Shown: piece by piece, positions 1 to 64,000 of the stretch
How positions within the stretch are numbered: position 1 is the stretch's first letter
How the letters are laid out: each line of letters starts with the position of its first letter
DNA from: an uncultured delta proteobacterium
GTDB lineage: Bacteria > Myxococcota > Myxococcia > Myxococcales > Myxococcaceae
Reading direction: 5' to 3'
NCBI GenBank assembly: GCA_963796055.1
Contig: CAWCKH010000005.1
Span: forward strand, 52,779 to 116,778
Length of the DNA stretch: 64,000 nt
Notes under the pieces: generated by a model
Told to the model about the DNA's origin: nothing
What the model saw: only the letters and a program-made list of their open reading frames with translations
Database searches by the model: none
Program-made: the position numbers and the translations under genes

Positions 1-97
1 GGTTTCTCGGGCGGGGACACGCTGGTCGGCGATGGTACAGGCGGCCATCCGGGACGGGCAAGGAGACTCCCGCTCCGGGGGACGGCGGCGCGCGCCC

Positions 98-1822
98 TCA
101 GGCCACCCGTCGCGCACGCGAGACCGGCCGGGCGGCAGGCGGCACACCCGACTCCCGTGCAGCGCGCAGGAGCGCCTCGGCGGCGGCCAGCGCCTCGGCC
201 GTGACAATGGCGCCTGACATCATCCGGGCCAGCTCGCGGGTCCGCAGAGCAGAGTCGTCCAGGGCGTGCACGCGGGACCAGGTGCGACCCCGGGCGGAGG
301 TCTTCTCCACTACCAGGTGCGCATCGGCATGCGCGGCGACCTGCGGCAGATGGGTGATGCACAGGACCTGTCGGCCGGACGCCACCGCCCGCACCATCCG
401 TCCCACCACGTCCGCCACCGCCCCGCTCACCCCGGCGTCCGCCTCGTCGAGCACCACGGTGCCCGCCTCCTCCGGCCCCCCATGCGCCATGGACGTGCGC
501 TTGAGCGCCAGCCACAGCCGCGAGGCCTCCCCGCCCGAGGCCACGCGCGCCAGCGGACGCACCGGCTCGCCGGGGTTGGGGCCGAAGAGGAACTCGACCT
601 CGTCGGCGCCGTCCGCGCGCAGCACGTCCCGGGGGGCGAGCTGAACGGTGAACGCCGAACGTGGCAACGCCAGTCGCCCGAGCTCGCCGCCCATGGCCCG
701 CTCGAGCTGGCGCGCCGCTCGCTCGCGCTCCCTCCGCAAGGTCCGGGCCGCCTCCCAGGCGCGGACCTCGGCGGCGGCCCGCTCGGACTCGAGCGCCACC
801 AGCCGCTCGCGGCGCCCTTCCAGGCGGTCGCACTCGATGCGGAGCGCCTCGAGCCGTGCCGGCAGCCCGGCGACGTCCGTGCCGTGCTTCCTGGCCAGGC
901 GCCGGAGCGCATCGAGCCGTTCCTCCACCAGCGACAGACGCTCCGGGTCCGCCTCCAGCCCGTCCAGGTAGCGCCGCAGGCTGCGGAGCGCGTCGTCGAG
1001 GGCCGCGGCGGCCGAGACCACCGAGGCGGCGGCCTCGCCGAGATTCGGATCGGTCCGTGCAGCGTCCTCGAGCATCCGCGCCGCCCGCGCGGCGACGGTG
1101 CATACCCCCGCCTCGTCGCTCCCCAGCAGCGCCTCGGACTCGAGCGCCGCCGCCCGGAGCCGCTCCACCGCGGCGAGCCGTCTCCGCTCGGCCTCGAGCG
1201 CCGCCTCCTCGCCGGGGCCGGGCGCCAGCCGCTCCATCTCGTCCAGCTGGAAGCGAGCGAACTCCGCCCGCGCCTCCTGGGCCGCGGCATCCCCGCCGAG
1301 CGACTGTCGCTCGGCCTCCAGCGCCACCAGCGGCGTGTGCGCCACCCGGTAGGCCTCGAGCGCCGGGGCGACGCCTTCCCAGCGGTCCAGCGCCGCGCGG
1401 TGGGTGGCCGGCTCGAAGAGGCCCACGTGCGCGTGCTGCCCGGCGATGTCCAGCTCGCCACGCATCAGCTGGCCGAGCACTCCGACCGAGGCCAGCGCTC
1501 CGTTGACGTGCACCTTGCTCCGTCCTGCCCGCCCGACGACCCGCCGGAGCACCACCTCGTCCCCGTGGTCCGGCAGCCCGAGCGCCTCGAGCCTCTGTGC
1601 GAGCGCCGGCGTGCGCTGGAACACCGCCTCGACCACCGCCTCGTCGGCGCCGGACCGGACGCAGTCGGCGTCTGCCCGGGCCCCCACCAGGAGCCCGAGC
1701 GCATCGACGAGGATGCTCTTGCCGGCCCCGGTCTCCCCCGTGAGCACGGTGAGGCCGGGGCCGAAGCCGACCTCGACCTCCTCCACGACCGTGAAGTTCT
1801 CGATCCGCAGCGCGAGCAGCAT
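98..1822 (-). CDS. recN: DNA repair protein RecN
   Basis: 574 aa. N-terminal SMC-type Walker A (LTGETGAGKSILVDALGLL), long Ala/Glu/Arg-rich coiled-coil centre, C-terminal signature plus Walker B (SGGEASRLWLAL ... VLDEADAGVSG). Start moved from ORF-track 1894 to the in-frame ATG at 1822, which is preceded by GGAGG. Confidence 0.93.
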   Translation of the reverse strand: MLLALRIENFTVVEEVEVGFGPGLTVLTGETGAGKSILVDALGLLVGARADADCVRSGADEAVVEAVFQRTPALAQRLEALGLPDHGDEVVLRRVVGRAGRSKVHVNGALASVGVLGQLMRGELDIAGQHAHVGLFEPATHRAALDRWEGVAPALEAYRVAHTPLVALEAERQSLGGDAAAQEARAEFARFQLDEMERLAPGPGEEAALEAERRRLAAVERLRAAALESEALLGSDEAGVCTVAARAARMLEDAARTDPNLGEAAASVVSAAAALDDALRSLRRYLDGLEADPERLSLVEERLDALRRLARKHGTDVAGLPARLEALRIECDRLEGRRERLVALESERAAAEVRAWEAARTLRRERERAARQLERAMGGELGRLALPRSAFTVQLAPRDVLRADGADEVEFLFGPNPGEPVRPLARVASGGEASRLWLALKRTSMAHGGPEEAGTVVLDEADAGVSGAVADVVGRMVRAVASGRQVLCITHLPQVAAHADAHLVVEKTSARGRTWSRVHALDDSALRTRELARMMSGAIVTAEALAAAEALLRAARESGVPPAARPVSRARRVA

Positions 1823-1871
1823 CGGTACTGAACCTCCGTTCCGTACCGGAAGGTACCCCGACCCGCCGACA

Positions 1872-1888
1872 CTGTACAGGTTTTCAGG
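1872..1888 (+). promoter_or_regulatory. candidate LexA (SOS) operator upstream of recN
   Basis: CTGTACAGGTTTTCAGG matches 15 of 17 positions of the Myxococcus-type LexA box as I recall it (CTRHAMRYBYGTTCAGS). It lies 50-66 nt upstream of the recN start, and recN is a classical SOS gene. Confidence 0.35.
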
Positions 1889-1969
1889 GTCCAAGCGTGT
1901 CGCCAGCGACAGTCGCGTCCGGGGTCTTCCACGGGGGCGGGACCGGCATGCCGATGCCAGTCTCGGGGG

Positions 1970-4900
1970 TCAGTCCTCGGCGAACAACGTCTCGATGTCC
2001 TGCTCTGTCAGGCCTTCGGACAGCCCGCCGCCCGGGCCGAGGATGCCCTGGGCGAGCTCACGCTTTCGTTGCTGCAGGGCGAGGATCTTCTCCTCCACCG
2101 TGCCGCGGGTGATGAGCTTGTAGGCGATGACCGCCCGGGTCTGGCCGATCCGGTGGGTCCGGTCGGTGGCCTGGTCCTCCACCGCGGGGTTCCACCACGG
2201 ATCGTAGTGAATGACGTAGTCCGCCGCGGTCAGGTTCAGACCCGTCCCGCCGGCCTTGAGGCTGATGAAGAAGATCGGCGGACCGTCGTCGCGGTTGAAG
2301 GCGTCCACCCGCGCCATGCGGTCCCGCGTCCGGCCATCGAGCGAGAGGAAGGAGATCCCCCGTCCCTGCGCGTGCGCCTCGAGCAGCCGGAGCATCTCGG
2401 TGAACTGGCTGAAGACCAGCGCCCGGTGCCCCTCGGCGAGCAGGTCGTCCACCAGCTCGTCGAAGCGCTGCAGCTTCGCCGAGGGCGGCAGTGAGGCCGT
2501 GCCCGGCAGCTTGAGCAGCCGCGGATCGTTGCACACCTGCCGGAGGCGGAGCAGCGCGGCGAGGATGGACACCCGGGCGCGCTTGAAGCCCACCTTCTGG
2601 ATGCTCTCCTGCACCTTGGCCCGGCTCTCCTCGAGCACCTCGCGGTAGAGCGCCGCCTGGGCGGGCTCCATCTCGCAGTAGGCCACTGTCTCCGTCTTCG
2701 GCGGCAGGTCCTTGGCCACCTCGATCTTGAGCCGCCGCAGCACGAAGGGCTGCACCCGTCGCCGCAGCCGCTCGCGGGCCCCGAGGTCGGCCGCCACCTC
2801 GATGGGCTGCTCGTACCGCTCGGCGAAGTCCTCCTCGGCCCCGAGGAAACCGGGCATCAGGAAGTCGAAGATGCTCCACAGCTCGGACAGCCGGTTTTCC
2901 AGCGGGGTGCCGGTGAGCGCCAGCCGATGGTCGGCGGGGAGCGCCTTGCAGGCCTGCGCCGTCGCCGACCCGGCGTTCTTGATGTTCTGCGCCTCGTCGA
3001 GCAGCACGTAGCGCCAGCGGGTCTTCACCAGCTCGTCGCGGTCACGCCGGGCGAGCGCGTACGAGGTCAAGACGAGATCTGCGCCGGCCAGATCCTCCAC
3101 GCGCTCCCGCCGGTCCTGACCGTGCCAGACCGCCACACGCAGCCCCGGGGTGAAGCGCTCGGCCTCGCGCTGCCAGTTGGGGAGCACGCTGGTCGGGGCG
3201 ACCACCAGCGACGGCTGCCCTCCGCCCTCGGCGTTGCGCGCCTGCTGCAGCAGGGCGAGCGCCTGCACCGTCTTTCCCAGGCCCATGTCGTCGGCCAGGA
3301 TGCCGCCCAGCCCGTGGCGGTGGAGGAACCACAGCCAGGAGAGACCGTCCTCCTGGTAGTGGCGCAGGGTGGCGGTGAGACCTTCGGGCGCGGGCACCGC
3401 CGGGATGCGCGACAGCTCCTTGAACTCGGTGATGGCGGTGCGGGCGCGGGACTCGAAGCGAGCCCCCTCGCCCAGGGCGGTGAGCGCATCCAGCGCCCCG
3501 GCCTGGTACGGCGGCAGCTCGGTCCGCGCCTTGCCGGGGAGCGCGCCGGCCTCCTCGAGCAGGTCCGCGGCCTGGGTCAGCTCGTCCCGGTCCGCCTCGG
3601 CGTAGCTACCGTCCGGGAGCGGGATGAAGCGCCTGCCGGAGCGGAGCCACAGCCGGACTGCGCCCAGGTCCACCGTCTGCTCGTCCGCCTCGAAGCGCGC
3701 GTCGAGCTCGAACCACCCGTTGTTCCCGGCCGCGACCCGGACCTTCGGCCGGAGCTTCCGGCGCATCCGGATCTTCGGCGCCCTGGCCAGGAAACGCTCC
3801 CAGTCGGCGGGAAGCGTGCCGAGACCGGTGCTCCAGAAGGCCACCGCGGCGTCACCGGTGGCCTCGTACGCGCTGCCCTGCGAGTCGTACTTGAAACCGA
3901 GGGTGAGCAGCGCCTGGCCCGCCTCGCGCTCGGCGGCCTCCTGCCGGCGGTAGAGCGTGCGGCCCTGGCTGCCCGGGGAGGCGGCGTAGCCCAGGTGAAC
4001 CGCAGTGGGCGAGACCGGCACCGTGGCCGTCCCGTAGCGTGCGGCGAGCTGCGCCCGCGCCTTCTCCGCCGAGCCCTCCAGGCTGAGGAGGAAGACCGGC
4101 CGCTGGTCCTCGACCACGTCCAGCCCGTCCGCCCGCAGGCGGAGGTCGATGCGCGGCAGGTGCGCGGCGAAGAACGAGAGCGCCCGCTCCACCTGGCCGG
4201 TGGGGAAGGTCATGCTCGGCTCCCGCAGCCACGCCCGCCACATGCGCGCCGGGAGGTCGGGCTCGAGCGCGTACGCGCTCTGTCCCTCCAGCAGCACCGT
4301 GGTCCGCCGGCCGATGAGGAGCAGGGAGGTGTCGAACCCGGTGGTCCGGCAGTCCGGCAGCTGGAACTCGATGCGCGCCCGGGCCCCGCCCGCGGTGGAC
4401 GAGAGGTGAATCTGTGGCCTCGCCGGCTCGGCCGGGAACTGGAGCGCGGTGCCCCGGTACACCACCCGCCGCGTCCGGAGCAGGGGAAGGAGGTCCGCCA
4501 CGTCGTCGTCGCTGAGGATGAACTTGCCGTCGAACCGGCTCTCGTGACGGGCGAGCTCGCCGAAGATCCGCTCGTCGGCAGGGGACAGCCTGGTGCCACC
4601 GGAGAGGAAGCGCTTCACCGACAGCGGCCCACCGTCCTTCCCGTCGCGCCGCCGGACGTCGAAGAGCCAGGAGCGCCCCGACGCCCGCAGGTGGGCCGGG
4701 GCGAGCCGGTAAACGAACGAGGGCTCCCCGGCCGCGGAGACGCCCAGCCACGACTCGAGCTTGGCCAGCGCCGGAAGGCTGACCACGTCGGCCGGGCGCC
4801 CCGGCTCCGGAGGGCGCGGAGCCCCGAGGCTCTCGGGCTGGTCGGCGTGGGCGAGGGCAACCACATGCTTGCAGTGCGGACCGCCATACTCACCCCAGGC

Positions 4901-5155
4901 TGGACAGCTGCACCGGGACCGGACCGTCCCCTCCGGGGTGAGGCCGACCTCCACCTGGTAGACCTCGCCCGCGCTGCCCGCCACCTCGCCCCGGCGCAGG
5001 CCGTCCTCGTCGTTCGACCAGCGCTTCACCCGACCCTCGCGCGCGACGTCCCGGCCCTTCTTGAAGGTGGTGGGCTGGACCTCGTTGCGGAGCGCCTCGA
5101 TCAGCGCGTGGGGGTTGCTCGCAGGGGCTGAATCTGGCTCGGGCAGGGGATCCAC
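1970..5155 (-). CDS. SNF2-family helicase/ATPase with N-terminal SWIM zinc finger
   Basis: 1061 aa. SWIM CxCxnCxH motif (CSCPAWGEYGGPHCKHV) near the N-terminus. SNF2 ATPase motifs ILADDMGLGKT and LLDEAQNIKN. Helicase-C motifs (GGTGLNLTAADYVIHYDPWWNPAVEDQATDRTHRIGQ). Confidence 0.9.
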   Translation of the reverse strand: MDPLPEPDSAPASNPHALIEALRNEVQPTTFKKGRDVAREGRVKRWSNDEDGLRRGEVAGSAGEVYQVEVGLTPEGTVRSRCSCPAWGEYGGPHCKHVVALAHADQPESLGAPRPPEPGRPADVVSLPALAKLESWLGVSAAGEPSFVYRLAPAHLRASGRSWLFDVRRRDGKDGGPLSVKRFLSGGTRLSPADERIFGELARHESRFDGKFILSDDDVADLLPLLRTRRVVYRGTALQFPAEPARPQIHLSSTAGGARARIEFQLPDCRTTGFDTSLLLIGRRTTVLLEGQSAYALEPDLPARMWRAWLREPSMTFPTGQVERALSFFAAHLPRIDLRLRADGLDVVEDQRPVFLLSLEGSAEKARAQLAARYGTATVPVSPTAVHLGYAASPGSQGRTLYRRQEAAEREAGQALLTLGFKYDSQGSAYEATGDAAVAFWSTGLGTLPADWERFLARAPKIRMRRKLRPKVRVAAGNNGWFELDARFEADEQTVDLGAVRLWLRSGRRFIPLPDGSYAEADRDELTQAADLLEEAGALPGKARTELPPYQAGALDALTALGEGARFESRARTAITEFKELSRIPAVPAPEGLTATLRHYQEDGLSWLWFLHRHGLGGILADDMGLGKTVQALALLQQARNAEGGGQPSLVVAPTSVLPNWQREAERFTPGLRVAVWHGQDRRERVEDLAGADLVLTSYALARRDRDELVKTRWRYVLLDEAQNIKNAGSATAQACKALPADHRLALTGTPLENRLSELWSIFDFLMPGFLGAEEDFAERYEQPIEVAADLGARERLRRRVQPFVLRRLKIEVAKDLPPKTETVAYCEMEPAQAALYREVLEESRAKVQESIQKVGFKRARVSILAALLRLRQVCNDPRLLKLPGTASLPPSAKLQRFDELVDDLLAEGHRALVFSQFTEMLRLLEAHAQGRGISFLSLDGRTRDRMARVDAFNRDDGPPIFFISLKAGGTGLNLTAADYVIHYDPWWNPAVEDQATDRTHRIGQTRAVIAYKLITRGTVEEKILALQQRKRELAQGILGPGGGLSEGLTEQDIETLFAED

Positions 5156-5248
5156 GGCGAACCCAAAGAGCTAACACGGGAATGTGCCCTCCGCCCGTGT
5201 CATCCACGTCGCGGTCGCCGGACGTTCGGGGTAGACCAGGGAAGGTCC

Positions 5249-6766
5249 ATGCCCCTCGCGGCCCCGGCGCCCCACCCCTCGGCTCCCCCCGTGCCCGCCG
5301 AGCGCCCGGTCCGGTTCCGCGCGCTGGCCTGGACCAGCGGGCTCCTGGCCGTCCTCACCGGCGCCCGGCTGCTCGTCGAGGCGTTCAGCCGCAACCGGCT
5401 CCTGCTGGACCACCCGTCCGGAGCGTGGGCGACGCTCGCCGACGATCTGCTGCACGGCACGTTCTACCGCCCGGTGGAGTCGTCGCTGGGCTGGGGAGGA
5501 ACGCGCTACCCGCCGCTCTATCCGGTGCTGTACGCGGGGGTGGGCCGGGTCCTCGGCTCCCTTCCGCCCGCTGCCGAGCTGCTGGAGCTGCTCTCGCTGG
5601 TGGCCCTGGTGGGGTGCACCTTCCTGCTCCTCGAGCGCGTCGGGGTCCGGCGACGGCTGGCGCTGCCGGGCGCGCTGGTGGTGCTGGCGCTCGTTCCGGT
5701 GCAGAGCTTGCTCGGCCTGGGGAAGGCGGACCTCCTGGCCTCGGCGCTGTCGATGGCCGGGCTGGTGGTCGCCACCCGAGAGGGCACGTGCCGGCGGGAG
5801 GTGGCAACCGCCCTGCTCTTCTCGCTCGCGGTGCTGACCAAGTGGACGGTGGTGGGAGGACTGCTGGCCTGGGTGACGCACGCGTGGGTCCACGGCCGGC
5901 GTCGGGCGGCCCTCGAACGGGCGGCGCTGGTGGGCGGCATGCTCGCGGTCGGCATCGGGGCCGCGCAGCTCGGCAGCGGGGGCGAGATGCTGCGCCAGCT
6001 GCGCGACTGCGCCGGCGGCGGCGGTGGCCCGCTGGGGCTGCTCACCGCGCCGAACGAGTTTCTCCAGAAGGCAGATCCCGTGGACCTGGCCCTCCTCGTC
6101 CTCACCGCCGGCGCCCTCGCCACTGCCGCCCCCGGCAGCTGGCGCATGCTCCCCGTCCTGGCGTTCCTCTGGACCTCGCTCTGCACCCTGGTGCTGTTCG
6201 CCTCCCCGGGGATCGCAGAGAACCACCTGCTGGACCTGACGGTGCTCGGGCTGGTGGTCTTCCTGATGCTCGTCGACCAGGGCGCGGTGCCCGCCCGGTT
6301 CGCCGCCGTCGTCCTGCCGCTGTACACCGTCCTGGCGGTCAGCCGGTTCGCGCCGGAGGTCGTGGAGGGGCTGACCAGGACCCCCCCACCCGCCGAGGTG
6401 CTGGGCCGGCTGGGCTCCCCCGCCGAGGGACCGCTCCTGGCCGAGAACCCGTGGGTGCCGCTCCTCGCCGGCGAGCGGCCGGTGCTGGCGGATGCCTTCA
6501 GCTTCCGCTTCCTGGCGCTGAAGCATCCCGAGCTCATGCGACATCTGGTGAACGATCTCGAGTCACATCGGTTCCGCGCGGTCGTGCTCCGCATGCCGGT
6601 GGACGACCCGGACGGGCGCGACTGGTACGAGGGGACGCACTTCGGCCCGGGCTTCGTCCAGGCACTGAGACGTTCGTACACGAAAGTCGCGAGCTTCCGG
6701 ACCAAGCCGCGGGCTTACTGGACGCATGACATCTGGGTGCCTCGCCGGACGGGAACGTCGCGCTAG
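5249..6766 (+). CDS. polytopic membrane protein, GT-C-like (putative glycosyltransferase)
   Basis: 505-aa ORF with many hydrophobic spans followed by a roughly 120-aa soluble C-terminus. Overall look of GT-C/DUF2029-type enzymes, but I cannot name a diagnostic motif. Its stop overlaps the stop of the convergent gene within CTAG at 6763-6766. Confidence 0.6.
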   Translation: MPLAAPAPHPSAPPVPAERPVRFRALAWTSGLLAVLTGARLLVEAFSRNRLLLDHPSGAWATLADDLLHGTFYRPVESSLGWGGTRYPPLYPVLYAGVGRVLGSLPPAAELLELLSLVALVGCTFLLLERVGVRRRLALPGALVVLALVPVQSLLGLGKADLLASALSMAGLVVATREGTCRREVATALLFSLAVLTKWTVVGGLLAWVTHAWVHGRRRAALERAALVGGMLAVGIGAAQLGSGGEMLRQLRDCAGGGGGPLGLLTAPNEFLQKADPVDLALLVLTAGALATAAPGSWRMLPVLAFLWTSLCTLVLFASPGIAENHLLDLTVLGLVVFLMLVDQGAVPARFAAVVLPLYTVLAVSRFAPEVVEGLTRTPPPAEVLGRLGSPAEGPLLAENPWVPLLAGERPVLADAFSFRFLALKHPELMRHLVNDLESHRFRAVVLRMPVDDPDGRDWYEGTHFGPGFVQALRRSYTKVASFRTKPRAYWTHDIWVPRRTGTSR

Positions 6767-8079
6767 AGGTAGAGCGCCAGGTACGCTGCCCCCACCAGGT
6801 AGATCGCCACCGACAGCCCGAGCGCGACGGCGATCGACCTCGGTCGCCACCGCGAGAGCCCCATCGCGGTCAGCAGGATCAGCGGGACGGTGAAGTCGAG
6901 CGTGTACCGCGGCCCCCACTGCACGTACCCGGTGCCCATCACCAGCAAGATCGGGACGGCGGTCAGCAAGATCGAGACGACCAGCGCGCGCACCGAGCCC
7001 GGCGGACCGCGGCGTGCCCAGAACGCGGCGAGGAAGAGCGGCGTCATCCAGAACAGGCCGCCGCCCTGGAGGCTCTCGAAGCCGGGAACGAGCGGATAGG
7101 TGAGCAGCTCGTAGAAGACGTTGCGCGGCAGGTAGTGAAGGCTGAACAGCCCGTGGCGGGCGTGGGCCTCGACGAACGCCCCGCCCATCCGGTGAAAGCG
7201 GATCCCGCTCTCGAGGATGGAGCCGAACCGCGCCTGATCGTAAAGGCCGAGGAGCGCGAGGGTGGCGAGCACCGGGAGCGCTCCTGCCCCGAGCACCGCC
7301 GCGCGTCGTCTCGCCCCGGTCGCCCGTGACAGCAGCGCCCAGGCCGGCCAGACGCCGGCGAGGATCAGGTGGGTCCGGGTGGCGAGGGCGGCGGAGAGCG
7401 CCAGTCCCGCCAGGAGCGCCCCCAGCGCGCCGCGCATCCGGATGGCGGCGAGGTACGCCAGGCCGAGCGCGGCGAAGCCGACCAGCTGCCCGGTGAACCA
7501 CACCCGACCGAACGGGGCGAGGGTGCAGTGCACCGACCCGAAGGCGAAGCAGGCGACCAGCGCGCCGCGGCGCACCCGGTCGAGCCGGAGCCAGCGCCCC
7601 GCGACCGCCGCCCGGAGCAGCGCGGCGACGAGGGCCACGTCGAGCGCCCCGAGCACCACCGTGAATCCGACGTCGCTGAAGCGCACGCCCCACAGCGCGA
7701 CGAAGGGGAGCAGGAGCAGGGCGGGAAGCGGCCCCCAGTAGAGGTACGTCTTTCCGTCCACCACGCTCAGGTCGTGGACGTCCGGCGGACGGAGCCGGAG
7801 GCTCGTCTGAGCGTGCAGGAAGGCGTCAGCGAGGTAGCCGTAGTACGGGAACGGGGAGACGCCACGCGGGTCGCCGTGCCACAGGGCGAAGGCGGCGTAG
7901 ACGACCAGCGCCGCCGCCGCGGCGATCCAGGGACGGTCGGCGAGCGCGATCGCCTTCCAGAGGGCTACCGGACGCCAGCCTCCCCGGACCGACATCGCCT
8001 GTCCGCTCGACCGCGCCAAGGCCGGACCCGGTCCACCGGGAGCACCGCGGTCCGGCGACGTGCTCACCGGGCCACTCAT
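6763..8079 (-). CDS. GT-C family glycosyltransferase (ArnT/PMT-like)
   Basis: 438 aa. Start set at ATG 8079, which forms an ATGA overlap with the upstream stop at 8076; the ORF track starts at 8283. Multi-span protein with an ArnT/PMT-like first periplasmic loop (YYGYLADAFLHAQTSL ... VVDGKTYLYWGPLPALLLLPF). Confidence 0.7.
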   Translation of the reverse strand: MSGPVSTSPDRGAPGGPGPALARSSGQAMSVRGGWRPVALWKAIALADRPWIAAAAALVVYAAFALWHGDPRGVSPFPYYGYLADAFLHAQTSLRLRPPDVHDLSVVDGKTYLYWGPLPALLLLPFVALWGVRFSDVGFTVVLGALDVALVAALLRAAVAGRWLRLDRVRRGALVACFAFGSVHCTLAPFGRVWFTGQLVGFAALGLAYLAAIRMRGALGALLAGLALSAALATRTHLILAGVWPAWALLSRATGARRRAAVLGAGALPVLATLALLGLYDQARFGSILESGIRFHRMGGAFVEAHARHGLFSLHYLPRNVFYELLTYPLVPGFESLQGGGLFWMTPLFLAAFWARRGPPGSVRALVVSILLTAVPILLVMGTGYVQWGPRYTLDFTVPLILLTAMGLSRWRPRSIAVALGLSVAIYLVGAAYLALYL

Positions 8080-9647
8080 CGCGCCGCCTTGACGTAGAGC
8101 ACCAGCGGCCCCTGCACGAAGGCGCGGTGGAAGCTCGGCGGCACCAGCTCGGCGAACCCGGGCTGCTCGTCCCAGGTGAGTAAGTGGTCGAACCGGGGCT
8201 CGGCGATGGCCCAGAACCGGCGCCAGCGCTCCTCGAAGCGCCGGCGGCACTCCGGACTTCCCGGCGGAGGGCCGTCGCCGCACACCGCCTCGGGCGATTT
8301 GTTCGACCTCGCCATCTCGTCGAGGGCCGGTGGGAGCAGCTCGGGCGGTTCCCAGCGCACGTAGGTGAGTGGGTAGCTGCGCTCCACCGCGAAGAGGAGC
8401 GGCGCCGTCGTCCGCCGGGCGAGCACGTAGCAGCCCCAGGCGTGCTTGAGCGGCTCGGTGAACGGGGCGCTCCCGTTGTGCTCGAAGACCAGCGGCAACA
8501 GCCGCGCGCCCACCGCCACGTGGGGGATGGCGGCGCAGAACGCCTGCCGCTCGTGCTCCAGCCGCCGGTAGTCCACGGTCATCGCCGCGGCGTAGAGCAC
8601 CGCCGCGGCGGCGAGCCCGCGGACGAGCGGGCGCGGCATCGCCTCAGGCGCGCGCACCAGCAGGCCGGTCCAGAGGAACGGAATCACCCGGGCGTTGAAC
8701 AGGCCCCAGTTGCTCTGGGAGGCGGGCAGCGCGAAGTACATCAGGAAGAGCAGTGCCATCGCCGGCCAGCGGAAATAGGGAACCGGGCGACCCCGCTCGC
8801 GCCACGCGGACACGGCCAGCACCGCGGCCGGGAGCAGCGCCGTCGCCTCCAGCCAGCTCAGACCGGCGGGCCCGTGCGACCAGAGCTGGGAGAGCGTCCG
8901 GAGCGGCGGGAGGTAGAGGATGCCCGCCTCGAGCAGCGGCGGACGAGCCTCGGGCTTGAGCCAGTGGACCGCGGCGGTGGCCATCGACAGGAGCAGCGCC
9001 GGCACGAAGGGGCCAACCGCGCCGACCAGGCGCCCGGGCCAGAGCCGCCGGGGAACGGTCAGTAGCAGTTCGAGGCCGACCAGCCCCGTGGCCATGGTGA
9101 TGGGGAACGGGTGCCCGTACCAGGCGGCGACGCCCAGCGTCGCGAGGCCCAGCGTCTTTCCCGGGCCCGGGGCGCGCGCGCGGAGGTGGGCGAGGGCCAG
9201 TGCCCCGATCGCGCCGGCCGTCCCCACCGAGAAGTTGAGCAGCCCCACCGGCACGAAGAATCCATGCACCATCGGCCAGGCGAGGAGCGTCACCGCAGGC
9301 AGGCGCTCCGGCCCGGCGAGGCTCCAGCCCAGCCAGGCCAGCGCGGTTGCCATCGCCAGCAGTGTCAGGGCGACGAAGAGCCGCGCCGCTCCCACGAGCC
9401 CCAGCGGGCGGGCCACCACGTGAAGCCACAGGGCGAGCAGCGCGTTGGAGCGGAGGAAGCCGTTCGCCTGGAGGTCGGGGTAGTCGGCCAGGTGCTCGGC
9501 GATGAAGGCGCTGGCGAGGTGGTTGGGGAGATCCTGCAACGGAGGCACGGTGCCGAGGAGCAGCGGCACGGCGGCGACCACGAACAGGGCGAAGGCGGCC
9601 CGGCCGGGGCGGCCGAACCAGCGCTGGGGCCAGACGTCCGTCGTCAT
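8076..9647 (-). CDS. polytopic membrane protein of unknown function (possible GT-C-type enzyme)
   Basis: 523 aa starting MTTDVWPQRWF at ATG 9647, which forms an ATGA overlap with the GT2 stop at 9644. The 850-aa ORF-track entry 8076..10628 reads through the GT2 gene in another frame. About 10 hydrophobic spans plus a roughly 150-aa soluble C-terminal domain. Confidence 0.7.
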   Translation of the reverse strand: MTTDVWPQRWFGRPGRAAFALFVVAAVPLLLGTVPPLQDLPNHLASAFIAEHLADYPDLQANGFLRSNALLALWLHVVARPLGLVGAARLFVALTLLAMATALAWLGWSLAGPERLPAVTLLAWPMVHGFFVPVGLLNFSVGTAGAIGALALAHLRARAPGPGKTLGLATLGVAAWYGHPFPITMATGLVGLELLLTVPRRLWPGRLVGAVGPFVPALLLSMATAAVHWLKPEARPPLLEAGILYLPPLRTLSQLWSHGPAGLSWLEATALLPAAVLAVSAWRERGRPVPYFRWPAMALLFLMYFALPASQSNWGLFNARVIPFLWTGLLVRAPEAMPRPLVRGLAAAAVLYAAAMTVDYRRLEHERQAFCAAIPHVAVGARLLPLVFEHNGSAPFTEPLKHAWGCYVLARRTTAPLLFAVERSYPLTYVRWEPPELLPPALDEMARSNKSPEAVCGDGPPPGSPECRRRFEERWRRFWAIAEPRFDHLLTWDEQPGFAELVPPSFHRAFVQGPLVLYVKAAR

Positions 9648-10618
9648 CGGGCGATGGACTGGGGGCCGCGGTCGCGCTCGGTGGCGGCGGCGGCCGAGGT
9701 TTCCTCGGCGACGATGTAGAGGGGCCGGCGCTTCACCTGCTCGTAGATCCGACCGACGTACGAGCCCACGATGCCCAGGAGCAGGAACTGCGCCGCCGCG
9801 ATGAGGGTGACGACGATGATCAGCGAGGTCCACCCCTGGATGGTGACGTGCCGGATGTAGTGCTCCTCGAGCGCCCAGGCCGCCACCGCCAGGGAGAAGA
9901 CTCCCACCACCAGGCCGAGCCAGGTGGCAATCCGGAGCGGGACGGTGCTGAAGGAGGTGATGCCGTCCATGGCGAAGCGGGCCATCTTCCCCACCGAGAA
10001 CTTGGTGACCCCGCCCGCCCGCTCGGGGCGGTCGTACTCCACCACCGTCTGACGGAACCCCACCCACGCCACCAGCCCGCGGAGGAAGCGGTGCGTCTCC
10101 TCGAGGCCGCGCATCGCCAGCACCACCCGGCGGGACATCAGCCGGAAGTCCCCCGAATCCGGGACGGTGGGCACGGGCGCGATGGAGGCGAAGAGCCGGT
10201 AGAAGACCCGGGCGGTGAGCGCCTTGAAGGCCGAGTCGTGCTCGCGGCGGCGGCGGCGGGCGTGCACCACGTCGAACCCCCCACGCCAGCGAGCGACGAG
10301 CTCCAGCACCACCTCGGGTGGGTCCTGGAGGTCGGCGTCCATCACCACCACCGCCTCGCCGAGGGCGTGGTCCAGCCCCGCGCTGATGGCCGACTGATGC
10401 CCGAAATTGCGCGAGAGGCTCAGGACCCGGAAGCGCGGGTCGGCGTGGGCCGCATCCTTGAGGAGCCGGAGGCTGCCGTCGGCCGAGCCATCGTCGACGA
10501 AGAGGACCTCGGTGGCGACGTCGAGCACCCCCAGCAGCGCGCGCAGCCGCTCGAGCAGCGCGGGGAGGACCTCCTCCTCGTTGAACACCGGGAGCACCAG
10601 GGACAGGGTCGGAGCCAC
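9644..10618 (-). CDS. polyprenyl-phosphate glycosyltransferase, GT2 family (GtrB/ArnC/DPM1-like)
   Basis: 324 aa. LSLVLPVFNEEE ... FVDDGSADGS ... VVMDADLQDPP catalytic core and two C-terminal TM helices, as in GtrB/ArnC. GTG start at 10618 overlaps the nadK stop by 1 nt. Confidence 0.9.
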   Translation of the reverse strand: MAPTLSLVLPVFNEEEVLPALLERLRALLGVLDVATEVLFVDDGSADGSLRLLKDAAHADPRFRVLSLSRNFGHQSAISAGLDHALGEAVVVMDADLQDPPEVVLELVARWRGGFDVVHARRRRREHDSAFKALTARVFYRLFASIAPVPTVPDSGDFRLMSRRVVLAMRGLEETHRFLRGLVAWVGFRQTVVEYDRPERAGGVTKFSVGKMARFAMDGITSFSTVPLRIATWLGLVVGVFSLAVAAWALEEHYIRHVTIQGWTSLIIVVTLIAAAQFLLLGIVGSYVGRIYEQVKRRPLYIVAEETSAAAATERDRGPQSIAR

Positions 10619-11463
10619 TACCGTTCACCCCAGTGCAGCTTCTGCCGGAGGATGCCGAAGTAGTCGATGTTGGGGTTGCTCACCAGCACCGTCCTGTTCG
10701 GCGAGCGCCACACCTCGAGCCGGTCGCCCTGCTGGAGGGGATGGCCGGTCTGCCCGTCGAGCGTCAGGTAGACGTCTGCCCCCGGGGAGCGGAGCACCAC
10801 GTTCACCACCTGGTCGCCGGGGACCACGAACGGACGCTGCGTCAGGGCGTGGGGACAGATGGGGGCGACCACCGCGCACTCCAGCGCCGGGTGGAGGATG
10901 GGACCGCCGACGGAGAGCGCATAGGCGGTCGAGCCGGTGGGCGTGGCGAGGATCACCCCGTCCGACTTGAAGGTGGTCATGAACTGACCATCGAGGCTCA
11001 CCTCGTGGTCGGCGATGCGGGCCAGGGCGCCCTTGTTGATGACCACGTCGTTGAGGACCTCGTCCTCGAGGAGGACTTCCCCCGCCCGGTGGAGGCGGCA
11101 GGCCAGCTTCATGCGGGTGTGGAGGCGGGCCTTCCCGGACAGCGTCTCGGCGAGCCGCACGAAGGTGTCGGAGCGGGGCACCTCGGTCAGGAAGCCGAGG
11201 GAGCCGAGGTTCACCCCCAGGATGGGCACGCTGCGCCCGCGGACCATCCGGGCGGCGTGGATGAGGGTGCCGTCCCCGCCGAGCACCAGGATGAGCTCGG
11301 CCCGCCGCGCCATCTCCTCGGGCGGGGTGGCCGGCCAGCCGGTCGCCATGGCGAGCTCCGGCTCGGCGAGCAGCTCGAGCTCGGGGAACCGCGCCCGCAC
11401 CTGTTGCGCGAGCGCCACTGCCTCGGCGCTCCCCCGCTTCACCACCACGGCGACCGTCTTCAC
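10618..11463 (-). CDS. nadK: NAD(+) kinase
   Basis: 281 aa with the GGDGT motif (LVLGGDGTLIHAAR) and NAD-kinase C-terminal region (ATPTGSTAYALSVGGPI). GTG start. Confidence 0.9.
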   Translation of the reverse strand: MKTVAVVVKRGSAEAVALAQQVRARFPELELLAEPELAMATGWPATPPEEMARRAELILVLGGDGTLIHAARMVRGRSVPILGVNLGSLGFLTEVPRSDTFVRLAETLSGKARLHTRMKLACRLHRAGEVLLEDEVLNDVVINKGALARIADHEVSLDGQFMTTFKSDGVILATPTGSTAYALSVGGPILHPALECAVVAPICPHALTQRPFVVPGDQVVNVVLRSPGADVYLTLDGQTGHPLQQGDRLEVWRSPNRTVLVSNPNIDYFGILRQKLHWGER

Positions 11464-11500
11464 CTTGGCCCGAAGCTCTTACTACAAGGAGAGCCGAACC

Positions 11501-12826
<1,326 letters not shown>

Positions 12827-13348
12827 TCAGCGTTCGTGGAACTCGAGCACCGTGGCAGTGTCGACGTCGCCGGCCAGGAAGAGCATTCCGTACAGCTTTC
12901 CGGCGGGGTCGTAGCCGAAGCTGAGGAGGTAGGTGTTCCATCCCAACGGGAGGGTCGACCATCCGTCCGCTCCGCGTGAGAGCAGCACCCCATCGGCCTC
13001 GCCCCCCAGCAGAGCCGCCGGGCGCATGCCGGCAGTGTTCGCCGCGATGAGGTGAGGGAGGCCGCAGCAGAGCGTCGGAAGCGGCTTCGGCGACGACCAG
13101 ACCGGGCCCTCGCGGTGGAGAACGAACGCCTCCGTGTCGAACCCGATGCCCTCTTGCCTCACCATCAGATCGAGGCTCGTGGCACCGGCCAGCAGCTCGA
13201 GATCCGGGAGCGAGATCGAGCTCGCCAGCGTGGTCGCCTGCCAGCTCCCGGCGCGCTCCAGCACCAGGAGCCCCTGGTCTCCCGAGGCGGCGACCTCGAT
13301 GCGTCCGTCGGGGGCGACGGCGATCGCCAGCCCGTGGAGGCTGGTCAT
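12827..13348 (-). CDS. hypothetical protein, 3' part of an apparently split secreted-protein gene
   Basis: 173 aa from ATG 13348 (MTSLHGLAIAVAPDGRIEV...). The same frame stays open and coding-like upstream (GYLVESPAATLTP) but has no signal peptide. See the companion ORF 13345..13536. Confidence 0.5.
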   Translation of the reverse strand: MTSLHGLAIAVAPDGRIEVAASGDQGLLVLERAGSWQATTLASSISLPDLELLAGATSLDLMVRQEGIGFDTEAFVLHREGPVWSSPKPLPTLCCGLPHLIAANTAGMRPAALLGGEADGVLLSRGADGWSTLPLGWNTYLLSFGYDPAGKLYGMLFLAGDVDTATVLEFHER

Positions 13349-13536
13349 GGGGGTGAGGGTGGCGGCGGGGGACTCGACCAGGTACCCCGAAGGATGCTCG
13401 AGTCGAGGCCGAAGGCCGGATCCATCGGCGTCGCCGTCATCGCCTCGGCCGCGCCGGACTGCACCACCACCGGGGAGACGGCTCGCAGGGACCCGGCCAG
13501 GACGAGGACGCTGAGGAACCAGGTTCGACGCTGCAT
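13345..13536 (-). CDS. signal-peptide-bearing 5' fragment (63 aa) of the split secreted-protein gene
   Basis: ATG 13536 is preceded by GGGGGAAGG. It encodes a clean signal peptide (MQRRTWFLSVLVLAGSLRA). The frame ends in a Pro run at a TGA that overlaps ATG 13348 (ATGA). One extra base in the C4 run at 13385-13388 would fuse both parts into a single 236-aa protein. Confidence 0.4.
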   Translation of the reverse strand: MQRRTWFLSVLVLAGSLRAVSPVVVQSGAAEAMTATPMDPAFGLDSSILRGTWSSPPPPPSPP

Positions 13537-13578
13537 GCCTTCCCCCCCAGGACCCTTGGACGATCGCTCGGCCGTGGC

Positions 13579-14640
13579 TCAGTCGTGGTCCGCTCCACCG
13601 TGGTCGTCGTCCCGGCTGCCGTCGATGCGGATCTCCGAGATGGTGTACCGGGACACCTGCGCGCACCACTCTGAGTCCGGCGTCACGTACTCCTGGCTGA
13701 AGATGCGCAGGTCGAGGGCGAGGTTGGTCACCAGTAGATGCCGCCCGGCGAAGCGGATGCTCGCCGGGAAGAGGAGACCCACCGGCTCGCCATGACGGAC
13801 CGCGCCGCCGAAGTCACCCAGCTTGGCGATCAGCTTGCCCGCGGGATCGAGCACCACCACGTCGTCCGACTGGTTCTCGGCGACCCAGACGTTGTCGTGG
13901 TCGTCCACGAGCAGCCCGTCCGCTCCGTTGATCGCCTGGGCGAAGATGGCAGGAGAACCTCCGGGGTTACTGCCGACAACGGGAATCTTGAGAACCGTGT
14001 CGCTGCCGGTGTTGGCGACGAACATCGCACTCTCCGCCCGGTTGAAGCGGATCCCGTTGGCCCCGAAGGGGGGGACGCCCGTAGTGCGGAGCAGCGGGTC
14101 GTCGATCCAGGCGGTCGCCACGCCCCCGTTCGGAGGAGCCTTCCAGATGATCCCCTGCGCACTGTCCGAGATGTAGACGTTCCCGGCGTGGTCGAAGGTG
14201 ATGTCATTGAGCCCCGCGCCGCCCGGATGCGGCAAGGCTGGCAGGGTGATGAAGGGCTGCGCAGCGCCGGTTCTCGCATCGACAGCGAGCACCTGACCGG
14301 CGCCGAAGTCGTTCACCAGCAGGACACCGCTGTGTGGATGGAAGCGCAGCCCGAGGAGATGCGGAGTCGAGGGCGTCACCGGGATCTGGCGGACCAGCCG
14401 ACCGTGCTCGTCGAACACCGTGAGCTGTCCCTGGCCGGTGGCGGAGCCGGTGGCGGTGAAGCCGAAGCCGGTCACGTAGACGTGGCCGTGCGGACCGACA
14501 TCGAGCCCCTCGGGGCCGGAGGAGCCGGGCGGCATTACCGCAAAGGTGCGGACCCGCCCGCGATCCCAGGCGTGCGCCGACCCGCCGAGCAAGAGAAAAC
14601 CGAGCGACAGCACCGAGACCGCACGACGCGTTCCGCGCAT
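13579..14640 (-). CDS. secreted SMP-30/gluconolactonase/LRE-like six-bladed beta-propeller protein
   Basis: 353 aa from ATG 14640 (GGGAGGA RBS). Signal peptide MRGTRRAVSVLSLGFLLLGGSAHA. Repeated blade motifs (GPEGLDVGPHGHVYV, NDITFDHAGNVYISD, GANGIRFN, GADGLLVDDHDNVWVAE). Confidence 0.8.
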   Translation of the reverse strand: MRGTRRAVSVLSLGFLLLGGSAHAWDRGRVRTFAVMPPGSSGPEGLDVGPHGHVYVTGFGFTATGSATGQGQLTVFDEHGRLVRQIPVTPSTPHLLGLRFHPHSGVLLVNDFGAGQVLAVDARTGAAQPFITLPALPHPGGAGLNDITFDHAGNVYISDSAQGIIWKAPPNGGVATAWIDDPLLRTTGVPPFGANGIRFNRAESAMFVANTGSDTVLKIPVVGSNPGGSPAIFAQAINGADGLLVDDHDNVWVAENQSDDVVVLDPAGKLIAKLGDFGGAVRHGEPVGLLFPASIRFAGRHLLVTNLALDLRIFSQEYVTPDSEWCAQVSRYTISEIRIDGSRDDDHGGADHD

Positions 14641-15041
14641 GACGTCCTCCCGTCGGATCCGGGACCGGAGGGGCCCCGGCGCGCTGGAAGGAGACGCCCT
14701 GGTGCTGCAGGCCGCAACTGCCGCGGACTGCAGCCGCAGGCGCATGCCAAGTAGATGTCAGACCGACGCGGAGGGGAAGCTCGCTCCGGCACCGGAGCAC
14801 CACGAGTCGGCCCGGGCCGCAGCGCAGATGCTGGGGAGCAAGAGCTGGATCGAGGAGACCAGCCGCGGCGGAGAAGGTCCGACGCAGGCTCGAGGCGGCG
14901 ACACGCCCCGGAGCCTCGACGACTTCGGGTGGCGCCAGCACCGGCGGTGAGCGGGGCCGGCTGCGGCGGCCTCAGGAGTTCGCGCGCTGCTCCGATGACG
15001 CTGCCCAACCGGGTTCGCATCTGACGAGCGCTGCCAAAAGT

Positions 15042-15073
15042 GTCCCGTTCGGGTTCCCTCGAACTTGCGAACC
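15042..15073 (+). repeat. degenerate copy of the intergenic repeat
   Basis: gtcccgttcgggttccctcgaacttgcgaacc resembles the two perfect copies downstream (GTCCSGTTCGGGTTC ... GAACC). Confidence 0.5.
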
Positions 15074-15093
15074 TTTTCCGGACGCTCGGGGGC

Positions 15094-15103
15094 GGGGGGG
15101 GGG
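15094..15103 (+). repeat. G10 homopolymer tract
   Basis: Ten consecutive G residues counted directly in ggcggggggggggtg, inside the long non-coding region. Confidence 0.9.
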
Positions 15104-15120
15104 TGCGCCCTCGCCAGAGC

Positions 15121-15156
15121 GTCCGGTTCGGGTTCGCGAGTGCCTGCCTGGGAACC
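15121..15156 (+). repeat. intergenic direct repeat, copy 1
   Basis: gtccggttcgggttcgcgagtgc (23 nt, 15121-15143) is identical to 15328-15350. Both copies are followed by CTGGGAACC. Confidence 0.9.
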
Positions 15157-15253
15157 AGCTGAGCAGCCGTCCGTGTTGCGAGACGCGGTGTCCAGCCTCC
15201 CCAGTCGCTCGCCCCCTGGGCTCAGCGAGCTCGGAACGCCCGCTCGCGCGCGC

Positions 15254-15269
15254 TGGTTCCCACGTTGCA
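15254..15269 (+). promoter_or_regulatory. candidate sigma-54 (-24/-12) promoter
   Basis: TGGTTCCCACGTTGCA has TGG and TTGCA at the canonical spacing (TGGCAC-N5-TTGCA). It lies between repeat copies 1 and 2, about 150 nt upstream of the AraC-like reading frame. Confidence 0.3.
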
Positions 15270-15327
15270 GCTGCGAAACAATTTCGGACACCTCGGCGGG
15301 TGCCCGGACCCCCCTCCCCTGGCGACC

Positions 15328-15362
15328 GTCCGGTTCGGGTTCGCGAGTGCAACCTGGGAACC
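15328..15362 (+). repeat. intergenic direct repeat, copy 2
   Basis: gtccggttcgggttcgcgagtgc is a perfect 23-nt match to 15121-15143, 207 nt downstream of copy 1. Confidence 0.9.
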
Positions 15363-15421
15363 CGCGCGGACGCAAATCGTCCTTTTGTGCGCGTGCGCGC
15401 TTCTTGCTTCGGCCCCCGCGA

Positions 15422-16287
15422 ATGGATGAAGCAAGCGATGCGCTCGAAGATGCACTGACCGAGCTGCGCTTCCGTTGCGCCCTTCTCGACGAGGGCCCGG
15501 TTCCGAGCCCGGGGCGCCGGGCGTTCCCGGTGGACGCCATCTCGCTCCACGTCCCGCTCGCGGGTCGCTGTCACATCGATGTGGCCCTTCCGGTCTGGGT
15601 CCATCGGCTCGAGCCCGGGGAGATCCTCGTGGTGAACCAGGGTGTGGACGGCGCGCTCCGCGCGACCTCCGACGGCAGCCCGCGGCCGAAGGTTCTCTCC
15701 ATGCGTGTCGACTTCGATGCTCCACAGGGGCATCCGCTGCTCGACTCTCTCCCTCCGCTCATCCGCGCCACCGTCCGCAAGGTCCCCGCGCCTGGGTCAT
15801 TCGAGCCGCTTCTTGCGGCACTCCTCGCCGAGTACACGATGCCCATGCTCGGTCGCAGGGAGGTCTCGCGGGCTCTATGCACCTCCATGACCTCGACTGG
15901 ACCAACAAGGGCTGGCTGCGGGCGCTCGCCGATCCGGTGATCAAAGGGCAGCTGACTCCGCCGGCACCGGCGGGCCCCGGCTCCGAGACGGTCCGCAGTC
16001 TGGCGGATGCATCGGGGCGCTCGGAACGTCGCATCCGCGCGCGGTTTGCGAAGTTCGCCGGCTCGAGTCCCTCTGAGCTCATCCGGCACTCGCGTGCGCG
16101 CCGAGCGGCGAGGCTGCTCCTCGACGGCGAGACTGATCTCGCGCTGATCGCGCGCCTAACCGGCTATCGCACCCGTCAAGCCTTTTGTCGTGCGTTCAAG
16201 CGCGAGCTCGGCGTCTCACCCGCAGCGTACTGGCGGAGCGCGAACGGCCGGCGCTTCCCTCGCAAGCCCAAGGGACCGAAGAAGTGA
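15422..16287 (+). pseudogene. AraC-family transcriptional regulator, frameshifted
   Basis: The N-terminal cupin-type sensor domain (MDEASDALEDALTELRFRCALL ... LEPGEILVVNQG) is in one frame and stops at 15940. The C-terminal double-HTH (WLRALADPVI ... IARLTGYRTRQAFCRAFKRELGVSPAAYW) is in another frame ending at 16287. The linker is shorter than in intact homologues, which suggests a deletion near 15875-15890. Confidence 0.65.
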
Positions 16288-16331
16288 CGAGTTGAGGCCG
16301 AATCGTCCGCGGCGGCGGGTGCCAATCGGAC

Positions 16332-17090
16332 TCAGACGAGCGGAGTGACCCGGCCGAGTCGCAATGAGAGCGGCCAGCGGATGAGGCGCGCCATCGCCGG
16401 ATCGCCCCACCCGGCCCGCAGCTCGTCGCCGAAGCGATCGAACTCGGCTCCGCGACCGGCCCTCCGGAGTGACTGCACCGCAGACCAGGTGCCCACGTAC
16501 CCGAGCAGCTGCTCGGCATTCCAGCGGTGCTCGAGCGCGAGGGCCGGTGCTTCCACCGGCTCGAACGGGAAAGGCAGCGAGCGGTAACCCTCGTCGACGA
16601 GCCGGCGTTCGGGGGGCCAGTGGCCCTCGAGCGTCTTCCGGTAGAACTGATCGACGATCCATCCGATCTGAGGCTCCGCCTCCATCACCGCGTAGGTGAC
16701 GAGGGCAATGAGGCCACCGGGCCGGGCCACCCGGCGGACTTCCTGGTAGTAGGCGTCGAGGTCGAACCAGTGAACCGCCTGCGCCGCCACGGCACAGTCG
16801 ACGCTCCCGTCGTCAAGTCCGCTCGCCTCGGCCGGGGCCACCGCGTAACGCACCGCGGGGTGCGGTGTCGCAGCGGCGATCTGTGCGGCACTTGCATCCG
16901 TCGCCACCACGCTCTCGAACACCTCACCGAGCACCGCCGAGAGCTGCCCCGATCCGCAACCTGCGTCCCAGGCGAGGCCGCGTCCCGGCGACCGCGCGGC
17001 CAGGGCCTCGGCCACTGCGCGCGGATACACCGGGCGGTGCGCGGCGTATCCGGTTGCCGTGGCCGAGAAGTGGTCCTTGAACCCGCTCAT
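16332..17090 (-). CDS. class I SAM-dependent methyltransferase
   Basis: 252 aa from ATG 17090 (MSGFKDHF...). SAM-binding motif I (AWDAGCGSGQLS) and post-I/II motifs (VATDAS, VDCAVAAQAVHWF). The ORF-track start 17366 is an N-terminal extension. Confidence 0.85.
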   Translation of the reverse strand: MSGFKDHFSATATGYAAHRPVYPRAVAEALAARSPGRGLAWDAGCGSGQLSAVLGEVFESVVATDASAAQIAAATPHPAVRYAVAPAEASGLDDGSVDCAVAAQAVHWFDLDAYYQEVRRVARPGGLIALVTYAVMEAEPQIGWIVDQFYRKTLEGHWPPERRLVDEGYRSLPFPFEPVEAPALALEHRWNAEQLLGYVGTWSAVQSLRRAGRGAEFDRFGDELRAGWGDPAMARLIRWPLSLRLGRVTPLV

Positions 17091-17362
17091 CCTGCTCCGA
17101 CCTACCTCGCCCCGCCGCTGCGTGCACGCAACAGGCGCATGCCACGCCGGCACGGCGACCGTGGTCTCCGGTGCGACCATGGACTTTGCTGCGGTTCCCC
17201 TGAGCGCCCGGGAGCGCGTAGGCCGCTCAAAGCGTGCCCACCGGCCCCACGCCCTGCCTTCCGCCGTCCACCCGGGGCCGTGCCCGAACGCCCGGACCGA
17301 GAGAGCGCCGCAGAGGTCATCCCCGCGGCCGACAGACCCGGGCACCGGTCGCGGCTCAGCGT

Positions 17363-18649
17363 TCACCGATCAGCCCGCACCGTGACCGCGAGCTCTCCTC
17401 GGGGCACGACCGCATCCACCAGGGTGGCGGTTTCACCGACCGCCTCGACGGTGATCGGCCCTTCCCCTCCCAGTGTGGCAGCGAGCTCGCTCCCGGTGGG
17501 CCAGGTGCCCGTCTCGGCCCGGAGGAGGTCGGCGGTGACGGCGCCTCGGAGCAGCTGCAGCTGTGCCCGCCCCCGCGCATCCGAGCGCGCAACCCGGCCG
17601 AGCTGCGGCAGGGCGAACGCCGCCCGGGGATTCATCCACGGCCGCTCCCCCGCCGCGAGCACGTCGAGCCGCTCGGCCCGTGCCGGCATGGGCAGGCCTG
17701 CCGCCTTCACCGCCGCGGCAAGACGGGCGTCGATGCGGTGCCACGCATCCCCGAGGGCCAGGGCAAAGCGCCAGTCCGTCCGCCCGCTGGGAGCATTCTC
17801 CCGGGCCCATGCCGCCACCGACTCCGGCAACCCGTCCGGCGGCGCCAGGTACGGAGCGAAGGCCCGCGCACGCGCCCCGAGCGCGTACTCGGCCATGATC
17901 ACGCCGAGCGCCGGCGTCCCCTCCTCCACCCGGCCGAGCGCAAGGGCCGCGGAGCGCTTCACCTCGGTGGGGGCGGCGTCGAGGGCTGCGACGCATGGCC
18001 GGAACGCCACCTCCTCCACGGCCAGGGCGGGGAGCCGCCCGGCGAGGCCGGCCCCCCACGAGGCGTCGCGGGCGAGCGCCTGGAGATCGACGCAGACGCG
18101 CACCGCACCCGCCGCATCCCTCAGGGACATCAGCTGACGGACGTGGAGCGCTCCGAGCTTCCCCGCGTAGGGCAAGGTGGCCCAGCCGCGCGGACGCGCC
18201 ACAGGCGTCGGCGTGTCGAGCGTCCCCAGACCCGGAGGAGGACCGGCCTCGGCGGCATGGGTCGCCGCCAGGAGCGCGCCCAGCGGCCCAGCCCCGGCGT
18301 CGAGCTCACGCCGGCACGAGGGGGAGAGCGCATCGAAGGGCCGTTCCCCCTCCCGCACCGCCCGGCACAGCTCGACGTCCGCCGATGCCGCCTGCAGCTC
18401 GGCGAGCGCGTCCCAGGCCCGCGCAGCAGATGCACCGAAGGTCCCCGGCTCGGGGGACGGGAGGTGCGGCGGACGCGGAAAGCGAGCGGCGGCTCGCGCC
18501 TGGAGGTCGCGGCGGAGCGCCCGCGCTGGCCCGGCCGTCGACGTCCGCCAGAGCGCCACGCCCACCAGGACGACCACCGCCACCATCACCAGCCAGAGTG
18601 CACCTTGCAGCCGTCGCGCCGCCCGCTCACGCATCAGGGCGGCGCACAC
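17363..18649 (-). CDS. hypothetical membrane-anchored protein
   Basis: 428-aa ORF with one N-terminal TM helix (ALWLVMVAVVVLVGVALW) and an Ala/Leu/Arg-rich soluble body. I recognise no motif. An alternative start is ATG 18634. Confidence 0.55.
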   Translation of the reverse strand: MCAALMRERAARRLQGALWLVMVAVVVLVGVALWRTSTAGPARALRRDLQARAAARFPRPPHLPSPEPGTFGASAARAWDALAELQAASADVELCRAVREGERPFDALSPSCRRELDAGAGPLGALLAATHAAEAGPPPGLGTLDTPTPVARPRGWATLPYAGKLGALHVRQLMSLRDAAGAVRVCVDLQALARDASWGAGLAGRLPALAVEEVAFRPCVAALDAAPTEVKRSAALALGRVEEGTPALGVIMAEYALGARARAFAPYLAPPDGLPESVAAWARENAPSGRTDWRFALALGDAWHRIDARLAAAVKAAGLPMPARAERLDVLAAGERPWMNPRAAFALPQLGRVARSDARGRAQLQLLRGAVTADLLRAETGTWPTGSELAATLGGEGPITVEAVGETATLVDAVVPRGELAVTVRADR

Positions 18650-18655
18650 TGCCAG

Positions 18656-18696
18656 AAAAAGCGAGGGCCCGCCCGGCGCGCGCCGGGCAGGCCCTC
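18656..18696 (-). terminator. intrinsic terminator of the histidine kinase / NtrC operon
   Basis: On the minus strand, GAGGGCCTGCCCGGCG-CG-CGCCGGGCGGGCCCTC forms a hairpin of about 14 bp followed by GCTTTTT. It sits 65 nt downstream of the NtrC-type gene stop. Confidence 0.7.
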
Positions 18697-18760
18697 TTGT
18701 CCCCGTCAGGGACGCCGCCCGGGTCGCAGTGCCCGGGCTGACGGCCCTCCGGATGGTCTC

Positions 18761-20205
<1,445 letters not shown>

Positions 20206-20206
<1 letters not shown>

Positions 20207-21777
20207 CAGTTCCTCACGGAAGGGAAAGACGTTGGGGGGATGGGAAGAAGGACGGTGAAGGTGGAGCCCTCGCCGGGGGCGCTCTGCACCTCGAAGCGGC
20301 CACCGTGGTCCTGGACGATGCGGTAGGCGATCGCCAGGCCCAGGCCGGTGCCCTGGCCCGGGGGCTTGGTGGTGAAGGACGGCTCGAAGATGCGCCGGAG
20401 CACCGAGGCCTCGATGCCGGTACCGGTGTCGCGGACGCTGACGAAGACGTGGGTGTCGCCCCGCCCGGTGCGGACGGTGAGCGTGCCCGGCTTCCCGTCC
20501 AGCGCGTAGAGACCGTTTTGCAAGAGGTTCAGGAGCACCTGCCCCATCTGCCCCGTGTCGCCGATCACCGGTGGCAGTTCGGCCTCGGTCTTCACGTCCA
20601 GGGCCGCCTCGGGCGACTTCTTCAGCTGGGCTCCGAAGAGGAACGCTGCGTCGTCCACGCAGCGATTCAGGTCGAACGGGCGGCGGTCGCCCTCCTGCGA
20701 GCGGCGGCTGAACTGGAGCAGGCTCTCCACGATGCGCTTGCACCGGAGCGCCGACTCCTCGATCAGCTGCAGGGAATCGAGGTCCCCCTTGGCGCGCCCC
20801 ACGTCCCGCTTCATCAGCTGGGCGAAGGTGAGGATCCCGGCCAGCGGGTTGTTGATCTCGTGCGCCACGCCGCCGGCGAGCTGGCCCACCGCGGCCATCT
20901 TCTCGGTCTCGACCAGGCGCGCGGTCATGGTCCGCTCGTCGGTCACGTCCCGGTACGCGCACACCGCCTGCCCCTCCTCCGCCATGGGGTAGACGTCGAG
21001 CACGTAGATTCTTCCCTTGTGCTGGATCTCCGCCCGGCCTTCCTTGCCGCTGGAGATGGCCTTCTTCATCGGGCAGCCCGTGCACGGGGTGTCACGACCG
21101 AAGAGGAACTGGTGGCAAGGCGGGTTCTGGCTCACGCCCTGGACGGGGCGTCCCGCCACCCGCGCATAGGCCACGTTGGCCCGCCGCACGCTGTGGTCCG
21201 AGCCCCGCACCACCGCCAGGGGCAGGTCGAGCGAGTCGAAGGACAGCTCCCATTCGCGCTTGGCCACCACCAGCAGCCGGGTCCGCTGCTGCACCCGCTC
21301 CTCGAGCTCGGCGTTGAGGGCCCGCAGCTCCTCGTTCTGGGCCCGGGTGACCTCTTGCAGGTGCGCGTTCTCCCGCTGCACCGCGTACTGCTCGAAGGCG
21401 CTCTGCACGGTCAGCAGCAGCGCCGAGTCGTTCCAGGGCTTGGCGATGAAGCGGAAAATCTCGGAGCGGTTGATCGCCTCCTCGATGGCCCGCTGGTCGG
21501 CGTGACCGGTGAGCATGATCCGCTGCGCGAGCGGGATGCGCTGCTTCACCTGGGCCAGGAAGTCCGCCCCGTTCATTCCGGGGAGCCGGAAATCCGAGAT
21601 GACCACCTCGGGAGTGAACTGCTCGAGGACCTTGAGCCCCCGCTCACCGTCGAGAGCGGTGCGGATCTCCCAGTCCCCGCTGCGCAGCACGCGACGGAGC
21701 GACTTGAGGATGTTCTCCTCGTCGTCCACCACCAGCAGCCGCCCCTGAGCGGGCGACATCCTGAGCGCGGGCTCCAT
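20206..21777 (-). CDS. hybrid sensor histidine kinase (REC - coiled coil - PAS-like - HisKA - HATPase)
   Basis: 523 aa. N-terminal receiver (LLVVDDEENI ... VISDFRLPGMNG ... IAKPW), H-box GVAHEINNPL, N/G boxes (LLNLLQNGLYA, DTGTGI, GTGLGL). The sensor domain contains C221, H222, C232 and C235. Confidence 0.9.
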
Positions 21778-21806
21778 GGCGTGTCTTCCAGTCCGTGAAA
21801 GGGGAT

Positions 21807-21822
21807 TGCAACCGCCCGGCCA
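21807..21822 (-). promoter_or_regulatory. candidate sigma-54 (-24/-12) promoter of the kinase / NtrC operon
   Basis: The minus strand reads TGGCCGGGCGGTTGCA, with TGGC and TTGCA at canonical spacing. It ends about 30 nt upstream of the kinase ATG at 21777. Confidence 0.45.
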
Positions 21823-21976
21823 CCCGCCCGGTCTTTGCCAACCCCCGAGGATCAGGTCCGTCTTGCCCTGTGCTGGTGTTTGGACCCGGGGTCACTCTAC
21901 ACCCACCCCCCCACCTTGTGGTCGCCAGCGACCCAGGTCGGTCACGCGGACGCCGCGGCCGTCCAGGCCCTGAGGC

Positions 21977-22909
21977 TCAGGAGGGTCCTGGGCCGCGAGG
22001 GAGCGCACCGACCCCCGGGTCGGCGAGGCAGACCCGGTTGCGACCCTCGCGCTTGGCGCGGGCGAGGCATCCGTCGGCGGCGCCGATCAGCTCCTCGGGC
22101 GTCTGGACCTGCACGGCGGGATGGCTGCCCACGCCCACACTGACAGTGAGGAGCACGTCGGCCGTGGGACCGGTCCGGAGCGCGGCGACGTCGCGGCGGA
22201 TCCGCTCCGCCACCGTGAGCGCCCCCGCCAGGTGGGTCTGGGGAAGGATGCAGGCGAACTCGTCACCGCCGGTCCGGGCAACCGTGTCGGTCTCCCGGAC
22301 GGCGGCCAGCAGGCACTGGGCCACGGCGCGGAGCACCCCATCGCCCACCAGGTGACCGAAGGACTCGTTGATGCCGCGGAACTGATCCAGGTCCACCAGG
22401 ACGAGGGCGAGCGGGTTGTCGTACCGCTGGGCACGGCGGAACTCGTCCTCGAGCCGGAGAAGAAAGTAGCGGCGGTTGTGTACCTCGGTGAGCGCGTCGA
22501 CGACGGCGACCCGGTCCTCCGCGCCCTGGGTCATCGGCCCCGAGGCTCGACGGAACACTGCGGTCCGGCGGCGCAGCCGCGCGAGCAGCTCCTCCAGGCC
22601 CACGCTCGCCGGGAGCACGTCGTCCGCGCCGAGGTCCAGGAGCCGGGCCCGGCCCTGGGCGTCGTCCACCCCGAGCACCAGCACCGGGCGTCCCGCGTCG
22701 GTCTTCGCCCGCACCCGGGAGAGCAGGCCCGCGGCCCCCCAGGGAGGGCATGGCTCGACGACGAGGAATGCGTCGGGTGACTCGAGGCTGGCGGCCCGGT
22801 CCACCGCCTCACCGTCCTCGAACCGGGTGAGGGCCCAGCCCGCCTCCTCGAGCCCGCGGGCGAGCGCGCTCACCGGAGCGTCCTGCGTGGTGACGAGCCA
22901 GAGGTTCAT
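21977..22909 (-). CDS. diguanylate cyclase with N-terminal pseudo-receiver domain
   Basis: 310 aa from ATG 22909 (MNLWLVTTQD). Intact GGDEF motif with an RxxD I-site five residues upstream (RETD-TVART-GGDEF). The receiver-like domain has Glu in place of the phospho-acceptor Asp (FLVVEP) and lacks the conserved Lys. Confidence 0.85.
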   Translation of the reverse strand: MNLWLVTTQDAPVSALARGLEEAGWALTRFEDGEAVDRAASLESPDAFLVVEPCPPWGAAGLLSRVRAKTDAGRPVLVLGVDDAQGRARLLDLGADDVLPASVGLEELLARLRRRTAVFRRASGPMTQGAEDRVAVVDALTEVHNRRYFLLRLEDEFRRAQRYDNPLALVLVDLDQFRGINESFGHLVGDGVLRAVAQCLLAAVRETDTVARTGGDEFACILPQTHLAGALTVAERIRRDVAALRTGPTADVLLTVSVGVGSHPAVQVQTPEELIGAADGCLARAKREGRNRVCLADPGVGALPRGPGPS

Positions 22910-23051
22910 TCTTGGAAAGTCCCGACAGGCTAGCAGAGAGGCGAACGCGTTGACCGTCGCACACTCGTCTCCCGGGTGCACCGTAACCCCGCGAGACGCA
23001 AGGTCGTTTGCGCGGTGTCGGGACACAGGGCTAGACCCGGGGGCCCAGGCC

Positions 23052-25097
23052 TTGGACCCCCATCGCGGAGAGCCGCCCCCCGTCCCAGAGCATGCCCTGC
23101 CTCCCCCGCTCCGGCAGCGGGTGCGGCGCTGGCTGGTGGGGCGCCCGCGCAGCGTGGAGGACCCGGGTGTGTTCCACCGAGTCTCGCTGGTGGCCTTCCT
23201 GGCGTGGGTGGGGCTGGGAGCCGACGGGCTGTCCTCCTCGTCGTATGGCCCCGAGGAGTCCTTCAAGGCGCTCGGGAGCCACGTGGCGCTCGCGCCCTTC
23301 CTGGCGCTGGCCACCGCGTTCACGGTGGTGATCATCGCCGCGGCGTACTCGCGGATCATCGAGCACTTCCCGTTCGGCGGGGGCGGGTACATCGTCGCCA
23401 CCCGGCTGCTCGGCCCGAGTGCCGGCGTCGTCTCCGGCAGCGCCCTGATGGTGGACTACGTCCTGACCATCACCACCTCGATGGCCGGAGGGGCCGACGC
23501 CATCTTCAGCTTCGTCCCGCCGTCGCTGCACGGCTGGAAGCTGCCGGTGGAATTCCTGGCCATCGGGGTGCTGGTGGTGCTGAACCTGCGTGGGGTGCGC
23601 GAGTCGGTGACGATCCTGGCACCGATCTTCCTCCTCTTCCTGGTCACCCACGTGGTTCTCATCGGTGGCTCGGTGCTCGGCCGGGTCGACGAGGTGCACG
23701 TGGTCACCGAGCAGGTCCGCAGCGGGCTCTCTTCCGGGGCGGCGACGCTCGGCCTGGGAGGAATGCTGGCGCTCTTCCTTCGCGCCTACTCGATGGGGGC
23801 CGGCACGTACACCGGCATCGAGGCGGTGAGCAACGGGCTGCAGATCATGCGCGAGCCCAAGGTGGAGACCGCGCGGCGCACCATGGTGCTGATGGCCGTC
23901 TCGCTCGCCCTCACCGCCGGCGGCATCACCCTGGCCTACCTCCTGCTGCACGTGGCGCCGGTGACCGGGCGGACGATGAACGCGGTGCTCGCTGACCGCT
24001 TCGCCGGCACGTTCCATCTCGGCGGCCTCCCGGTGGGCCAGTGGTTCGTCTGGCTCACCCTGCTCTCCGAGGCCCTGCTCCTCTTCGTCGCTGCCCAGGC
24101 CGGGTTCCTCGACGGGCCGCGGGTGATGGCGAACATGGCAGTCGACAGCTGGGCCCCACACCGGTTCGCGCAGCTCTCCGACCGGCTGACGATGCAGAAC
24201 GGGGTGCTGCTGATGGGCGGCTCGTCGCTCCTGGCCCTGCTCTACACCCGCGGCGACATCACCACCCTGGTCACCCTCTACGCGATCAACGTCTTCGTCA
24301 CCTTCTCGCTGAGCCAGCTCGCCATGTGCCGCTTCTGGTGGCAGCAGCGAAAGGCCCGGGCGGACTGGCGGCGCCAGGGCGCTATTCACGTCGTGGGCCT
24401 GGTGCTCTGCCTGGGCATCCTGGTGGTCAACGTCTACGAGAAGTTCCGCGAGGGGGCGTGGGTCACGCTGGTGGTGACCGGGGCGGTGGTGGGAGTCTTC
24501 GTCTGGACGCGCGCCCACTACCGGAAGGTGCAGCAGAACCTCCGCCGGCTGGACGACATCCTCCCCGCCATGCCCAAGTCCAGGGCACCGGCCCGGGCGC
24601 TCGACCCGGGCAAGCCCACCGCGGTGCTCCTGGTCGGGGGCTACGCCGGGCTCGGCGTCCACTCGCTGCTCACCATCCAGCGGCTGTTCCCCAACTACTT
24701 CCAGAACTTCGTCTTCCTCTCGGTGGGGGTCATCGACTCGGCCACCTTCAAGGACATCGCCGAGGTGGTGGAGGTGAAGGAGCGGACCCGCGCGGCTCTC
24801 GACGAGTACGTGAGCCTGGCCCAGGGGCTCGGACTGGCGGCGACGGCACGGATGGCGCTGGGGACCGAGGCGGTGGAGACCGCCACCCAGCTCTGCCGCG
24901 AGGTGGCCAAGGAGTTCCCGCGGGCGCTGTTCTTCGCCGGGAAGCTGGTCTTCGAGCAGGAGCGCTGGTACCAGCGGATGCTCCACAACGAGACCGCGTA
25001 CCAGCTCCAGCGCCGGCTCCAGTTCGCCGGGCTGAACGCGATGGTGCTCCCGGTCCGCCTGCTCGAGGGCGAGGCCCAGGCGAAGGCCGCAGCGTAG
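23052..25097 (+). CDS. APC-superfamily transporter, KimA-like (K+/H+ symporter type) with cytoplasmic C-terminal domain
   Basis: Strong resemblance to Bacillus KimA from memory (RRWLVGRP ... ADGLSSSSYGPEE ... GGGGYIVA ... LMVDYVLTIT ... LNLRGVRES ... TGIEAVSNG) plus a roughly 200-aa soluble C-terminus. There is no in-frame ATG. The start shown is TTG 23052; GTG 23121 is an alternative; ATG 23092 is out of frame by one base. Confidence 0.75.
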   Translation: MDPHRGEPPPVPEHALPPPLRQRVRRWLVGRPRSVEDPGVFHRVSLVAFLAWVGLGADGLSSSSYGPEESFKALGSHVALAPFLALATAFTVVIIAAAYSRIIEHFPFGGGGYIVATRLLGPSAGVVSGSALMVDYVLTITTSMAGGADAIFSFVPPSLHGWKLPVEFLAIGVLVVLNLRGVRESVTILAPIFLLFLVTHVVLIGGSVLGRVDEVHVVTEQVRSGLSSGAATLGLGGMLALFLRAYSMGAGTYTGIEAVSNGLQIMREPKVETARRTMVLMAVSLALTAGGITLAYLLLHVAPVTGRTMNAVLADRFAGTFHLGGLPVGQWFVWLTLLSEALLLFVAAQAGFLDGPRVMANMAVDSWAPHRFAQLSDRLTMQNGVLLMGGSSLLALLYTRGDITTLVTLYAINVFVTFSLSQLAMCRFWWQQRKARADWRRQGAIHVVGLVLCLGILVVNVYEKFREGAWVTLVVTGAVVGVFVWTRAHYRKVQQNLRRLDDILPAMPKSRAPARALDPGKPTAVLLVGGYAGLGVHSLLTIQRLFPNYFQNFVFLSVGVIDSATFKDIAEVVEVKERTRAALDEYVSLAQGLGLAATARMALGTEAVETATQLCREVAKEFPRALFFAGKLVFEQERWYQRMLHNETAYQLQRRLQFAGLNAMVLPVRLLEGEAQAKAAA

Positions 25098-25116
25098 GCC
25101 TGGTCGCTGAGCCGGC

Positions 25117-27261
25117 TCACCCCACGGGGTGGAACCGCTCCCCCCGCTCGGCCATCCGTCGGAGCAACGGGGCCGGCTCGAAGCGAACCCCCTTCCGCTG
25201 CTGCCAGTGCTCGAGCCGGCGCAGCAGCTCGGCCGGACCCATCGCGTCGATGGCGCGGAAGGGGCCGCCCCGGAAGGGTGGGAAGCCGAGGCCGAACACC
25301 GCGCCAACGTCGCCGTCGCGGGCGCTGCGCAGGATGCCTTCCTCGAGGCAGCGGACCGCCTCGTTCAGGAAGAGCAGCACCGGCCGCTCGCGGAGCTCAT
25401 CCTCGGGGAACGGCACCCGGGTCGGGCCGCCAGGGAGCGCTTCGTACACCGCGGTGTCCACCGGCTTGCCCTTCACGTCGTAACGGTAGAACCCCTTCTT
25501 CGTCTTGCGGCCGAGCCGACCCTCCTTCACCAGGGCGGCCATGGTGGCCGGCGGCGTCATCCGCTCGCCGAAGGCGTCGTGGAGCACGTGGCTGACCTTC
25601 TCCCCCACGTCGATGCCCACCTCGTCCAGCAGCTGGAATGGACCCACCGGGAACCCATAGGCCCGGAGCGCGCCGTCCACCGCGGCGATGTCCGCGCCCT
25701 CGACCAGAAGGTGCGCTGCCTCGTTGAGGTACGGGGCGAGGACCCGTGAGGTGTAGAAGCCCGGGCCGTCGCGGACGACGATCACCGTCTTTCCCTGCTT
25801 CTTTCCCAGCTCGACGCAGGTGGCGACGACCGAGGAGTCGGTTCCTCCGTGGGTGATGATCTCCAGGAGGGGCATCTTCTCCACCGGGCTGAAGTAGTGC
25901 ATCCCGATGACGTTGCCGGGGCGCCTCGAGCCTTCCGCCAGCCGGGCGATGGGGATGGAGCTGGTGTTGGAGGCGAAGATGCACTGCTCGGAGGTGGCGG
26001 TCTCCACCTCGGCGAGGAGCCGGCGCTTGAGCTCGAGGTCCTCGAACACCGCCTCGATGACCACGTCGGCGCGCCCGAAGCCGGAGAGATCGATCGTGGC
26101 CGTGACCCGGGCGAGGACCTTGTCCAGCCCCCGCCGGTCCAGACGGCGCCGGCGTACGCGCTGGTCGAGCAGCCCCCGCACGTGGGCGAGCGCCCGACCG
26201 AGGGAGGTGTCGTCGCGCTCCTTGATGCGGACCGGAAGGTGAGCCTTCTCGGCGGTGACGAAGGCGATGCCCCCGCCCATGAGGCCGCCGCCCAGCACCA
26301 CGACCTTGTGGACAGGCCTGGCCTTCGCCGCGCCGTCCACGCCGGTGTCCTTCTTCAGCGCGGTGGTGGCGAAGAACAGCTCGCGGAGCCGGGTGCTCAC
26401 CTCCGTGACCAGCAGCTCCCCGAAGGCGCGGGCCTCGGCGCGCTGCCCCGCCTCGAAGCCCTTCTCCACGCCCTCGCGGACCACCTCCAGCGCGCGCTCC
26501 GGGGCCGGGTAGTGCCCGCCGCTCTTCTTGAGCAGCTGCTTGCGCGCCTCGGCGAAGAGGAGCTTCCGGCCGATGGGATTCCCTTCCAGGGCCGCGCGGG
26601 TCACCGTCTCCCGCGGGCTCCGGTGCGGCCCGTGGTGGGCAGTCTTGCCCCCGCCCGCGGCCAGGGCCTGCGCATGCTCGACGGCCACGTCGATCAGGAT
26701 CGACCGCGGCACCACCTCGTCGACCAGGCCCAGCTTGCGGGCCCTGGAGGCGCGGACCGGATTCCCGGAGAGGATGAGGTCGAGCGCGGCCTGCACGCCG
26801 ATGAGCCGGGGGAGTCGCTGCGTGCCGCCGGCGCCGGGCAGGAGCCCGAGCTGTACCTCCGGAACCCCGAGCTGGGTGCGCGGCGCGTCCGACGCCACCC
26901 GGCCGTGGCAGGCCAGCGCCCACTCCAGGCCGCCGCCGAGACACGCCCCGTGGATGGCGGCGACCACCGGCTTGGGGAAGCTGGCAAGGCGCTCGAACCC
27001 CTGCTGGCCCTCGCGCGAGGCTTTCTCGCCGTCGGCCGCGGTCCGCAGCGAGCCGAGCCACCTCACGTCCGCGCCGACGACGAAGTCCTGCTTTCCGGAG
27101 GTGAAGACGATGGCCTTGACCTCCGGGTCCTGTCCGAGGCGCTGGAGCTCCTGCTCGAACTCGGCGCCCACCGCAGGCGAGAGGGTGTTCACCGGCTCGT
27201 CGGGAAGGTCGAAGGTGAGGACCGCCACGTCGCCGCGCATCTCCGAGCGAAAGGCAGCCAT
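25117..27261 (-). CDS. fadJ: fatty-acid oxidation complex alpha subunit (enoyl-CoA hydratase / 3-hydroxyacyl-CoA dehydrogenase)
   Basis: 714 aa. N-terminal crotonase fold (AAIHGACLGGGLEWALAC), central NAD-binding 3-hydroxyacyl-CoA dehydrogenase (VVVLGGGLMGGGIA). It lies immediately downstream of the thiolase gene. Confidence 0.92.
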   Translation of the reverse strand: MAAFRSEMRGDVAVLTFDLPDEPVNTLSPAVGAEFEQELQRLGQDPEVKAIVFTSGKQDFVVGADVRWLGSLRTAADGEKASREGQQGFERLASFPKPVVAAIHGACLGGGLEWALACHGRVASDAPRTQLGVPEVQLGLLPGAGGTQRLPRLIGVQAALDLILSGNPVRASRARKLGLVDEVVPRSILIDVAVEHAQALAAGGGKTAHHGPHRSPRETVTRAALEGNPIGRKLLFAEARKQLLKKSGGHYPAPERALEVVREGVEKGFEAGQRAEARAFGELLVTEVSTRLRELFFATTALKKDTGVDGAAKARPVHKVVVLGGGLMGGGIAFVTAEKAHLPVRIKERDDTSLGRALAHVRGLLDQRVRRRRLDRRGLDKVLARVTATIDLSGFGRADVVIEAVFEDLELKRRLLAEVETATSEQCIFASNTSSIPIARLAEGSRRPGNVIGMHYFSPVEKMPLLEIITHGGTDSSVVATCVELGKKQGKTVIVVRDGPGFYTSRVLAPYLNEAAHLLVEGADIAAVDGALRAYGFPVGPFQLLDEVGIDVGEKVSHVLHDAFGERMTPPATMAALVKEGRLGRKTKKGFYRYDVKGKPVDTAVYEALPGGPTRVPFPEDELRERPVLLFLNEAVRCLEEGILRSARDGDVGAVFGLGFPPFRGGPFRAIDAMGPAELLRRLEHWQQRKGVRFEPAPLLRRMAERGERFHPVG

Positions 27262-28565
27262 CAGACGGCCTCCAGAACCAGTGCCGCGCCGAGCCCGCCG
27301 GCCGCGCAGACGGTGCAGAGGGCAGTGCTCTTGCCGCTGCGGGCGAGCGCATCGAGTGCCTGCATGACGATGCGGGCTCCGGTGGCGCCGAAGGGGTGGC
27401 CGAGGGCGATGGATCCGCCGTGGATGTTGAGGCGCGCCGGGTCCACCTCGCCCAGCGGCGCCGAGCGGCCCAGCTTCCTGGCGAACTCCGGGCTGGCGAA
27501 GGCCTGGAGGTTGCTGGCCACCTGCGCGGCGAAGGCCTCGTGCATCTCGACCAGGTCGATGTCCGCCAGGCGCATCCCCGCCCGGTCGAGCGCCACCGGC
27601 GCGGCGTAGGCCGGTCCCTGGAGGAGCTGATCGGCCGGGTCCGTCGCGGCGTAGGCGAAGGCGCGCAGCGCCCCCAGCGGCCGGAGCCCCAGCGCCCTGG
27701 CCCGGTCCTCGCGCATCACCAGCAGCGCGGCCGCGCCGTCGGTCAGGGGCGAGCTGTTTCCGGCAGTGACCGAGCCGTGCGCCTTGTCGAACACCGGCTT
27801 GAGCTTCGAGAGCGCCTCGAGCGAGGTGTCGGGACGGATGATGTCGTCCGTGGTCCCGGTGGTGGTGTACGCCGGGGGCACGGGGACGTGCATCACCTGG
27901 GCATCGAACACGCCGGCCTTCCAGGCCGCGGCGGCGCGCTGGTGCGAGGCAAGCGCGATCTCGTCCTGCCAGGTGCGCGAGATCCGGTTCTCCTTGGCCA
28001 TCTTCTCCGCGCTCTGCCCCATGGTGAGGCCGGTGGAGTACTCGGCGATCGCGGGTGGAACCGGGACCAGATCCCCGGGGTGGACGCCAGCGAAGGCGCG
28101 GAGGCGGTCCGGCAGCGAGCGCGCGCGGCTGGCCTTCACCAGCGCGCGGGAGAGCGGGCGGCTGGTGAAGATTGGCACGTCGCTCATCGACTCGGTGCCA
28201 CCGGCGATGGCCACCTGGCTCACCCCGAGGGCCATGGCGGAGGCGACGTCGGTGAACGCCTGGATGGAGGTGGCGCAGGCGCGGGAGACGGTGTGGGCCT
28301 CGAGTCCCCTCGGCAGCGCCGAGGCGAGGCCGACCTCGCGGGCGATGCTCGGAGCCAGCAGCGTGGGGATGGCCTGGCCGAAGACGATCTGATCGATCTC
28401 CACGGGGTCGACGTCCGCGCGTTCGACGAGCTCCCGGACCACCGTCGCTCCGAGGTCGAGAGAGGTGAGAGAGCCGAAGACGCCGCCGGCCTTGACGAAG
28501 GGGGTCCGGAGCCCCTTCACCACGACGGCGCGCGACGTGCCGGGTTGACCGAGCAGCTGCGCCAT
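27261..28565 (-). CDS. fadI: 3-ketoacyl-CoA thiolase (acetyl-CoA C-acyltransferase)
   Basis: 434 aa. Thiolase active-site regions (VSRACATSIQAF, NIHGGSIALGHPFGATGARI, CAAGGLGAALVLE). Its stop overlaps the fadJ start by 1 nt. Confidence 0.92.
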   Translation of the reverse strand: MAQLLGQPGTSRAVVVKGLRTPFVKAGGVFGSLTSLDLGATVVRELVERADVDPVEIDQIVFGQAIPTLLAPSIAREVGLASALPRGLEAHTVSRACATSIQAFTDVASAMALGVSQVAIAGGTESMSDVPIFTSRPLSRALVKASRARSLPDRLRAFAGVHPGDLVPVPPAIAEYSTGLTMGQSAEKMAKENRISRTWQDEIALASHQRAAAAWKAGVFDAQVMHVPVPPAYTTTGTTDDIIRPDTSLEALSKLKPVFDKAHGSVTAGNSSPLTDGAAALLVMREDRARALGLRPLGALRAFAYAATDPADQLLQGPAYAAPVALDRAGMRLADIDLVEMHEAFAAQVASNLQAFASPEFARKLGRSAPLGEVDPARLNIHGGSIALGHPFGATGARIVMQALDALARSGKSTALCTVCAAGGLGAALVLEAV

Positions 28566-28672
28566 GACGCGGCGTTCCAGCAGAGACTCACTCGGGCGTC
28601 AATCGGCGGTCCGGGCCTTCGGGGCGCGAGCTACGGTCGGCTCGTTCCGCCGAAGCCCTGAACTCAGGCGGT

Positions 28673-29641
28673 TCACGCCGCGCGCGCGGCCGCCGATTCG
28701 TCCCGCATCACCTCGAGCGTCTTCCGGATCCCCTCGTTGTACGAGGTCTTCTTCACCGGCCCGAGGAGCTTCTGGAGCGCCGAGTCGTCCATGACCACCG
28801 GGTTCGTGTGGAGGTAGCTCATCTCCACCAGCTCGCGCATCAGCGGATTGAAAAGCCCCATCACCCGGAGCGTGTTCTTGCCGGCGACCCGGAACTTCGG
28901 CGTCTTGCCGGCTGCGGCGAACACCCTGGTCACGAACTCCCGCTGGGAGATTGTCCCGGAGCCGCCGAGGTGCCACCAGCGGCCGTATGCCTCCGGCCGG
29001 TCCGCCAGGTCGAGCAGCACCGGGCCGACGTCCGGCACGAAGACGAACTCGTGCGGCGTGTCGATGGGGCCGATCAGGTTGGCCGTTCCGCCATGGAGCG
29101 CGGCGACGAAAGCGCTGTGAAGGAAGCTCTTGTCGATGCCCGGTCCGTAGAAGTCCGGGAGCCGGAGGATGGTTCCGCGGATCTTCCCCGCCGCGTCGGC
29201 TTCGAGGAGGAGGTCCTCCTGTTCCTTGCGCATCCGGCCCTTGAAGGTGTGCGGCTCGCGCGGGTGGTCCTCCGCAACGCGCGCGGTCCTCGGCATGCCG
29301 TACGGGTACACCGTGCCCACGAGCAGGACGCGCTGTACGCCCTCGGCGATCGCGCCGTCGAGCGTCTGCCGCATCACCACCGGGTGCTGCTCGAAGTGGT
29401 GGTACGGAACGCCCACCAGGTGGACGAGGGTGTCGAGGCCGCGCACGGCAGCCCGGACCGACGCGGCGTCCTCTGGATTCCAGACGACCCGCTCGACACC
29501 GGGCATGTCCCCGAAGCTCGCCTCGAGCGCGCCAGCCGACCGCCCGATGACCCGGAAGGGGGTGCGCCGGTCCGTGAGCGCCTGCCCCACGCTCCGGCCA
29601 ATCGCTCCCGCCGCACCCACCAACCCGATTCGCTCCACCAT
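28673..29641 (-). CDS. NAD-dependent epimerase/dehydratase-family (extended SDR) protein
   Basis: 322 aa from ATG 29641 (MVERIGLVGAAGAIGRSV contains the Rossmann GxxGxxG). The ORF-track start 29776 is an extension. Confidence 0.8.
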   Translation of the reverse strand: MVERIGLVGAAGAIGRSVGQALTDRRTPFRVIGRSAGALEASFGDMPGVERVVWNPEDAASVRAAVRGLDTLVHLVGVPYHHFEQHPVVMRQTLDGAIAEGVQRVLLVGTVYPYGMPRTARVAEDHPREPHTFKGRMRKEQEDLLLEADAAGKIRGTILRLPDFYGPGIDKSFLHSAFVAALHGGTANLIGPIDTPHEFVFVPDVGPVLLDLADRPEAYGRWWHLGGSGTISQREFVTRVFAAAGKTPKFRVAGKNTLRVMGLFNPLMRELVEMSYLHTNPVVMDDSALQKLLGPVKKTSYNEGIRKTLEVMRDESAAARAA

Positions 29642-30287
29642 GACCGCCTCCTTAACGGCGGCGCGGCGGCAACGCGAGAGAACCGAGCTCCGCGAACGGA
29701 TTCTCGACGCGGCGCGGGACATCGTTCGGCGCGAGGGATTCGGCGCGCTGACGGTCCGGAAGATCGCCGACGCCATCGAGTACGCGCCCGGAACGCTCTA
29801 CCTCTACTTCGAGAACCGCGACGCCATCGCCCGCGAGCTCTCCTTCGAGGGGTTCCGGAAGCTCCTGGAGGCCTTCGCGCCGGCCGAGACGCTCGCCGAC
29901 CCGCTCGCCCGTCTCGAAGCCATCGGACGCGCCTACGTGAAGTTCGGGATGGAGCACCCCGAGACCTACCGGCTCATCTTCATGGAGGACCCGCAGCTCA
30001 CCACCGCGGTGTTCAAGGCAGCGGGCGATGACCCCGGGCAGCGCGCGTATCGGGCGCTCCTCGATCCGCTCGACGAGCTCCGCAAGGCCGGGCGACTGCG
30101 GCGGGGCGCCGACGTGCAGCCGCTCGCCGACACGCTCTGGGCCTTGGTGCACGGCATCGTCAGCCTGAAGCTCACCTGCCCCGGCTTTCCGGTGACACCG
30201 GTGGAGCCGCTTCTGGACACCGCCCTGCGGACCTTCCTCGACGGGCTGGTCCGCCTTGCCCCGTCTAGGGCGTCGGCGGCGCGGTGA
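29640..30287 (+). CDS. TetR/AcrR-family transcriptional regulator
   Basis: 215 aa from ATG 29640. N-terminal HTH (RERILDAARDIVRREGFGALTVRKIADAIEYAPGTLYLYFENRD). Its ATG shares two bases with the ATG of the divergent SDR gene (CATG at 29639-29642). Confidence 0.85.
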   Translation: MTASLTAARRQRERTELRERILDAARDIVRREGFGALTVRKIADAIEYAPGTLYLYFENRDAIARELSFEGFRKLLEAFAPAETLADPLARLEAIGRAYVKFGMEHPETYRLIFMEDPQLTTAVFKAAGDDPGQRAYRALLDPLDELRKAGRLRRGADVQPLADTLWALVHGIVSLKLTCPGFPVTPVEPLLDTALRTFLDGLVRLAPSRASAAR

Positions 30288-31308
30288 CGTGACAGCCCAG
30301 CCGGTGCACGGTCTCCACCAGGTGCTTCGCCGCGTCGGGTGACGTGGGCGGCAGGATGCCGTGCCCGAGGTTGAAGATGTGCCCGACGGGCCCGGCGCGG
30401 CGGAGGATGTCCGCCACCCGCTGCTCCAGCTCGGCCGGCGGGAGAAAGAGCGCCAGAGGATCCAGGTTGCCCTGGAGCGCCACGTCCGGTCCGGCGAGCG
30501 CGCGGGCCTGGTCGATCTCGATGCGCCAGTCGCAGCCGAGCACGTCGGCCCCGGTCCTCCGGAGCAGGGGCAGGTGCGTGGACATCGCGGTGCCGAAGAC
30601 GATCACCGGCACGCCCTTCGCCTGGAGCGCCTGCACCATCCGGGTGAGGTACGGGAGGCTGAACGTCTCGAAGTCGCGCGGGCTCAGCTCGCCGCCCCAG
30701 CTGTCGAAGATCTGGGCGATCCGCGCGCCCGCCTCGACCTGCATCTCGAGATACGGGATGAGCGTGCGGGTGAGCCGGTCGAAGAGCGCGTGGGCGAGCT
30801 TCGGCTGCTCGAAGAGGAGCCGCTTGATGAGGATGAAGCTCTTGGAGCCGCCGCCCTCGACCATGTAGGCGGCGAGGGTGAACGGCGCGCCGGCGAAGCC
30901 GATGACCGGCACCGCGTCGTGCAGCGCCGCCCGCGTACGGCGGATCGCCTCGGCGACGAAGCCGGTCTTCTCCACCGGATCCGGCACCACCAGCTTCTCG
31001 ACGTCGGCAGTGGTCCGCAGCGGCGAGGGGAAGTGCGGCCCGCGGTCGCCGAGCTCGAGCTCCATCCCCATCGCCTCGGTGGGGATGAGGATGTCGGAGA
31101 AGATGATCGCCGCGTCGACGCCCAGCCGGCGGACCGGCTGCACCGTCACCTCGGCGGCGAGGTCCGGCGTCTTGCACAGCGGGAGGAAGTCGATCTTCTC
31201 GCGAACCGAGCGGTACTCGGGCAGGTAGCGCCCGGCCTGGCGCATGATCCACACCGGGGTCACGTCCACGGGCTGCCGGCGCGCGGCGCGCAGAATCCGA
31301 TCGTTCAC
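30265..31308 (-). CDS. hemE: uroporphyrinogen decarboxylase
   Basis: 347 aa. N-terminal signature PVWIMRQAGRYLPEYR. Full-length URO-D fold. Confidence 0.93.
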   Translation of the reverse strand: MNDRILRAARRQPVDVTPVWIMRQAGRYLPEYRSVREKIDFLPLCKTPDLAAEVTVQPVRRLGVDAAIIFSDILIPTEAMGMELELGDRGPHFPSPLRTTADVEKLVVPDPVEKTGFVAEAIRRTRAALHDAVPVIGFAGAPFTLAAYMVEGGGSKSFILIKRLLFEQPKLAHALFDRLTRTLIPYLEMQVEAGARIAQIFDSWGGELSPRDFETFSLPYLTRMVQALQAKGVPVIVFGTAMSTHLPLLRRTGADVLGCDWRIEIDQARALAGPDVALQGNLDPLALFLPPAELEQRVADILRRAGPVGHIFNLGHGILPPTSPDAAKHLVETVHRLGCHVTAPPTP

Positions 31309-31374
31309 GTCCGACGGACGTAGCAGGAACGACCGAACCTGGCGAGGGGCTCGGGCGGCGGCCAGCGGCGCGAT

Positions 31375-31788
31375 TCAGGCACCGTCGCCGCGGAGGACGG
31401 GCTTGAGATCGAGGACCGGCGTCCCGTCGATCGCCTCGAGCGGGCCCACCCGGATCCGCCGCCCCTCCACCGTGAGGACCCGGACCCGGTGCAGCCCGAT
31501 GGGGTTCGGACGGTCCGGTGAGCGGGTGGAGAACACGCCGGTGATCGGCCGCGCCGGATCGCTCCGGGGATGGACCTCGAGCACCGCGCGGTCGGCCTGG
31601 TGGAGCCAGGTCACCAGGAAGACCTCGTCGCCCGGCGTGAGCCCCGAGGCCGCCGGGAGAACCTCGGGCCGAAGCTCGATCCAGGCATCCGGGCCGCCCT
31701 CCCTCCCCTGCATCGGCGCGCGCGCCCGGTCCCGCAGCTCGGAGTGGATGGTGCCAACCGGGCGGAGCTGAAGGTCCACCCCTCTCAC
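31375..31788 (-). CDS. trmO: tRNA (m6t6A37) methyltransferase TrmO/TsaA family protein
   Basis: About 137 aa. LRPVGTIHSE ... FSTRSPDRPNPIGLHRVRVL ... IDGTPVLDLKP is typical of the YaeB/TrmO family. GTG start at 31788 overlaps the upstream stop (GTGA). GTG 31779 is an alternative start. Confidence 0.75.
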   Translation of the reverse strand: MRGVDLQLRPVGTIHSELRDRARAPMQGREGGPDAWIELRPEVLPAASGLTPGDEVFLVTWLHQADRAVLEVHPRSDPARPITGVFSTRSPDRPNPIGLHRVRVLTVEGRRIRVGPLEAIDGTPVLDLKPVLRGDGA

Positions 31789-32600
31789 CGTCGCCCGGCG
31801 AAGAGCGCGTTGAGCTCCGGGTAGGGCATCGCCCCCTCGAGCATGGCCTCGTAGCCGCGTCCGTCGAGGAACTGCCGGGCGGCGCGCCGGGTCAGACCAT
31901 GGACGGCGCTGGAGATCCCCGAGCCCGCGCTCACCCGTCGCACGCCGAGTGCCCCGAGCTCTGCCACCGAAGGCAGCCGTGCCCACACCAGGACGTTCAG
32001 CGGGAGCGGGACACCGGCCACGATCTCTCGGATCGATGCCGGCTCCACGACGGCGGGCACGAAGAGTCCGTCGGCGCCGGCGTCGCGGTACTTCCGCCCG
32101 CGGGCGATGCTCTCCTCGACGGCGCGCTCGGGCGGGGTGAGCGCTTTCAGGTAAACGTCGGTGCGGGCGTTCACGAACAGATCCACTCCGGCGCGGGCGG
32201 CCCCGCGCTTGGCGGCCGCGATCCGCTCGCAGAGGACCTCGGGGCGGTCCGTCCCGTCCTCGAGGTTGATGCCCACCGCGCCGGCGCTGGCGAGGGCGAA
32301 GGCGTTGTCGGCGACGGCCGCGGGATCGGAGGCGTAGCCCGCTTCCATGTCGACGCTCAGGGGTACCGAGACGACCCGGGCGATCTCGGCGACGGCGGTG
32401 AGGAGGACGGAGGCCGGGAGCGCGCCCCCGTCGGCGTACCCGCGCGACCAGGCCAGACCGGCGCTGGTGGTGGCGATGGCCTGTGCGCCACAGGACTCGA
32501 TGACGCGGGCGCTGCCTGCGTCCCAGGCATTGGGAAGCAAGAGGGGGGTCTTTCCGTGGTGCAGTTCTCTGAAGCGCGTGGCCGCAGTGCGGGTGTCCAT
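31785..32600 (-). CDS. isocitrate lyase / PEP mutase-family enzyme
   Basis: 271 aa from ATG 32600 (MDTRTAATRFRELH). LLLPNAWDAGSARV ... ATTSAGLAWSRGYADG ... SVDMEAGY ... GINLEDG are the hallmarks of the ICL/PEPM superfamily. The exact activity is unknown. Confidence 0.8.
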   Translation of the reverse strand: MDTRTAATRFRELHHGKTPLLLPNAWDAGSARVIESCGAQAIATTSAGLAWSRGYADGGALPASVLLTAVAEIARVVSVPLSVDMEAGYASDPAAVADNAFALASAGAVGINLEDGTDRPEVLCERIAAAKRGAARAGVDLFVNARTDVYLKALTPPERAVEESIARGRKYRDAGADGLFVPAVVEPASIREIVAGVPLPLNVLVWARLPSVAELGALGVRRVSAGSGISSAVHGLTRRAARQFLDGRGYEAMLEGAMPYPELNALFAGRR

Positions 32601-32674
32601 GGTGGGGTCTCCGAAGATGTAGACTTGTCCATAGCGAGCGGGCGCAGAGGAGGCACAGTTCGCGAGCGTCGTCC

Positions 32675-32704
32675 TTGACACAGCTGGAACCGGGACCGTA
32701 CAAG
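32675..32704 (+). promoter_or_regulatory. candidate sigma-70 promoter of the tRNA-Val/tRNA-Asp pair
   Basis: TTGACA (32675-32680), then a 17-18 nt spacer, then GTACAAG. It lies about 30 nt upstream of tRNA-Val. Confidence 0.4.
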
Positions 32705-32736
32705 CGCCCCCGTCGTCGAGGAGCGGAGCCGGGACC

Positions 32737-32808
32737 GGGCGGGTAGCTCAGCGGTAGAGCATCGCCCTTACAAGGCGAGGGTCACAGGTTCGATCCCTGT
32801 TCCGCCCA
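32737..32808 (+). tRNA. tRNA-Val (anticodon TAC)
   Basis: Cloverleaf folded by hand: acceptor GGGCGGG/TCCGCCC, D arm GCTC-AGCGGTA-GAGC, anticodon arm TCGCC-CTTACAA-GGCGA, T arm ACAGG-TTCGATC-CCTGT. CCA is not encoded. Confidence 0.9.
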
Positions 32809-32826
32809 ATCGAAGACCGTCGTACT

Positions 32827-32900
32827 GGGGAGTTAGTTCAGCTGGTTAGAACGCCGGCCTGTCACGCCGGAGGTCACGGGTTCAAGTCCCGTACTCCTCG
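32827..32900 (+). tRNA. tRNA-Asp (anticodon GTC)
   Basis: Acceptor GGGGAGT/ACTCCTC, D arm GTTC-AGCTGGTTA-GAAC, anticodon arm CCGGC-CTGTCAC-GCCGG, T arm ACGGG-TTCAAGT-CCCGT. Confidence 0.9.
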
Positions 32901-32901
32901 C
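32859..32901 (+). repeat. direct repeat, left copy (3' part of tRNA-Asp)
   Basis: ctgtcacgccggaggtcacgggttcaagtcccgtactcctcgc, identical to 35934-35976. Confidence 0.95.
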
Positions 32902-33008
32902 TTCGTAAGAGCCCGGATGGACCGCGGAATTCGCTGCTGTCTCCGGGCTCCGCTTCACCCTCCGCTGGCGATGCCAGAAAGGGTCCCAGAAAACCGTTCG
33001 CGGATCCG

Positions 33009-33185
33009 CTGAGCGAGTGGGGCGAACTGCTGACGGTGAGGGAGGTGGCAGGACGGCTGCGCCTCCATCCCTCCACTGTTTACGGGCTCTGCGAGCGAGG
33101 CGAACTAGGGCACGTGCGCGTCAGCAACGCACTTCGGGTGCGTCCAGTCGACCTCGAGACGTTCGTACGGACTAGTTGTCGGTAG
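33009..33185 (+). CDS. excisionase/AlpA-like helix-turn-helix protein (start uncertain)
   Basis: The frame reads ...ELLTVREVAGRLRLHPSTVYGLCERGELGHVRVSNALRVRPVDLETFV, which is the excisionase-family HTH pattern. There is no ATG. Candidate starts are CTG 33009 or GTG 33036. It is shorter than 60 aa and so is absent from the ORF track. Confidence 0.45.
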   Translation: MSEWGELLTVREVAGRLRLHPSTVYGLCERGELGHVRVSNALRVRPVDLETFVRTSCR

Positions 33186-33530
33186 CGTCCGCAGCGGGAA
33201 CGCGAACACACCGCGACTCTTCGAAGGCTGAACTGTGCCCTCACGGGAGCCACAGTCCAGCCTGACACTGGAGTAGGGCCGCCCTGTCCTAGTTTCAGCG
33301 GCTTCGTCCGAGCTGGTCGCGTCCTCGTGTCGCGGTTTCCGACCCGGTCGAGCACACCAGACGCACACACGCCGCCAACCCCCCGGACGACCGCGGTCAT
33401 CCGAGCTTCCTCCTGAGCCCCCCGGCGCACAGGTGAGCTGCCCTAGACGGCGTCCACGTGACTGGACGGCGCGTGCAGCGCGGACCCGTCGTCGTCTCCT
33501 GGCGCAGCGGCTGCACGAGGGCCTGCGGCA

Positions 33531-34985
33531 GTGGCGCGGCGGGCGGAGACGGCGGGGGACAGGGAGCGCGAGACCGTTCTCGGGCAAGAGGGGAAGCGGG
33601 CGCTCGGGGCAGTCGAGCATCGCCGCGACGTCGAGGGCACCGTCCTGCACCAGGCCGTCCGAGGCCATCTCGCCAGCTTTCTCGCCGGGTCGGCCGACCG
33701 GGGCGGTCTTCCGCGCTTCGTCGAGCGCGACTTTGCCCGGAACCTCGCCTGCGGAGTGCCGGCGTACGGCTTCGCCCGGCTGGCCTGCGCCGGATGCCGA
33801 GCCGAAGTGCTGGTCCCCTTCTCCTGCAAGTCACGCGGAGTGTGCCCCTCCTGCAACGCCCGCCGGGCGCACGACACCGCCATCCATCTGGTGGAGCGCG
33901 TGCTTCCCCGGGCGCCGTACCGCCAGTGGACGCTCTCGCTGCCCATGCCGCTGCGCTTCTCTCTGGCCAGGGATTCCCGGCTCCTCTCCGAGGTGCTGGG
34001 CCTCTTCGTCCGGGCGCTCTTCGCCTTCCAGCGGCGGACGGCCCGGCGGCTCGGGGTGTCCCGGCCACTCACCGGCGCTGTGGCCTTCGTCCAGCGCTTC
34101 GGCTCGGCGCTCCAGCTGACGCCCCACTTCCACCTCCTCGTCCCCGAGGCCGTCTTCGAGGAGGTGCACGAGGCGGAGCTGCGCCTGCACCCCTTGCCTC
34201 GGCCCACCGACGCCGAGGTGGAGACGCTCGCCGTCACCGTGGCCCGGCGCACCCTCGCGCTGCGGCGTGCGCGCGGCATCCTCGAGGAGGAGGCCGTCCC
34301 GGACGCAGCACTCGATGTCCTGCAGCTCGAAGGCATCCAGGTGCCGCGGAGCGGGCCGCGTCCTCCCGCCCGCCGGCCGGGCCGCCGCTGCGCCTTCGTC
34401 GAGGGCTTCTCCCTCCACGCCGACACCTGGCTTCACGAAAACGACGTCACGGGCCTCGAGCGGCTCTGCAACTACGGCGCCCGCGGGCCCCTGTCGCTCG
34501 AGCGGCTGTCGGCCTTGCCCGACGGACGGCTCGCCTACCGGATGAAGCGGCCCTCTCCGGCAGGACAGACGCACCTCCTGCTGTCTCCGCTGGCCTTCCT
34601 CCGCCGGGTGGCCGCGCTCGTCCCACCCCCCAGGGCCAACCTCGTGCGTTACTTCGGCGTCTTCGCCCCCAACGCCAGGGTGCGGCCCCGCGTCGTGCCT
34701 GCGCCTCCTTCCCCTGCGCCGCTGGCCGAGGCAGCTTCCTGCCCCGTCACGCCGGAGCCTCTCCGCCCCCGGCCGCCTCGCCGCCCCATCCCCTGGGCCG
34801 AGCTCCTCCGGCGGACCTTCCAGTCCGACGTCCTCACCTGCCCGCGCTGCGGCGGCACGCGCCGCGTGGTGGCCGTCGTTCTCCGTTCCGCCACCGCCCG
34901 GGCCATCCTGGAGCATCTGCGGCTTCCCTCCAGGCCCCTCCCCCTCGCTCCAGCCGCCTCTCCGCCCCAGCTCGGCCTCTGGTGA
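33531..34985 (+). CDS. IS91-family (HUH / Y2 rolling-circle) transposase
   Basis: 484 aa, GTG start. Zinc-binding N-terminus (CAGCRAEVLVPFSCKSRGVCPSCNARR), HUH motif in TPHFHLLVP, C-terminal LVRYFGVFAPN tyrosine motif, and a terminal CPRCGG zinc ribbon. Confidence 0.8.
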   Translation: MARRAETAGDRERETVLGQEGKRALGAVEHRRDVEGTVLHQAVRGHLASFLAGSADRGGLPRFVERDFARNLACGVPAYGFARLACAGCRAEVLVPFSCKSRGVCPSCNARRAHDTAIHLVERVLPRAPYRQWTLSLPMPLRFSLARDSRLLSEVLGLFVRALFAFQRRTARRLGVSRPLTGAVAFVQRFGSALQLTPHFHLLVPEAVFEEVHEAELRLHPLPRPTDAEVETLAVTVARRTLALRRARGILEEEAVPDAALDVLQLEGIQVPRSGPRPPARRPGRRCAFVEGFSLHADTWLHENDVTGLERLCNYGARGPLSLERLSALPDGRLAYRMKRPSPAGQTHLLLSPLAFLRRVAALVPPPRANLVRYFGVFAPNARVRPRVVPAPPSPAPLAEAASCPVTPEPLRPRPPRRPIPWAELLRRTFQSDVLTCPRCGGTRRVVAVVLRSATARAILEHLRLPSRPLPLAPAASPPQLGLW

Positions 34986-35268
34986 GTGCCGTCCGAGCTT
35001 CGAGACCGCCCTACCCTGACGACGGGCCACGTACTGCTCTACCCCCAGCAGCGGTGAGCACTCCTTCCGAGCGCCTCCTGCCTTCGTCGTCCTCCCCGTC
35101 GCCGGCCGGACGACCCGGTCCGTACCTGGCTTCCGCCGCGAAAAACCCGTTTGTTCTTCCTTGGATCATATGCGACTCCCTCGTGTCGCGTTTGCTTAGT
35201 AGATTAGGACACCTAATTCATGTTTTAGGAGCAAATAAGTTGCGTGTTGCCAAAGAGGGAGGGTCGCC

Positions 35269-35748
35269 ATGAGCCTGAATTCGAGAGCGTTGTTGCTGGT
35301 GCTTTGTTTACTGGGGGCAACGGAAGTCGTCGGTCAGGAAGCCGTCACCGCACTTGACCGTACTCTTTCGAAGACCCATATGCGACAGGACACCACTTCC
35401 GTCGCGATCGCCGACGCGCCAGTGCAAGCATTCGCTCCGACGACGATTCAGTGTGGAAAGCAGAGTTGCACGGTGAGGGTTGAGGTCTCCAGCCAGTTTT
35501 TCAACGTCACTTCCGGGAACGCCGTTAGACTGCATGTCAAAGCGGATGGCGCCCCATTCCCAGTCACAGGATTTGAAATCGATGGCGGAATCAACAGACC
35601 GGTGGCGCATCTCACCACGGTGTCATCACTGAAGAGCGATCTCAGTCCAGGACCACACACCATTTCGGTGGACTTTGATATGCGAACGCCGGGTGGCAAA
35701 GCGGAGGCGTCCATTCGTATATTGACCATTCAAGTGTTTACACCTTGA
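35269..35748 (+). CDS. orphan secreted protein encoded on the low-GC insert
   Basis: 159 aa. AGAGGGAGGG RBS, signal peptide MSLNSRALLLVLCLLGATEVVGQ, beta-strand-rich body with no motif I recognise. GC is about 50% by hand count, against more than 70% in the flanks. Confidence 0.7.
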   Translation: MSLNSRALLLVLCLLGATEVVGQEAVTALDRTLSKTHMRQDTTSVAIADAPVQAFAPTTIQCGKQSCTVRVEVSSQFFNVTSGNAVRLHVKADGAPFPVTGFEIDGGINRPVAHLTTVSSLKSDLSPGPHTISVDFDMRTPGGKAEASIRILTIQVFTP

Positions 35749-35760
35749 ACAATCCAGAAA

Positions 35761-35805
35761 TCGCAGTGCTGCCACCTCGCGCACGGTCAGCAGCGCGGGG
35801 GACAT
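35761..35805 (-). pseudogene. 3'-truncated second copy of the excisionase-like gene
   Basis: The minus strand reads ATG TCC CCC GCG CTG CTG ACC GTG CGC GAG GTG GCA GCA CTG CG (MSPALLTVREVAAL). This matches the left-end gene (CTG CTG ACG GTG AGG GAG GTG GCA). Homology stops exactly where the low-GC DNA begins. Confidence 0.5.
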
Positions 35806-35933
35806 TAGGGGGCCACGGCGAGCGTTCCTAGCCCGTCCAGCGGGTCCATCCGGTCGATGGTCCGTGCCGCCGTTCTGAAGAATAGCAACAGGTTGGACGC
35901 TGTGAGCAGGCTCTGGATGATAATTAGAATCAA

Positions 35934-35976
35934 CTGTCACGCCGGAGGTCACGGGTTCAAGTCCCGTACTCCTCGC
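35934..35976 (+). repeat. direct repeat, right copy (orphan 3' fragment of tRNA-Asp)
   Basis: Perfect 43-nt copy of 32859-32901. The upstream sequence (gataattagaatcaa) has no tRNA 5' half. Confidence 0.95.
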
Positions 35977-35980
35977 AACG

Positions 35981-36277
35981 TCACTCAGCGGGAATCTCGG
36001 GAGATGCGCCGCCAGTCGCTGCAGGTGCTGACCGGCGCGCTGGCCACTCCCGGTACGCGTTGGGGTCCTCGGTGAGCACGCCGGTCTGGTCGTCACCGTA
36101 GAAGAAACGCTCGACCACCTTCCCGTCCTGCCACTCCGTCCGCACGCAGGCGAGCCAATAACTAGGGTCCGTCGATCCGTACTCATCCAGGACCACCTCC
36201 AGCGACTGCCTGGCGGCGTCGAGCGCGGTTGCCCAGCCGGAGACGGTGCAGGTCCAGTTGGCAGGGTGCTCGGACAC
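35981..36277 (-). CDS. hypothetical protein
   Basis: 98-aa ORF (MSEHPANWTCTVSGWATALDAARQSLEVVLDEY...) immediately outside the right repeat. Codon usage is high-GC. No recognisable motif. Confidence 0.35.
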   Translation of the reverse strand: MSEHPANWTCTVSGWATALDAARQSLEVVLDEYGSTDPSYWLACVRTEWQDGKVVERFFYGDDQTGVLTEDPNAYREWPARRSAPAATGGASPEIPAE

Positions 36278-36466
36278 GACGTCCTGGACCGTACACGTCG
36301 CGCCTGACGCCTGACCGTCTAACCCGGCGGGCCCACGGGACTGCTGGGGAGCGTCGGCGTTACCGTCCAGTCGCCTGTCCGGCTCCTCTTCGTGACCCGC
36401 TCAGGCGTAGGTTCCGGCCGGGGCGACGGGCAGCGCTGCCGGTGGGTTCAGGAAGGGAGGACGCCG

Positions 36467-37154
36467 ATGGCGAGCCAGGAGTTCCAGGTCTCCGTACCGG
36501 CGGGAGATGCCGTTCTGGAGGGAACGCTGGGCATCCCGGAGCGACCACGCGGGGTCGTGCTGTTCGCTCATGCCAGCGGCAGCAATCGCCACAGTCCGCG
36601 CAACCGCTACGTGGCGGGCTACCTGCAGAGCCACGGACTCGCCACCCTGCTCCTGGACCTGCTGACCACCGAGGAGGAAGAAACGGAGAGGTGGATCCGC
36701 CACCGTCGGTTCGCCGAGGACGAGACCGAACTGTCGCGACGTCACCTCGATCTCGAGGTGCGGACGTTCGCCGATCGTCTCATCGCCGCGACCGGATGGT
36801 TGGCGCAGAATGAGCAGACGCTGGGCATCTCCTATTTCGGCGCGAGTACCGGCGCCGCCGCGGTGCTCCTGGCGGCGGCTCGGACCCCGTATCCGGTGGA
36901 GGCGGTCGTTTCGCGGGGTGGGGGTCCGGAGCTCGCCGCGGATCATCTCCGCCAGGTCCGCGCGCCGACACTTCTCATCGTCGGGGGCGACGACCAACCC
37001 GTCATCGAGAGGAACCGCGAGGCGCTGGGGGACCTGGGCTCGAGCCACCCACCTCTTCGAGGAACCCGGCGCGCTGGACGCCGTGGCTCACCTCGCCACC
37101 GCCTGGTACGGGCAGCATCTGGTCGCACCCGGCCCCCGCACCCACGACGCCTAG
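36467..37154 (+). pseudogene. dienelactone-hydrolase-like alpha/beta hydrolase, disrupted
   Basis: ATG 36467 (GGAAGGGAGG RBS). VVLFAHASGSNRHSPRN ... FGASTGAAAVLLAAA (nucleophile Ser) ... VVSRGGGPELA ... PTLLIVGGDD lie in one frame. The conserved end ATHLFEEPGALDAVAHLATAWY (catalytic His) is in another frame ending at 37154. The junction is near 37035-37045 and several expected residues are missing. Confidence 0.6.
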
Positions 37155-38338
37155 TGAAGGGTCCTGGCAGCGCCGGTCCCCTGAGCCGGGGCGCCTGACT
37201 GACCCGGCTTCTCCAGGCGGCAGACGAATCCCCACCCACCGCCAAGCTCGCTCAGCGCGAGCACCAGCTCGTTCTTCCCCTTCTGCAGGGGCAGGTACAC
37301 CGCGTCGTTCTCCGGACTGACGATGCCCAGGAACCGCGGGTCGCGGAAGGCCTGGGCGCTACGCCCCCGGTAGAGGATCCTCCCGTTGAGGAACACGCTG
37401 ACGTCGTCGCTGTAGCCGAGGGCCAGCTTCTTCACCTCCTCGCGGTCGGAGGTGATGGTGGTCCGGGCGTAGACGACCTTCATCCCCGGCTGGGGCTGCA
37501 GCCGGGTCGAGAAGTCGGCCTGGAAGCTGACCCTGGGGTGGGGAGCGGAGTGGTAACGGTAGATGGCCACCAGTCCGGGCGGCTCGGCTTTCACGGCCTT
37601 CCACTGGATCGTGGCCAGCTCCGACGCGGAGAGCGGGCGCTCCAGGTCGCGTTCCAGGGCGTCATAGGTGGGCGACAAGCTCCACTTCGTCAGGGTGCCG
37701 GGAGGTGTCGGCGGCAGGTGTCGCTCCCACGGCACGTCGGGCGTCGGCCGGAACTCGAAGTTGGAGAAGTACGTCTCGCCGATGAGCACCGCCAGCGCCA
37801 CCTGGCCCCTCTGCAGACCTGACTTCAGATCGCCCATGACCAGCGCTGGCTTCTCCATGTCCTTCACGAACAGCTTGGCCCGCGCTCCCGCCACCTCCAG
37901 GCGCAGGTGGAACCAGACGTCCCTGGGGATGTCGACCGCGCCGGTGAAGCCCGGCCCGTTGTAGAGCTGCCAGTTGAGGCCGGTGTTGAGCACCGGCGTG
38001 TACTGCATGGCGTCGGCCTGCCCGGACTGATGCTGGCGGAGGTAGACCCACTCGGCGTTGGCGCCGTCGGATGCAATCCGGAACTGGATGCCGAAGAACC
38101 CGCGAGCGGCCGGCGTCGAGACGTCGACGTCGATGACCCCGTCACGCATCTCGAGCCCCTTCACCGTCGCCGCGCCCCCGTCCAAAAGGATGGCCTTGCG
38201 ACCCTGATGCTCGGTCACCTTGGCCTGTCCCTCGAGCTCCCAGCGTGGCGAGTCGGGTGGAACAAGGACCGCCTCGGGCGCGGCCGTCACCCGCGAGCAG
38301 ACGAGACAGACACCGAGGACGACGACGGGACGGAGCAT
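37151..38338 (-). CDS. secreted protein with concanavalin/LamG-like (DUF1080-like) N-terminal domain
   Basis: 395 aa from ATG 38338. Signal peptide MLRPVVVLGVCLVCSRVTAAP. The N-terminal roughly 200 aa look like a jelly-roll lectin/glucanase fold (GFFGIQFRI ... WFHLRLEV ... LFV). The 790-aa ORF-track entry is a read-through. Confidence 0.65.
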   Translation of the reverse strand: MLRPVVVLGVCLVCSRVTAAPEAVLVPPDSPRWELEGQAKVTEHQGRKAILLDGGAATVKGLEMRDGVIDVDVSTPAARGFFGIQFRIASDGANAEWVYLRQHQSGQADAMQYTPVLNTGLNWQLYNGPGFTGAVDIPRDVWFHLRLEVAGARAKLFVKDMEKPALVMGDLKSGLQRGQVALAVLIGETYFSNFEFRPTPDVPWERHLPPTPPGTLTKWSLSPTYDALERDLERPLSASELATIQWKAVKAEPPGLVAIYRYHSAPHPRVSFQADFSTRLQPQPGMKVVYARTTITSDREEVKKLALGYSDDVSVFLNGRILYRGRSAQAFRDPRFLGIVSPENDAVYLPLQKGKNELVLALSELGGGWGFVCRLEKPGQSGAPAQGTGAARTLH

Positions 38339-38619
38339 GGCAGGCCCTCCAGCCGGTGCCGCTACCTCCGCGTCTTCCGTCCGATTGCGCGCGTGCAGGC
38401 AACCGCGCGGATGCTGCAGCCAGCCCGCGGTTCGCACCGAGGCGGGCCCTTGACGGCCGGGATGTTCGCCGAGGTGCGGACCATGGAGGAGATCGTTGGG
38501 CGCTTCGCGGCCTGGCGATCCTCCTACCCTGCCGTCGGGTGGCACAGATCGAGGCGCACGCGGCGCTCCGGGTCGAGGGCGAGTAATGCCATCCGACGCG
38601 CGAACCAGGGTGACGACGG

Positions 38620-39567
38620 TCAACGACTGCCCTGCAGCGCTCGAGCGCTCACCGCTGCATCGCGCGCCGCCGAGGAACCTGGCTCGCCCGCATCGAGCGG
38701 CTCGCGCCAGGCGATGTCCAGACCCTTGCGCCGGCTCACGAGCCAGAGCGCGGCGGTCGCAAGCCCGATGATCGCGATCGCCAGCCCGCCGCCTTCGATG
38801 CTCGGCGCCTGCCCCGTCCAGGCGACCGGTCCGCGCTGGACCACGCTCACCAGCTGGTGAGCCTTCCCCGCGCCGAGGTCCACGATGCCGAGCGTGTCCT
38901 GCATCCAGTCCCACGCCGCGTGCCAGCCGATGGCCCAGCCGAGCGATCCCGTGACGAAGCGGGCCAGGATCAGCATCAGGGTCGCGATTGCTGCCGAGAC
39001 GACGAACCCGACGTCCACGCGCTGCGCCGGATTCGCCAGATGGAGCAGGCCGAAGACGACCCCAGTGCCGAGCGTCGCGGCCCACAGCGGGAGCCGCTCC
39101 CCCAGGTCTTGCAGGAAGACGCCGCGCAGGAGGAGCTCCTCCATCACCCCGATGCCCATCGCGGCAAGGAGCGCACCGACCACGGCCGAGAGCTTCCATG
39201 GCTCGCCGACCCAGGTCGGCTCGACCCAGCCGAGTTGCCACTCCACGCAGAACAGCGCACCCAGCATCAGCACGCCGACGGCGAATCCCAGGACCAGCGC
39301 GCGTGCCAACCGCCGGGACCAGGTGAGCCCCACCCATGACCAGGGCCGGTGATCCATCCGACTCCTGAGCATCCGGGTTCCAAGGATGAACGCGCCCCCA
39401 CCGACGAGGGTGACCACAAGTCCCAGAACCCATCTGGGGACGATCGCCCGGAGCGCATGACCGAGGATGCTGGCGGCCGCGCCGCAGACGGCGTACAGGA
39501 ACAGGTACGAGACGAGCCTCCATCCGAGCCGGAGGCGCCCTTCACCGTCGATCAGCCAGCGACGCAT
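38620..39567 (-). CDS. CPBP-family intramembrane glutamic endopeptidase (CAAX/Abi-type)
   Basis: 315 aa, multi-span. Catalytic motifs EELLLRG and FGLLH, plus a downstream H (WHAAWD). Confidence 0.85.
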   Translation of the reverse strand: MRRWLIDGEGRLRLGWRLVSYLFLYAVCGAAASILGHALRAIVPRWVLGLVVTLVGGGAFILGTRMLRSRMDHRPWSWVGLTWSRRLARALVLGFAVGVLMLGALFCVEWQLGWVEPTWVGEPWKLSAVVGALLAAMGIGVMEELLLRGVFLQDLGERLPLWAATLGTGVVFGLLHLANPAQRVDVGFVVSAAIATLMLILARFVTGSLGWAIGWHAAWDWMQDTLGIVDLGAGKAHQLVSVVQRGPVAWTGQAPSIEGGGLAIAIIGLATAALWLVSRRKGLDIAWREPLDAGEPGSSAARDAAVSARALQGSR

Positions 39568-39757
39568 CCAGAGCCTCAGGGAGGAGATGGTGCGCCTGCG
39601 TACGCACCTTCGCCGCTCCCATTTCCCGGTCCCGCATCGGTTCGTGCCGAGTTGCAGCGGGCGGTCGGCGCCGTGCCGCGGGCGTCTGCCCCCGCAAATC
39701 TTGCGTCAGCGCGCGCGTGCTCGCAGCGAGCCTCGCGCGGTGCGACGATGACCGGCC

Positions 39758-41713
39758 ATGACGGATCCCCTCGCTCCGTTCTTCCTCGGCGCCTACGGGG
39801 AGAACAACGACTTCTTCGAGAAGACGCTCCTCGAGCTGGTGCGGGACCACGTCTTCTGGCGGCGCAACTTCCATCCCGAGGACGAGCCGCCCATCGGCAC
39901 CCACGACCAGTACACCCGCGCATACCTCGACGGGCTGGCCCGGACGCGGCACGAGCTCCACCAGCTCACCGCCGCGCTGAAGCGCTCGGTGCCCTTCTTC
40001 CACCCACGGTACCTCGGGCACATGGTCTCCGACCTCCTGATGCCCGGGCTCATCGCCCAGCTGGTCACCACCCTCTACAACCCGAACAACATCGTCGAGG
40101 ACGTCGCCCCCATCACCGTCCAGCTGGAGCTCGAGGTGGGCCGGCAGCTGGCGCGGATGCTCGGGTTCGGCGTCGACCCGGCCCACGAGCCCTGCGCGCT
40201 GGGGCACCTCACCTCCGGCGGCACCGTGGCCAACGACGAGGCGCTCTGGCTGGCGCGCTCGGCGCGGCTCTACCCGCTCGCCCTCCGGGACGCCTCACAG
40301 GCCTCCGGCATCTCGGTGCCGGACGTCCCGGTGCGCGCTTCCAGCACCGACCTCGAGCTCCTCGCGCTCGGGGCCGGCGAGGTGCTCGCGCTCGCCCGCC
40401 GGGTATCCGCCTTCTGCTCCCGCGAGCCGCCCGGCCCCGAGCTCTTCGCTGCGCTCACCGCTGCCCGGGTGGAGGAGACCGGCCTTGCTGCCTTCGCCGC
40501 CCGACATCCGGCCCTGGAGCGGATGGTGGTGGTGGTGCCCGCCACCGCGCATTACTCCTGGCACAAGGCGATGAGCCTCCTCGGGCTCGGCGGGGGAAAC
40601 CTGGTCGAGGTGCCGGTGAACCAGGCCCGGCTCGACGGTGCCGAGCTCGCCCCGGCGCTGGAGGCGCTCCGGAAGGACGGGCGGCCGGTGCTGGCGGTGG
40701 TCGGGGTGTACGGCACCACCGAGTTCGGCACGCTCGACTCGATCCACGAGCTGATCGAGGTCCGGCGCCGCTTCCCCGGCTTCTGGCTGCACGTCGACGC
40801 GGCCTGGGGCGGATACCTTCCCACGCTCTTCCGCGACCGGAAGGGACAGCTTCTCCCCCGCGAAGCGGTGCGCGAGGGCTTCCACTACTTTCCGTCCGAG
40901 CGCGTCCACCGCGCCACCGCGGCGCTGGCCGAGGCCGACTCGGTGACCGTGGACCCGCACAAGCTCGGCTTCGTGCCCTTTGGCGCCGGAGCCCTGGTGG
41001 TGCGCGACCGGCGCGTCCTGGATCTGGTGCAGCAGGAGGCGCCGTACGTCTTCACCTCGCCCCCGGACGAGGACGAGCGCCGCTACCGGAAGCTCGGCCG
41101 GTACATCCTCGAGGGAAGCAAGCCCGGCGCGGCCGCCGCGGCCTGCTACGTGAACCACCGCGTGCTGCCGCTGGACCGCGACCACTTCGGGCGGCTCCTC
41201 GCCCGCTCGGTGCAGACCTGTGAGCGGCTGGTGGACCGCGTTCCAGGTCTCCAGCAGGAGCTGGCAGCCTGGGTCCGTCTGACGATTCCCTTCGAGCCCG
41301 ATTGCAACCTGGTCTGTCTCGCCTTCAACCCCAAGGGGAACCGCTCGCTGAAGGCGGCGAACGCGTTCGGTCGCCGCCTCTTCGAGACCATCGACGTGCG
41401 CCCGGATCGACCCGTGCAGCTCAAGGAATTCTTCGGCTCGTCCACCACCGTGCCGCTGGACCACTTCGGTACCGACGAGCTCCAGCGCGTCGCCGCCGAG
41501 CTGCAGTTGGAGCTCGCCCGGCCCGACGACAGCGGACTGTTCCTGCTCCGGCACACGCTGATGAACCCGTGGCTGCAGACCTCTCCCGGGCCCGACGAGC
41601 CGAGTTACGTGGAGGCCTACTGCCACTTCCTCTCCCGGCAGATCCGGGCCCTGCTGGACGCGAATCCGATCGCCCAGACCCTCCCGGCGAAAGTGCGCTC
41701 CGACGGGCTGTGA
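39758..41713 (+). CDS. pyridoxal-phosphate-dependent (group II) amino-acid decarboxylase, tyrosine-decarboxylase-like
   Basis: 651 aa. HFHPED / HPRYLGHM N-terminal region, GHLTSGGTVANDEALWLAR, PLP-lysine motif VDPHKLGFVPFGAGALVV. Confidence 0.85.
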   Translation: MTDPLAPFFLGAYGENNDFFEKTLLELVRDHVFWRRNFHPEDEPPIGTHDQYTRAYLDGLARTRHELHQLTAALKRSVPFFHPRYLGHMVSDLLMPGLIAQLVTTLYNPNNIVEDVAPITVQLELEVGRQLARMLGFGVDPAHEPCALGHLTSGGTVANDEALWLARSARLYPLALRDASQASGISVPDVPVRASSTDLELLALGAGEVLALARRVSAFCSREPPGPELFAALTAARVEETGLAAFAARHPALERMVVVVPATAHYSWHKAMSLLGLGGGNLVEVPVNQARLDGAELAPALEALRKDGRPVLAVVGVYGTTEFGTLDSIHELIEVRRRFPGFWLHVDAAWGGYLPTLFRDRKGQLLPREAVREGFHYFPSERVHRATAALAEADSVTVDPHKLGFVPFGAGALVVRDRRVLDLVQQEAPYVFTSPPDEDERRYRKLGRYILEGSKPGAAAAACYVNHRVLPLDRDHFGRLLARSVQTCERLVDRVPGLQQELAAWVRLTIPFEPDCNLVCLAFNPKGNRSLKAANAFGRRLFETIDVRPDRPVQLKEFFGSSTTVPLDHFGTDELQRVAAELQLELARPDDSGLFLLRHTLMNPWLQTSPGPDEPSYVEAYCHFLSRQIRALLDANPIAQTLPAKVRSDGL

Positions 41714-41728
41714 GCGGCAGCGCCGGGA

Positions 41729-44317
41729 TCAGTGCCGCACCGATTCCTGGGAAGGCCGCCATCGGGCGGCCTGGGCCCGGCTCTCGACGCCGAGCTTCTC
41801 GAGGATCGCCGAGACGTGGTGGTCCACCGTCTTGGCGGAGATGAACAAGCGCCGGCCGATCTCGGCGTTCCGGAGGCCCTCGTGGAGCAAGGCCAGCACT
41901 TCGGCCTCCCGCGCGGTGAGCCCGGCCGGATGGGCGCGGGTCTCCGCCCGCCGGCCACGGGGGACCTTCCTCACACCGCGGGCACGGAGCCGCGCCGCGA
42001 CCCGCGCGGCTGCCGCGCGCATCCCCAGCTGCTCGAGCGACTCGAATGCCGCGCGGAGGCCCGGCTCGTCCGCGGCGTCCGCCAGCGCGAGCGCCGCCTC
42101 GAACGGGCAGCCCAGACGCGTCCATGCCCGCCGGGCTACGGCGTGTCGGCCTTGCAGGCTGGCGCCGAAGGGCGGCGCCACCCAGCGTGGCGACTTCACC
42201 GCCTTCCCGCTGCGCGCGAGCGCAACCAGCAGCTCGCCGCCAATCCATCCGTCGCGCACCTCGACCGCGCGCGGGAGCGCCCGCCCCACCTCGGCACGGG
42301 CGCGCGCGTCGTCGCCCTCCAGCCACGCCGCCTCCGCGCGGGCGATGGCCACCGGCCCCAGCCGCTGCAGTTCCCCGATGCGGCTCGCCAGCTCGAGGGC
42401 CTCGTCCAGCACCGGCCAAACCTCCGTCGCCCCTCGCCGGGCGCGCACCCGTCCCAGGACGCAGAGCGGGATGACCCGCGCGAGGATGGGGAGCCCGGGG
42501 CGCCGGAGCACTTCCTCCGCCCGGGCCATCGCTGCATCGAGGCGGCCGGCGTGCAGCTCGGCCATTGCGCTCCAGCCCAGGAGGTAAAAGCGGTACCCGT
42601 CGAGGTCGCACTCCTCGGTGAAGGCCAGCCCGTCGCGGAGGACGCACGCGGCGCGCGAGAGCTCCCGCCGGGTCACCATGTGGGTGACGAGGTTCGCCCA
42701 GGCGCGTGCCGCGTCGTCGTCGAGACCAGCGGCCAGCGCCGCCTCCAGGCTCTCGCCCAGCAGCCGCCAGCCGTCGGGCTGGGAGACGTTGAGCTTGCAC
42801 GAGCCGAGGTTGCACAGCGCGTGGATGACGATGGGGCGATCGCCGAGACGCCGCGCCAGGGCGAGTGCCTTGCGCGCCAGCTTCGCGCCCTCCACGCTCT
42901 CGGCAGCCACCATCCGGAGCTGGGCAGAATTGCTGTACGCGGCTGCCAGCTCCCGGCTGGCCGGCAGTTCCTGGAGGACGGCCACCGCCCGCGCCGCCCA
43001 CCGCTCCGCCTCGGCGTTGTTTCCCGCGAACCAGTGGAAGCGCGACAGCCAGCGGAGGTCGTCGCCGCGTCGCAGCTGCTCTCCCATCGACTCGCGCAGG
43101 CGCACCGCCTGCTGGCACGCCTCGATGGCCTCGTCGAGCCTCCCCGTCAGGTAACACTCCACGGCATAGGCTTCGAGCAGCTCCGCCCTCTGCGCCCGGT
43201 CGGACCCGGCGAAGGCGAGGGCCCGCGCGAGCTGCGCGGCGGCTTCGCGGTGGGAGCGCAGCGCGCGCGCCTGTCGGGCCGCGGCCACTGCGTACTCGAG
43301 CACCGCCGGCGCGTCCGCCGCGCCCGCTGCATGGTGCGAGAGCCGGGCGAGCTCCACCTGCCCATGCGCACCGGACCGGAGCGCCTGTAGCAGCTCGCCG
43401 TGGAGCGCGCGCTCGCGTCCGGGCGGGAGCAAGGAGAGGATCGCCTGCCGGACGATCTCGTGGCGGAAGCCGACGCGGGAGGGCCCGGCATCGAGGAGAC
43501 CAGCGGTGACGGCGGACTCGAGCGACAGCGCTCGCCCGAGCACCCGCTCCAGCACCGGCAGCTCCGCCGAGGTCCCCGCGACGGCCGCCACCTCCAGCGT
43601 CCGCCGCGCCGCCAGGGGCAGCCGACCCACCCGCGCGAGCACGGCGTCGAGCACGTTGTGTGGAACCGATGCTCCGCGTCCGGCGACCAGCTCGGTGACG
43701 AAGAACGCGTTCCCTCCGGTGCGTCGATGTAGCTCGACCGCGTCGAGCCCGGTACCGGAGGCCATCGTCCGGACCGCCTCCACCGACAGCGCCTCCACCG
43801 GGATGCGCTGGAGTACCCCCGAGCTGGCCACGTCCCCCAGCGCGACGCGGAGGGGATGGGCCGGCCCGACCTCGTCCTCGCGCATCGTCACGACCACCAG
43901 GGCACCCGTGGACTCCACCCGGCGGGCGAGGAATCGCAAGAGGTCGATGGTCGCCGCGTCCGCCCAGTGGGCGTCCTCGATGACCAGCAAGGTTGGACGG
44001 ATCCGTCGCAGCTCGGCCAGGACAGCCCCGAAGAGCTCCTCGCGCCGGGCCGACGTCTCGAGCAGCGTCCGGAGTCCCGGGGCGGCCGCCACCACGTCCC
44101 GTAGCGGCCCGAGCGGCCGCGGGGTGGAGAGCGAGTCGCAGGCGCCGATGAGGACGCGGCGGCCGGCTGGCCCCCGCGCGACGAACGCCCGGACCAGGCT
44201 GGTCTTGCCCGCGCCGGCCTCGCCGCCCACGAGCGCCAGCCGACCCCGTCCGCGCTCCGCCTCCGCGCACGCTGCAGAGAGCGCGGCCAGGGCACCTTCA
44301 CGCTCCAGGAGCAGCAT
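41729..44317 (-). CDS. LuxR-family transcriptional regulator with N-terminal AAA/STAND ATPase and TPR-like middle region
   Basis: 862 aa. Walker [14 protein letters not shown], long helical repeat region, C-terminal LuxR HTH ([44 protein letters not shown]). Confidence 0.9.
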
Positions 44318-44342
44318 CCTGGGCGCGCAGGGTACTCCTCCG

Positions 44343-44711
44343 TCAGAAGCTCAGCGAGGCCGCCCCGGCCAGCAGTTGCTCGTGGATGACGCTCGAGCCG
44401 GCGATCTCCGTGCCCTCGATGAGGTCTTGCTGGGTGTACCCGCGCGACTTCACGCAGGGCGTGCAGGCCACGAGGCGGCCGCCCCTGCGGAGGAAGTCCT
44501 TGACCAGCGCGGCGAGGGGATCGAGCGGCGGGACGTGGGTCGTGTCGATCGCCCGGCGGCGCGCGAGGTCCACCGCCGAGCTGGTCAGAAACACGGTCAC
44601 CTTCCTGAATCCGGTGGTCATCCCGCCGTTGGCGATGGTGAAGCCGACCGAGGACAGCTCGTGATCGGTTCCCTTCGTCATCAACACCACCAGCTCACGT
44701 TGCTCGGACAT
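44343..44711 (-). CDS. DsrE/DsrF-like sulfur-relay family protein
   Basis: 122 aa. [11 protein letters not shown] ... [10 protein letters not shown] ... [13 protein letters not shown] fits the DsrE-fold pattern with a conserved Cys. It is 25 nt upstream of the LuxR-family gene (GAGGAG RBS). Confidence 0.65.
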
Positions 44712-44824
44712 GGGGCACCCCTGAAGTTTGGATGTTGCAGGGGGGCAGCGTGTCGGCGGTGAGGTCCGGGCACATGGGGAGGATTCCCCATCTTTCGAGG
44801 CGCCACGGGCCCGTCAGCCCCGGC

Positions 44825-45343
44825 TCAGGCCGCGGCGCCGGCCATGGCCGGCGGCCCCCCGCGTCCGAGGAAGCGGCGGGCGGCGAGAGCGATGGGCAGC
44901 CCCACCAGCAGGGCGTGACCGATGACGCCGTTCAGGACCAGCGGGAGCGGGGGCATCGAGGGGGGGATGCGCGACAGAGGGATGACCCCGAAGCCCATCA
45001 CCACCCACACCACGACCCCGAAGGCCAGACCCCACCCCACCGCGTCGCGCCGGAGCCGGGGGAGCCGCTCGCTGGCCAGCACGAACACCGCCGCGGCGGT
45101 GAAGGCGATGAGGAAGTGAATCGCCAGTCCGAACAGCGCGGTCCCTCCCCCTCCGGCGAAGGCCGCCTGCCCCATCAGCCCGCTAGCGACGAACTGGTAG
45201 ATGGCCACCGGCTTCATCCCGAACGCCAGGCCGTAGGCGACGATCGCGTTCACTCCATCCAGCACCGCCACCGCCAGCCCTCCGGCGACGATGGCCTGCA
45301 CACGCCCACTGCTTCGCACGTTGTTCTCCATGAAGACCTCCAC
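44825..45343 (-). CDS. hypothetical integral membrane protein
   Basis: 172 aa with about 4 hydrophobic helices. An alternative start is four codons downstream (MENNV). No motif recognised. Confidence 0.55.
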   Translation of the reverse strand: MEVFMENNVRSSGRVQAIVAGGLAVAVLDGVNAIVAYGLAFGMKPVAIYQFVASGLMGQAAFAGGGGTALFGLAIHFLIAFTAAAVFVLASERLPRLRRDAVGWGLAFGVVVWVVMGFGVIPLSRIPPSMPPLPLVLNGVIGHALLVGLPIALAARRFLGRGGPPAMAGAAA

Positions 45344-45415
45344 GACGGGTTTGCCACCTCAGATGCCTCCGGGGCATCCTCGGCGACGACAAATGACTGT
45401 TCTTGGAGGAGAACG

Positions 45416-46342
45416 ATGATCCCCATTGATCAGGTCGGGTCCCTGGCCCTCTTCGCCCGGGTGGTGCACCACCGCTCGTTCTCCGCCGCCGCCCGGGAGG
45501 CAGGCCTGGCCAAGTCGGCGGTGAGCCGGCGCATCGCCGAGCTGGAGCAGGCGCTGGGGGTGCGGTTGCTCCACCGGACCACCCGGAGCCTCTCGCTGAC
45601 CGAGGAAGGAGTCCGGGTCCAGGAGCACGCCCGGGCGCTGGTGACCGCCGCCGACTCGGCGCAGCAGGTGGCGGGGCTCGCCACCGGCGCGGTCCGCGGA
45701 ACCCTCCGGCTCAACGCCACCGTGGCCTTCGCCCAGCTCTACCTGGTCCGGGCGCTGACCGAGTTCCTCGCCCTGCACCCGGAGGTGGAGGTGCACCTCT
45801 CGACCGACAACCGGCTGGTGGATGTGGTGGAGGGAGGATACGACGTGGTGTTCCGCATCGGCCGGTTGACCGACTCGAGCCTGGTGGCGCGGCGCCTGGC
45901 CACCGACCGGATGGTCATCTGCGCCGCTCCCGCCTACCTGGCGCGCGCCGGCATTCCACGTTCACCGGCCGACCTCGTCCAGCACGCCTGCCTTCACTAC
46001 ATGCTCGTGCCGCGCGCCGCCGAGTGGAGGTTCCGGCGAGGTGCGCGGAACGTCGAGGTCTCCACCCGCGGCCCGTTCTCCTGCGATGACGGCCTGGCGA
46101 TGCGGCAGGCGCTCCTGGCCGGAGCGGGCCTGGGGACCGTCCCCTCGATGCTGGTCGCGGAGGACGTCGCGGCAGGCCGGCTCCAGCTCGTGCTCGAGGG
46201 AGCCCGACGCTTCGAGTTCGGCGTCCACGCCCTCACCGCGCACCGCACCCACGCCCCGCCGCGGGTCCGGGCGCTGCTCGACTTCCTGGTGGCGCACTTC
46301 CGGGTCAACGGGCCCCGGGCCCTCCCCCCGCACCCGGCGTGA
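45416..46342 (+). CDS. LysR-family transcriptional regulator
   Basis: 308 aa from ATG 45416 (GGAGGA RBS). N-terminal HTH (LALFARVVHHRSFSAAAREAGLAKSAVSRRIAELEQALGVRLLHRTTRSLSLTEEG). Confidence 0.9.
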   Translation: MIPIDQVGSLALFARVVHHRSFSAAAREAGLAKSAVSRRIAELEQALGVRLLHRTTRSLSLTEEGVRVQEHARALVTAADSAQQVAGLATGAVRGTLRLNATVAFAQLYLVRALTEFLALHPEVEVHLSTDNRLVDVVEGGYDVVFRIGRLTDSSLVARRLATDRMVICAAPAYLARAGIPRSPADLVQHACLHYMLVPRAAEWRFRRGARNVEVSTRGPFSCDDGLAMRQALLAGAGLGTVPSMLVAEDVAAGRLQLVLEGARRFEFGVHALTAHRTHAPPRVRALLDFLVAHFRVNGPRALPPHPA

Positions 46343-46393
46343 AGGCCTCCCCGCCGGCGACCCCTTTTCTCCCGGCCCTGGCTCTCAGCTGGC

Positions 46394-46597
46394 ATGACCA
46401 TCGAAGGTGCGGTCCGCGTCCTCGCCGGAAGCTTCGTCCTGCTCGGGGCACTGCTCTCGTGGTGGGTGAGCCCCTGGTGGCTTCTCCTCGACGTGTTCGT
46501 CGGGCTCAACCTCATCCAGTCCGTCTTCACTGGCTTCTGCCCGGCGGAAATGATCTTCCGGCGCCTCGGTCTCCGGACCGCAACCGGCCGAGCCTGA
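46394..46597 (+). CDS. DUF2892 (YgaP-like) small membrane protein
   Basis: 67 aa with two TM helices. The LNLIQSVFTGFCP motif is characteristic of the rhodanese-associated YgaP-type membrane domain. Confidence 0.7.
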   Translation: MTIEGAVRVLAGSFVLLGALLSWWVSPWWLLLDVFVGLNLIQSVFTGFCPAEMIFRRLGLRTATGRA

Positions 46598-46665
46598 CCT
46601 TCGAGACGACCGTACCAGTCCGTGGACTTCAGCCCACGCCCGGTCTTCGCTAGGGTGTTCGCCCC

Positions 46666-47415
46666 ATGTCGAGGCCGCCGGGGGAAAATCCGAGCCCCCC
46701 GCTCTTCCAGATCCGCGAACCGCCCCGGCGGTTCCTGGGGCCGTTCCTCCTGGTGGCCGCCCTCCACGCGGGCCTCCTCGTCTGGACAGGCCAGATGCGT
46801 CCTCCCCCCGCGAAGCCTGCAGCCGAGCCGGTCGAGATCGTCCTGCGGCTCCCGCCCCGGAAGGTCGCGGTGAACGAGCCTCCGGGGGGCGGGCCCAGGC
46901 GGCCGCCGCCCCCCGCCCACCGTCCCAAGGCCCGGCGCCTCCGCCCCCCCAAGGTCATTCCCCCGCCGGTGGTGGAGGAGCCGCCTCCCCCGATTCCCGA
47001 CCCTCCGAAGGTCGCCGAGGCGGAGGAGGCCGGAGACGAGGACGACGGGGACGGCGATCCGGACGCCTTGCCGGGCCTCGGGGGAGGCGGTGGCACGGGC
47101 ACCGGGAGCGGGCCCGGGGTCGGTCCCGGGCACGGGAGCGTGACGTCGAAGGCCCGCCAGGCCTGGCTCAGCCACACCGACTGGCGCTGCCGCCGCCCCG
47201 GCTACGACGAGCTCGGACGGATCGTGGTGCGGATCCGGGTGGACGTGCTGGCCGATGGCAAGCCCAAGCAGGTTCGGGTGGTGAAGCCCGGTCCCGAGGA
47301 GTTCAACCGGCGGGCCGTCGACTGCGCCCTCGACGAGACCTACCTGCCCGCGCTCGACCCCGACGGACGCCCCATCCCCGGCGATTGCGAGTTCAGCATC
47401 GAGTTCCTGAACTGA
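46666..47415 (+). CDS. TonB-family energy-transducer-like protein
   Basis: 249 aa. N-terminal TM anchor, Pro-rich spacer ([16 protein letters not shown]), Gly-rich segment and a roughly 80-aa C-terminal TonB-like domain. Confidence 0.65.
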
Positions 47416-47510
47416 GCTGATGTCGTCGCCCGGGGCGTTGCCCTCCCGGGAACAGCACGTTCCACTGCTCGAGTGGTGCGCCGGGAGTGCCGCGGCCGTA
47501 AAGGTGATTC

Positions 47511-48074
47511 ATGACACGGATCGCGATCATCATCGGCAGCACCCGGCCCGGGCGGAAGGGCGAGGCCGTCGCCCGCTACGTGCTGGACATCGCCCGGAAG
47601 CGGAACGACGCCGAGTACGCGCTGGTGGACATCGCGGAGTACAACCTGCCGCACCTCGACGAGCCGGTTCCCCCTTCCATGGGCCAGTACAGCAAGGCCC
47701 ACACCCTGGCCTGGGCGAAGACGATCGACGCCTTCGACGGCTACGTCTTCGTCACCCCCGAGTACAACCACTCGACCTCGGCTGCGCTGAAGAACGCGAT
47801 CGATTTCCTGTTCAAGGAATGGAACAACAAGGCAGCCGGCTTCGTGAGCTACGGCAGCGCCGGCGGCGCCCGGGCAGTGGAGCACCTGCGGCTGGTGATG
47901 GCGGAGCTGATGGTGGCCACCGTCCGCGCCCAGGCGATGTTCTCGCTGTTCACCGACTTCGAGGCCTTCACCGTCTTCAAGCCCCACCCCCACCACGAGA
48001 AGGCGGTGAACGCCATGCTCGAGCAGGTCGTGTCCTGGGCCGGGGCCCTGAAGACGGTGCGCAAGAAGGCCTGA
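47511..48074 (+). CDS. NAD(P)H-dependent FMN reductase-family oxidoreductase
   Basis: 187 aa. [14 protein letters not shown] ... [21 protein letters not shown] is the canonical FMN_red pattern. Confidence 0.88.
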
Positions 48075-48133
48075 ATGGCGCAAGATTGTCCAAGTCCCCA
48101 CGGGGAACTCCGGACAGGCTCCGGCGACTGCCC

Positions 48134-48997
48134 ATGAGCGCCCATCTCCACGCCACACCGCTGCTGGTCGGCGACGAGCTGTCGGTGTTCGACGTCCACT
48201 GCTCGGCAGGTCCCCAGGACGCGGCGCCACCCGAGGTGCACCGTTCCTTCGTGCTGGCCTACGTCCGGACGGGGAGCTTCGCCGTCCGCACCGAGCGCGG
48301 GGCGCACCAGCTCGTCCCGGGCGGGTTCATGACCGGTGCCCCCGGCGAAGTGTACGCCTGCAGTCACGAGCAAGGAGGCGGCGACACCTGCCTCGCCCTT
48401 CACCTCTCGCCCGCGCTGGTGGACGCGCTGGGCGGCGAGCGTGCCGCCGCTGGCTGGCACGCCGGTGGCCTCGCACCCGAGCCCGAGCTGGGGATGCTCG
48501 CCGCGCTGGGGCTGGCGGCGGCCAAGGGCGGCACCGACGTCTCGCTCGAGGAGGCGGCGCTGCTGCTGGTGGACCGCTTCCTCGCCCGGGGCGGGGCCTC
48601 GCGACCGGCCTGGGCACCGCGGCTGGTCGACCGCCGGCGGGCGGTGGAGACGGCACTGTGGGTCGAGGCCCACGCCGACCAGCCGGTGCAGCTGGCCACC
48701 TTGGCACGTCGGGCGGGCCTGAGCGCCTTCCACTTCCTCCGCCTCTTCAGCCGGGTCCTCGGGGTGACCCCGCACCAGTACCTGGTGGCGGCCCGGCTCC
48801 GTCGCGCGGCGCGCCTCCTGGCCAATCCGGCGCGCCCGGTGACCGACGTGGCGTTCGAGGTCGGCTTCGGGGATCTCTCGCACTTCGTCCGGACCTTCCG
48901 CCGGGCCGCCGGCGTGTCTCCCGGGCGTTTCCGGCGCCTCGCGCGCGCCGAGCGCAAGTTCCTCCAAGCGAGGCTGGACTCGGCCCGGGCAGGATGA
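48134..48997 (+). CDS. AraC-family transcriptional regulator
   Basis: 287 aa from ATG 48134. C-terminal double HTH ([31 protein letters not shown] ... [29 protein letters not shown]). Confidence 0.88.
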
Positions 48998-49365
48998 TCT
49001 CCATGTTCGATCACCTTGGCCTCAGGACCTCCCGCCTCGATGCCGCCATCCGCTTCTACGAGGCCGCGCTCGCGCCGCTCGGGCACCGGCTCGCCTCGCG
49101 CGACGAGCAGGGAGCCGGGCTGGGCCCGCCAGATGCACCGGCGCTGTGGCTGTCCCGCGTCACCGGCCAGTCGGGCTCGAGCGTCCACCTCGCCTTCGCC
49201 GCCCCCGACCGGCAAGCGGTCGACCGGTTTCACGCTGCGGGTCTCGCGGCGGGGGGCAGGGACAACGGTGCGCCGGGCGCGCGTCCCGACTACGGCCCGC
49301 GGTATTACGCGGCCTTCCTGCTCGACCCCGACGGGAATAACGTCGAGGCGGTCTGCCTGAAGTAG
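48994..49365 (+). CDS. VOC/glyoxalase-family protein
   Basis: 123 aa ([26 protein letters not shown] ... [17 protein letters not shown]). The start overlaps the AraC stop (ATGA). Confidence 0.85.
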
Positions 49366-49413
49366 CCCGGTCAGGCGAGCGCCGCCCAGCGTTCCGCGCT
49401 AAGAGCGGCAGGG

Positions 49414-49803
49414 GTGAGCGGGAGGGAGACGCCAGTCCGGGGCAGTGTGGTTGTCGCCGACGACGACCGCGAGCTCCGCGAGGGGCTGGTCGACGTGCTC
49501 GAGCACGAGGGCTTTCGCGTGCTCGAGGCGGCGGACGGCCCGGCAGCGGTGGAAGCGGTGCTCGGCGCGCCTCGCCCCTGCCTGATGCTGCTCGACCTGG
49601 TCCTGCCCCGCTACTCCGGGCTCGAGGTTCTCGCCCGTCTGGAGCGGGAGAGGCCCGAGCGGGTGCGTGTCTTCCTGATGACCGGCCAGACGCCGGCCCC
49701 GGAGCTCCCACCGGGTTCCATCGTGGCGGACGTGCTCATCAAGCCCTTCACCCTCGACGCGCTGCTGGTGCGCATCCGGAAATTCCTCGCCGAGGCGGGC
49801 TGA
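49414..49803 (+). CDS. single-domain response regulator (CheY-like)
   Basis: 129 aa, GTG start. Canonical DD pocket (VVADDD), acceptor Asp (MLLDLVLP), Thr (LMTG) and Lys (IKPF). Confidence 0.85.
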   Translation: MSGRETPVRGSVVVADDDRELREGLVDVLEHEGFRVLEAADGPAAVEAVLGAPRPCLMLLDLVLPRYSGLEVLARLERERPERVRVFLMTGQTPAPELPPGSIVADVLIKPFTLDALLVRIRKFLAEAG

Positions 49804-49822
49804 CCCAGGTTCGTCGCTGGTT

Positions 49823-52795
49823 CTAGCCCCGGCCCCGCGGGCGGCGCCGCCACGCACCCCAGGCGAGCAGCAGCGCCAGCGCCGGGAGCAGCGCCGCGCT
49901 CCCGCTCGTGCTCCGGCAGGCGCAGCCCCCGCTCACCTCCCCTCCTTGCGTGAGCGGGGCCGAGGCCTGGGCGGTCTTCATCAGCACCGGGGTGGCGCGC
50001 CCGGTCGCCTCCCAGATGGCGTGGAGGGCGTCGCCCGTGCCATCGGTCAGGTTCGCCGCGGCGAGCGCCTCCACGTACTCGCGGGTGGTCGGCTGGTAGA
50101 AGAGCCGCGCCTCCACCGTGGTGCTCCCCGCGGCGAGCGCGGAGGCCGGGAAGGTGACCCGGTACGTCCAGTCCACCGCGCCCATCGCACCACCGTCCGC
50201 GTCGCGGAGGAAGCTGATTCCCACCGGTGCGGTGTCCTGGTCGGGGCGGAAACCCAGTGGCTCGATGCGGGTGTCCTTGAGGATGGTGTCGTGCAGCGCC
50301 AGGTGGTCCAGCCCACCGTCGCTGCGCGCGTGCACCGCCTCGAACACGGCCAGCTGCGAGTCGGAGAGCAGCAGGCCCGCGTCGCCGTCGTAGGCGCCGC
50401 TCACCACCTGGCCGTCGACCCGCAGCTCGAGGAAGACCCGCCGGCCGTCGGCATAGCCAGTGGGCAGCTTGTGCCCGGTCCGGTTGAAGACCCGGACCTT
50501 CACCTCCACCTCGGTCTCCACCGGGATGGCGCCACCGGGAAGGGTGATCTGCACCTCCGCGGCGCCGCCGAGGTTGTCCAGCGCCGCCGCGCGGTTCGCG
50601 GCGAAGGCGGCGTCCAGACCCGCGAGCTGGCCGGAAGCGGCGGCAGCACGGACCGCATCGAGCCCCCACACGTTGCCGCCGACGAAGGCGTGGCGGCTCG
50701 GCGTCTGCCGGGCAGGGCCGTCCTTGGCCACCGGGAGGCTCTGCGTCTCGCGCAGCATGTGACAGGACTGGCAAGTCTTCGGGGAGGCGCCGCTGGAGTA
50801 CGCGGACTGGAGCCACTCGGAGTAGGTGGTGTCGAGCGGGAAGGCCCGCTGCGTCCCGGCGCGTTTCAGGATTGGGTTGCGCACCTCGTGGCACTGGCCG
50901 CAGAGGCTGCTCTGGCTGACCGCCGGATCCTGCACTCCGGTGTGCGCCGGGCTGTCCACGTTGGGGTAGGGCCCGAAGACGGTGAAGCTGGGCTCGAAGG
51001 TGAGCTGGGCGTTGCCGATCACCCCGGCATCGGTGCGGGTGCGGTGGCAGGCCTCGCAGCTGACGCCGGCGCGGTCCACCGCGTCGAGCGCGCTCCCGTT
51101 CGGAGGTAGCCCGTGGCCCTGGACGTAGGAGGTGGGCGAGTGGCAACGCAGGCACCACTGCCCGATGCCCAGCACGTCCTGGTTCGCGACGCTGAGCGCG
51201 GCCTGGTAGAGCGGGTCGCGGACCGCGTTGGCCATCATCGTCGCCGCCCAGCTGTCCCAGGGCATGTACGGGGTGCCGGCGTCGACCGACGCGCTGGCGT
51301 GGCAGAGCTGGCAGGTGTCCGGCCCCTGGAACGGCGCGCCGCCGGCGAGACCTCCCGGCGGGGTGCCGCCGCCGAAGTCGATGGGTCCGGCGTCGAGCGG
51401 TGGCCCGGCGTCGGGCCGCGGTCCGGCGTCGGGCGCTCCCGCATCCGGACGGCCCGCGTCGGGCGCTCCCGCATCCGGACGGCCCGCGTCGGGCCTACCG
51501 GCGTCCGGAACTCCTGCGTCCACGCCCGGACGGGGGGAGACGAGGAGGATGCTGCCCTCGACGCGTGAGACGTAGAGGTTTCCGTCCGGACCGACGAGGA
51601 AGCGCGTCACGGTGCCGAAGCCGGTGCCGAAGTCAGCCCGCGGGCTGGCCACGAACCCGTCCCGGTTCGCGTTGGGGGTCAGGGTCCAGACGTTGCCGTT
51701 GGCGTTGTCGCCGAAGAAGTAGCGCCCCCGGTACGGCGCGGGGAAGCTGGCGCTGTCCACGAAGACGCCGCCGGTGATGCTCTGGCAGTTCCCGTCGTTG
51801 TTCCCCAGGGCGCCAGCGTGCTCGCAGAAGTACGCCGGGTCCACGCAGTCGGCGCCGACGCCGTTGGGGCCGAGCGGGTCGCATCGGGTGACCGGATGGC
51901 CAAACGCGCCCTCGCGGTAGGGCCAGCCGTAGTGCTGGCCCTTGCGGACCAGGTCGATCTCCTCGTAGCTGACCTCGCCGACGTCGCCGACCCAGAGGAA
52001 GCCGGTCTGTGGGTCGAAGGCGAAGCGGAACGGGTTGCGAAACCCCCAGGCCCAGATCTCCGTCCTCGCGCCGGCGATGAGGGTGCCTGCGTCCGGGCCG
52101 CTGCCGCAGCTTCCGTTGCACGCCGGCACCGTGGTTCCCGGGGCGGCGAGCGGGTTGTCGTTGGGGATGGTGCCGTCGAGGTTGATGCGGAGCACCTTCC
52201 CGTTGGCCGTGGTGAGGCAGGTCCCGATGTAGTTGCCGATGTTTCCGCCGGGAGGGAGGCCGGTGTTGCAGCCGGTGTCGCCGACGCCGACGTAGAGCTT
52301 GCCGTCGGGCCCGATGGCCAGCGCCCCGCCATCGTGGTTGGCCGGGCCCTGCAGGTTCTGCAGCAGCACCGTCACGGCCATCTGGGCCGTGCTGCAGGAG
52401 CCGGTGCACTGGAGCGTGTTGTCGGGGTTGAGCCGGACCTTGAGCACCCGGTGCTTGTTCGCGGTGGTGGGCCCGTCCGAGGCGTAGAAGTACAGGAAGG
52501 TGTTGGAGGCGAACTGGGGATCGACCTCCACCCCCAGCAGACCCTTCTCGCTGTCGAAGTCCACGCTGAAGCTGCCCGCGGTCACCACGCTGCCGTCGGT
52601 GCGGCGGACCTTCACCGCGCCGGTCTTCTCGGTCATCACCACCCGGCCGTCGGGGAGAAAACGGAAATCGGTGATCTGCCCCTGCCCCGAGACGTACGTC
52701 CCCACCTGGAAGGTGCTCGCCGGGCCGCCGGTGGTGAGCGTCTGGGCGGTTGCGGGGACCCAGACGAGGGTGGCCGCCAGGAGGAGCCTGCGCAT
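49823..52795 (-). CDS. secreted fusion protein: glucose/sorbosone-dehydrogenase-like beta-propeller, (PDAGx)n linker, pentahaem c-type cytochrome region, MYXO-CTERM tail
   Basis: 990 aa from ATG 52795. Signal peptide MRRLLLAATLVWVPATAQT. GSDH-type propeller motifs (FLPDGRVVMTEKTGAVKV, NHDGGALAIGPDGKLYVGVGD, GFRNPFRFAFDP). Five CxxCH motifs (CQLCH, CLRCH, CEACH, CGQCH, CQSCH). C-terminus GGCACRSTSGSAALLPALALLLAWGAWRRRPRGRG. Confidence 0.85.
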   Translation of the reverse strand: MRRLLLAATLVWVPATAQTLTTGGPASTFQVGTYVSGQGQITDFRFLPDGRVVMTEKTGAVKVRRTDGSVVTAGSFSVDFDSEKGLLGVEVDPQFASNTFLYFYASDGPTTANKHRVLKVRLNPDNTLQCTGSCSTAQMAVTVLLQNLQGPANHDGGALAIGPDGKLYVGVGDTGCNTGLPPGGNIGNYIGTCLTTANGKVLRINLDGTIPNDNPLAAPGTTVPACNGSCGSGPDAGTLIAGARTEIWAWGFRNPFRFAFDPQTGFLWVGDVGEVSYEEIDLVRKGQHYGWPYREGAFGHPVTRCDPLGPNGVGADCVDPAYFCEHAGALGNNDGNCQSITGGVFVDSASFPAPYRGRYFFGDNANGNVWTLTPNANRDGFVASPRADFGTGFGTVTRFLVGPDGNLYVSRVEGSILLVSPRPGVDAGVPDAGRPDAGRPDAGAPDAGRPDAGAPDAGPRPDAGPPLDAGPIDFGGGTPPGGLAGGAPFQGPDTCQLCHASASVDAGTPYMPWDSWAATMMANAVRDPLYQAALSVANQDVLGIGQWCLRCHSPTSYVQGHGLPPNGSALDAVDRAGVSCEACHRTRTDAGVIGNAQLTFEPSFTVFGPYPNVDSPAHTGVQDPAVSQSSLCGQCHEVRNPILKRAGTQRAFPLDTTYSEWLQSAYSSGASPKTCQSCHMLRETQSLPVAKDGPARQTPSRHAFVGGNVWGLDAVRAAAASGQLAGLDAAFAANRAAALDNLGGAAEVQITLPGGAIPVETEVEVKVRVFNRTGHKLPTGYADGRRVFLELRVDGQVVSGAYDGDAGLLLSDSQLAVFEAVHARSDGGLDHLALHDTILKDTRIEPLGFRPDQDTAPVGISFLRDADGGAMGAVDWTYRVTFPASALAAGSTTVEARLFYQPTTREYVEALAAANLTDGTGDALHAIWEATGRATPVLMKTAQASAPLTQGGEVSGGCACRSTSGSAALLPALALLLAWGAWRRRPRGRG
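51427..51486. repeat. intragenic perfect 30-nt tandem duplication within a longer 15-nt periodic tract
   Basis: cgtcgggcgctcccgcatccggacggcccg occurs twice in tandem, flanked by degenerate 15-nt units from about 51390 to 51520. It encodes PDAGRPDAGAPDAGRPDAGAPDAG. Confidence 0.9.
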
Positions 52796-52928
52796 GCGTG
52801 GGTGCGGAGCAGAGCAAGTCGCACGCCCGGGCGAAAGCCGGACCCGCGTTGCAGAATTCCGCTGTTCCACGACGCCGTTGCCGGGTGCGGACCACGCCCG
52901 GCGTGGGCACTCCACACCGGGATCGGTT

Positions 52929-53225
52929 TCAGACGCCGGCGCGGCGGAGCTCCGGGGCGAGCCGGCCCGACAGTGCGAGCGCCCACATCTTCCAGTCCGC
53001 AGCCAGCGACCAGAGCGGGTAGCGGAAGGTGGCGGCGAAGCCGTAGCCCGCCACCAGGGCACCGACCAGCAACAGGGGCCGACCGCTCACCACCGTCCAG
53101 ACCAGCAGCAGCAGCGAGAGCGTGGTCCCCACCAGGTGGAGCATCCGCGTGCCGGGCTGGCGGTGCTCGCGCAGATAGTAGGGCCAGAACTCGGCGAAGC
53201 TGCCGATGCGCGGCCCGGCGTTCAT
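52929..53225 (-). CDS. DUF962 (Mpo1-like) membrane protein
   Basis: 98 aa ([34 protein letters not shown]...). The start overlaps the peroxiredoxin stop (ATGA). Confidence 0.65.
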
Positions 53226-53734
53226 GCCCGCTGCAGCTCCTTCAGCATGGTCTCGGCGTCGCTCACCTCGAACTTCCCGGGCGCCTCGACGTGGAGCGAC
53301 TTCACCATCCCGTCGTCGAGCAGCATCGAGTAGCGCTGCGAGCGGACGCCCATGCCCTTCGAGGTGAGGTCCTGGTCCAGCCCCAGCGCCCGGCTCCAAA
53401 AGGCGCTCCCGTCGGCCAGCATGCGGATCTTCCCCCCGGTCTTCTGCTCCCGTCCCCAGGCGCCCATGACGAAGGCGTCGTTCACCGAGACGCACCAGAT
53501 CTCGTCCACGCCGCGGCCCTTCAGCGCGGCGGCCTGGGCGAGATAGCCGGGGACGTGCTTCGCCGAGCAGGTGGGGGTGAACGCCCCGGGGAGCCCGAAC
53601 ACCACGATCCGCTTGCCGGCGACCAGCTTCGAGACCTGGAACGTATTGGGGCCGAGCGCGCAGCCCGGCGTCTCCTGCTCGATGAACTCGCTCAGCGTCC
53701 CGTCGGGGACGCGGTGTCCGACCTGGATGGGCAT
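53222..53734 (-). CDS. peroxiredoxin, Prx5/PrxD type
   Basis: 170 aa. [14 protein letters not shown] contains the peroxidatic Cys. Prx5-like length and layout. Confidence 0.88.
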
Positions 53735-53770
53735 GGGAGCGCGGAAGTAGCACGTCCCGTCGGCGCGACG

Positions 53771-55609
53771 CTAGACGTGCCCACGCGGGGCAGCGGTCGA
53801 CCAGGAGCGGAGCGCCCGGAGCTGCGCCGTCTTCTTCGACTGGTGCTCTTCCATTCGCCGGAGGATGTCGTCGAGGACGGAGACGGCGTCCAGGATGTGC
53901 GGGCCCTTGTTGAGCATGACGCACTCGGCGCGCTCACCCATCGCCGCGTCGGTCACCTCGGCCCGGCTGGGCACACCGTTCTTGGCCAGCCCCTCGAGCA
54001 CCTGGGTGGCCCAGATCGCCGGCACGTGCGCGGCCTCGCTGATCCACAAGAGCTCCTCCTGCACCTCGGCCAGCCGCTGGTAGCCGCACTCCACCGCGAG
54101 GTCGCCGCGGGCGATCATCACCCCCGCCCGCTCGTGCTCCATCGCCGCCCAGAGCAGGGCCGGCATCGCGGCAAAGGCGTGGGCGGTCTCGATCTTGAGG
54201 ATCAGTCCCAGGTGCGAGGCCGAGAGCCGGTCCAGCTCGGCGCGGAGGGCATGGATGTCCTCGGGGCGCTGGACGAAGGACATGCCCACCAGGTCCGCCA
54301 GCCTCACCACGGTCTGCAGATCCCGGCGGTCGTCGTCGGTGAGCGCCGGGAGCTGGAGCGCGGTGTCGGGGACGTTGATGCCCTTCTCGCTGGCCAGCTT
54401 CCCGGAGGGCCGCGGACCACGGACGATGCGGAGCTCGAGCCGGTCCGGGTGCACCTCCACGGCCTCGGCATGGAACTTCCCGTCATCGAGCATCACCCGG
54501 TCACCGGGCCGGACCCGGGTGAAGAGCCTGGGCTCGGTGCACCCCACCCGCCCGGGTTCCACCACCCGCCCGGTGCTGTCGCGCAGCTCGGCCCGGCCCG
54601 GCGCCAGCGAGCGGGTGAGCACCAGCCGTTCGCCGGGGACGAGGGTGATGGGCAGCTCGGGCTCGGGCAGCGCGAGCGGACAGGCACCGGGGTCCACCTC
54701 CGAGGTCTGGAACCGCGTCTCGGGCACGATGAAGGCCTTCTGCTCTGCCTCTCCCCGGAGCACGTCACCGAGCCGCTCGACGATGCGCAGGGTGCGGCGA
54801 AGCCCGCGGGCATCGCGGAACTGGAGCTCGGCGCCGGGGCTCAGCCCGCGGGTCCAGTCCGCCGGGAACTGGAGCTGCGGTCCGGTGGCCGGCGGGTACG
54901 TCCCCGCCGGGACGATCCACACGGTGGTGGGCACGAGTAGCTTGCCGCGCATGTCGCGCCGGAGCTTCCAGCTGACCACCGGCGGCCCAGGGCTGAGCGG
55001 GCCGGTGCGGATCTTCGGCCCCCCGAGGTCCATCAGGATGCGGCACGGATGTCCGCTGGCCTTCTCCGCGGCCCGCACGTGGGCGGCGATGCGGGTCCAG
55101 ACCTCCGGCCCATCGTGGGCACAGTTGATCCGCAGGATGCCCATCCCTCGGTTCACCAGCGCCCGGACGGCGCTGGGATCCTCGGCCAGGCTCGCGTCGG
55201 CGGTGACCATGATCCGCACTGCCCGTCCCTCGGGGGCCGGTCCGAGCAACGCCTCGGCATTTCGGGCCAGGGCGCTGCGGCCCTCGTCGAAGTCCGGTCC
55301 GCGGAGCGTCTCGACTGCGGCCGCCCCCTGCCCGTCGAGCCCCCGCAGCGCCCGGCGGACTGCCCGCAGCGTGGCCTCCACATGGCCTTCGGCCCTCCCC
55401 AGAGAGGAGAGCCCGAGCTCGGCCAGCGTCTGCTGGAGACGCCGGAGGTCGTGGCTCCGGAGCGCGAGGTAGTGCCGGAGGTTCACCGCCCCCGCCCGGT
55501 GTGGAGAGGCGAGAGCCTGTAGCTCGGTGGACGAGGGCGTCGCCCGCTCCACCTCTCCGAGCAGCGAGTCGAGCTGGGACAGCGTCGCTGAGGCGGATGA
55601 CGGGCTCAT
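53771..55609 (-). CDS. pyruvate-kinase-family protein lacking the C-terminal regulatory domain, with about 110-aa N-terminal extension
   Basis: 612 aa from ATG 55609, which forms an ATGA overlap with the mgtA stop. PK barrel motifs [37 protein letters not shown] and SRAEVTDAA. The protein ends shortly after the barrel. Confidence 0.8.
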
Positions 55610-58113
55610 GCGGCCTCCATGGCACGCCCAGGTGACGGACCGGTGAACCTGGGCACGACTCGCGCCTTCACCCACTGCACCAACAAGAGATAGGTCGCGG
55701 TGGCGAGCGCGAGGAAGAGGAAGAACGGCCCGGGGAGCGGCTCGAACCCCAGCGGCCCGGCGAGCGGCGTCCAGGGCAGCGCCGCCGCCAGGGCCACCAC
55801 CGCCACGGCGGTGGCGGCGAGCAGCGGGCTCGGGCGGCTCCGGAACGGGTTGCCGGTGGTGCGGATGACGAAGACCACCAGGACCTGCGTCGCCAGCGAC
55901 TCGACGAACCACCCGGTGTGGAACAGCCGCTCGGAGGCGTGAAAGACGCCGAGGAGTATCCAGAAGGTCAGGAAGTCGTAGAGCGAGCTCACCGGCCCGA
56001 CCACCAGCATGAACCGGCGGACCGCGCGGATGTCCCAGTGCTGGGGCCGAGCGAGGGACGCGGCGTCGACCCGGTCACTGGGGATGGTTACCTGCGCCAG
56101 GTCGTAGAGGAAGTTGTTGAGGAGGATCTGGGTGGGGAGCATCGGCAGGAACGGGAGGAAGAGCGAGGCCACGGCCATGCTCAGCATGTTCCCGAAGTTC
56201 GAGCTGGTCCCCATGAGGAGGTACTTCATGACGTTTCCGAAGGACTTCCGGCCCTCGACGATGCCGGTGTGGAGCACGCCCAGGCTGCGTTCGAGCAGCA
56301 CGATGTCCGCCGCGTCGCGCGCCACGTCCACCGCGGTGGCCACCGAGATACCCACGTCGGCGGTGTGGAGCGACGGAGCGTCGTTGATGCCATCGCCGAG
56401 GAAGCCCACCACGTGTCCGCGCCGGCGCAGCGCCTGGAGGATGCGAGTCTTCTGCTGAGGCGAGACCCGGGCGAAGACCGCGTGCCGCTCGGCCACCAGC
56501 CCCAGCGCTGGGTCGGTCAGCCGGTCGAGGTCGTCGCCCAGCACCACGCGCTTTCCCCCGATGCCCACGGCCTCGCAAACGTGACGGACCACCAGCGCGT
56601 CGTCGCCGGAGAGGATCTTCACCGCCACGCCATCCCGCCGGAGCGCTCGCACGGTCTTGGCCGCGTCGGCGAGCGGTGGATCGAGGAAGGCGATGAACCC
56701 GGCGAGGCAGAGGTCGCGTTCGGACTCGAGACCGCAGGGCTCGTCCGGGCCCAGGGAACGCGAGGCCACGGCGAGGACCCGCAGACCCTGCCCCGCCAGG
56801 GCGCGCTCGGTCTGCTGGCAGCGGGCACGCGCCGCGCCGTCCAGTCGCTGGACAGCGCCGGCGCTCTCCCACTCCGTGCAGGCTGCGAGCACGTTCTCCG
56901 GGGCGCCCTTGCAGACCAGTACCGGCGTTCCGGCGCGCGCCGCGGCCACGCTCATCCGGCGGCGCTCGAAGTCGAACGGCACCTCGTCGAGCCGCTGCCA
57001 GTCCTCGGCTGTCCCGTCCGCCGCGGCGAGGATGGCATCCTCGAGCGGGTTTCTCAGCCCGGTCTGTAGCGCGCTGCTCACCCTGGCGAGGGCGAGCGCG
57101 CGGGGGGCCGGGGTCCCGGCCCCATCCACCGAGCGCTCGAGCTCCATGCGCCCCCGGGTGAGCGTGCCGGTCTTGTCACTGCAGAGGACGTCGATGCTCC
57201 CGAGGTTCTGGATGGACGGGAGGTGCTTCACGATGACCTTGGCCCGGGCCATCCGCACCGCGCCCTGGGCGAGGGTCACGGTGGTGATCATCGGAAGAAA
57301 CTCGGGGGTGAGCCCGACCGCGAGCGCCACCGCGAAGAGCAGCGACTCGAGCGGCGGGCGGTGCTTGGCGACGCTCACCACCCCGATGAAGAGCACCAGG
57401 AACAGGATGGTCCGGGTGATGAAGAGGCTGAAGTCGCGGATGCCGTGCTCGAACGCGTTCTGGGGCGGACGCTCGGCGAGGCGTGCGGCAATGGCCCCGA
57501 GCTGGGTGTGGCCACCGGTGTGCTCGACCACTGCCTCGGCGGTGCCGCTGGCGACCGACGTTCCGGCGTAGACGTGACCCGCCGAGACCCCGCTGCCCTC
57601 GGGCGCGGCGCCGACCTCCTTCTCCACCGGCAGCGACTCACCGGTGAGCGCCGACTCGACGACGTGCAGGGCCCGAGCGGTGAGGAGGCGCGCATCAGCC
57701 GGTACCAGGTCCCCGGCGGACAGACGGATGGTGTCGCCGGGAACGAGCTCGCGCCGCGGGAGCTCCGTCCACCGGCCGTCGCGCAGCACGGTGGCGGTGG
57801 GCGCCACCTGTGACCGGAGGCGCTCCACCGCCTTCGCCGAGCGGAATGACTGGACGAAGTCGATCGCCGCGCTGAGGACCACCATCGCCACGACGATGAC
57901 CGCGTTGACCCGCTCTCCCAGCACCGCCGAGGCCACCGCAGCCACCAGGAGGATGCCGAGCAGCGGGTTGGAGACGCTGGCCAGCAGCTGCCGGAACCGC
58001 GAGGCGCGGGTGTGCGCCGCGACCTCGTTCGGGCCCTCGCGGGTAAGCCGCGCCTCCGCCTCGCCCGTGCTCAGTCCGGCGCCGGCGGGATCCTCCGTGC
58101 TCCTAGGTTCCAC
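55606..58113 (-). CDS. mgtA: magnesium-translocating P-type ATPase (MgtA type)
   Basis: 835 aa. TPEFLPMITTVTLAQGAVRMARAKVIVKHLPSIQNLGSIDVLCSDKTGTLT, GDGINDAPSL, and the MgtA-typical LLNNFLYDLAQVTIPSDRVD. Confidence 0.9.
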   Translation of the reverse strand: MEPRSTEDPAGAGLSTGEAEARLTREGPNEVAAHTRASRFRQLLASVSNPLLGILLVAAVASAVLGERVNAVIVVAMVVLSAAIDFVQSFRSAKAVERLRSQVAPTATVLRDGRWTELPRRELVPGDTIRLSAGDLVPADARLLTARALHVVESALTGESLPVEKEVGAAPEGSGVSAGHVYAGTSVASGTAEAVVEHTGGHTQLGAIAARLAERPPQNAFEHGIRDFSLFITRTILFLVLFIGVVSVAKHRPPLESLLFAVALAVGLTPEFLPMITTVTLAQGAVRMARAKVIVKHLPSIQNLGSIDVLCSDKTGTLTRGRMELERSVDGAGTPAPRALALARVSSALQTGLRNPLEDAILAAADGTAEDWQRLDEVPFDFERRRMSVAAARAGTPVLVCKGAPENVLAACTEWESAGAVQRLDGAARARCQQTERALAGQGLRVLAVASRSLGPDEPCGLESERDLCLAGFIAFLDPPLADAAKTVRALRRDGVAVKILSGDDALVVRHVCEAVGIGGKRVVLGDDLDRLTDPALGLVAERHAVFARVSPQQKTRILQALRRRGHVVGFLGDGINDAPSLHTADVGISVATAVDVARDAADIVLLERSLGVLHTGIVEGRKSFGNVMKYLLMGTSSNFGNMLSMAVASLFLPFLPMLPTQILLNNFLYDLAQVTIPSDRVDAASLARPQHWDIRAVRRFMLVVGPVSSLYDFLTFWILLGVFHASERLFHTGWFVESLATQVLVVFVIRTTGNPFRSRPSPLLAATAVAVVALAAALPWTPLAGPLGFEPLPGPFFLFLALATATYLLLVQWVKARVVPRFTGPSPGRAMEAA

Positions 58114-58229
58114 GCTCGTCCGTGCCTCTTGGCATGGGCGGAGCGTCTGGTCACGTGACGTTGCTGTGGTCCGAAGGGCCTAGGCCGGATCACTGGCGCG
58201 GTGGAAACCGGGCGGATCGCGGCTGCCCG

Positions 58230-59117
58230 TCAGCGCCGCCCCGGGGCGGCGGGAGCGACCTCGATCGCCCGGGTGAGCATCGGGTTGGGAACCCCGCGCA
58301 GCCATGCGGCGTGCACCGGCAGCTCGGAGCCGGGCAGGCGCAGCCGGATGGCTCGGACCCCGGCACGGCGCGGGCCGTCGGGGTGCATCGCCGGGACGAC
58401 GGAAAAGCCGAGCCCGGCGGCGACGAACCCGAGCAGGGACGCGGTGGAGTCCGCGGCGAAGCGCTCCTTCGCCGAACCCCCCAGCGCCTCCACCGCGCGC
58501 CGCTGCAGCGCACGGCTTGCGGGGTCCGCTCCGAAGGTGAGGAACGGGAGCTCGGCCAGCCGGCGCGGGTCGAGCCTGTGCTTCTGCGCGGCCGGATGGG
58601 AGCTGGGGAGCACCAGGAAGCCCCAGAGCGTCCCGATCGCCCGCACCTCCACGTCAGCGGGAATCTGAGGAAGGTGGTCCACCAGCAGATCCAGCTCCCC
58701 GGAGCGGAGGAGCGAGACGTCCGGAGCGCGGAGCTCGGTGAGGGTGACGTCGATCTCCGGATGTCGGCGGTGGAGCGCGCGCAGCCAGCCCGGAAGGAGC
58801 TCCTGGACCAGGAGCGCCGCTGCCCCGATGCGGAGCGTCCCGCCGAAGCTGCCCGCCCGCAGCGCCTCGGCCGTGACCCGGAGCGCTTCCAGGAAAGGCG
58901 CGACCACCGCGTAGAGCGCCTGGCCGTGCGGGGTGAGCGTCATCCGGTCCTTGGCCACCCGGCGGAGGAGCCGCACCCCGAGCTCGGCCTCCAGGCGTCT
59001 GACCTGCTGGTGCACTCCGGGCTCGGTGATGGGGTACGGGAAGGAGCGGACCGCCCGCGCGTACCCCCCGGTGCGCGCCACCCAGTAGAAGCCGGTCAGG
59101 CGGTCGAGCGAGTTCAT
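58230..59117 (-). CDS. LysR-family transcriptional regulator
   Basis: 295 aa. N-terminal HTH (LTGFYWVARTGGYARAVRSFPYPITEPGVHQQVRRLEAELGVRLL). Confidence 0.88.
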   Translation of the reverse strand: MNSLDRLTGFYWVARTGGYARAVRSFPYPITEPGVHQQVRRLEAELGVRLLRRVAKDRMTLTPHGQALYAVVAPFLEALRVTAEALRAGSFGGTLRIGAAALLVQELLPGWLRALHRRHPEIDVTLTELRAPDVSLLRSGELDLLVDHLPQIPADVEVRAIGTLWGFLVLPSSHPAAQKHRLDPRRLAELPFLTFGADPASRALQRRAVEALGGSAKERFAADSTASLLGFVAAGLGFSVVPAMHPDGPRRAGVRAIRLRLPGSELPVHAAWLRGVPNPMLTRAIEVAPAAPGRR

Positions 59118-59228
59118 TCACTTCAATTTATCAAAGAATGGCTCCTTAGTTCCTGGACCGAAAGGAGCCTCCCGGACCAGCCTGGCGCTGCATGGGCGGT
59201 TCCCGCCCTGCACTCACAAGGAGGACCG

Positions 59229-59486
59229 ATGATGTCATCCGAACCCGCCCGCAACCTGGTGCATGGGCTGCTGCTCGCCGTCTGGGCGGCGGTGGGGCTC
59301 CTGGTCACGCTGAGCGCCCTGGCCCACCCCGCCGCGCTGGTCGGATCCGGAGGCTTCTGGCTCTGGTTCGTGGGCTTCGCGCTGCTGGTCCATGGCGGCC
59401 TCCCCCTCGCGCTGGCCCTCGTGCCCCGCGTCTTCCCGCTCTCGCTGCTCCGGGTGGCGGGCCTCGACGTCCTGGGGAGAGCCTAG
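59229..59486 (+). CDS. small hydrophobic membrane protein
   Basis: 85 aa from ATG 59229 (AAGGAGGA RBS) with about 3 hydrophobic helices. The 454-aa ORF-track entry is an upstream read-through. Confidence 0.55.
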   Translation: MMSSEPARNLVHGLLLAVWAAVGLLVTLSALAHPAALVGSGGFWLWFVGFALLVHGGLPLALALVPRVFPLSLLRVAGLDVLGRA

Positions 59487-59488
59487 CC

Positions 59489-59782
59489 ATGCGCAACTCG
59501 CCCGAGCTCCCTCCGACACACAGCGCCGCCTGGGTCGTGCAGTCCTGGCTCTCGTTCGCCATCTCGGTGACCGCCACCGCTCTCGGCATCTACTGCCTGC
59601 CCGACGGCGGGTGGGTGAAGGGCTTCCTGGCCATGGGCCTGCTCTTCACCGTGGGCTCCTCGCTCAGCCTGGCGAAGACGGTGCGGGACCTCCACGACGC
59701 CACCCGCCTCACCGCGCGCATCGACGAGGCGCGGGTCACCAAGCTCATCGCCGAGCACGACCCGCTCAAGCCGGCCATCTGA
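59489..59782 (+). CDS. YiaA/YiaB-family inner membrane protein
   Basis: 97 aa. Two-helix YiaAB pattern (WVVQSWLSFAISVTATALGIYCLP ... KGFLAMGLLFTVGSSLSLAKTVRD). Confidence 0.7.
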   Translation: MRNSPELPPTHSAAWVVQSWLSFAISVTATALGIYCLPDGGWVKGFLAMGLLFTVGSSLSLAKTVRDLHDATRLTARIDEARVTKLIAEHDPLKPAI

Positions 59783-59912
59783 GGCCGGGGCGCGCGGCAC
59801 CCTGGGAGCGCGTGGACCCCACACGCACCTCTACCCGCGCGAATCGGGTGACGGAACGTCTCCGGCGGCGGCAACTGTCAGCGTACGCTCGTCGGAACGC
59901 TCGAGAGGTCTC

Positions 59913-60785
59913 ATGCGCCGTCTGCTGTCGTCGCTGCTGCTGCTCACCGTCGCCTGCGCGCTGGGGGACTACTCCGGCGGCACGGGCAATCTGAACAACG
60001 GGCCCGATGGGGGCTCGAACGGCGGTGGCGGCGTCGTGCCGGGTGACCTGCCGTGCGACGTGGCGACCTTGCTCTCCGCCCATTGCACCAGCTGCCACGG
60101 CACGCCGCCCAGTGGCAACGCGCCGATGCCGCTCGACAGCCACGCGGCCCTCACCGCCCTCTCCAGCACGTTCGCCGGGCAGTCCGAGGCCCAGCGGTCG
60201 CTGGTCCGGATGGAGGACTCGGCCTCGCCGATGCCGCCCGGAACCGGGGTGACCGTCCCCGCCGCGGACATCGCCGCGTTCGCCAGCTGGGTCGACGCCG
60301 GCACGCCCACCGGAAGCTGCGCGCCGGCGCAGGACCCGGTGTTCAGCGCGCCCCCCAAGTGCAGCAGCAACAGCTACTGGACCAACGGAGACGAGGGCAG
60401 CTCCCAGATGCACCCCGGCGTGGCCTGCATCGCTTGTCACGCCAGGAGCGGCGATGCCCCGAACTTCGCCATCGCCGGCACCGTCTACCCGACCGGGCAC
60501 GAGTTCGACGACTGCAAGGGAACCGCTGCGGCGGGAGCCAGCGTCACGGTCACCGACAAGAACGGCGTGTCGCGCAGCTTCGGGGTCAACTCGGTAGGAA
60601 ACTTCTACGGCAACCCGGGTGGGGGCTGGCCGGCATTCCCGATCACCGCCACGGTGAGCTTCAACGGGAAGACCCGGAGCATGGCCACCGCGGTCCCCTC
60701 CGGGGATTGCAACACCTGCCATACCCAGAGCGGCACCGCGGTGGGTGGAATCCCCGCGCCGCCGGGGCGCGTTGCGCTACCCTGA
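59913..60785 (+). CDS. exported (possibly lipoprotein) c-type cytochrome with three CxxCH motifs
   Basis: 290 aa. Signal peptide with a possible lipobox (LLLLTVAC), a Gly/Asn-rich linker, and CTSCH, CIACH and CNTCH motifs. Confidence 0.75.
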   Translation: MRRLLSSLLLLTVACALGDYSGGTGNLNNGPDGGSNGGGGVVPGDLPCDVATLLSAHCTSCHGTPPSGNAPMPLDSHAALTALSSTFAGQSEAQRSLVRMEDSASPMPPGTGVTVPAADIAAFASWVDAGTPTGSCAPAQDPVFSAPPKCSSNSYWTNGDEGSSQMHPGVACIACHARSGDAPNFAIAGTVYPTGHEFDDCKGTAAAGASVTVTDKNGVSRSFGVNSVGNFYGNPGGGWPAFPITATVSFNGKTRSMATAVPSGDCNTCHTQSGTAVGGIPAPPGRVALP

Positions 60786-61236
60786 GCCCGCCTTGAGACG
60801 CGTCCTCCTCGCCACCACGGTGCTCGCCGGTGGGCTGGCGCACGCCTCGTCCACCTTCCCGGAGGAGATCCGGGCCCACCTCGCACTGTCGTACACCCCG
60901 GACTGCTCGCTCTGTCACGCCAACGGGCAGACCGGCTTCGGGACGGTGACCACGCCCTTCGGGACGTCGATGCGCTCCCGCGGACTGGTGGCGCAGAACC
61001 TCGCCAGCCTCGACACCGCGCTGGACGCGCTGGCGGCGGAGAACAAGGACAGCGATGGTGACGGGGTCGGAGACACCGACGAGCTGAAGGCCGGAAGCGA
61101 CCCGAACGTGGCGGGGGGAGGCAGCTTTCCGCCGCCGACGTACGGCTGCTTCGATGTGAGCGGGCAGCTCTCCTCGCCGCTGGCGCTGCTTCCCCTCGCG
61201 CTGGCCTGGCTGGCGCTCCGCATGCGCCGGGCCTGA
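60745..61236 (+). CDS. exported protein with one CxxCH motif, a thrombospondin-type-3-like Asp-rich Ca-binding motif and a MYXO-CTERM-like tail
   Basis: CSLCH; DSDGDGVGDTDE; C-terminus YGCFDVSGQLSSPLALLPLALAWLALRMRRA. The likely true start is TTG 60793 (LRRVLLATTVLAGGLAHA signal peptide) rather than ATG 60745, which overlaps the upstream gene by 41 nt. Confidence 0.65.
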   Translation: MESPRRRGALRYPEPALRRVLLATTVLAGGLAHASSTFPEEIRAHLALSYTPDCSLCHANGQTGFGTVTTPFGTSMRSRGLVAQNLASLDTALDALAAENKDSDGDGVGDTDELKAGSDPNVAGGGSFPPPTYGCFDVSGQLSSPLALLPLALAWLALRMRRA

Positions 61237-61342
61237 CCGACGCGGGCGGCCCGGCACGACGCACGGGCGAACGAGCGCCCTCCCCGACCGAGATTGCCCG
61301 AGGACGCACGGTCGCCCGTCTCCTGTCGCTTCGCTCCGACGG

Positions 61343-61507
61343 CTAGACCGTTCGTCCTCGCCCGAAGATGAGCGACAGCACGGCCAGGATGAGGAAGAGG
61401 AAGAACAGAACCTTGGCGATGCCAGCGGCGCCGGCTGCGATGCCGCCGAAGCCGAAGACCGCGGCGATGATCGCGATCACGAAGAAGACAGCAGCCCAGT
61501 ACAGCAT
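61343..61507 (-). CDS. DUF1328/UPF0391-family small membrane protein
   Basis: 54 aa translated by hand: [54 protein letters not shown]. It is below the ORF-track length cut-off. Confidence 0.7.
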
Positions 61508-61618
61508 CCGTGTGACCCCCTGCTGGAGTTGAACGGGTGCAAGCTGGGCCGCTCGGAACCGCAGCGGAAGTGGCGTTGTTCAGCCGGGAACGAAGTGCGC
61601 CGCGCACGCGGCATGCCA

Positions 61619-62785
61619 TCACCGTCCGGCCGCGGGGCCTCCGCCCTGGGGAGCGAGCGGCTGCACCGGGTCGCCGTCGGAGAGCTCGGCGCTCGGGTTG
61701 AGCACCACCCGCTCCCCTCCCTTCAGCCCGGTGAGGATCTGGACGCGGCGGCCGTCGTCGTCGCCGGGCTGGATGCGGACCAGCTTCACCCGGTTTCCCG
61801 CTTCGAGCTGCGCGACGTAGAGCGCATCCCCCCGCCACGCCAGGGCCTCCCCGGGGACCACCGGCGTGCGCCGGCCCGGGAACCGAATCTTCACGTTGAC
61901 GTAGCTGCCGGGGTAGAGGCGCACCGGCTCGTTGGGGATGTCCATCTCCACCAGCATGGTGCGGGTGCGCGCATCGATGCCCTGCGAGGTGCGAGTCACC
62001 TTGGCCTCGATGGGATGCGACGGATCGTCCGGAAGGGCGATGGCCACCGGAGCGCCGGGGCGGATTTCCGCCGCATCGTCCTGGCCGACGTAGACCTGCA
62101 CCCGCATGGTGCGCATGTCGGCCACCTCGAACAGCGGCTGGACCGACTGGTTCGACGAGGTCCCCGCAGCCACCAGCGCTCCGGGGTCCACATACCGGGC
62201 GGTGACCACCCCGTCGAAGGGCGCGCGGAGCTGCTCGTAGGACTGAGTCGCCAGCAAGCTCTGCAGCGTCGCCCGGGCGACGGCGAGGGCACCCTCGGCG
62301 GTGTCCAGGTCCTGCTGGGCGATGAAGCCCTGCGGCCGGAGCTTGCGGGCCCGGTCCGCCTGTACCTGCTTCACCTGGAGGTCCGCCCGGGCCCCGAGGA
62401 CGGCCTGATCCGTCTCCGGCGACTCCAGGCGAGCGAGCAGTTCGCCCTTCTTCACCGGGGTCCCCTTGTCGACCTTCACCTCGCGCACGTACCCCGCCAC
62501 CTTCGAGTACAGGGTGGACTGGTTCCAGGCCCGCACCTCGCCGGGCAGGCTCAAGGTCCGGTCGGCGGCGGAGAGCTCCACGTCGGCGACCCGGACCGCC
62601 GGGCCGCGGTCGAGCACGGTCGCCCGCTGCGCGCGCTCGCGGGCGTCGGCGTTCCGCCGAGTCAACGCCAGCGCCCCCACCCCCAGCAGCGCGAGCAGCA
62701 CCAGCACGATGGTCCCGATGGTCAGTGCCCTGGGCCGGGCTGGCGCCTGTGGCTCGGTCTTCGCCATCTCGTGCAGCTCGGTCAT
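61619..62785 (-). CDS. RND efflux periplasmic adaptor (membrane fusion protein)
   Basis: 388 aa. N-terminal TM anchor and HlyD/MFP lipoyl and hairpin motifs (YSKVAGYVREVKVDKGTPVKKGELLARLESPE ... LRAPFDGVVTARYVDPG). The start overlaps the upstream permease stop (ATGA). Confidence 0.88.
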   Translation of the reverse strand: MTELHEMAKTEPQAPARPRALTIGTIVLVLLALLGVGALALTRRNADARERAQRATVLDRGPAVRVADVELSAADRTLSLPGEVRAWNQSTLYSKVAGYVREVKVDKGTPVKKGELLARLESPETDQAVLGARADLQVKQVQADRARKLRPQGFIAQQDLDTAEGALAVARATLQSLLATQSYEQLRAPFDGVVTARYVDPGALVAAGTSSNQSVQPLFEVADMRTMRVQVYVGQDDAAEIRPGAPVAIALPDDPSHPIEAKVTRTSQGIDARTRTMLVEMDIPNEPVRLYPGSYVNVKIRFPGRRTPVVPGEALAWRGDALYVAQLEAGNRVKLVRIQPGDDDGRRVQILTGLKGGERVVLNPSAELSDGDPVQPLAPQGGGPAAGR

Positions 62786-64000
62786 GCGAGCGCTCCCGGG
62801 TGTGCGCCCTGGCTCTCCTCCAAGAAGCGCTCGTCCAGCCGGTGCGCGCGGGGCTCCTTGCGGCGGAGCACCGAGTAGATCACCGGGACGATGAACAGGG
62901 TCACGAAGGTGGCCACCAGCAGGCCGCCGATGACCGCGCGACCGAGCGGAGCGTTCTGCTCGCCGCCCTCCCCGAGCGCAAGGGCCATCGGCAGCATCCC
63001 CAGCACCATCGCCAGCGCGGTCATCAGCACCGGGCGGAGCCGGATCTTGCCCGCCTCCAGCGCGGCCTCGAGCGGTCCGAGCTGCCGCTGGCTCCGGACC
63101 TCGTTGGCATAGGACACCAGGAGGATGCTGTTGGAGACCGCGATGCCCACCGCCATGATCGCGCCCATGAAGGACTCGACGTTGAGCGTGGTCCCGGTGA
63201 CCCCCAGCATCCAGAGGATGCCCACCAGTGCGCCCGGCACGGCACCGAGGATGATGAACGGGTCCAGCCAGGACTGAAAGAGCACCACCATCAGCAGATA
63301 GACCAGCACCACCGCCAGGATGAGTCCCAGCCCGAGCGCGCTGAACGAGGTGCGCATGCTCTCGATCTGGCCGCGCACGGAGACCTTCATCCCCTTGGGA
63401 AGCTCGTGGAGCGAGTCGATGGCCTTCTGGATCTCCGCCGCCACCGACCCGAGATCGCGCCCCTCCGCCGCGGCCTGTACGTTGATCACCCGCTGGATGG
63501 TGGAGTGGTTGACCGAGGCGAGGGTCTTCCCCGGCGAGAGCTGAGCGAAGCTTCCGAGGTAGAGGCTGCCCGGGGACGAGGCGGCGTCGGTGAGTCCGCG
63601 GGTCAGCGTCTGGCGGAGCGGCTGGGAGCCGGCGACGGTGAGGGGAGTGGCGAGGAGGTCTCCGGTGCTCCGCATCAGCGGGAGCGGCGTCTGGACCGCG
63701 ACGATGTAGTTCACGTTGTTCTGGGGGCTGAGCCAGAAGTTGGGGTTCACCAGGGAGCTGCTGCTCAGGGAGATGAGGAGGTTGTTCGCCACCTCGCGCT
63801 GCGAGAGCCCGACCTGCGCCGCACGCAGCCGATCGACGTCCAGGTTCAGTGCCGGGTAGTCGAGCACCTGGGGAATGCGCACGTCGACGATGCCCGGGAT
63901 GCGCCGCAAGCGCGCCGCGAGCTGCCGGCCGACGGTGAAACCCTTTTGCAGATCGTTGGACTCGATCACCACGTCGATCGGTGCGGGCAGCCCGAAGTTC
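62782..64000 (-). CDS. RND efflux permease (AcrB/HAE family), C-terminal part; the gene continues beyond the window
   Basis: The open frame runs to the window edge. Typical C-terminal TM bundle (LILAVVLVYLLMVVLFQSWLDPFIILGAVPGALVG ... RLRPVLMTALAMVLGMLPMAL). Confidence 0.88.
   Translation of the reverse strand, partial: NFGLPAPIDVVIESNDLQKGFTVGRQLAARLRRIPGIVDVRIPQVLDYPALNLDVDRLRAAQVGLSQREVANNLLISLSSSSLVNPNFWLSPQNNVNYIVAVQTPLPLMRSTGDLLATPLTVAGSQPLRQTLTRGLTDAASSPGSLYLGSFAQLSPGKTLASVNHSTIQRVINVQAAAEGRDLGSVAAEIQKAIDSLHELPKGMKVSVRGQIESMRTSFSALGLGLILAVVLVYLLMVVLFQSWLDPFIILGAVPGALVGILWMLGVTGTTLNVESFMGAIMAVGIAVSNSILLVSYANEVRSQRQLGPLEAALEAGKIRLRPVLMTALAMVLGMLPMALALGEGGEQNAPLGRAVIGGLLVATFVTLFIVPVIYSVLRRKEPRAHRLDERFLEESQGAHPGALA

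Follow-up and report, generated by a model that had tools for sequence, protein, structure and literature searches.

A probable integrative-element remnant with an IS91/ISCR-type insertion sequence between 43-bp repeats at a myxobacterial tRNA-Asp gene

When a direct repeat consists of the 3' part of a tRNA gene, beginning at the anticodon loop, and the tRNA is intact on one side only, the pair has the standard attL/attR geometry of tyrosine integrases that target tRNA genes. In Myxococcus xanthus, phage Mx8 is reported to use two neighboring attB sites in tandem tRNA-Asp genes (PMC6070905; PMC13454183). Elements of the IS91 family make no target duplications and insert beside the tetranucleotides CTTG/GTTC (PMC13181058). 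Here we describe an islet at the tRNA-Asp gene of a myxobacterial genome, located within the 64-kb stretch of DNA that was analyzed (the window). The islet lies between 43-bp direct repeats of tRNA-Asp sequence and contains an IS91/ISCR-type insertion sequence (IS). We consider it probable that an integrative element has eroded here to a remnant, and that the IS was inserted into it secondarily and independently.

The tRNA-Asp repeats and the surviving island DNA

ARAGORN identified tRNA-Val(TAC) at 32737–32808 (Rfam 71.4 bits) and, as the second member of the pair, an intact tRNA-Asp(GTC) at 32827–32901 (Rfam 71.5 bits), both on the forward strand. Beyond these two genes ARAGORN found no further tRNA in the 64-kb window, and Rfam is concordant. 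The 3' part of tRNA-Asp, which spans the anticodon loop (CTGTCAC) through to the 3' terminus, forms the left repeat or attL core (32859–32901, forward strand). It recurs as a perfect 43-mer on the same strand at 35934–35976, the attR core, which corresponds to a displaced tRNA-Asp 3' end. When extended, the match covers 48 nt with two mismatches, and a 30-nt part of the repeat occurs exactly twice in the window, compared with no matches in 100 shuffled sequences. At the right copy the 5' half of the tRNA is missing; tRNA-Asp is intact at the left only. ARAGORN, Rfam and the repeat search thus bear out the initial annotation, which had described a perfect repetition of the last 43 nt of tRNA-Asp without the 5' half.

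Both repeats contain the complete Mx8 attP core, with identity at 26 of 26 nt (32876–32901 and 35951–35976, relative to the reverse complement of Mx8 positions 6444–6469, inside int). By analogy with Mx8, both repeats are potential sites for an Mx8-like integrase, and a doubled Mx8-type attB core could have consequences for prophage integration and for deletion at the tRNA-Asp locus. No Mx8-like int, uoi or phage genes were found; tblastn searches of the whole window with Mx8 Int and Uoi gave no match better than E=0.17. Moreover, no ORF of at least 40 aa, in any frame between 32882 and 37048, has a Pfam match to an integrase, recombinase or DDE domain at E≤1. The absence of an integrase gene between the repeats, previously read from the ORFs, therefore holds for both types of search, and because no such gene was found inside the islet we classify it as a remnant rather than an autonomous element.

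The composition of the islet is mosaic, with a GC content of 62–66% in the left arm, 56–60% in the right arm, 72–78% in the IS and 51–57% in a putative cargo segment. DNA other than the IS amounts to only about 1.3 kb. The P' arm adjoining attL (32902–33026) carries the 11-mer CCGGATGGACC at 32913–32923, and the P arm adjoining attR (35806–35933) carries GGTCCATCCGG at 35843–35853 and GATGGTCC at 35857–35864. One 11-mer is thus common to both arms in inverted orientation, accompanied by a near copy; we estimate that about 0.01 such matches would be expected by chance, with shuffling performed for 8-mers only. The shared inverted 11-mer is a possible candidate for an arm-type repeat flanking the core.

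Just inside attL, on the forward strand, is an excisionase-family helix-turn-helix (HTH) gene of the HTH_17/TIGR01764 type (33027–33185). Its ORF at 33036–33185 matches PF12728 HTH_17 (4e-9) and the TIGR01764 'excise' model (34.7 bits against a cut-off of 28.8), as expected of a recombination directionality factor of the Xis/AlpA type. An excisionase-like assignment had been made before, and the family stands; two features correct that description. The mechanical start is GTG 33036, and no ATG, GTG or TTG is present upstream of helix 1, which indicates that the gene may be decaying. In addition, the gene lies 186 bp outside the IS. The intervening island DNA (33186–33370) contains no recognizable gene, only overlapping ORFs without Pfam matches, and has no homology to other IS copies.

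To the right of the IS is a low-GC segment (35169–35762, forward strand; 51–57% GC versus ~72% in the flanks), with a 159-aa ORF at 35269–35748. The product has a signal-peptide-like N-terminus and belongs to a small family of 84 representative clusters; it has no Pfam, NCBIfam or PHROG match, and its predicted model is all-beta with a pLDDT of 54. On the reverse strand, 35764–35805 may be what is left of the 5' end of a second HTH_17-type gene (MSPALLTVREVAAL), truncated at about 35763. It pairs with the left HTH gene as inverted repeat I1 (26 of 31 nt) and its reading frame is visible, at a length too short for an HMM test.

An IS91/ISCR-type insertion sequence

The interior of the islet is occupied by an insertion sequence of ~1.8 kb on the forward strand (33371–35168). 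Its left, terIS-side end, GCCGCCAACCCCCCGG, was placed at about 33371 from a related copy with 91% identity (L031). The right, oriIS-side end, ...GTTTGTTCTTCCTTGGA(TC), was fixed by aligning the window copy with 13 others, the copies being from Myxococcota metagenome-assembled genomes: all 14 share ...GTTGTTCTTCCTTGGA, and their flanks diverge immediately beyond, after ...CTTGGA. Every copy ends in GTTCTTCCTTGGA, in which CTTG may be assigned to the IS or to the target alike. The IS therefore has distinct ends of its own and occurs in multiple copies with unrelated flanks, and the sequences bordering it in the window, CACACAC on the left and TCATATG on the right, are not duplicated.

The product of the intact tnpA gene of the IS (33531–34985, forward strand) is an HUH transposase of 484 aa that has a zinc-binding and a Y2_Tnp domain. 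The proposal that this protein is an IS91-type transposase is confirmed by PF04986 Y2_Tnp (8e-26, 91.6 bits; cut-off 20.9) and PF14319 Zn_Tnp_IS91 (2e-16, 60.1 bits; cut-off 26.3), both above their gathering scores. The NCBIfam thresholds are not reached, either for IS91 (93 bits versus a cut-off of 125) or for ISCR_clade_Ia (293 versus 925), and identity to the IS91-family transposases of resistance plasmids is ~39%. Judged from these scores, the protein is a divergent member of the superfamily that falls outside the named clades transpos_IS91 and ISCR_clade_Ia. In an alignment of 30 relatives the four cysteines C86, C89, C105 and C108, the histidine H199 and a single tyrosine, Y315 (motif CNYGAR), are invariant, and H201 is nearly so. 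The HUH histidines and a catalytic tyrosine are thus conserved, with one conserved tyrosine only. The RYFG sequence had been mistaken for the tyrosine motif; its Y374 is replaced by phenylalanine in most of the 30 relatives.

Relatives of the transposase are present at 29 loci in Myxococcota metagenome-assembled genomes, with several per genome, and many of these are 5'-truncated. Many relatives are located on contigs of 1.8–2.5 kb. A tRNA occurs at only two of these loci (Leu and Phe), and none of the 29 carries a tRNA-Asp fragment. Likewise, neither an HTH_17 gene nor a tRNA-Asp repeat was found near the other IS copies (L001–L031). The element at 33371–35168 is a previously uncatalogued IS of the IS91/ISCR type that is widespread in Myxococcota, and from its sequence it is apparently complete and functional.

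Related genomes and a second copy of the islet

In three related loci (L034, L035 and L064) the tRNA-Val/tRNA-Asp pair adjoins the same PEP-mutase gene, and two of them provide comparisons for the DNA downstream. L035 is ~86% identical to the window and syntenic on both sides; in it, as in L064, other genes come after tRNA-Asp and the islet is absent. L035 has a single tRNA-Asp and no second repeat or tRNA-Asp fragment; L064 likewise shows one tRNA-Asp, and neither a repeat nor a fragment is found within 2.2 kb downstream of it. The islet is therefore polymorphic for presence and absence at the same tRNA gene. Synteny with L035 breaks at 32908 and 37213. Beyond attR, a further region missing from the syntenic locus of L035 (35977–37212) contains a reverse-strand 98-aa ORF (35981–36277) without a family in Pfam, NCBIfam or PHROG, and a dienelactone-hydrolase-like gene (36392–37198; DLH match). 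Because this DNA to the right of attR itself varies between genomes, the flank alignment suggested in the initial annotation as a way to find an empty site showed that the islet is missing but did not yield an exact empty junction from the relatives compared. The region downstream of tRNA-Asp is a variable hot spot.

A second copy of the islet, 98% identical, was found at a site other than tRNA-Asp in a metagenome contig from another myxobacterial genome (L032). This copy spans the two repeats together with a few additional bases of tRNA and trailer, and the duplication at its insertion is at most 2 bp. Divergence between the two copies is uneven. There is one substitution in 177 nt of the left arm and none in the 171 nt at 35763–35933, and the HTH gene is 100% identical; altogether the arms differ at 2 of 692 nt and the interior at 36 of 2392 nt; the divergence of the arms and HTH gene is lower by a factor of four to five. 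This stronger conservation hints that the arms have retained a function. The 159-aa ORF is intact in L032, with three amino acid changes, and a frameshift and a deletion of 136 bp disrupt the transposase gene. The integrase-less form is thus present at more than one locus, which is unexpected for a purely dead scar. The L032 copy is one odd, unexplained feature of an otherwise common genomic scar, and its position at a non-tRNA site means that scars of this type can be relocated.

Origin of the islet

The features described above are probably best explained by a decayed island and a later IS. An element, either a genomic islet or prophage-like, would have entered the 3' half of tRNA-Asp by site-specific recombination of the tyrosine-integrase type. 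Its attP would have borne the same tRNA segment, anticodon loop through 3' end, so that integration would have restored a complete tRNA at attL, and the 43 nt that it displaced would now form attR at the opposite end. The presumed survivors are the two arms with their shared 11-mer, the excisionase-family HTH gene and the first 14 codons of the possible second HTH gene, and the low-GC gene is perhaps surviving cargo. The integrase and other interior DNA would have been lost by deletion. The IS probably arrived independently, by rolling-circle transposition, and would have had no part in making the repeats. This was the first of two readings offered in the initial annotation. It is supported by the IS having its own ends and multiple copies with unrelated flanks, by the position of the repeats, HTH gene and arm repeats outside the IS, and by the absence of the islet from relatives. 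Pattern scans of viral_contigs and metagenome collections, together with a scan with the HTH protein, brought up no intact parent that combines an integrase with these arms, and nothing closer than 43%.

The islet might instead be alive, as an integrase-less, cis-mobilizable (CIME- or satellite-like) element whose attL and attR are recombined in trans by the integrase of a relative or of an Mx8-type phage. We regard this as unlikely, although several features speak for it: the full 26-nt Mx8 attP core inside both repeats, the 11-mer common to both arms, the low divergence of the arms and HTH gene between the window and L032, and the existence of the 98%-identical copy at another locus. Low-level attB x attB recombination by Mx8 Int, reportedly described by Magrini et al. 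in 1999, would also count in its favor, as does the report that in M. xanthus, where tRNA-Asp genes stand in tandem, Mx8 uses two neighboring attB sites in them.

However, the L032 copy is not at tRNA-Asp, and its possession of both repeats and extra bases is unlike the product of att x att excision and re-integration. Furthermore, the window contains no detectable integrase, the Xis-like gene has no normal start codon, and neither a circular junction nor a tandem array was seen in any collection (attR plus attL junctions were sought in viral_contigs and attL/attP in metagenome_contigs). It is similarly doubtful that the islet still travels at all, that is, that a decayed block with intact arms and cores, including two Mx8-type cores, has been copied to a site other than tRNA-Asp while remaining mobile. 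If it does travel with an unrelated enzyme as its mover, whether a phage or parent integrase acting in trans or the IS91/ISCR-type transposase of the resident IS acting on surrogate ends, the islet would as a passenger carry phage attachment sites around the chromosome.

The latter route, which concerns the ectopic copy only, supposes that the IS91/ISCR-type transposase moved the whole block by aberrant, one-ended-like rolling-circle transposition from surrogate ends. The duplication of at most 2 bp at the L032 insertion is compatible with this, and the left break in the donor is at GAAC, read on the bottom strand as GTTC, which is the terIS cleavage tetranucleotide of IS801 and IS1294 (PMC13181058). 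There is also a resemblance between the block and the IS at their ends, with CAAC-CCGG at the left and GGTTGTTC at the right. In addition, a neighboring hemerythrin module has GTTC and CTTGG at its borders in many contexts, a hint that rolling-circle mobilization of small modules as passengers may be frequent in the clade. Nevertheless, one-ended events begin at the oriIS of the IS itself (35168), so that 35169–35976 would not be carried, and target bases make up part of the GTTC at the right junction. The break points of 5'-truncated IS copies have no motif in common, and the L032 transposase gene is broken. Transposition from surrogate ends consequently appears improbable.

Far less credible is an old chromosomal duplication of tRNA-Asp, in which the locus would be a degenerate form of M. 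xanthus trnD1/trnD2 and the DNA between the repeats ordinary chromosome. Tandem tRNA-Asp genes do serve as attB1 and attB2 in M. xanthus (PMC13454183), and the region downstream of tRNA-Asp is variable in any case. However, the repeat is perfect and starts exactly at the anticodon loop, L035 and L064 show no second copy within the DNA compared, and the interior contains an excisionase-type gene, arm repeats and DNA of foreign composition, in a block found elsewhere at 98% identity. The second reading in the initial annotation, a new tRNA-targeting element in which the Xis-like protein and the HUH transposase together made the 43-bp repeats, is the least probable of all: the two genes are adjacent and co-oriented, with no other recombinase present, but the hypothesis is largely refuted by the mapped boundaries of the IS, of which the left lies 186 bp past the HTH gene and the right 766 bp short of attR, as well as by other IS copies (L001–L031) without the HTH gene or tRNA-Asp repeats, by the absence of target duplications and the insertion beside CTTG/GTTC in the IS91 family (PMC13181058), and by a repeat geometry of the tyrosine-integrase type. 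In annotation, the 43-bp repeats should not be credited to the HUH transposase.

Returning to the decayed island with a later IS, each of its parts may be compared with a described system. The IS resembles IS91, IS801, IS1294 and ISCR elements in its pair of Zn_Tnp_IS91 and Y2_Tnp domains, its HUH motif and its conserved tyrosine, in having two unlike ends, of which the one downstream of tnpA is strongly conserved and has GTTC and CTTG, and in its multi-copy state without visible target duplication, with many copies retaining the ori-side end only. It differs in its ~39% identity to plasmid ISCR-type transposases, its scores below the NCBIfam cut-offs, its single invariant tyrosine and its Myxococcota hosts; it is known from sequence comparison, and its rolling-circle transposition is predicted. 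The repeats recall attB1/attB2 of Mx8 at M. xanthus trnD in providing two adjacent potential attB sites, here ~3 kb apart. In contrast to Mx8, the 43-bp repeat begins at the anticodon loop and is longer than the 26-nt core, and the second site is a fragment rather than a second tRNA gene.

Compared with tRNA-linked islands, the islet retains no integrase, transfer or replication genes, and mobilization in trans is conjecture here. It is like such islands, and like CIME-type remnants, in its intact tRNA at attL and displaced 3' fragment at attR, its excisionase-family gene near one end, its foreign composition and its absence from the same tRNA in relatives. On the reading that we favor, the locus would represent a textbook outcome: a tRNA hot spot, the decay of an island and the landing of an insertion sequence inside it.

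The tRNA-Asp repeats and the insertion sequence between them

The 3.1-kb islet at 32859-35976 is quite probably a decayed integrative element at tRNA-Asp whose integrase has disappeared and in which an autonomous IS91/ISCR-family insertion sequence later settled. Of the two alternatives raised in the initial annotation, this one is now the better supported, the insertion sequence having its own ends inside the islet.

The window carries genes for tRNA-Val (32737-32808) and tRNA-Asp(GTC) (32827-32901), both identified by ARAGORN and Rfam. As first described, the last 43 nucleotides of tRNA-Asp (32859-32901) recur perfectly at 35934-35976, where the 5' half of the tRNA is missing. The repeat, which can be extended to 48 nucleotides with two mismatches, runs from the anticodon loop (CTGTCAC) to the final tRNA base. 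A 30-nucleotide part of it occurs exactly twice in the window and not once in 100 shuffles. For tyrosine integrases that target tRNA genes, a repeat with these limits is a standard attL/attR footprint.

The 484-amino-acid ORF between the repeats (33531-34985) matches the Pfam domains Y2_Tnp (8e-26) and Zn_Tnp_IS91 (2e-16), as expected of the IS91-type transposase proposed for it. Its best NCBIfam models, ISCR_clade_Ia (293 bits) and IS91 (93 bits), both score under the cut-off. Residues invariant in 30 aligned relatives include C86, C89, C105, C108, H199 and a single tyrosine, Y315, with H201 nearly invariant; the tyrosine of the RYFG motif originally proposed is phenylalanine in most relatives. 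The protein is also about 39% identical to IS91-family transposases found on thousands of resistance plasmids, for example beside rmtC and blaNDM-1.

When one genome per species was scanned, transposase relatives turned up at 29 loci, almost exclusively in Myxococcota MAGs and in many cases with several in the same genome. Locus after locus, DNA homology to the window ends at 35165-35168; when 13 other right ends are aligned with that of the window, they share a conserved terminus, ...CGAAAACCCGGGTTGTTCTTCCTTGGA(TC), beyond which the flanks are unrelated. The left end lies near 33371, at GCCGCCAACCCCCCGG, as judged from relatives 91% (L031) and 85% (L030) identical. These ends define an insertion sequence of about 1.8 kb, in agreement with the many relatives that stand alone on contigs of 1.8-2.5 kb. 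The copies in Myxococcota MAGs (L001, L006, L010, L012-L017, L027) are mostly truncated at the 5' end and keep the 3', oriIS-side end; their truncation points share no tetranucleotide of the kind predicted for pseudo-ter sites. A 15-nucleotide near-repeat, CCTCGTGTCGCGGTT and CCTCGTGTCGCGTTT (33323-33337 and 35179-35193), brackets the insertion sequence at distances of 34 and 11 nucleotides; it is probably a coincidence, given that 5 kb should contain about 0.5 such pairs.

The two ends of an IS91-family element, oriIS and terIS, differ from each other; such elements insert beside CTTG/GTTC without target duplication, and in one-ended transposition can take along neighbouring DNA past terIS (PMC13181058). 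Such a mechanism would give no route to a 43-bp tRNA-derived direct repeat, and the repeats lie outside the ends of the insertion sequence by 470 bp (left) and 766 bp (right). Judged by its sequence, the transposase is part of an ordinary insertion sequence with ends of its own. Only two of the related loci have tRNAs (Leu and Phe), and neither a tRNA-Asp 3' end nor the excisionase-like HTH gene of the islet was present at any of the other loci, which leaves the second alternative of the initial annotation, an architecture pairing an Xis-like protein with a Y2 transposase, unsupported.

Probable remains of an integrative element at a variable tRNA-Asp site

Outside the insertion sequence, the DNA looks like both ends of an integrase-type element. 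On the left, the attL core is followed by a 125-bp arm (32902-33026), an excisionase-family HTH gene (33036-33185; HTH_17 in Pfam, and the NCBIfam 'excise' domain above cut-off), and 186 bp containing no recognisable gene up to the start of the insertion sequence. On the right, the 128-bp arm (35806-35933) is joined by a minus-strand ATG and MSPALLTVREVAAL (35764-35805); this stump is identical at 26 of 31 nucleotides to the start of the left HTH gene and is cut off at about 35763. The 11-mer CCGGATGGACC of the left arm (32913-32923) is found inverted in the right arm (35843-35853), with a near copy at 35857-35864; we estimate that about 0.01 such matches would be expected by chance. In the proposed decay, attL, attR, the arms and the excisionase-type gene would have been retained, the integrase would have been lost, and the insertion sequence would be a secondary invader.

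Between the insertion sequence and the stump is a 594-bp segment of 51-57% GC, compared with about 72% in the surrounding region. It holds a well-formed ORF of 159 amino acids with a signal-peptide-like start, which matches no family in Pfam, NCBIfam or PHROG and belongs to a small family of proteins of about 160 amino acids (84 representative clusters). Its single-sequence AlphaFold model is all-beta and of low confidence (pLDDT 54), too poor for a fold search. The heptamer CTTGAAC, which combines CTTG with the complement of GTTC, occurs just past the stop of this ORF (35745-35751), 12-18 nucleotides from the right boundary of the segment.

The finding that there is no integrase between the repeats was borne out: none of 20 further ORFs of at least 40 amino acids, in all frames of 32882-37048, matches an integrase, recombinase or DDE transposase family at E<=1. 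Mx8 Int and Uoi found nothing by tblastn in the whole window, where the peptide ARSTGLEPV, encoded by the tRNA, gives the sole 'hit' (E=0.3). With the repeat, the domain matches and the absent integrase all confirmed, the initial factual description is correct. Blastn of the islet against phage and plasmid collections returned tRNA-Asp matches only, and protein-guided scans of viral contigs with the HTH and 159-amino-acid proteins yielded no parent element, only relatives 31-43% identical; against phages, tblastn with the HTH protein gave one weak match, to a Clostridium phage. Exact look-ups of the transposase, the 159-amino-acid protein, the PEP mutase and P0121 matched no record.

Three related loci were traced through homologues of the PEP-mutase gene in the flank. 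In L035, which is about 86% identical, synteny covers 22005-32908 of the window and resumes at 37213-49388; the intervening 1.3 kb (L035:8396-9697) carries a DUF7452 gene and neither the islet nor a second repeat. In L064 (1-2230), tRNA-Asp is followed by other genes again, a DUF1835 gene and further lower-GC ORFs, and the L034 contig terminates at the tRNA. In the window, 32902-37212 holds the islet and a further 1.2 kb with a 98-amino-acid ORF, on the minus strand with its stop 4 nucleotides past the right repeat, and a dienelactone-hydrolase-like gene. The differing cargo marks this interval as a variable hot spot. The 98-amino-acid ORF and the hydrolase-like gene (35977-37212), lying between attR and the resumption of L035 synteny, may have been left by another integration at this hot spot. 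The islet is absent from this tRNA-Asp in L035 and L064; because the DNA right of attR is itself variable and conserved in neither, no exact empty junction could be reconstructed.

A copy of the islet at another locus

A metagenome contig of 34.6 kb (L032; ENA ERZ25039551) carries window positions 32850-35976 at 98.4% identity, between tRNA-Asn and a hemerythrin gene (L032:2623-5745), with junctions at about 2725 and 5739. Its transposase gene is inactivated by a 1-nucleotide insertion and a 136-bp deletion. Both flanks are unlike those in the window. To the left lie an M28-like peptidase gene, tRNA-Asn and a 28-nucleotide spacer, and the tRNA-Asp sequence that follows lacks everything before the anticodon stem; to the right, a repeat with two mismatches is followed by about 20 nucleotides (GGAGGCCGGCGTGAGGTTGT) and the hemerythrin gene. 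The examined stretch contains no complete tRNA-Asp. Relatives of the hemerythrin gene read ...ACGATC followed directly by AGCTGCTCAC, compared with ...CTGATC, the block and TCAGCCTCAC in L032, so the block is an insertion with a duplication of at most 2 bp. This trailer and the one native to tRNA-Asp in L064 have TGAGGTTG in common at matching offsets, which suggests that the donor was a tRNA-Val/tRNA-Asp locus carrying the islet.

The block extends beyond the repeat-bounded islet at either end and retains the two repeats, which rules out att x att recombination as its mover. One candidate is aberrant rolling-circle mobilisation: the left break is at GAAC (GTTC on the other strand), and the block ends are faintly like those of the insertion sequence. 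However, the junction itself produces some of that likeness, and 35169-35976 would be left behind if one-ended transposition began at the element's own oriIS. The insertion could also reflect illegitimate end-joining of a linear fragment or an artefact of assembly. Between the window and L032, there are 2 differences in 692 positions of the arms and HTH gene, compared with 36 in 2392 of the insertion sequence and low-GC segment (Poisson p ~0.01), a weak hint that the arms may still be under constraint.

The adjacent hemerythrin gene belongs to a module of about 0.8 kb (L032:5738-6460; L036; L043-L061) with 91-95% DNA identity in at least 15 contigs. Homology always starts at GTTC/TCGATA..., about 40 nucleotides 5' of the ATG, and in six contigs with a mappable downstream edge it ends at ...CGAACTTGG, about 65 nucleotides past the stop; in others it diverges nearer the stop. 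Its surroundings vary, with at least five unrelated contexts upstream and three downstream. As GTTC and CTTG are the cleavage and target tetranucleotides of the IS91 family, the module may travel as a non-autonomous passenger of rolling-circle transposition. An HTH_17 gene 49% identical to the Xis-like gene lies about 0.5 kb downstream of a hemerythrin module in a JGI soil contig (L054:1472-1618).

Relation to phage Mx8

The int gene of Mx8 contains the reverse complement of ACGGGTTCAAGTCCCGTACTCCTCGC, 26 nucleotides that match this tRNA-Asp 3' end exactly and therefore occur in either copy of the repeat. The phage is described as using a pair of adjacent integration sites, attB1 and attB2 (PMC6070905; PMC11610982), which are located in tandem tRNA-Asp genes of M. 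xanthus (PMC13454183). In light of these sites, the window would hold two potential Mx8-type attB cores, 3 kb apart. Magrini and colleagues reportedly described, in 1999, low-level attB x attB recombination by Mx8 Int.

It seems rather unlikely that the islet remnant is still mobilised in trans, in the manner of a CIME, possibly by an Mx8-type integrase. Excision would predict a circle junction of ...AATTAGAATCAA, the 43 bp and TTCGTAAGAGCC..., and a restored site of tRNA-Asp followed by AACGTCACTCAGC.... Exact pattern scans of viral contigs for the attR junction, the attL junction and a 33-nucleotide core, and of metagenome contigs for the attL junction, returned no matches.

Compared with Mx8, the islet has a longer repeat (43 bp), which begins at the anticodon loop, and no Mx8-like genes; most likely, the repeat was made by an integrase other than that of Mx8. 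Both components of the decayed element as we read it, a tRNA-Asp element remnant and an insertion sequence, are of known kinds, and the added interest lies in the ectopic copy and the duplicated phage attachment core.

Follow-up and report, generated by a model that had tools for sequence, protein, structure and literature searches.

A gene cassette remnant with part of an attI-type site at the end of an IS91/ISCR-like element in an uncultured myxobacterium

In integrons, gene cassettes with a single promoterless ORF starting at a G/TTRRRY core site form arrays behind the integrase gene intI, which in class 1 integrons is divergent from the cassettes. Integron-derived cassette DNA is also found in genomes without the integrase IntI (CALIN and SALIN), where it is defined by its retained attC sites, with an IS next to 38% of CALIN (PMC4889954). 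IS91-family elements are able to move adjacent DNA by one-ended transposition, but the DNA mobilised is that beyond terIS, upstream of tnpA, while the neighbour of oriIS is target DNA (PMC13181058). ISCR1, as part of complex class 1 integrons, is physically linked to the integron and has a variable region on its oriIS side; the transposition of ISCR elements itself has never been demonstrated experimentally (PMC6218425).

The window, a 64,000-nucleotide stretch from the genome of an uncultured myxobacterium, holds a locus comparable to all of these systems. As in integrons, a cassette with one ORF begins at a core site, and the intact copies of this cassette found elsewhere have an attC and stand in arrays behind intI. 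In contrast, the window copy has neither attC nor intI and resides in a genome and an order where no integron was found; furthermore, the intI genes of the source integrons, unlike those of class 1 integrons, are co-oriented with the cassettes. With ISCR elements, the locus shares an IS91-family HUH transposase gene followed, on the oriIS side, by a foreign co-oriented gene about 280–300 nt past the stop codon: the distance is 283 nt from the tnpA stop to the ORF start in the window vs. 297 nt before rmtC in the ISCR-type element of plasmid NZ_CP018366.1 (upstream of rmtC/blaNDM-1). Thus, in its layout alone, the locus resembles ISCR-type gene capture. However, TnpA is only ~39% identical to the transposases of plasmid ISCR-type elements (annotated as ‘IS91 family transposase’ on resistance plasmids), the IS is joined to the attI-cassette end of an integron from the environment and not to the 3′-CS of a class 1 integron, no resistance gene is present at the locus, and the host is a myxobacterium. 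Like CALIN and SALIN, the locus represents cassette DNA in a genome that lacks IntI, but it has no attC and keeps a part of attI instead. Finally, the surroundings are those of a tRNA-gene genomic islet with attL and attR, as indicated by a 43-nt repeat, excisionase-family genes and the variability of the site among genus mates, except that the integrase is absent between the repeats and the content is now mostly the IS and the integron fragment. The features of the locus are listed below in window coordinates.

32827–32901, + strand: tRNA-Asp(GTC), found by ARAGORN and Rfam; its last 43 nt (32859–32901) form the left, attL-like repeat
32991–33185, + strand: excisionase-family HTH gene (NCBIfam TIGR01764 ‘excise’, 33.9 bits at a cut-off of 28.8)
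33372–35167, + strand: IS91/ISCR-like insertion sequence, 46 matches in the host genome, right end exact within 1 nt
33531–34985, + strand: tnpA, intact gene for a 484-aa HUH transposase (Pfam Y2_Tnp, 8.2e-26; Zn_Tnp_IS91, 2.1e-16)
35140–35167, + strand: AT-rich oriIS-type terminus of the IS, GAAAAACCCGTTTGTTCTTCCTTGGATC, the same end at 20 places in the genome
35168–35222, + strand: last 55 nt of a putative attI-type integron recombination site, 89% identical to locus L063, conserved in 14 loci
35203–35217: palindrome ATTAGGacaCCTAAT (ATTAGG-aca-CCTAAT) within the attI-type site, read from the sequence
35223–35773, + strand: truncated integron gene cassette, joined to the attI-type site at the G/TT crossover
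35255–35263, + strand: RBS GAGGGAGGG upstream of the cassette ORF, read from the sequence
35269–35748, + strand: cassette ORF, 159 aa, with a predicted signal peptide and a jelly-roll beta-sandwich of ~135 aa (ORF list, family alignment)
35763–35773, no strand: right junction, microhomology (direct comparison; inverted repeat)
35774–35805, – strand: 5′ stump of a second excisionase-like gene, beginning MSPALLTVREVA (translation, alignment to the gene at 32991–33185)
35934–35976, + strand: right, attR-like copy of the 43-nt tRNA-Asp 3′-end repeat, 43/43 nt identical, without the 5′ half of the tRNA

Composition and integron identity of the insert

The computed GC profile clearly showed the discontinuity noticed in the preliminary description of this DNA, with a fall from 0.70–0.78 to 0.51–0.58 at the insert. 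In 200-nt windows, GC is 0.51–0.575 over 35100–35800, 0.705–0.78 over 34100–35099 and 0.66–0.72 past 36000, the mean of the host genome being 0.707. The 159-aa ORF, its RBS and the palindrome were likewise found at the positions given there when read directly from the sequence. Both boundaries had to be shifted. The left one, placed near 35139, is a break in composition and not a structural junction: because 35140–35167 is the conserved right terminus of an IS91-family element, the foreign DNA starts at 35168. The right one, placed at 35760, is in fact a junction at 35763–35773, and identity to other copies of the cassette extends to 35773. The foreign segment is therefore 35168–35773, 606 bp in length.

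The segment opens, 4 nt from the left junction, with a hairpin GCGAC-N8-GTCGC, and its first 55 nt (35168–35222) are an attI-type, putative IntI recombination site. A motif scan yielded 13 metagenome loci with this element, which together with L032 make 14. A block of ~240 nt is conserved in such loci up to TTCATG/TT and then gives way to unrelated sequence, so that the mean pairwise identity of the 14 loci is 0.71 before the crossover vs. 0.27 after it. An intI gene lies directly upstream and co-oriented in four of the eight informative loci (L063, L064, L068 and L069), the upstream IntI matching TIGR02249 with 447.6 bits. The element thus adjoins intI and is followed by differing cassettes, as expected for attI, with the caveat that the other four informative loci have no adjacent intI; the alternative to a strict attI would be a mobile platform element. 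In its layout, the upstream block resembles attI1, with GTTATGC-type repeats upstream and, at the crossover itself, the end of an inverted simple site, CCTAA-N6-TTAGG. In the window, a simple-site-like CCTAA-N6-TTAGG within 35168–35222 also ends at G/TT and contains the palindrome. The latter had been taken for a promoter or an operator; it is part of the conserved recombination site, and a consensus scan revealed no sigma-70-like promoter in or around it.

The cassette itself is common to 21 MAG or metagenome loci, where the shared sequence (35225–35773) has sharp ends and 90–99% nt identity. According to their titles, the cassette-bearing MAGs belong to Acidobacteriota, Gammaproteobacteria, Gemmatimonadota and Ca. 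Eisenbacteria, and the GC of the cassette is 0.53–0.56 in every host, independent of host GC. In 20 loci the shared DNA begins right after GTTAGGC or GTTAGAC and is preceded by attC-like sites of other cassettes; in the window and in L032 it directly follows the attI-type site. The 5′ boundary is thus a G/TTRRRY core after attI or attC, though in the window this core is mutated to TT-TTAGG-A (GTTTTAGGAG) vs. TTAGGCA, and these mutations are private to the window copy, being found in no other copy of the cassette. At the 3′ end, most other copies (L018, L023, L030 and others) run on into a 60-nt attC, GCCTAAC (R″)...GTTAGGC (R′), whereas the window cassette breaks off after GCTGCC, with no more than 3 nt of the R″ box (GCC/TAAC), and its own attC is missing. 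What the window contains is a remnant and no longer a mobile cassette, and since attC is absent and the core mutated, the cassette status of this copy rests on homology to the intact ones.

In the relatives’ loci, the cassette belongs to arrays next to intI. On a 956-kb contig (G305), it occupies 259760–260309, 22 kb behind intI (236525–237475), in an array of at least 21 strict attC-like sites over 238.6–262.4 kb, and locus L026 has 8 attC-like sites within 6.9 kb. The attC-like sites were identified by our own strict pattern-plus-fold script instead of the IntegronFinder covariance model, so that these counts are lower bounds. No such arrangement exists in the host genome, where a TIGR02249 profile search found no intI above the cut-off and where there are only 6 scattered attC-like matches in 5.5 Mb, no attC array and no second attI or cassette. 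Across the order, intI was found in none of the 301 sampled genomes. Since the genome has neither attC nor an integron integrase, the cassette is immobile by integron recombination and therefore stranded.

The cassette protein was absent from all 300 genomes of the order sampled for it, and a native gene of odd composition was rejected on this ground. Together with the GC break, the nt identity of 99.3% between the window cassette and MAG copies from other phyla, and the exact IS junction, this shows that the segment is foreign, as supposed earlier, and was acquired recently. Integrons as a class of vehicle had not entered the preliminary considerations. Neither a plasmid vehicle (blastn of the 606-bp fragment vs. 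PLSDB) nor a phage vehicle (tblastn of the 159-aa protein vs. GenBank phages) was found. Taken together, the results make it very probable that 35168–35773 is a fragment of the integron platform of an unrelated soil bacterium, foreign to its present host.

The protein encoded by the cassette

The product of the ORF had been described as an orphan without a recognisable family. Indeed, it matches no Pfam or NCBIfam family, and among its 10 distant relatives Pfam recognised no family either, only incidental domains in two long multi-domain proteins. However, the protein is not an orphan but a member of a conserved family evolving under purifying selection, with matches to 49 clusters (90% identity) and to 116 representatives at the 50% level. 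In the family alignment, Cys62 and Cys67 are conserved, and this pair is specific to the family. For the cassette-gene copies with at least 20 differences, dN/dS is 0.15–0.36; the comparison of the copies clearly shows that the ORF is a real, selected gene.

The AlphaFold2 model of the protein (pLDDT 81.5) was matched by Foldseek to TNF-like lectins (the N-terminal domain of BC2L-C, 2wq4, and Photorhabdus PLTL, 9ib7) and to the C-terminal domain of Chlamydia Pgp3 (4jdn), with E-values of ~1e-4 and TM-scores of 0.58–0.60 (query-normalised) or 0.63–0.69 (target-normalised). Common to all of them is a small secreted jelly-roll of ~130–145 residues, but the cassette protein differs in having a sequence identity of only 5–12% to these proteins, no Pfam/NCBIfam match and its own Cys62/Cys67 pair. 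Judging from the model, the protein is a predicted Sec-exported jelly-roll of the TNF/C1q-like type with ~135 residues in its mature form, most plausibly trimeric and carbohydrate-binding or adhesin-type. Its narrower designation as a secreted lectin-like protein is tentative, and we would give it rather less than an even chance.

The two junctions and the route of arrival

The IS family to which the left neighbour belongs is present in 31 of the 61 genomes of the host’s taxonomic family, and the HFH motif is visible in the TnpA translation. The left, terIS-side end of the IS is approximate, as the start of homology differs among copies (from ~33315 to 33422), and a subterminal palindrome lies on this side at 33384–33403. 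By contrast with this, the right end is exact: the flanks of the 20 IS ends diverge right after GGAYC, and at the left junction of the insert (35167/35168) this terminus is followed by ATATGCGAC. Low-GC DNA follows the IS end at only one of the 20 places, namely in the window. A passenger gene of the IS was rejected, given that the segment is absent from all other IS copies and that inter-copy homology stops at 35167. The GTTC and CTTG tetranucleotides at 35153–35163, earlier regarded as IS91 target footprints, both lie inside the conserved terminus of the IS itself; no target tetranucleotide of the CTTG/GTTC type abuts oriIS, and the four bases after GGAYC vary among the 20 ends.

According to the preliminary description, the segment was flanking DNA co-mobilised by one-ended rolling-circle transposition and delivered with the IS91-type element. 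The exact start of the foreign DNA at the IS terminus fits this proposal, as does the ability of IS91-family elements to co-mobilise adjacent DNA at a frequency of 1–14% (PMC13181058); a circular intermediate would join the far end of the cargo to oriIS, and the hairpin near the junction could act as a pseudo-terIS. But the cargo is located downstream of oriIS and not beyond terIS, where mobilised DNA lies, so that at least one extra recombination step would be needed, and the other 19 IS ends have no low-GC cargo. Moreover, the association of the segment with IS91-type elements, by which the proposal was to stand or fall, was not observed: among the 42 loci with the cassette or the attI-type element, 358 kb in all, none had a TnpA homologue, and no IS91-type transposase was found in five cassette-bearing MAG genomes. 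While the IS is native to the host family, integrons were found in none of the 301 genomes of the order, and neither these nor the five MAGs provided a plausible donor with both the IS family and an integron. Delivery by one-ended transposition thus appears unlikely.

The IS and the fragment lie within an islet of 3.07 kb that contains the excisionase-family genes and is bounded by direct repeats of the tRNA-Asp 3′ end, and a 23-mer of this 3′ end has only two copies in the genome, those in the two repeats. Except for tnpA, there is no recombinase ORF between the repeats, and no partial TIGR02249-type matches were found at 85–89 kb of the contig (C5). The region 3′ of tRNA-Asp varies among three relatives, in which the spacer measures 1.3 kb, >4.7 kb and 8.6 kb. 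The attB sites of the Myxococcus phage Mx8 are reportedly located in tRNA-Asp genes. This phage has two neighbouring attB sites (PMC6070905). At the right junction of the fragment, CTGCC (35769–35773) is common to the cassette and the excisionase-like gene, and the microhomology, 5–11 nt in overall range, reaches 9/11 nt against the paralogue at 33027–33057.

Such a variable hot spot in the genus, combined with a multicopy IS family, would also suit a different order of events, in which the integron fragment already was islet cargo and the IS91-like element inserted beside it later, their adjacency then saying nothing about delivery. In that case, attI sequence should continue to the left of the IS. 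However, 32902–33371 is unique, without another copy in the host genome, has a GC of 0.63–0.72 and is unlike any attI locus, and the comparison of L032 with window positions 32600–36400 revealed a match only at 35169–35771. A 15-nt similarity between 33323–33337 and 35179–35193, considered as a trace of attI DNA left of the IS, was dismissed as probably due to chance, given that these 5.5 kb contain another 13 short families of two copies. Furthermore, chance would have had to place the insertion point exactly at the left end of the fragment, and because an islet gene is truncated by the fragment, the latter came after islet formation. We therefore regard a later insertion of the IS as improbable.

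The right junction bears on the involvement of an integron integrase, which, acting in trans, might have put a free cassette into a secondary (attG) site, as in the formation of SALIN. That IntI can insert cassettes outside att sites has been documented (bioRxiv 10.1101/2022.09.11.507474; CALIN discussion in PMC4889954), and a delta-attI-type cassette has been described as an alternative cassette form (PMC12901181). But this route should have left a whole cassette with attC and no attI, whereas the window copy has 55 nt of attI and 3 nt of attC; the host genome is devoid of IntI, and the right junction is a microhomology join, not a G/TT crossover. It is hard to reconcile with these data and very improbable. 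The same degree of doubt applies to an assembly artefact, i.e., a chimeric join that brought in a fragment of a different member of the metagenome, although many soil MAGs contain near-identical copies of this abundant cassette and a repeated IS, at which assemblers may go wrong, adjoins it on the left. An artefact would need two precise junctions 606 bp apart, yet both flanks are single-copy and host-type, the right one leading on to the attR repeat and to genes conserved in the genus, the junctions bear biological signatures (an exact IS terminus and microhomology at the attC base), and the core site has private mutations absent from all other copies.

In the history that we propose instead, the first cassette and the last 55 nt of the attI-type site would have broken off the integron of an unrelated soil bacterium, the break occurring at the base of the cassette’s attC hairpin, 3 nt into R″. 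This base is a recurrent break site, because five further MAG copies without attC break there, within 35766–35771. On the left, the fragment abuts the exact oriIS-type terminus of a lineage-resident IS91/ISCR-like element, and on the right, 5–11 nt of microhomology join it to the excisionase-like gene, which it truncates. We see about an even chance that the fragment arrived via the IS end, by ISCR-like capture or by homologous or IS-end recombination, while its other side was closed by illegitimate joining at the base of attC, and thus by neither classical one-ended transposition nor IntI. A more specific version, in which the oriIS end of the resident IS took an active part by capturing integron DNA that had entered the cell, perhaps after the lysis of prey by this predatory lineage, with the terminal hairpin serving the HUH transposase as a pseudo-terIS or joining site, is speculative and on balance rather unlikely.

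Expression and implications

The cassette gene would be a single promoterless ORF with its own RBS. Whether it is now transcribed by read-through or by outward transcription from the IS seems evenly balanced, considering that tnpA and the cassette ORF are co-oriented, that no terminator-like site is predicted between them and that, in ISCR1, outward POUT promoters drive downstream genes (PMC6218425). The encoded TNF-like protein, secreted by prediction, belongs to an uncharacterised family that is widely shared and under purifying selection and, as such, a candidate for an extracellular function of broad use.

The finding of one cassette at 95–99% nt identity in long contigs of at least four phyla (by MAG title) and in a myxobacterium makes a very recent cross-phylum gene flow via soil integrons traceable, and the ~240-nt block behind co-oriented intI genes represents a candidate attI class of these integrons. 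The exact oriIS fusion is an environmental version of the very arrangement to which ISCR elements owe their importance in resistance plasmids, and it provides material for testing how oriIS junctions arise. If the capture by the oriIS end took place, the locus would record, in nature and outside the clinic, the first step in the formation of an ISCR–integron complex, and cassettes would be able to escape into integron-free phyla through the ends of rolling-circle IS elements. Having no attC, the window remnant would be missed by attC-based tools, and the reach of integron-borne genes may be underestimated by such detection. The locus illustrates a way for cassettes to get out of the integron system and to become fixed in an integron-less lineage.

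Cassette gene and attI-type site

GC content computed in 200-nt windows was 0.51-0.575 across 35100-35800, as against 0.705-0.78 in the IS91/ISCR-like insertion sequence (IS) on the left and 0.66-0.72 beyond 36000, the mean of the genome being 0.707. This bears out the drop in GC reported in the preliminary description, and the 159-aa ORF (35269-35748), its RBS and a 6-3-6 palindrome (35203-35217) also lie where it had placed them. The encoded protein is no orphan, as had been supposed: a word-indexed search gave 49 clusters, all metagenomic, with 63-97% identity, and an exhaustive profile search gave 116 representatives at the 50% level.

Scanning one genome per species for the gene, we found 27 loci, assigned by their record titles to metagenome-assembled genomes (MAGs) of Steroidobacteraceae and other Gammaproteobacteria, Thermoanaerobaculia, Vicinamibacterales, other Acidobacteriota, Gemmatimonadota and Ca. 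Eisenbacteria, with several contigs of 0.9-4.2 Mb among them. A unit equivalent to 35225-35773 was common to 21 of the 27 loci and one metagenome contig, with 90-99.3% DNA identity, sharp ends and a GC content of 0.53-0.56 whatever the host. It begins directly past GTTAGGC or GTTAGAC, before which stand typical attC sites belonging to other cassettes, and at most loci runs beyond 35773 into GCC directly followed by TAACAACAGCATGCAGCTG...CAGCTGATGCTGAGCGTTAGGC, a 60-nt attC with R'' GCCTAAC and R' GTTAGGC. A strict pattern-plus-fold finder recovered these attC sites and the cassette arrays (e.g., 8 sites in 6.9 kb at locus L026) and found no attC in the 64-kb window. In the MAG genome G305 (956-kb contig), 22 kb separate the cassette from an upstream integron integrase gene (436.7 bits), and the cassette is part of an array with 21 or more attC-like sites. 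Four of the five cassette-bearing genomes had an integron integrase match exceeding the curated cut-off. Judged by sequence, the 159-aa gene is an integron gene cassette.

One locus, L032, has all of window 35169-35771. A degenerate pattern derived from the sequence around the palindrome retrieved 13 metagenome contigs, all sharing a ~240-nt block with repeated GTTAGGCG/GTTATGCG motifs, a GATAAT box, a hairpin GCGACAC...GTCGCG and ATTAGGACGCCTAATTCATG directly followed by TT. Mean pairwise identity of these attI-type loci was 0.71 before the crossover vs. 0.27 (unrelated sequence) beyond it. In L063, L064, L068 and L069, an integron integrase gene ends 210-380 nt upstream, in the same direction, the L069 integrase matching TIGR02249 at 447.6 bits. 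The window retains only the last 55 nt, with 89% identity to L063. These 55 nt upstream of the cassette are, as far as such comparisons identify them, the end of an attI-type site, with the caveat that half of the informative loci (four others with enough upstream DNA) lack an adjacent intI. The block is carried by L061-L073 and L032 (e.g., L069:139-380, minus strand), and the first cassette after it differs each time. In these soil metagenomes it comes immediately after co-oriented integron integrase genes where such a gene is adjacent; in L065 and L073, an SDR gene stands ahead of it.

Since the palindrome falls within this conserved block, it belongs to an inverted IntI-box arrangement, CCTAA-N6-TTAGG, which resembles the attI1 simple site. 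The promoter region first described is not supported, and no sigma-70-type promoter was found for the ORF. The crossover core (35222-35231) reads GTTTTAGGAG vs. GTTAGGCAG or GTTAGACAG in every other copy, TT being inserted and one C lost; either the recombination site has really decayed or long-read assembly introduced a homopolymer error.

The IS91/ISCR-like element and the two junctions

The features of the region are as follows:
32737-32901, tRNA-Val and tRNA-Asp
32859-32901 and 35934-35976, direct repeat D1, the last 43 nt of tRNA-Asp and its exact recurrence
33384-33403, subterminal palindrome near the left end of the IS
33531-34985, plus strand, tnpA, intact, with Y2_Tnp and Zn_Tnp_IS91 domains
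35168-35773, low-GC segment

The IS has 46 matches in its own genome. Their aligned right ends share the conserved terminus CGAAAnCCCGGTTTGTTCTTCCTTGGAYC, and the flanks diverge at once beyond it, so that the AT-rich 35140-35167 is the oriIS-type end of the IS. Foreign DNA therefore starts at 35168 and not near 35139, and the GTTC and CTTG tetranucleotides, previously read as junction footprints, sit within the terminus itself. A mismatch-tolerant scan found 20 such right ends in the genome, and low-GC DNA lies beyond only this one (0.53 here, 0.58-0.75 at the others). The left end is blurred, homology to other copies starting at ~33315 to 33422. Of 61 genomes sampled from the host's taxonomic family, 31 carry this family of transposase, both sampled genus mates among them, and the IS is thus native to the host lineage. 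IS91-like fragments and ends cluster at C2:195-240 kb, C5:220-247 kb, C4:2.60-2.61 Mb and 2.99 Mb (C, contigs of this genome); most are incomplete, with no more than 71-94% identity to the window copy, which suggests old copies in decay. A 15-mer, CCTCGTGTCGCG(G)TTT, occurs both left of the IS (33323-33337) and in the hairpin of the attI fragment (35179-35193), with 14 of 15 positions matching; though adjacent to both IS ends, the pair is probably due to chance.

On the right, cassette identity extends to GCTGCC (35773), beyond which an excisionase-like gene starts on the minus strand. The cassette and this gene share CTGCC, and comparison with the paralogue at 33027-33057 extends the overlap to 9 of 11 nt. 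The attC is likewise missing from five other MAG copies (L016, L020, L025, L032, L033), with breakpoints equivalent to window 35766-35771, so breakage or fusion seems to recur at the base of the attC hairpin, which would be prone to structure-linked deletion. The five copies are independent, break a few nt apart at the hairpin base, and continue directly into the next gene; they look like fused cassettes.

The tRNA-Asp islet and the route of arrival

The 43-nt repeat has only two copies in the genome, enclosing 3.07 kb that contain an excisionase-family HTH gene (TIGR01764), the IS, the low-GC segment and, on the minus strand, the opening codons of the second excisionase-like gene. Neither the ORF list nor an integrase profile search revealed an integrase between the repeats. 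The distance from tRNA-Asp to the next conserved gene is 1.3 kb, >4.7 kb and 8.6 kb in three genus mates vs. 4.3 kb here, and this variation identifies the region as a variable integration hot spot in the genus. The observation covers window 32859-35976 and loci L081, L082 and L084, and the genome G102 likewise has a lone 43-nt tRNA-Asp 3' fragment resembling that at 35934-35976. Window 35977-37200 (1.2 kb, from the attR-like repeat to the first genus-conserved gene), with a 98-aa ORF of unknown function (minus strand) and a dienelactone-hydrolase-like gene, is missing in genus mates too and may be a second, older islet.

In IS91, tnpA has terIS upstream and oriIS downstream, with the target tetranucleotide next to oriIS; in one-ended transposition, termination at terIS fails and DNA from the terIS side is carried along (PMC13181058). 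The preliminary description had proposed foreign cargo so delivered. The foreign nature stands, as the protein was found in none of 300 sampled genomes of the order; the delivery is not supported, the cargo lying on the oriIS side. Nor was the expected association with IS91-type elements seen elsewhere: no such transposase was detected in 42 cassette/attI loci (358 kb) or in five cassette-bearing genomes. A later, simple insertion of the IS beside the segment is an unsatisfactory explanation, because no continuation of the attI sequence is seen on the left of the IS. That foreign DNA starts exactly at the IS terminus argues that the IS end took part in the arrival.

ISCR elements carry a variable, often foreign, region on the oriIS side, driven by outward promoters (PMC6218425), and the window matches this layout in having foreign DNA on that side. 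The nearest plasmid relatives of the transposase (~39% identity) occur in thousands of enterobacterial plasmids; one element (NZ_CP018366.1:63638-66261) has rmtC 297 nt downstream, in the same gene order and spacing as in the window, and blaNDM-1 beyond. We favour arrival by an IS-side route, which would be either ISCR-like capture, with a circular one-ended product rescued by recombination, or recombination anchored in the IS; in either case, the other side would have been closed by a microhomology join at the attC base.

The encoded protein and the origin of the segment

The family alignment comprises a variable signal peptide and a conserved domain of ~135 residues with Cys67 invariant and Cys62 near-invariant; dN/dS was 0.15-0.36 against copies with at least 20 differences. 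AlphaFold2 with this alignment predicted a nine-strand sandwich (pLDDT 81.5), the signal region being disordered or helical, and Foldseek against the PDB matched TNF/C1q-like jelly rolls (TM up to 0.69, normalised to target), including the BC2L-C N-terminal lectin, Photorhabdus PLTL, the Chlamydia Pgp3 C-terminal domain and BclA/BxpB. From the model, our best guess, albeit a doubtful one, is that the protein is secreted and acts as a trimeric lectin or adhesin. No terminator was found between tnpA and the ORF, whose transcripts likely come from read-through or outward transcription from the IS.

The host genome (5.5 Mb) yielded no integron integrase (best match 81.7 bits vs. a cut-off of 265), six scattered attC-like matches and no other attI or cassette sequence; its MYXO-CTERM matches number nine, with none in controls, in keeping with an uncultured myxobacterium as host. 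Among 301 sampled genomes of the order, intI was found in none, and the same model does detect intI in MAGs. We conclude that the segment is a real, recently acquired and immobilised integron fragment, one more case of element types already known (gene cassette, attI, ISCR-like adjacency). Notable are the spread of the cassette across phyla and the way it is fused exactly to the end of an IS91-family element, in a lineage that yielded no integrons.

Follow-up and report, generated by a model that had tools for sequence, protein, structure and literature searches.

The window, the 64,000-nucleotide stretch of DNA analysed here, comes from an uncultured myxobacterium and encodes on its minus strand a 990-residue exported protein in which a PQQ-type sugar dehydrogenase, a pentahaem cytochrome and a surface anchor form a single chain, and this protein is real and conserved (Table 1). 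The gene product is probably a cell-envelope quinohaemoprotein whose display on the surface is likely, and I put a probability of about 0.58 on the reading that PQQ oxidises a sugar at the cell surface and passes the electrons to the tethered cytochrome, which takes them away. An earlier note on this DNA had claimed a single exported fusion of 990 aa composed, in order, of a signal peptide, a GSDH-like propeller, a linker, five CxxCH motifs and a MYXO-CTERM-type tail. The open reading frame agrees with a single chain, and Pfam, motifs, structure models and orthologues agree with the order. The author of the note did not recognise the architecture as a characterised enzyme, and a comparison with literature and databases likewise found no characterised enzyme that combines GSDH, pentahaem and MYXO-CTERM parts.

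Table 1. Features of the fusion gene and its convergent neighbour; positions are those of the whole window and residues those of the 990-aa product.
Feature	Residues	Position	Strand	Basis or remark
Whole fusion gene	1-990	49823..52795	-	990 codons + stop; ORF and translation, full-length orthologues
Signal peptide (MRRLLLAATLVWVPATAQ)	1-18	52742..52795	-	Sequence reading; N-terminal pLDDT low
Six-bladed GSDH-type beta-propeller	~20-427	51515..52738	-	Pfam, PDB sequence matches, Foldseek
Flexible (PDAGx)n linker	428-470	51386..51514	-	Tandem repeat; low pLDDT
Helical pentahaem cap	471-744	50564..51385	-	CxxCH motifs, AF2, Foldseek, NF040886
Five CxxCH motifs		51299-51313, 51140-51154, 51044-51058, 50888-50902, 50759-50773	-	In the cap
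Ig-like beta-sandwich stem	745-954	49934..50563	-	Beta-strands 746-949 in models
Stem motif N771-RTGHKLPTGYADGR-R786	771-786	50438-50485	-	Holds His775 and Tyr781
MYXO-CTERM-type sorting tail	955-990	49826..49933	-	TIGR03901, AF2 helix, orthologue tails
Single-domain response regulator		49414-49803	+	Convergent, 19 bp from the fusion-gene stop codon

The mechanical open reading frame extends upstream to a GTG at 53062. The ATG at 52795 was chosen over it, and the orthologues (961-1003 aa) begin at the same place. The N-terminus that follows from this start, MRRLLLAATLVWVPATAQ, reads as a Sec-type signal peptide, with no lipobox Cys within residues 1-18.

The fusion is kept in 28 clusters, in which full-length orthologues share 40-90% identity. 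The low-complexity linker of the earlier note is there, and its DNA is a tandem repeat with a period of 15/30 nt. A fusion junction that coincides with such a repeat raises the suspicion that a frameshift or assembly error in GC-rich DNA joined two genes, the more so as other genomes hold both genes in split form. The chance of this is vanishingly small. In all 28 clusters, which come from independent NCBI, JGI, ENA and Logan assemblies, an uninterrupted frame crosses a linker that varies in length and sequence and retains its composition, which excludes the merger. Furthermore, folded domains replace the linker in more distant fusions, and the split pairs have a sorting tail on the first gene and a signal peptide on the second, both of which are absent at the window junction. 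The inserts of the distant fusions are PKD, DUF11, F5/8-type-C (discoidin) or CBM96 domains, and the carbohydrate-binding ones point to a sugar or polysaccharide as substrate. In the full-length model the linker appears disordered (pLDDT <50 for residues 428-465) and the pTM is 0.63, as against 0.93 for the cytochrome module alone. This fits a tethered, mobile cytochrome.

The window gene fuses two components, a propeller and a pentahaem cytochrome, of a conserved module that other Myxococcota and Bacteroidota encode as two adjacent, separately surface-targeted genes. Such neighbouring genes occur in other Myxococcota. The GSDH gene precedes the cytochrome gene in loci L081, L082, L084 and L085, the order is reversed in L017, and in the Bacteroidota loci L024 and L029 GSDH and cytochrome alike carry a T9SS sorting domain. 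This Rosetta-stone evidence strengthens the idea, already put forward in the note, of a self-contained extracytoplasmic oxidoreductase. The note had also pointed out the convergent response regulator (Table 1). Among the orthologous loci it recurs only in L010, with a weak 33% match in L005, and a functional link to it is unsupported because it is not syntenically conserved.

The propeller matches the Pfam GSDH model (PF07995), the check that had been proposed for it, over residues 44-411 with 140 bits (cut-off 25; E 1.4e-40). Its assignment therefore stands, although its size had been overestimated, as the folded domain spans about 410 aa and not ~480 aa. It resembles PQQ-dependent aldose/glucose dehydrogenases, with sGDH, 3A9G and 2ISM as sequence matches in the PDB, and Foldseek aligns it with 2ISM, 7CDY, 3A9G and 2G8S (TMt 0.81-0.87, E about 5e-21). 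The family PF07995 is common to the soluble enzymes A. calcoaceticus sGDH (1C9U), E. coli Asd/YliI (2G8S) and those of P. aerophilum (3A9G) and T. thermophilus (2ISM), which are about 22% identical to the window propeller and have the same catalytic His and Arg-Asn pair. In fold it is close to the Asd-type enzymes, at the TMt just given, and less so to sGDH (about 0.6). All of these are single-domain, soluble periplasmic proteins with separate acceptors, whereas the window protein is a fusion. His154 aligns with sGDH His144 and R253/N254 with R228/N229, which I take, from sGDH structures, to be the catalytic base and contacts to PQQ/substrate, respectively. Among 51 relatives R253 and N254 never vary, H154 is conserved to at least 90%, and Glu83 is the other residue named in the propeller beside these three. 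The sGDH alignments reach to about residue 305, short of the sGDH PQQ-carboxylate ligands K377, R406 and R408. The substrate is not transferable from sGDH because the score with TIGR03606 (non_repeat_PQQ, the sGDH subfamily) lies far below its cut-off (82.3 against 434.55 bits). No PQQ biosynthesis genes were seen in the scanned parts of the window, an observation that carries little weight.

The five CxxCH motifs counted in the note are found at residues 495, 548, 580, 632 and 675 and are invariant (5/5) in 119 homologues; by my own estimate, made for a few per cent of Cys and His, the chance expectation in 990 aa is ~0.01. The 'uncharacterised' region of about 300 aa described after them is real but not separate, as it is the Ig-like stem of the cytochrome. 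Haem region and stem make up a single module, in which a pentahaem cap sits on an Ig-like stem as in the fold of T. tepidum c552, and AF2 models the two as a single unit (pLDDT 94.7, pTM 0.93). The structure of this low-potential pentahaem cytochrome (5ZE8) is the only significant PDB neighbour (E <= 0.001) among the matches listed for the module (Foldseek E 5.5e-14, TMt 0.64 over 385 target residues), and it has the same two-domain build and H-x-x-P-T-G motif. However, identity is 18%, c552 has a His at the Met521 site and no Tyr after PTG, and it is neither fused to nor paired with a dehydrogenase, unlike the window cytochrome. Also present are the motifs of the PHC fold family (T. tepidum c552, ExtKL/MccSep), a concept proposed for cable bacteria and Geobacter (PMC11976967), namely the stem loop N-x-x-x-H-x-x-P-x-G and W-x-x-x-x-(H/M)-A after haem 1.

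The stem loop, NRTGHKLPTG, aligns with NHAGHSIPDG of MccSep and NLQPHAMPTG of c552. N771, G774 and H775 are invariant in 43-44 aligned distant relatives, P778 is kept in 42/44, and residue 781 is Tyr in 117 of the 119 close homologues and Phe in the other 2. Predicted distal ligands in the cap are Met521, His618 and His702, which with His775 of the stem makes four candidates for five haems, a hint of a catalytic or open haem. Residue 521 is Met in the window clade and His in MccSep (His74), c552 and 26 distant relatives, and Met521 and Tyr/Phe781 covary across phyla. Across the 119 homologues, Cys is conserved only in the CxxCH motifs and in the tail. The conserved non-ligand residues (Y781, R785, D841, R843, E660, W661) exceed the needs of a pure wire, which counts against the main reading.

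The tail consists of GGCAC (Cys958, Cys960), a transmembrane helix at residues 969-983 (AF2) and RRRPRGRG. A Cys motif, a transmembrane helix and an Arg-rich end at the very C-terminus of an exported myxobacterial protein define MYXO-CTERM (PMC11980579), and all are found here, as the note had proposed; the TIGR03901 score of 17.4 bits (E 0.0044) falls narrowly short of the cut-off of 20. This sub-threshold score weighs against the main reading. Of 119 homologues, 96% retain C960 and 86% C958, tails of the form GCGC...hydrophobic...RRRR end all fusion orthologues and many stand-alone Myxococcota halves, and several orthologues carry the JGI name MYXO-CTERM protein. The nearest genomes are Myxococcaceae MAGs. 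A CPBP protease encoded in the window (38623-39705) fits none of the myxosortase models. The MYXO-CTERM route would be analogous to the placement of Shewanella MtrC and OmcA, which are decahaem outer-surface lipoproteins. The window protein is related to them neither in fold nor by family: scores with the MtrC/OmcA models lie below their cut-offs (PF22113, 25.7 bits against 30; TIGR03507, 12.8 against 209), and the PDB matches listed for its cytochrome include no MtrC-type structure. Moreover, MtrC and OmcA take electrons from the cell interior through a porin-cytochrome conduit, and no genes for such a conduit flank the window gene.

A surface quinohaemoprotein of this kind would be exported by Sec, after which haem would be attached at the five CxxCH sites in the periplasm and the propeller would bind PQQ plus a metal ion. 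The step between export and catalysis is suggested by analogy with TraA (PMC11980579). The GSDH propeller would then oxidise an aldose or other carbohydrate at C1 via PQQ, with His154, to judge by residue conservation, as the putative general base. Reduced PQQ would be re-oxidised by the pentahaem module, a built-in acceptor and wire held by a flexible tether of 40 residues. Electrons would probably enter at the haem that has Met521 as ligand, likely of higher potential and matched by a His-ligated haem in anaerobe relatives, and would exit via exposed haems towards an external acceptor. With three or four bis-His haems, the module may lie too low in potential for easy electron uptake from PQQH2. 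The surface location also leaves no explanation for the final electron acceptor, which weighs against the main reading.

The main rival, possible if doubtful, is that the pentahaem module is itself catalytic and the propeller its dedicated electron donor. Such a two-site enzyme may couple sugar oxidation to the reduction of a small oxidant at haem 2, perhaps H2O2, O2, nitrite/NO or sulfur or selenium species. The precedent is MccSep (G. sulfurreducens ExtKL, GSU2937/2936; PDB 9WT8), a relative of the same architecture, with a five-CxxCH helical cap followed by an Ig-like stem, that acts as a polysulfide/selenite reductase with haem 2, Cys239 and the stem residue Sec325 as active site (PMC13510729). 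The two proteins match by phmmer (E 8e-4), and the window protein matches the NCBIfam ExtKL model NF040886 (E 5.7e-12) with 41.8-44.9 bits, below the family cut-off of 250. In both, a loop N-x-x-G-H-x-(I/L)-P-x-G reaches the haem-2 pocket. Alignment of the MccSep loop NHAGHSIPDGUPTPNR places Tyr781 at Sec325, and Met521 stands at His74. The haem-2 ligand Cys239 becomes Leu654 and Cys240 becomes Asp655, an alignment anchored on the following T-(S/T)-Y. With Sec325 replaced by Tyr, Cys239 by Leu and one distal His by Met, an identification of the window protein as MccSep is rejected; MccSep is also a stand-alone periplasmic tetramer of an anaerobe without propeller or sorting tail, whereas the window protein has both.

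A catalytic module nonetheless draws support from the Sec-bearing loop motif, which is kept and has Tyr in place of Sec in 98% of the 119 close homologues, from the shortage of conserved distal ligands and from the covariation of residues 521 and 781, which points to a tuned site. The combination of a His/Met haem with one that has no obvious sixth ligand also recalls bacterial dihaem peroxidases, and close relatives carry a peroxiredoxin gene upstream on the same strand. Yet both essential residues of MccSep are missing, the haem-2 distal pocket holding Leu654 and Tyr781, and distant relatives have Y, F, L, A or S at 781, so that this residue is not universally required for catalysis. The peroxiredoxin synteny may reflect mere shared ancestry because only close relatives show it, T. 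tepidum c552, the closest structural relative, has no assigned function (PMC11976967), and the sequence names no substrate. It is quite improbable, on the other hand, that the propeller is no PQQ redox enzyme but serves in binding or hydrolysis, like HHIP or the lactonase-like six-bladed propellers, with the cytochrome fed from elsewhere and the propeller only targeting it to a carbohydrate or a surface. This would agree with a GSDH fold family that includes the non-enzymatic HHIP (matching the profile at E about 1e-12), with the TIGR03606 result and with the pairing of the same cytochrome family with FG-GAP/ASPIC-UnbV and PQQ_2/BamB-like propellers. However, the His and Arg-Asn pair that contact PQQ/substrate are conserved and nearly invariant, and in fold the propeller is matched best by PQQ aldose sugar dehydrogenases throughout, with HHIP at a TMt of 0.52-0.61.

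A wider proposal, rather unlikely as a whole, is that GSDH and the Met521/Tyr781 pentahaem cytochrome form a conserved surface redox machine by which electrons taken from extracellular carbohydrate are spent outside the cell. If true, its hosts would be largely aerobic soil and water bacteria, and the machine would be fused in some Myxococcota and split elsewhere, sorted by MYXO-CTERM or, in Bacteroidota, T9SS, and sometimes joined by an FG-GAP/ASPIC propeller. Either a Tyr-capped catalytic haem, of a kind previously undescribed, would replace the MccSep Sec/Cys site and reduce an oxidant, or electrons would pass to LPMOs, humics, metal oxides or similar partners outside the cell.

The quinohaemoprotein that I favour has counterparts. 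CcPDH of Coprinopsis cinerea (AA12 + AA8 + CBM1) combines a PQQ six-bladed domain, a cytochrome b and CBM1 (PMC4332668, PMC6881789, PMC5960967), and is thus an extracellular six-bladed PQQ propeller tethered to an electron-taking cytochrome, as proposed here. Carbohydrate-binding modules also occur in some relatives of the window protein, and its propeller has fold neighbours in the AA12 structures 6JT5 and 6I1T. CcPDH is fungal, with one b-type haem in an N-terminal cytochrome, whereas the window protein has five c-type haems and an Ig-like stem at its C-terminal side; its propeller belongs to the sGDH/Asd-type GSDH branch and not to AA12, and it is predicted to be lipid-anchored whereas CcPDH is secreted free. 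Type II ADH (ADH-IIG, 1YIQ) likewise unites in one chain a PQQ propeller and a C-terminal acceptor, a c-type cytochrome whose haem is His/Met-ligated, but its propeller is eight-bladed and unrelated, its haem single, and the enzyme soluble and periplasmic. Quinohaemoprotein ADHs have been cited as an analogy in a preprint that also noted PQQ six-bladed propellers with a fused or neighbouring cytochrome (bioRxiv 10.64898/2026.07.10.737718). Because haem-bearing six-bladed PQQ dehydrogenases have thus been noted already, the novelty of the window protein lies in the kind of cytochrome and its surface anchoring, not in the principle.

The minus-strand ORF that ends at 49823 extends mechanically to a GTG at 53062, and the ATG at 52795 opens a 990-aa product whose N-terminus, MRRLLLAATLVWVPATAQ, is a typical Sec signal peptide. 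This start agrees with both the lengths (961-1003 aa) and the N-termini of the orthologues, so the single exported polypeptide of 990 aa described in an earlier note on this DNA is real. In the full-length AlphaFold2 model (pLDDT 88, pTM 0.63), residues 20-427 and residues 470-954 each fold as a rigid body, with a disordered stretch (428-465, pLDDT <50) between them and a further disordered segment and a C-terminal helix (969-983) after them. The linker between the bodies is a (PDAGx)n sequence, encoded by a 15/30-nt tandem repeat, and its length and sequence vary between orthologues without the frame ever being broken. The protein ends in GGCAC, a hydrophobic helix and RRRPRGRG. The MYXO-CTERM anchor that had been read into this tail stands as far as its tripartite build is concerned, which is that described in PMC11980579 and recurs as a GCGC/helix/RRRR tail in every fusion orthologue, but the TIGR03901 model gives only 17.4 bits against a cut-off of 20.

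The Pfam GSDH family (PF07995) matches residues 44-411 with an E-value of 1.4e-40, which bears out the proposed propeller. The closest folds to the N-terminal body are PQQ-dependent aldose sugar dehydrogenases (2ISM, 7CDY, 3A9G, 3DAS and 2G8S; TM-scores 0.79-0.87); soluble PQQ glucose dehydrogenase (sGDH) comes next at about 0.6, with HHIP and the fungal AA12 enzymes further off. In HMMER alignments His154 is the counterpart of the sGDH catalytic base His144, Arg253-Asn254 of Arg228-Asn229, and Glu83 of Gln76, and all of these propeller positions are invariant or nearly so among 51 relatives. The score with the sGDH-specific NCBIfam model falls far short of the cut-off (82 vs 435 bits), so the domain belongs to the GSDH family, with no substrate assigned, and is not an sGDH. 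The metal-site loop at residues 270-279 (about 51959-51988) reads GDVGEVSYEE, its sGDH counterpart being QGPNSDDE, and D271 and E274 are invariant extra carboxylates beside the Ca-binding Gly-Pro position. Because six-bladed PQQ enzymes that bind lanthanide have been reported (10.64898/2026.07.10.737718), the metal preference of the propeller may be worth testing.

The five CxxCH motifs counted in the earlier note lie at residues 495, 548, 580, 632 and 675; by my own estimate chance would supply about 0.01 in a protein of this size, and none of the five varies across 119 homologues. When it is modelled by itself with 90 stand-alone homologues, the C-terminal body forms one confident unit (pLDDT 94.7, pTM 0.93) in which a helical region bearing the haem motifs is followed by a beta-sandwich; pTM falls from this value to that of the full-length protein in models that contain neither haems nor PQQ. 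The sole significant fold match of this body is the Thermochromatium tepidum pentahaem cytochrome c552 (5ZE8; E 5.5e-14, TM-score 0.64), in a library running to April 2026 that does not hold 9WT8, the structure of Geobacter ExtKL, or MccSep. The sequence of the body does match MccSep, a multihaem selenoprotein (phmmer E 8e-4), and the NCBIfam ExtKL model matches with an E-value of 5.7e-12, yet at 45 vs 250 bits. When the cytochrome half was run against PDB sequences as a profile, less was learned than from the single sequence: the top match, 6I5B, spans just a segment rich in CxxCH, with 5ZE8 and 9WT8 at E ~0.01.

MccSep has been likened to a mushroom in which an Ig-like stem bears an alpha-helical cap with five haems. 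Its active site for the reduction of polysulfide and selenite is haem 2, which is ligated by His122 and Cys239 and reached from the stem by Sec325 (PMC13510729). A 'PHC family' has been proposed to unite c552, ExtKL, Gsu2801 and cytochromes of cable bacteria (PMC11976967). From the match to this MccSep/c552-type fold, the roughly 300 aa that had been set apart as uncharacterised are, in the model, the beta-sandwich stem of the pentahaem module and not a separate region. Membership in MccSep/ExtKL itself is ruled out, since Sec and Cys239 are both replaced and the model score stays under its cut-off, and a relation to MtrC/OmcA is ruled out by sub-threshold scores and by the absence of any MtrC-type structure among the fold matches listed. 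By their defining tests the fusion protein belongs to the GSDH family and to the broader pentahaem-plus-Ig-stem fold, and to neither MccSep nor MtrC/OmcA.

The stem loop NRTGHKLPTGYADGRR aligns with NHAGHSIPDGUPTPNR of MccSep and NLQPHAMPTG-APFRN of c552, in a register that is valid since counting MccSep residues reproduces the published numbering of His122, Cys239 and Cys240. Where MccSep has Sec325 the fusion protein has Tyr781, where it has Cys239 there is Leu654, and its His74 (EWEQSIHA; QWKGSMHA in c552) gives way to Met521 (SWAATMMA). Outside the CxxCH motifs, the 119 close homologues keep M520/M521 and Y781 at 98% and H618, H702 and H775 at 100%, and N771, G774, P778, G780, R785, D841, R843, E660 and W661 are conserved too. 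An alignment of 69 segments covers 53 distant relatives, found in genomes of Acidobacteriota, Bacteroidota, Gammaproteobacteria and other groups, and in it H702, H775, N771 and G774 are again invariant. His (26) and Met (22) alternate at position 521, as is classic for an axial ligand of haem. At position 781 the same relatives have Y, F, L, A or S, and Met521 covaries with Tyr or Phe there. This covariation marks out a Met/Tyr branch, to which the fusion protein belongs; a literature search for a characterised member of this branch found none. Judging from these alignments, the five haems would share four protein-derived distal ligands (M521, H618, H702 and H775), and haem 2 would by homology be without a Cys and face Leu654 and Tyr781. 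At the Sec325-equivalent position, two Polyangiaceae/Myxococcales relatives, P0318 and P0362, have His in place of Tyr (PTGHIEGRR), and P0306 has Pro; with a Tyr/His swap beside a haem, the residue at this position might ligate iron.

Full-length fusions 40-90% identical to the protein form 28 clusters at 90% identity, drawn from NCBI, JGI, ENA and Logan assemblies. An exhaustive HMMER search over 1.84 billion representatives added more distant fusions, in which PKD, DUF11 or F5/8-type-C (discoidin) domains lengthen the linker or take its place. Some of these carry C-terminal CBM96, FlgD-Ig or MopE-like modules, and all retain the GHKLPTG(Y/H) motif; where they are named at all, it is just as 'PQQ-dependent sugar dehydrogenase' or 'hypothetical'. 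Each half also occurs as a stand-alone protein of 530-620 aa, many with a MYXO-CTERM tail of their own, and in 5/5 Myxococcota contigs examined the stand-alone cytochrome has a same-strand propeller gene directly before it. Furthermore, in two Bacteroidota MAGs, a Saprospiraceae (L024:5403-11201) and a Flavobacteriales (L029:7737-12875), GSDH, cytochrome and FG-GAP/ASPIC-UnbV propeller genes lie together, and all three products end in the T9SS Por_Secre_tail sorting domain. Such FG-GAP/ASPIC-UnbV (CRTAC1-like) propellers make up 9/87 same-strand neighbour ORFs at about 50 loci within L019-L080, a figure that is a count only, with these two MAGs as its confirmed cases. Candidates guessed from size (~620-650 aa) at L057, L058, L060, L066-L068 and L072 are mostly from Acidobacteriota. 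Propellers of several kinds seem to serve as partners of the cytochrome family. With MYXO-CTERM tails in Myxococcota and T9SS domains in Bacteroidota, the sorting signals indicate that two phyla send the same protein pair out of the periplasm by different surface-sorting systems. The fusion gene is a Rosetta-stone fusion of the GSDH and cytochrome pair.

The reading I favour, with a probability of roughly 0.58, is that the protein is a quinohaemoprotein with a lipid anchor, probably exposed at the surface. Its propeller would oxidise carbohydrate with PQQ, and the tethered pentahaem module would take electrons from PQQH2 and send them outward. Met521 would ligate an entry haem of higher potential, and myxosortase and a T2SS would bring the protein to the surface. 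It is supported by the homologies, the conserved catalytic residues, the flexibility of the tether, the conservation of both fusion and adjacency, the sorting signals and the carbohydrate-binding inserts of relatives; how the cofactors are loaded, what class of substrate is used, which way the electrons flow and what accepts them are what I infer. It is possible, if rather unlikely, that the cytochrome module is instead itself a MccSep-like reductase with a new Leu/Tyr distal pocket, in which case the enzyme would couple the oxidation of sugar to reducing some small oxidant. This is favoured by the apparent lack of a sixth ligand, by the number of residues that are conserved without being ligands and by the covariation of Met with Tyr, but both residues essential in MccSep are lost and position 781 is variable in distant relatives. 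A propeller that is not a redox enzyme at all is improbable beside the conserved catalytic residues. That the fusion is an artefact of assembly is scarcely credible: 28 independent clusters that keep the frame, and distant fusions with folded inserts, rule out a chimera or a frameshift in the linker repeat.

In type II alcohol dehydrogenases a cytochrome is already built into a PQQ dehydrogenase. The fungal pyranose dehydrogenase of Coprinopsis cinerea (CcPDH) is another known precedent (PMC4332668, PMC6881789). A survey of ~22,000 bacterial six-bladed PQQ propellers found mono-haem and dihaem cytochromes often encoded beside them, and makes no mention of multihaem partners (10.64898/2026.07.10.737718). 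My literature search for a fusion or pair of GSDH with a multihaem or pentahaem cytochrome found none described, only a general remark in the same 2026 preprint on six-bladed PQQ dehydrogenases with a fused haem domain or an adjacent cytochrome (10.64898/2026.07.10.737718). The architecture is solid, conserved and without prior experimental study, and the principle itself is not new. If the favoured reading is correct, the protein would be a bacterial counterpart, built from unrelated parts, of fungal extracellular quinohaemoproteins (CcPDH and, functionally, CDH), and a naturally occurring sugar dehydrogenase capable of direct electron transfer along a five-haem wire, a property that matters for biosensors and biofuel cells. 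For the large Met/Tyr branch of a family whose sole characterised member is MccSep, a Sec-dependent polysulfide reductase, it would also offer a first clue to function, and the recurrent pairing with propeller enzymes would tell what feeds electrons to that branch. Finally, multihaem cytochromes would then sit at the surface of predators and polymer degraders that live aerobically (Myxococcota, Bacteroidota), away from their classic setting in metal reducers. Because the two modules are fused, a single recombinant protein is enough to test all three implications directly.

The window has a G+C content of ~72%, and its nearest relatives are uncultured Myxococcaceae and Myxococcota MAGs, with protein identities of 67-87%. 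The peroxiredoxin, VOC, AraC and TonB-like neighbours of the fusion gene are syntenic in close relatives, as is the DNA of the 98-aa ORF in several loci, and the pyruvate-kinase-like gene is syntenic in L003 and L012. The 98-aa membrane protein gene, for whose product no family was found in NCBIfam, is separated from the fusion gene by 133 bp. The response regulator, present among orthologous loci in L010 only, with a weak 33% match in L005, is ruled out as a partner and is probably unrelated to the fusion gene. A promoter and terminator scan around the fusion gene gave nothing that exceeds shuffle expectation. I found no PQQ biosynthesis (pqq), ccm, T2SS or porin-cytochrome conduit genes in the ORFs scanned, which cover all but about 15 kb of the window.

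Features of the window and loci with related proteins
Feature	Position or locus	Strand	Remark
Pyruvate-kinase-like gene	53771-55609	-	Upstream, same strand as fusion gene
Prx5-type peroxiredoxin	53222-53734	-	Upstream, same strand
98-aa membrane protein	52929-53225	-	Start overlaps peroxiredoxin stop (ATGA)
Response regulator, single-domain	49414-49803	+	Convergent; 19 bp from fusion stop
VOC/glyoxalase, AraC regulator, FMN reductase, TonB-like protein			Downstream of fusion gene, convergent
CPBP protease, Rce1-like, intramembrane	38623-39705	-	Same superfamily as myxosortase
Distant fusions	P0254, P0308, P0317, P0318, P0332, P0354		From HMMER search
GSDH and cytochrome	L081		GSDH first, same strand; 67-bp gap
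GSDH and cytochrome	L084, L085		GSDH first, same strand; overlapping or abutting
GSDH and cytochrome (Sorangium)	L082		GSDH first, same strand
PQQ_2/BamB-like propeller and cytochrome	L083		Propeller first, same strand
Propeller and cytochrome	L017		Reverse gene order

The CPBP protease was rejected as a myxosortase: it matches no myxosortase model, and its best NCBIfam score is far below the cut-offs. The pyruvate-kinase-like protein (~612 aa) has its barrel in the C-terminal half only, after a long N-terminal region to which no domain is assigned. Genes of DsrE/DsrF-like and DUF1440 type adjoin at 44346-45358 (-). An IS91-family transposase (Y2_Tnp + Zn_Tnp_IS91) lies at 33462-34982 (+), where G+C dips to 0.66 (34001-36000), and this region is probably an insertion element. 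The product of 13582-14757 (-) is an SMP-30/gluconolactonase-like (SGL) beta-propeller with weak ScyE/ScyF-like matches; a lactonase could act on sugar-lactone products, but this gene lies 35 kb from the fusion gene.
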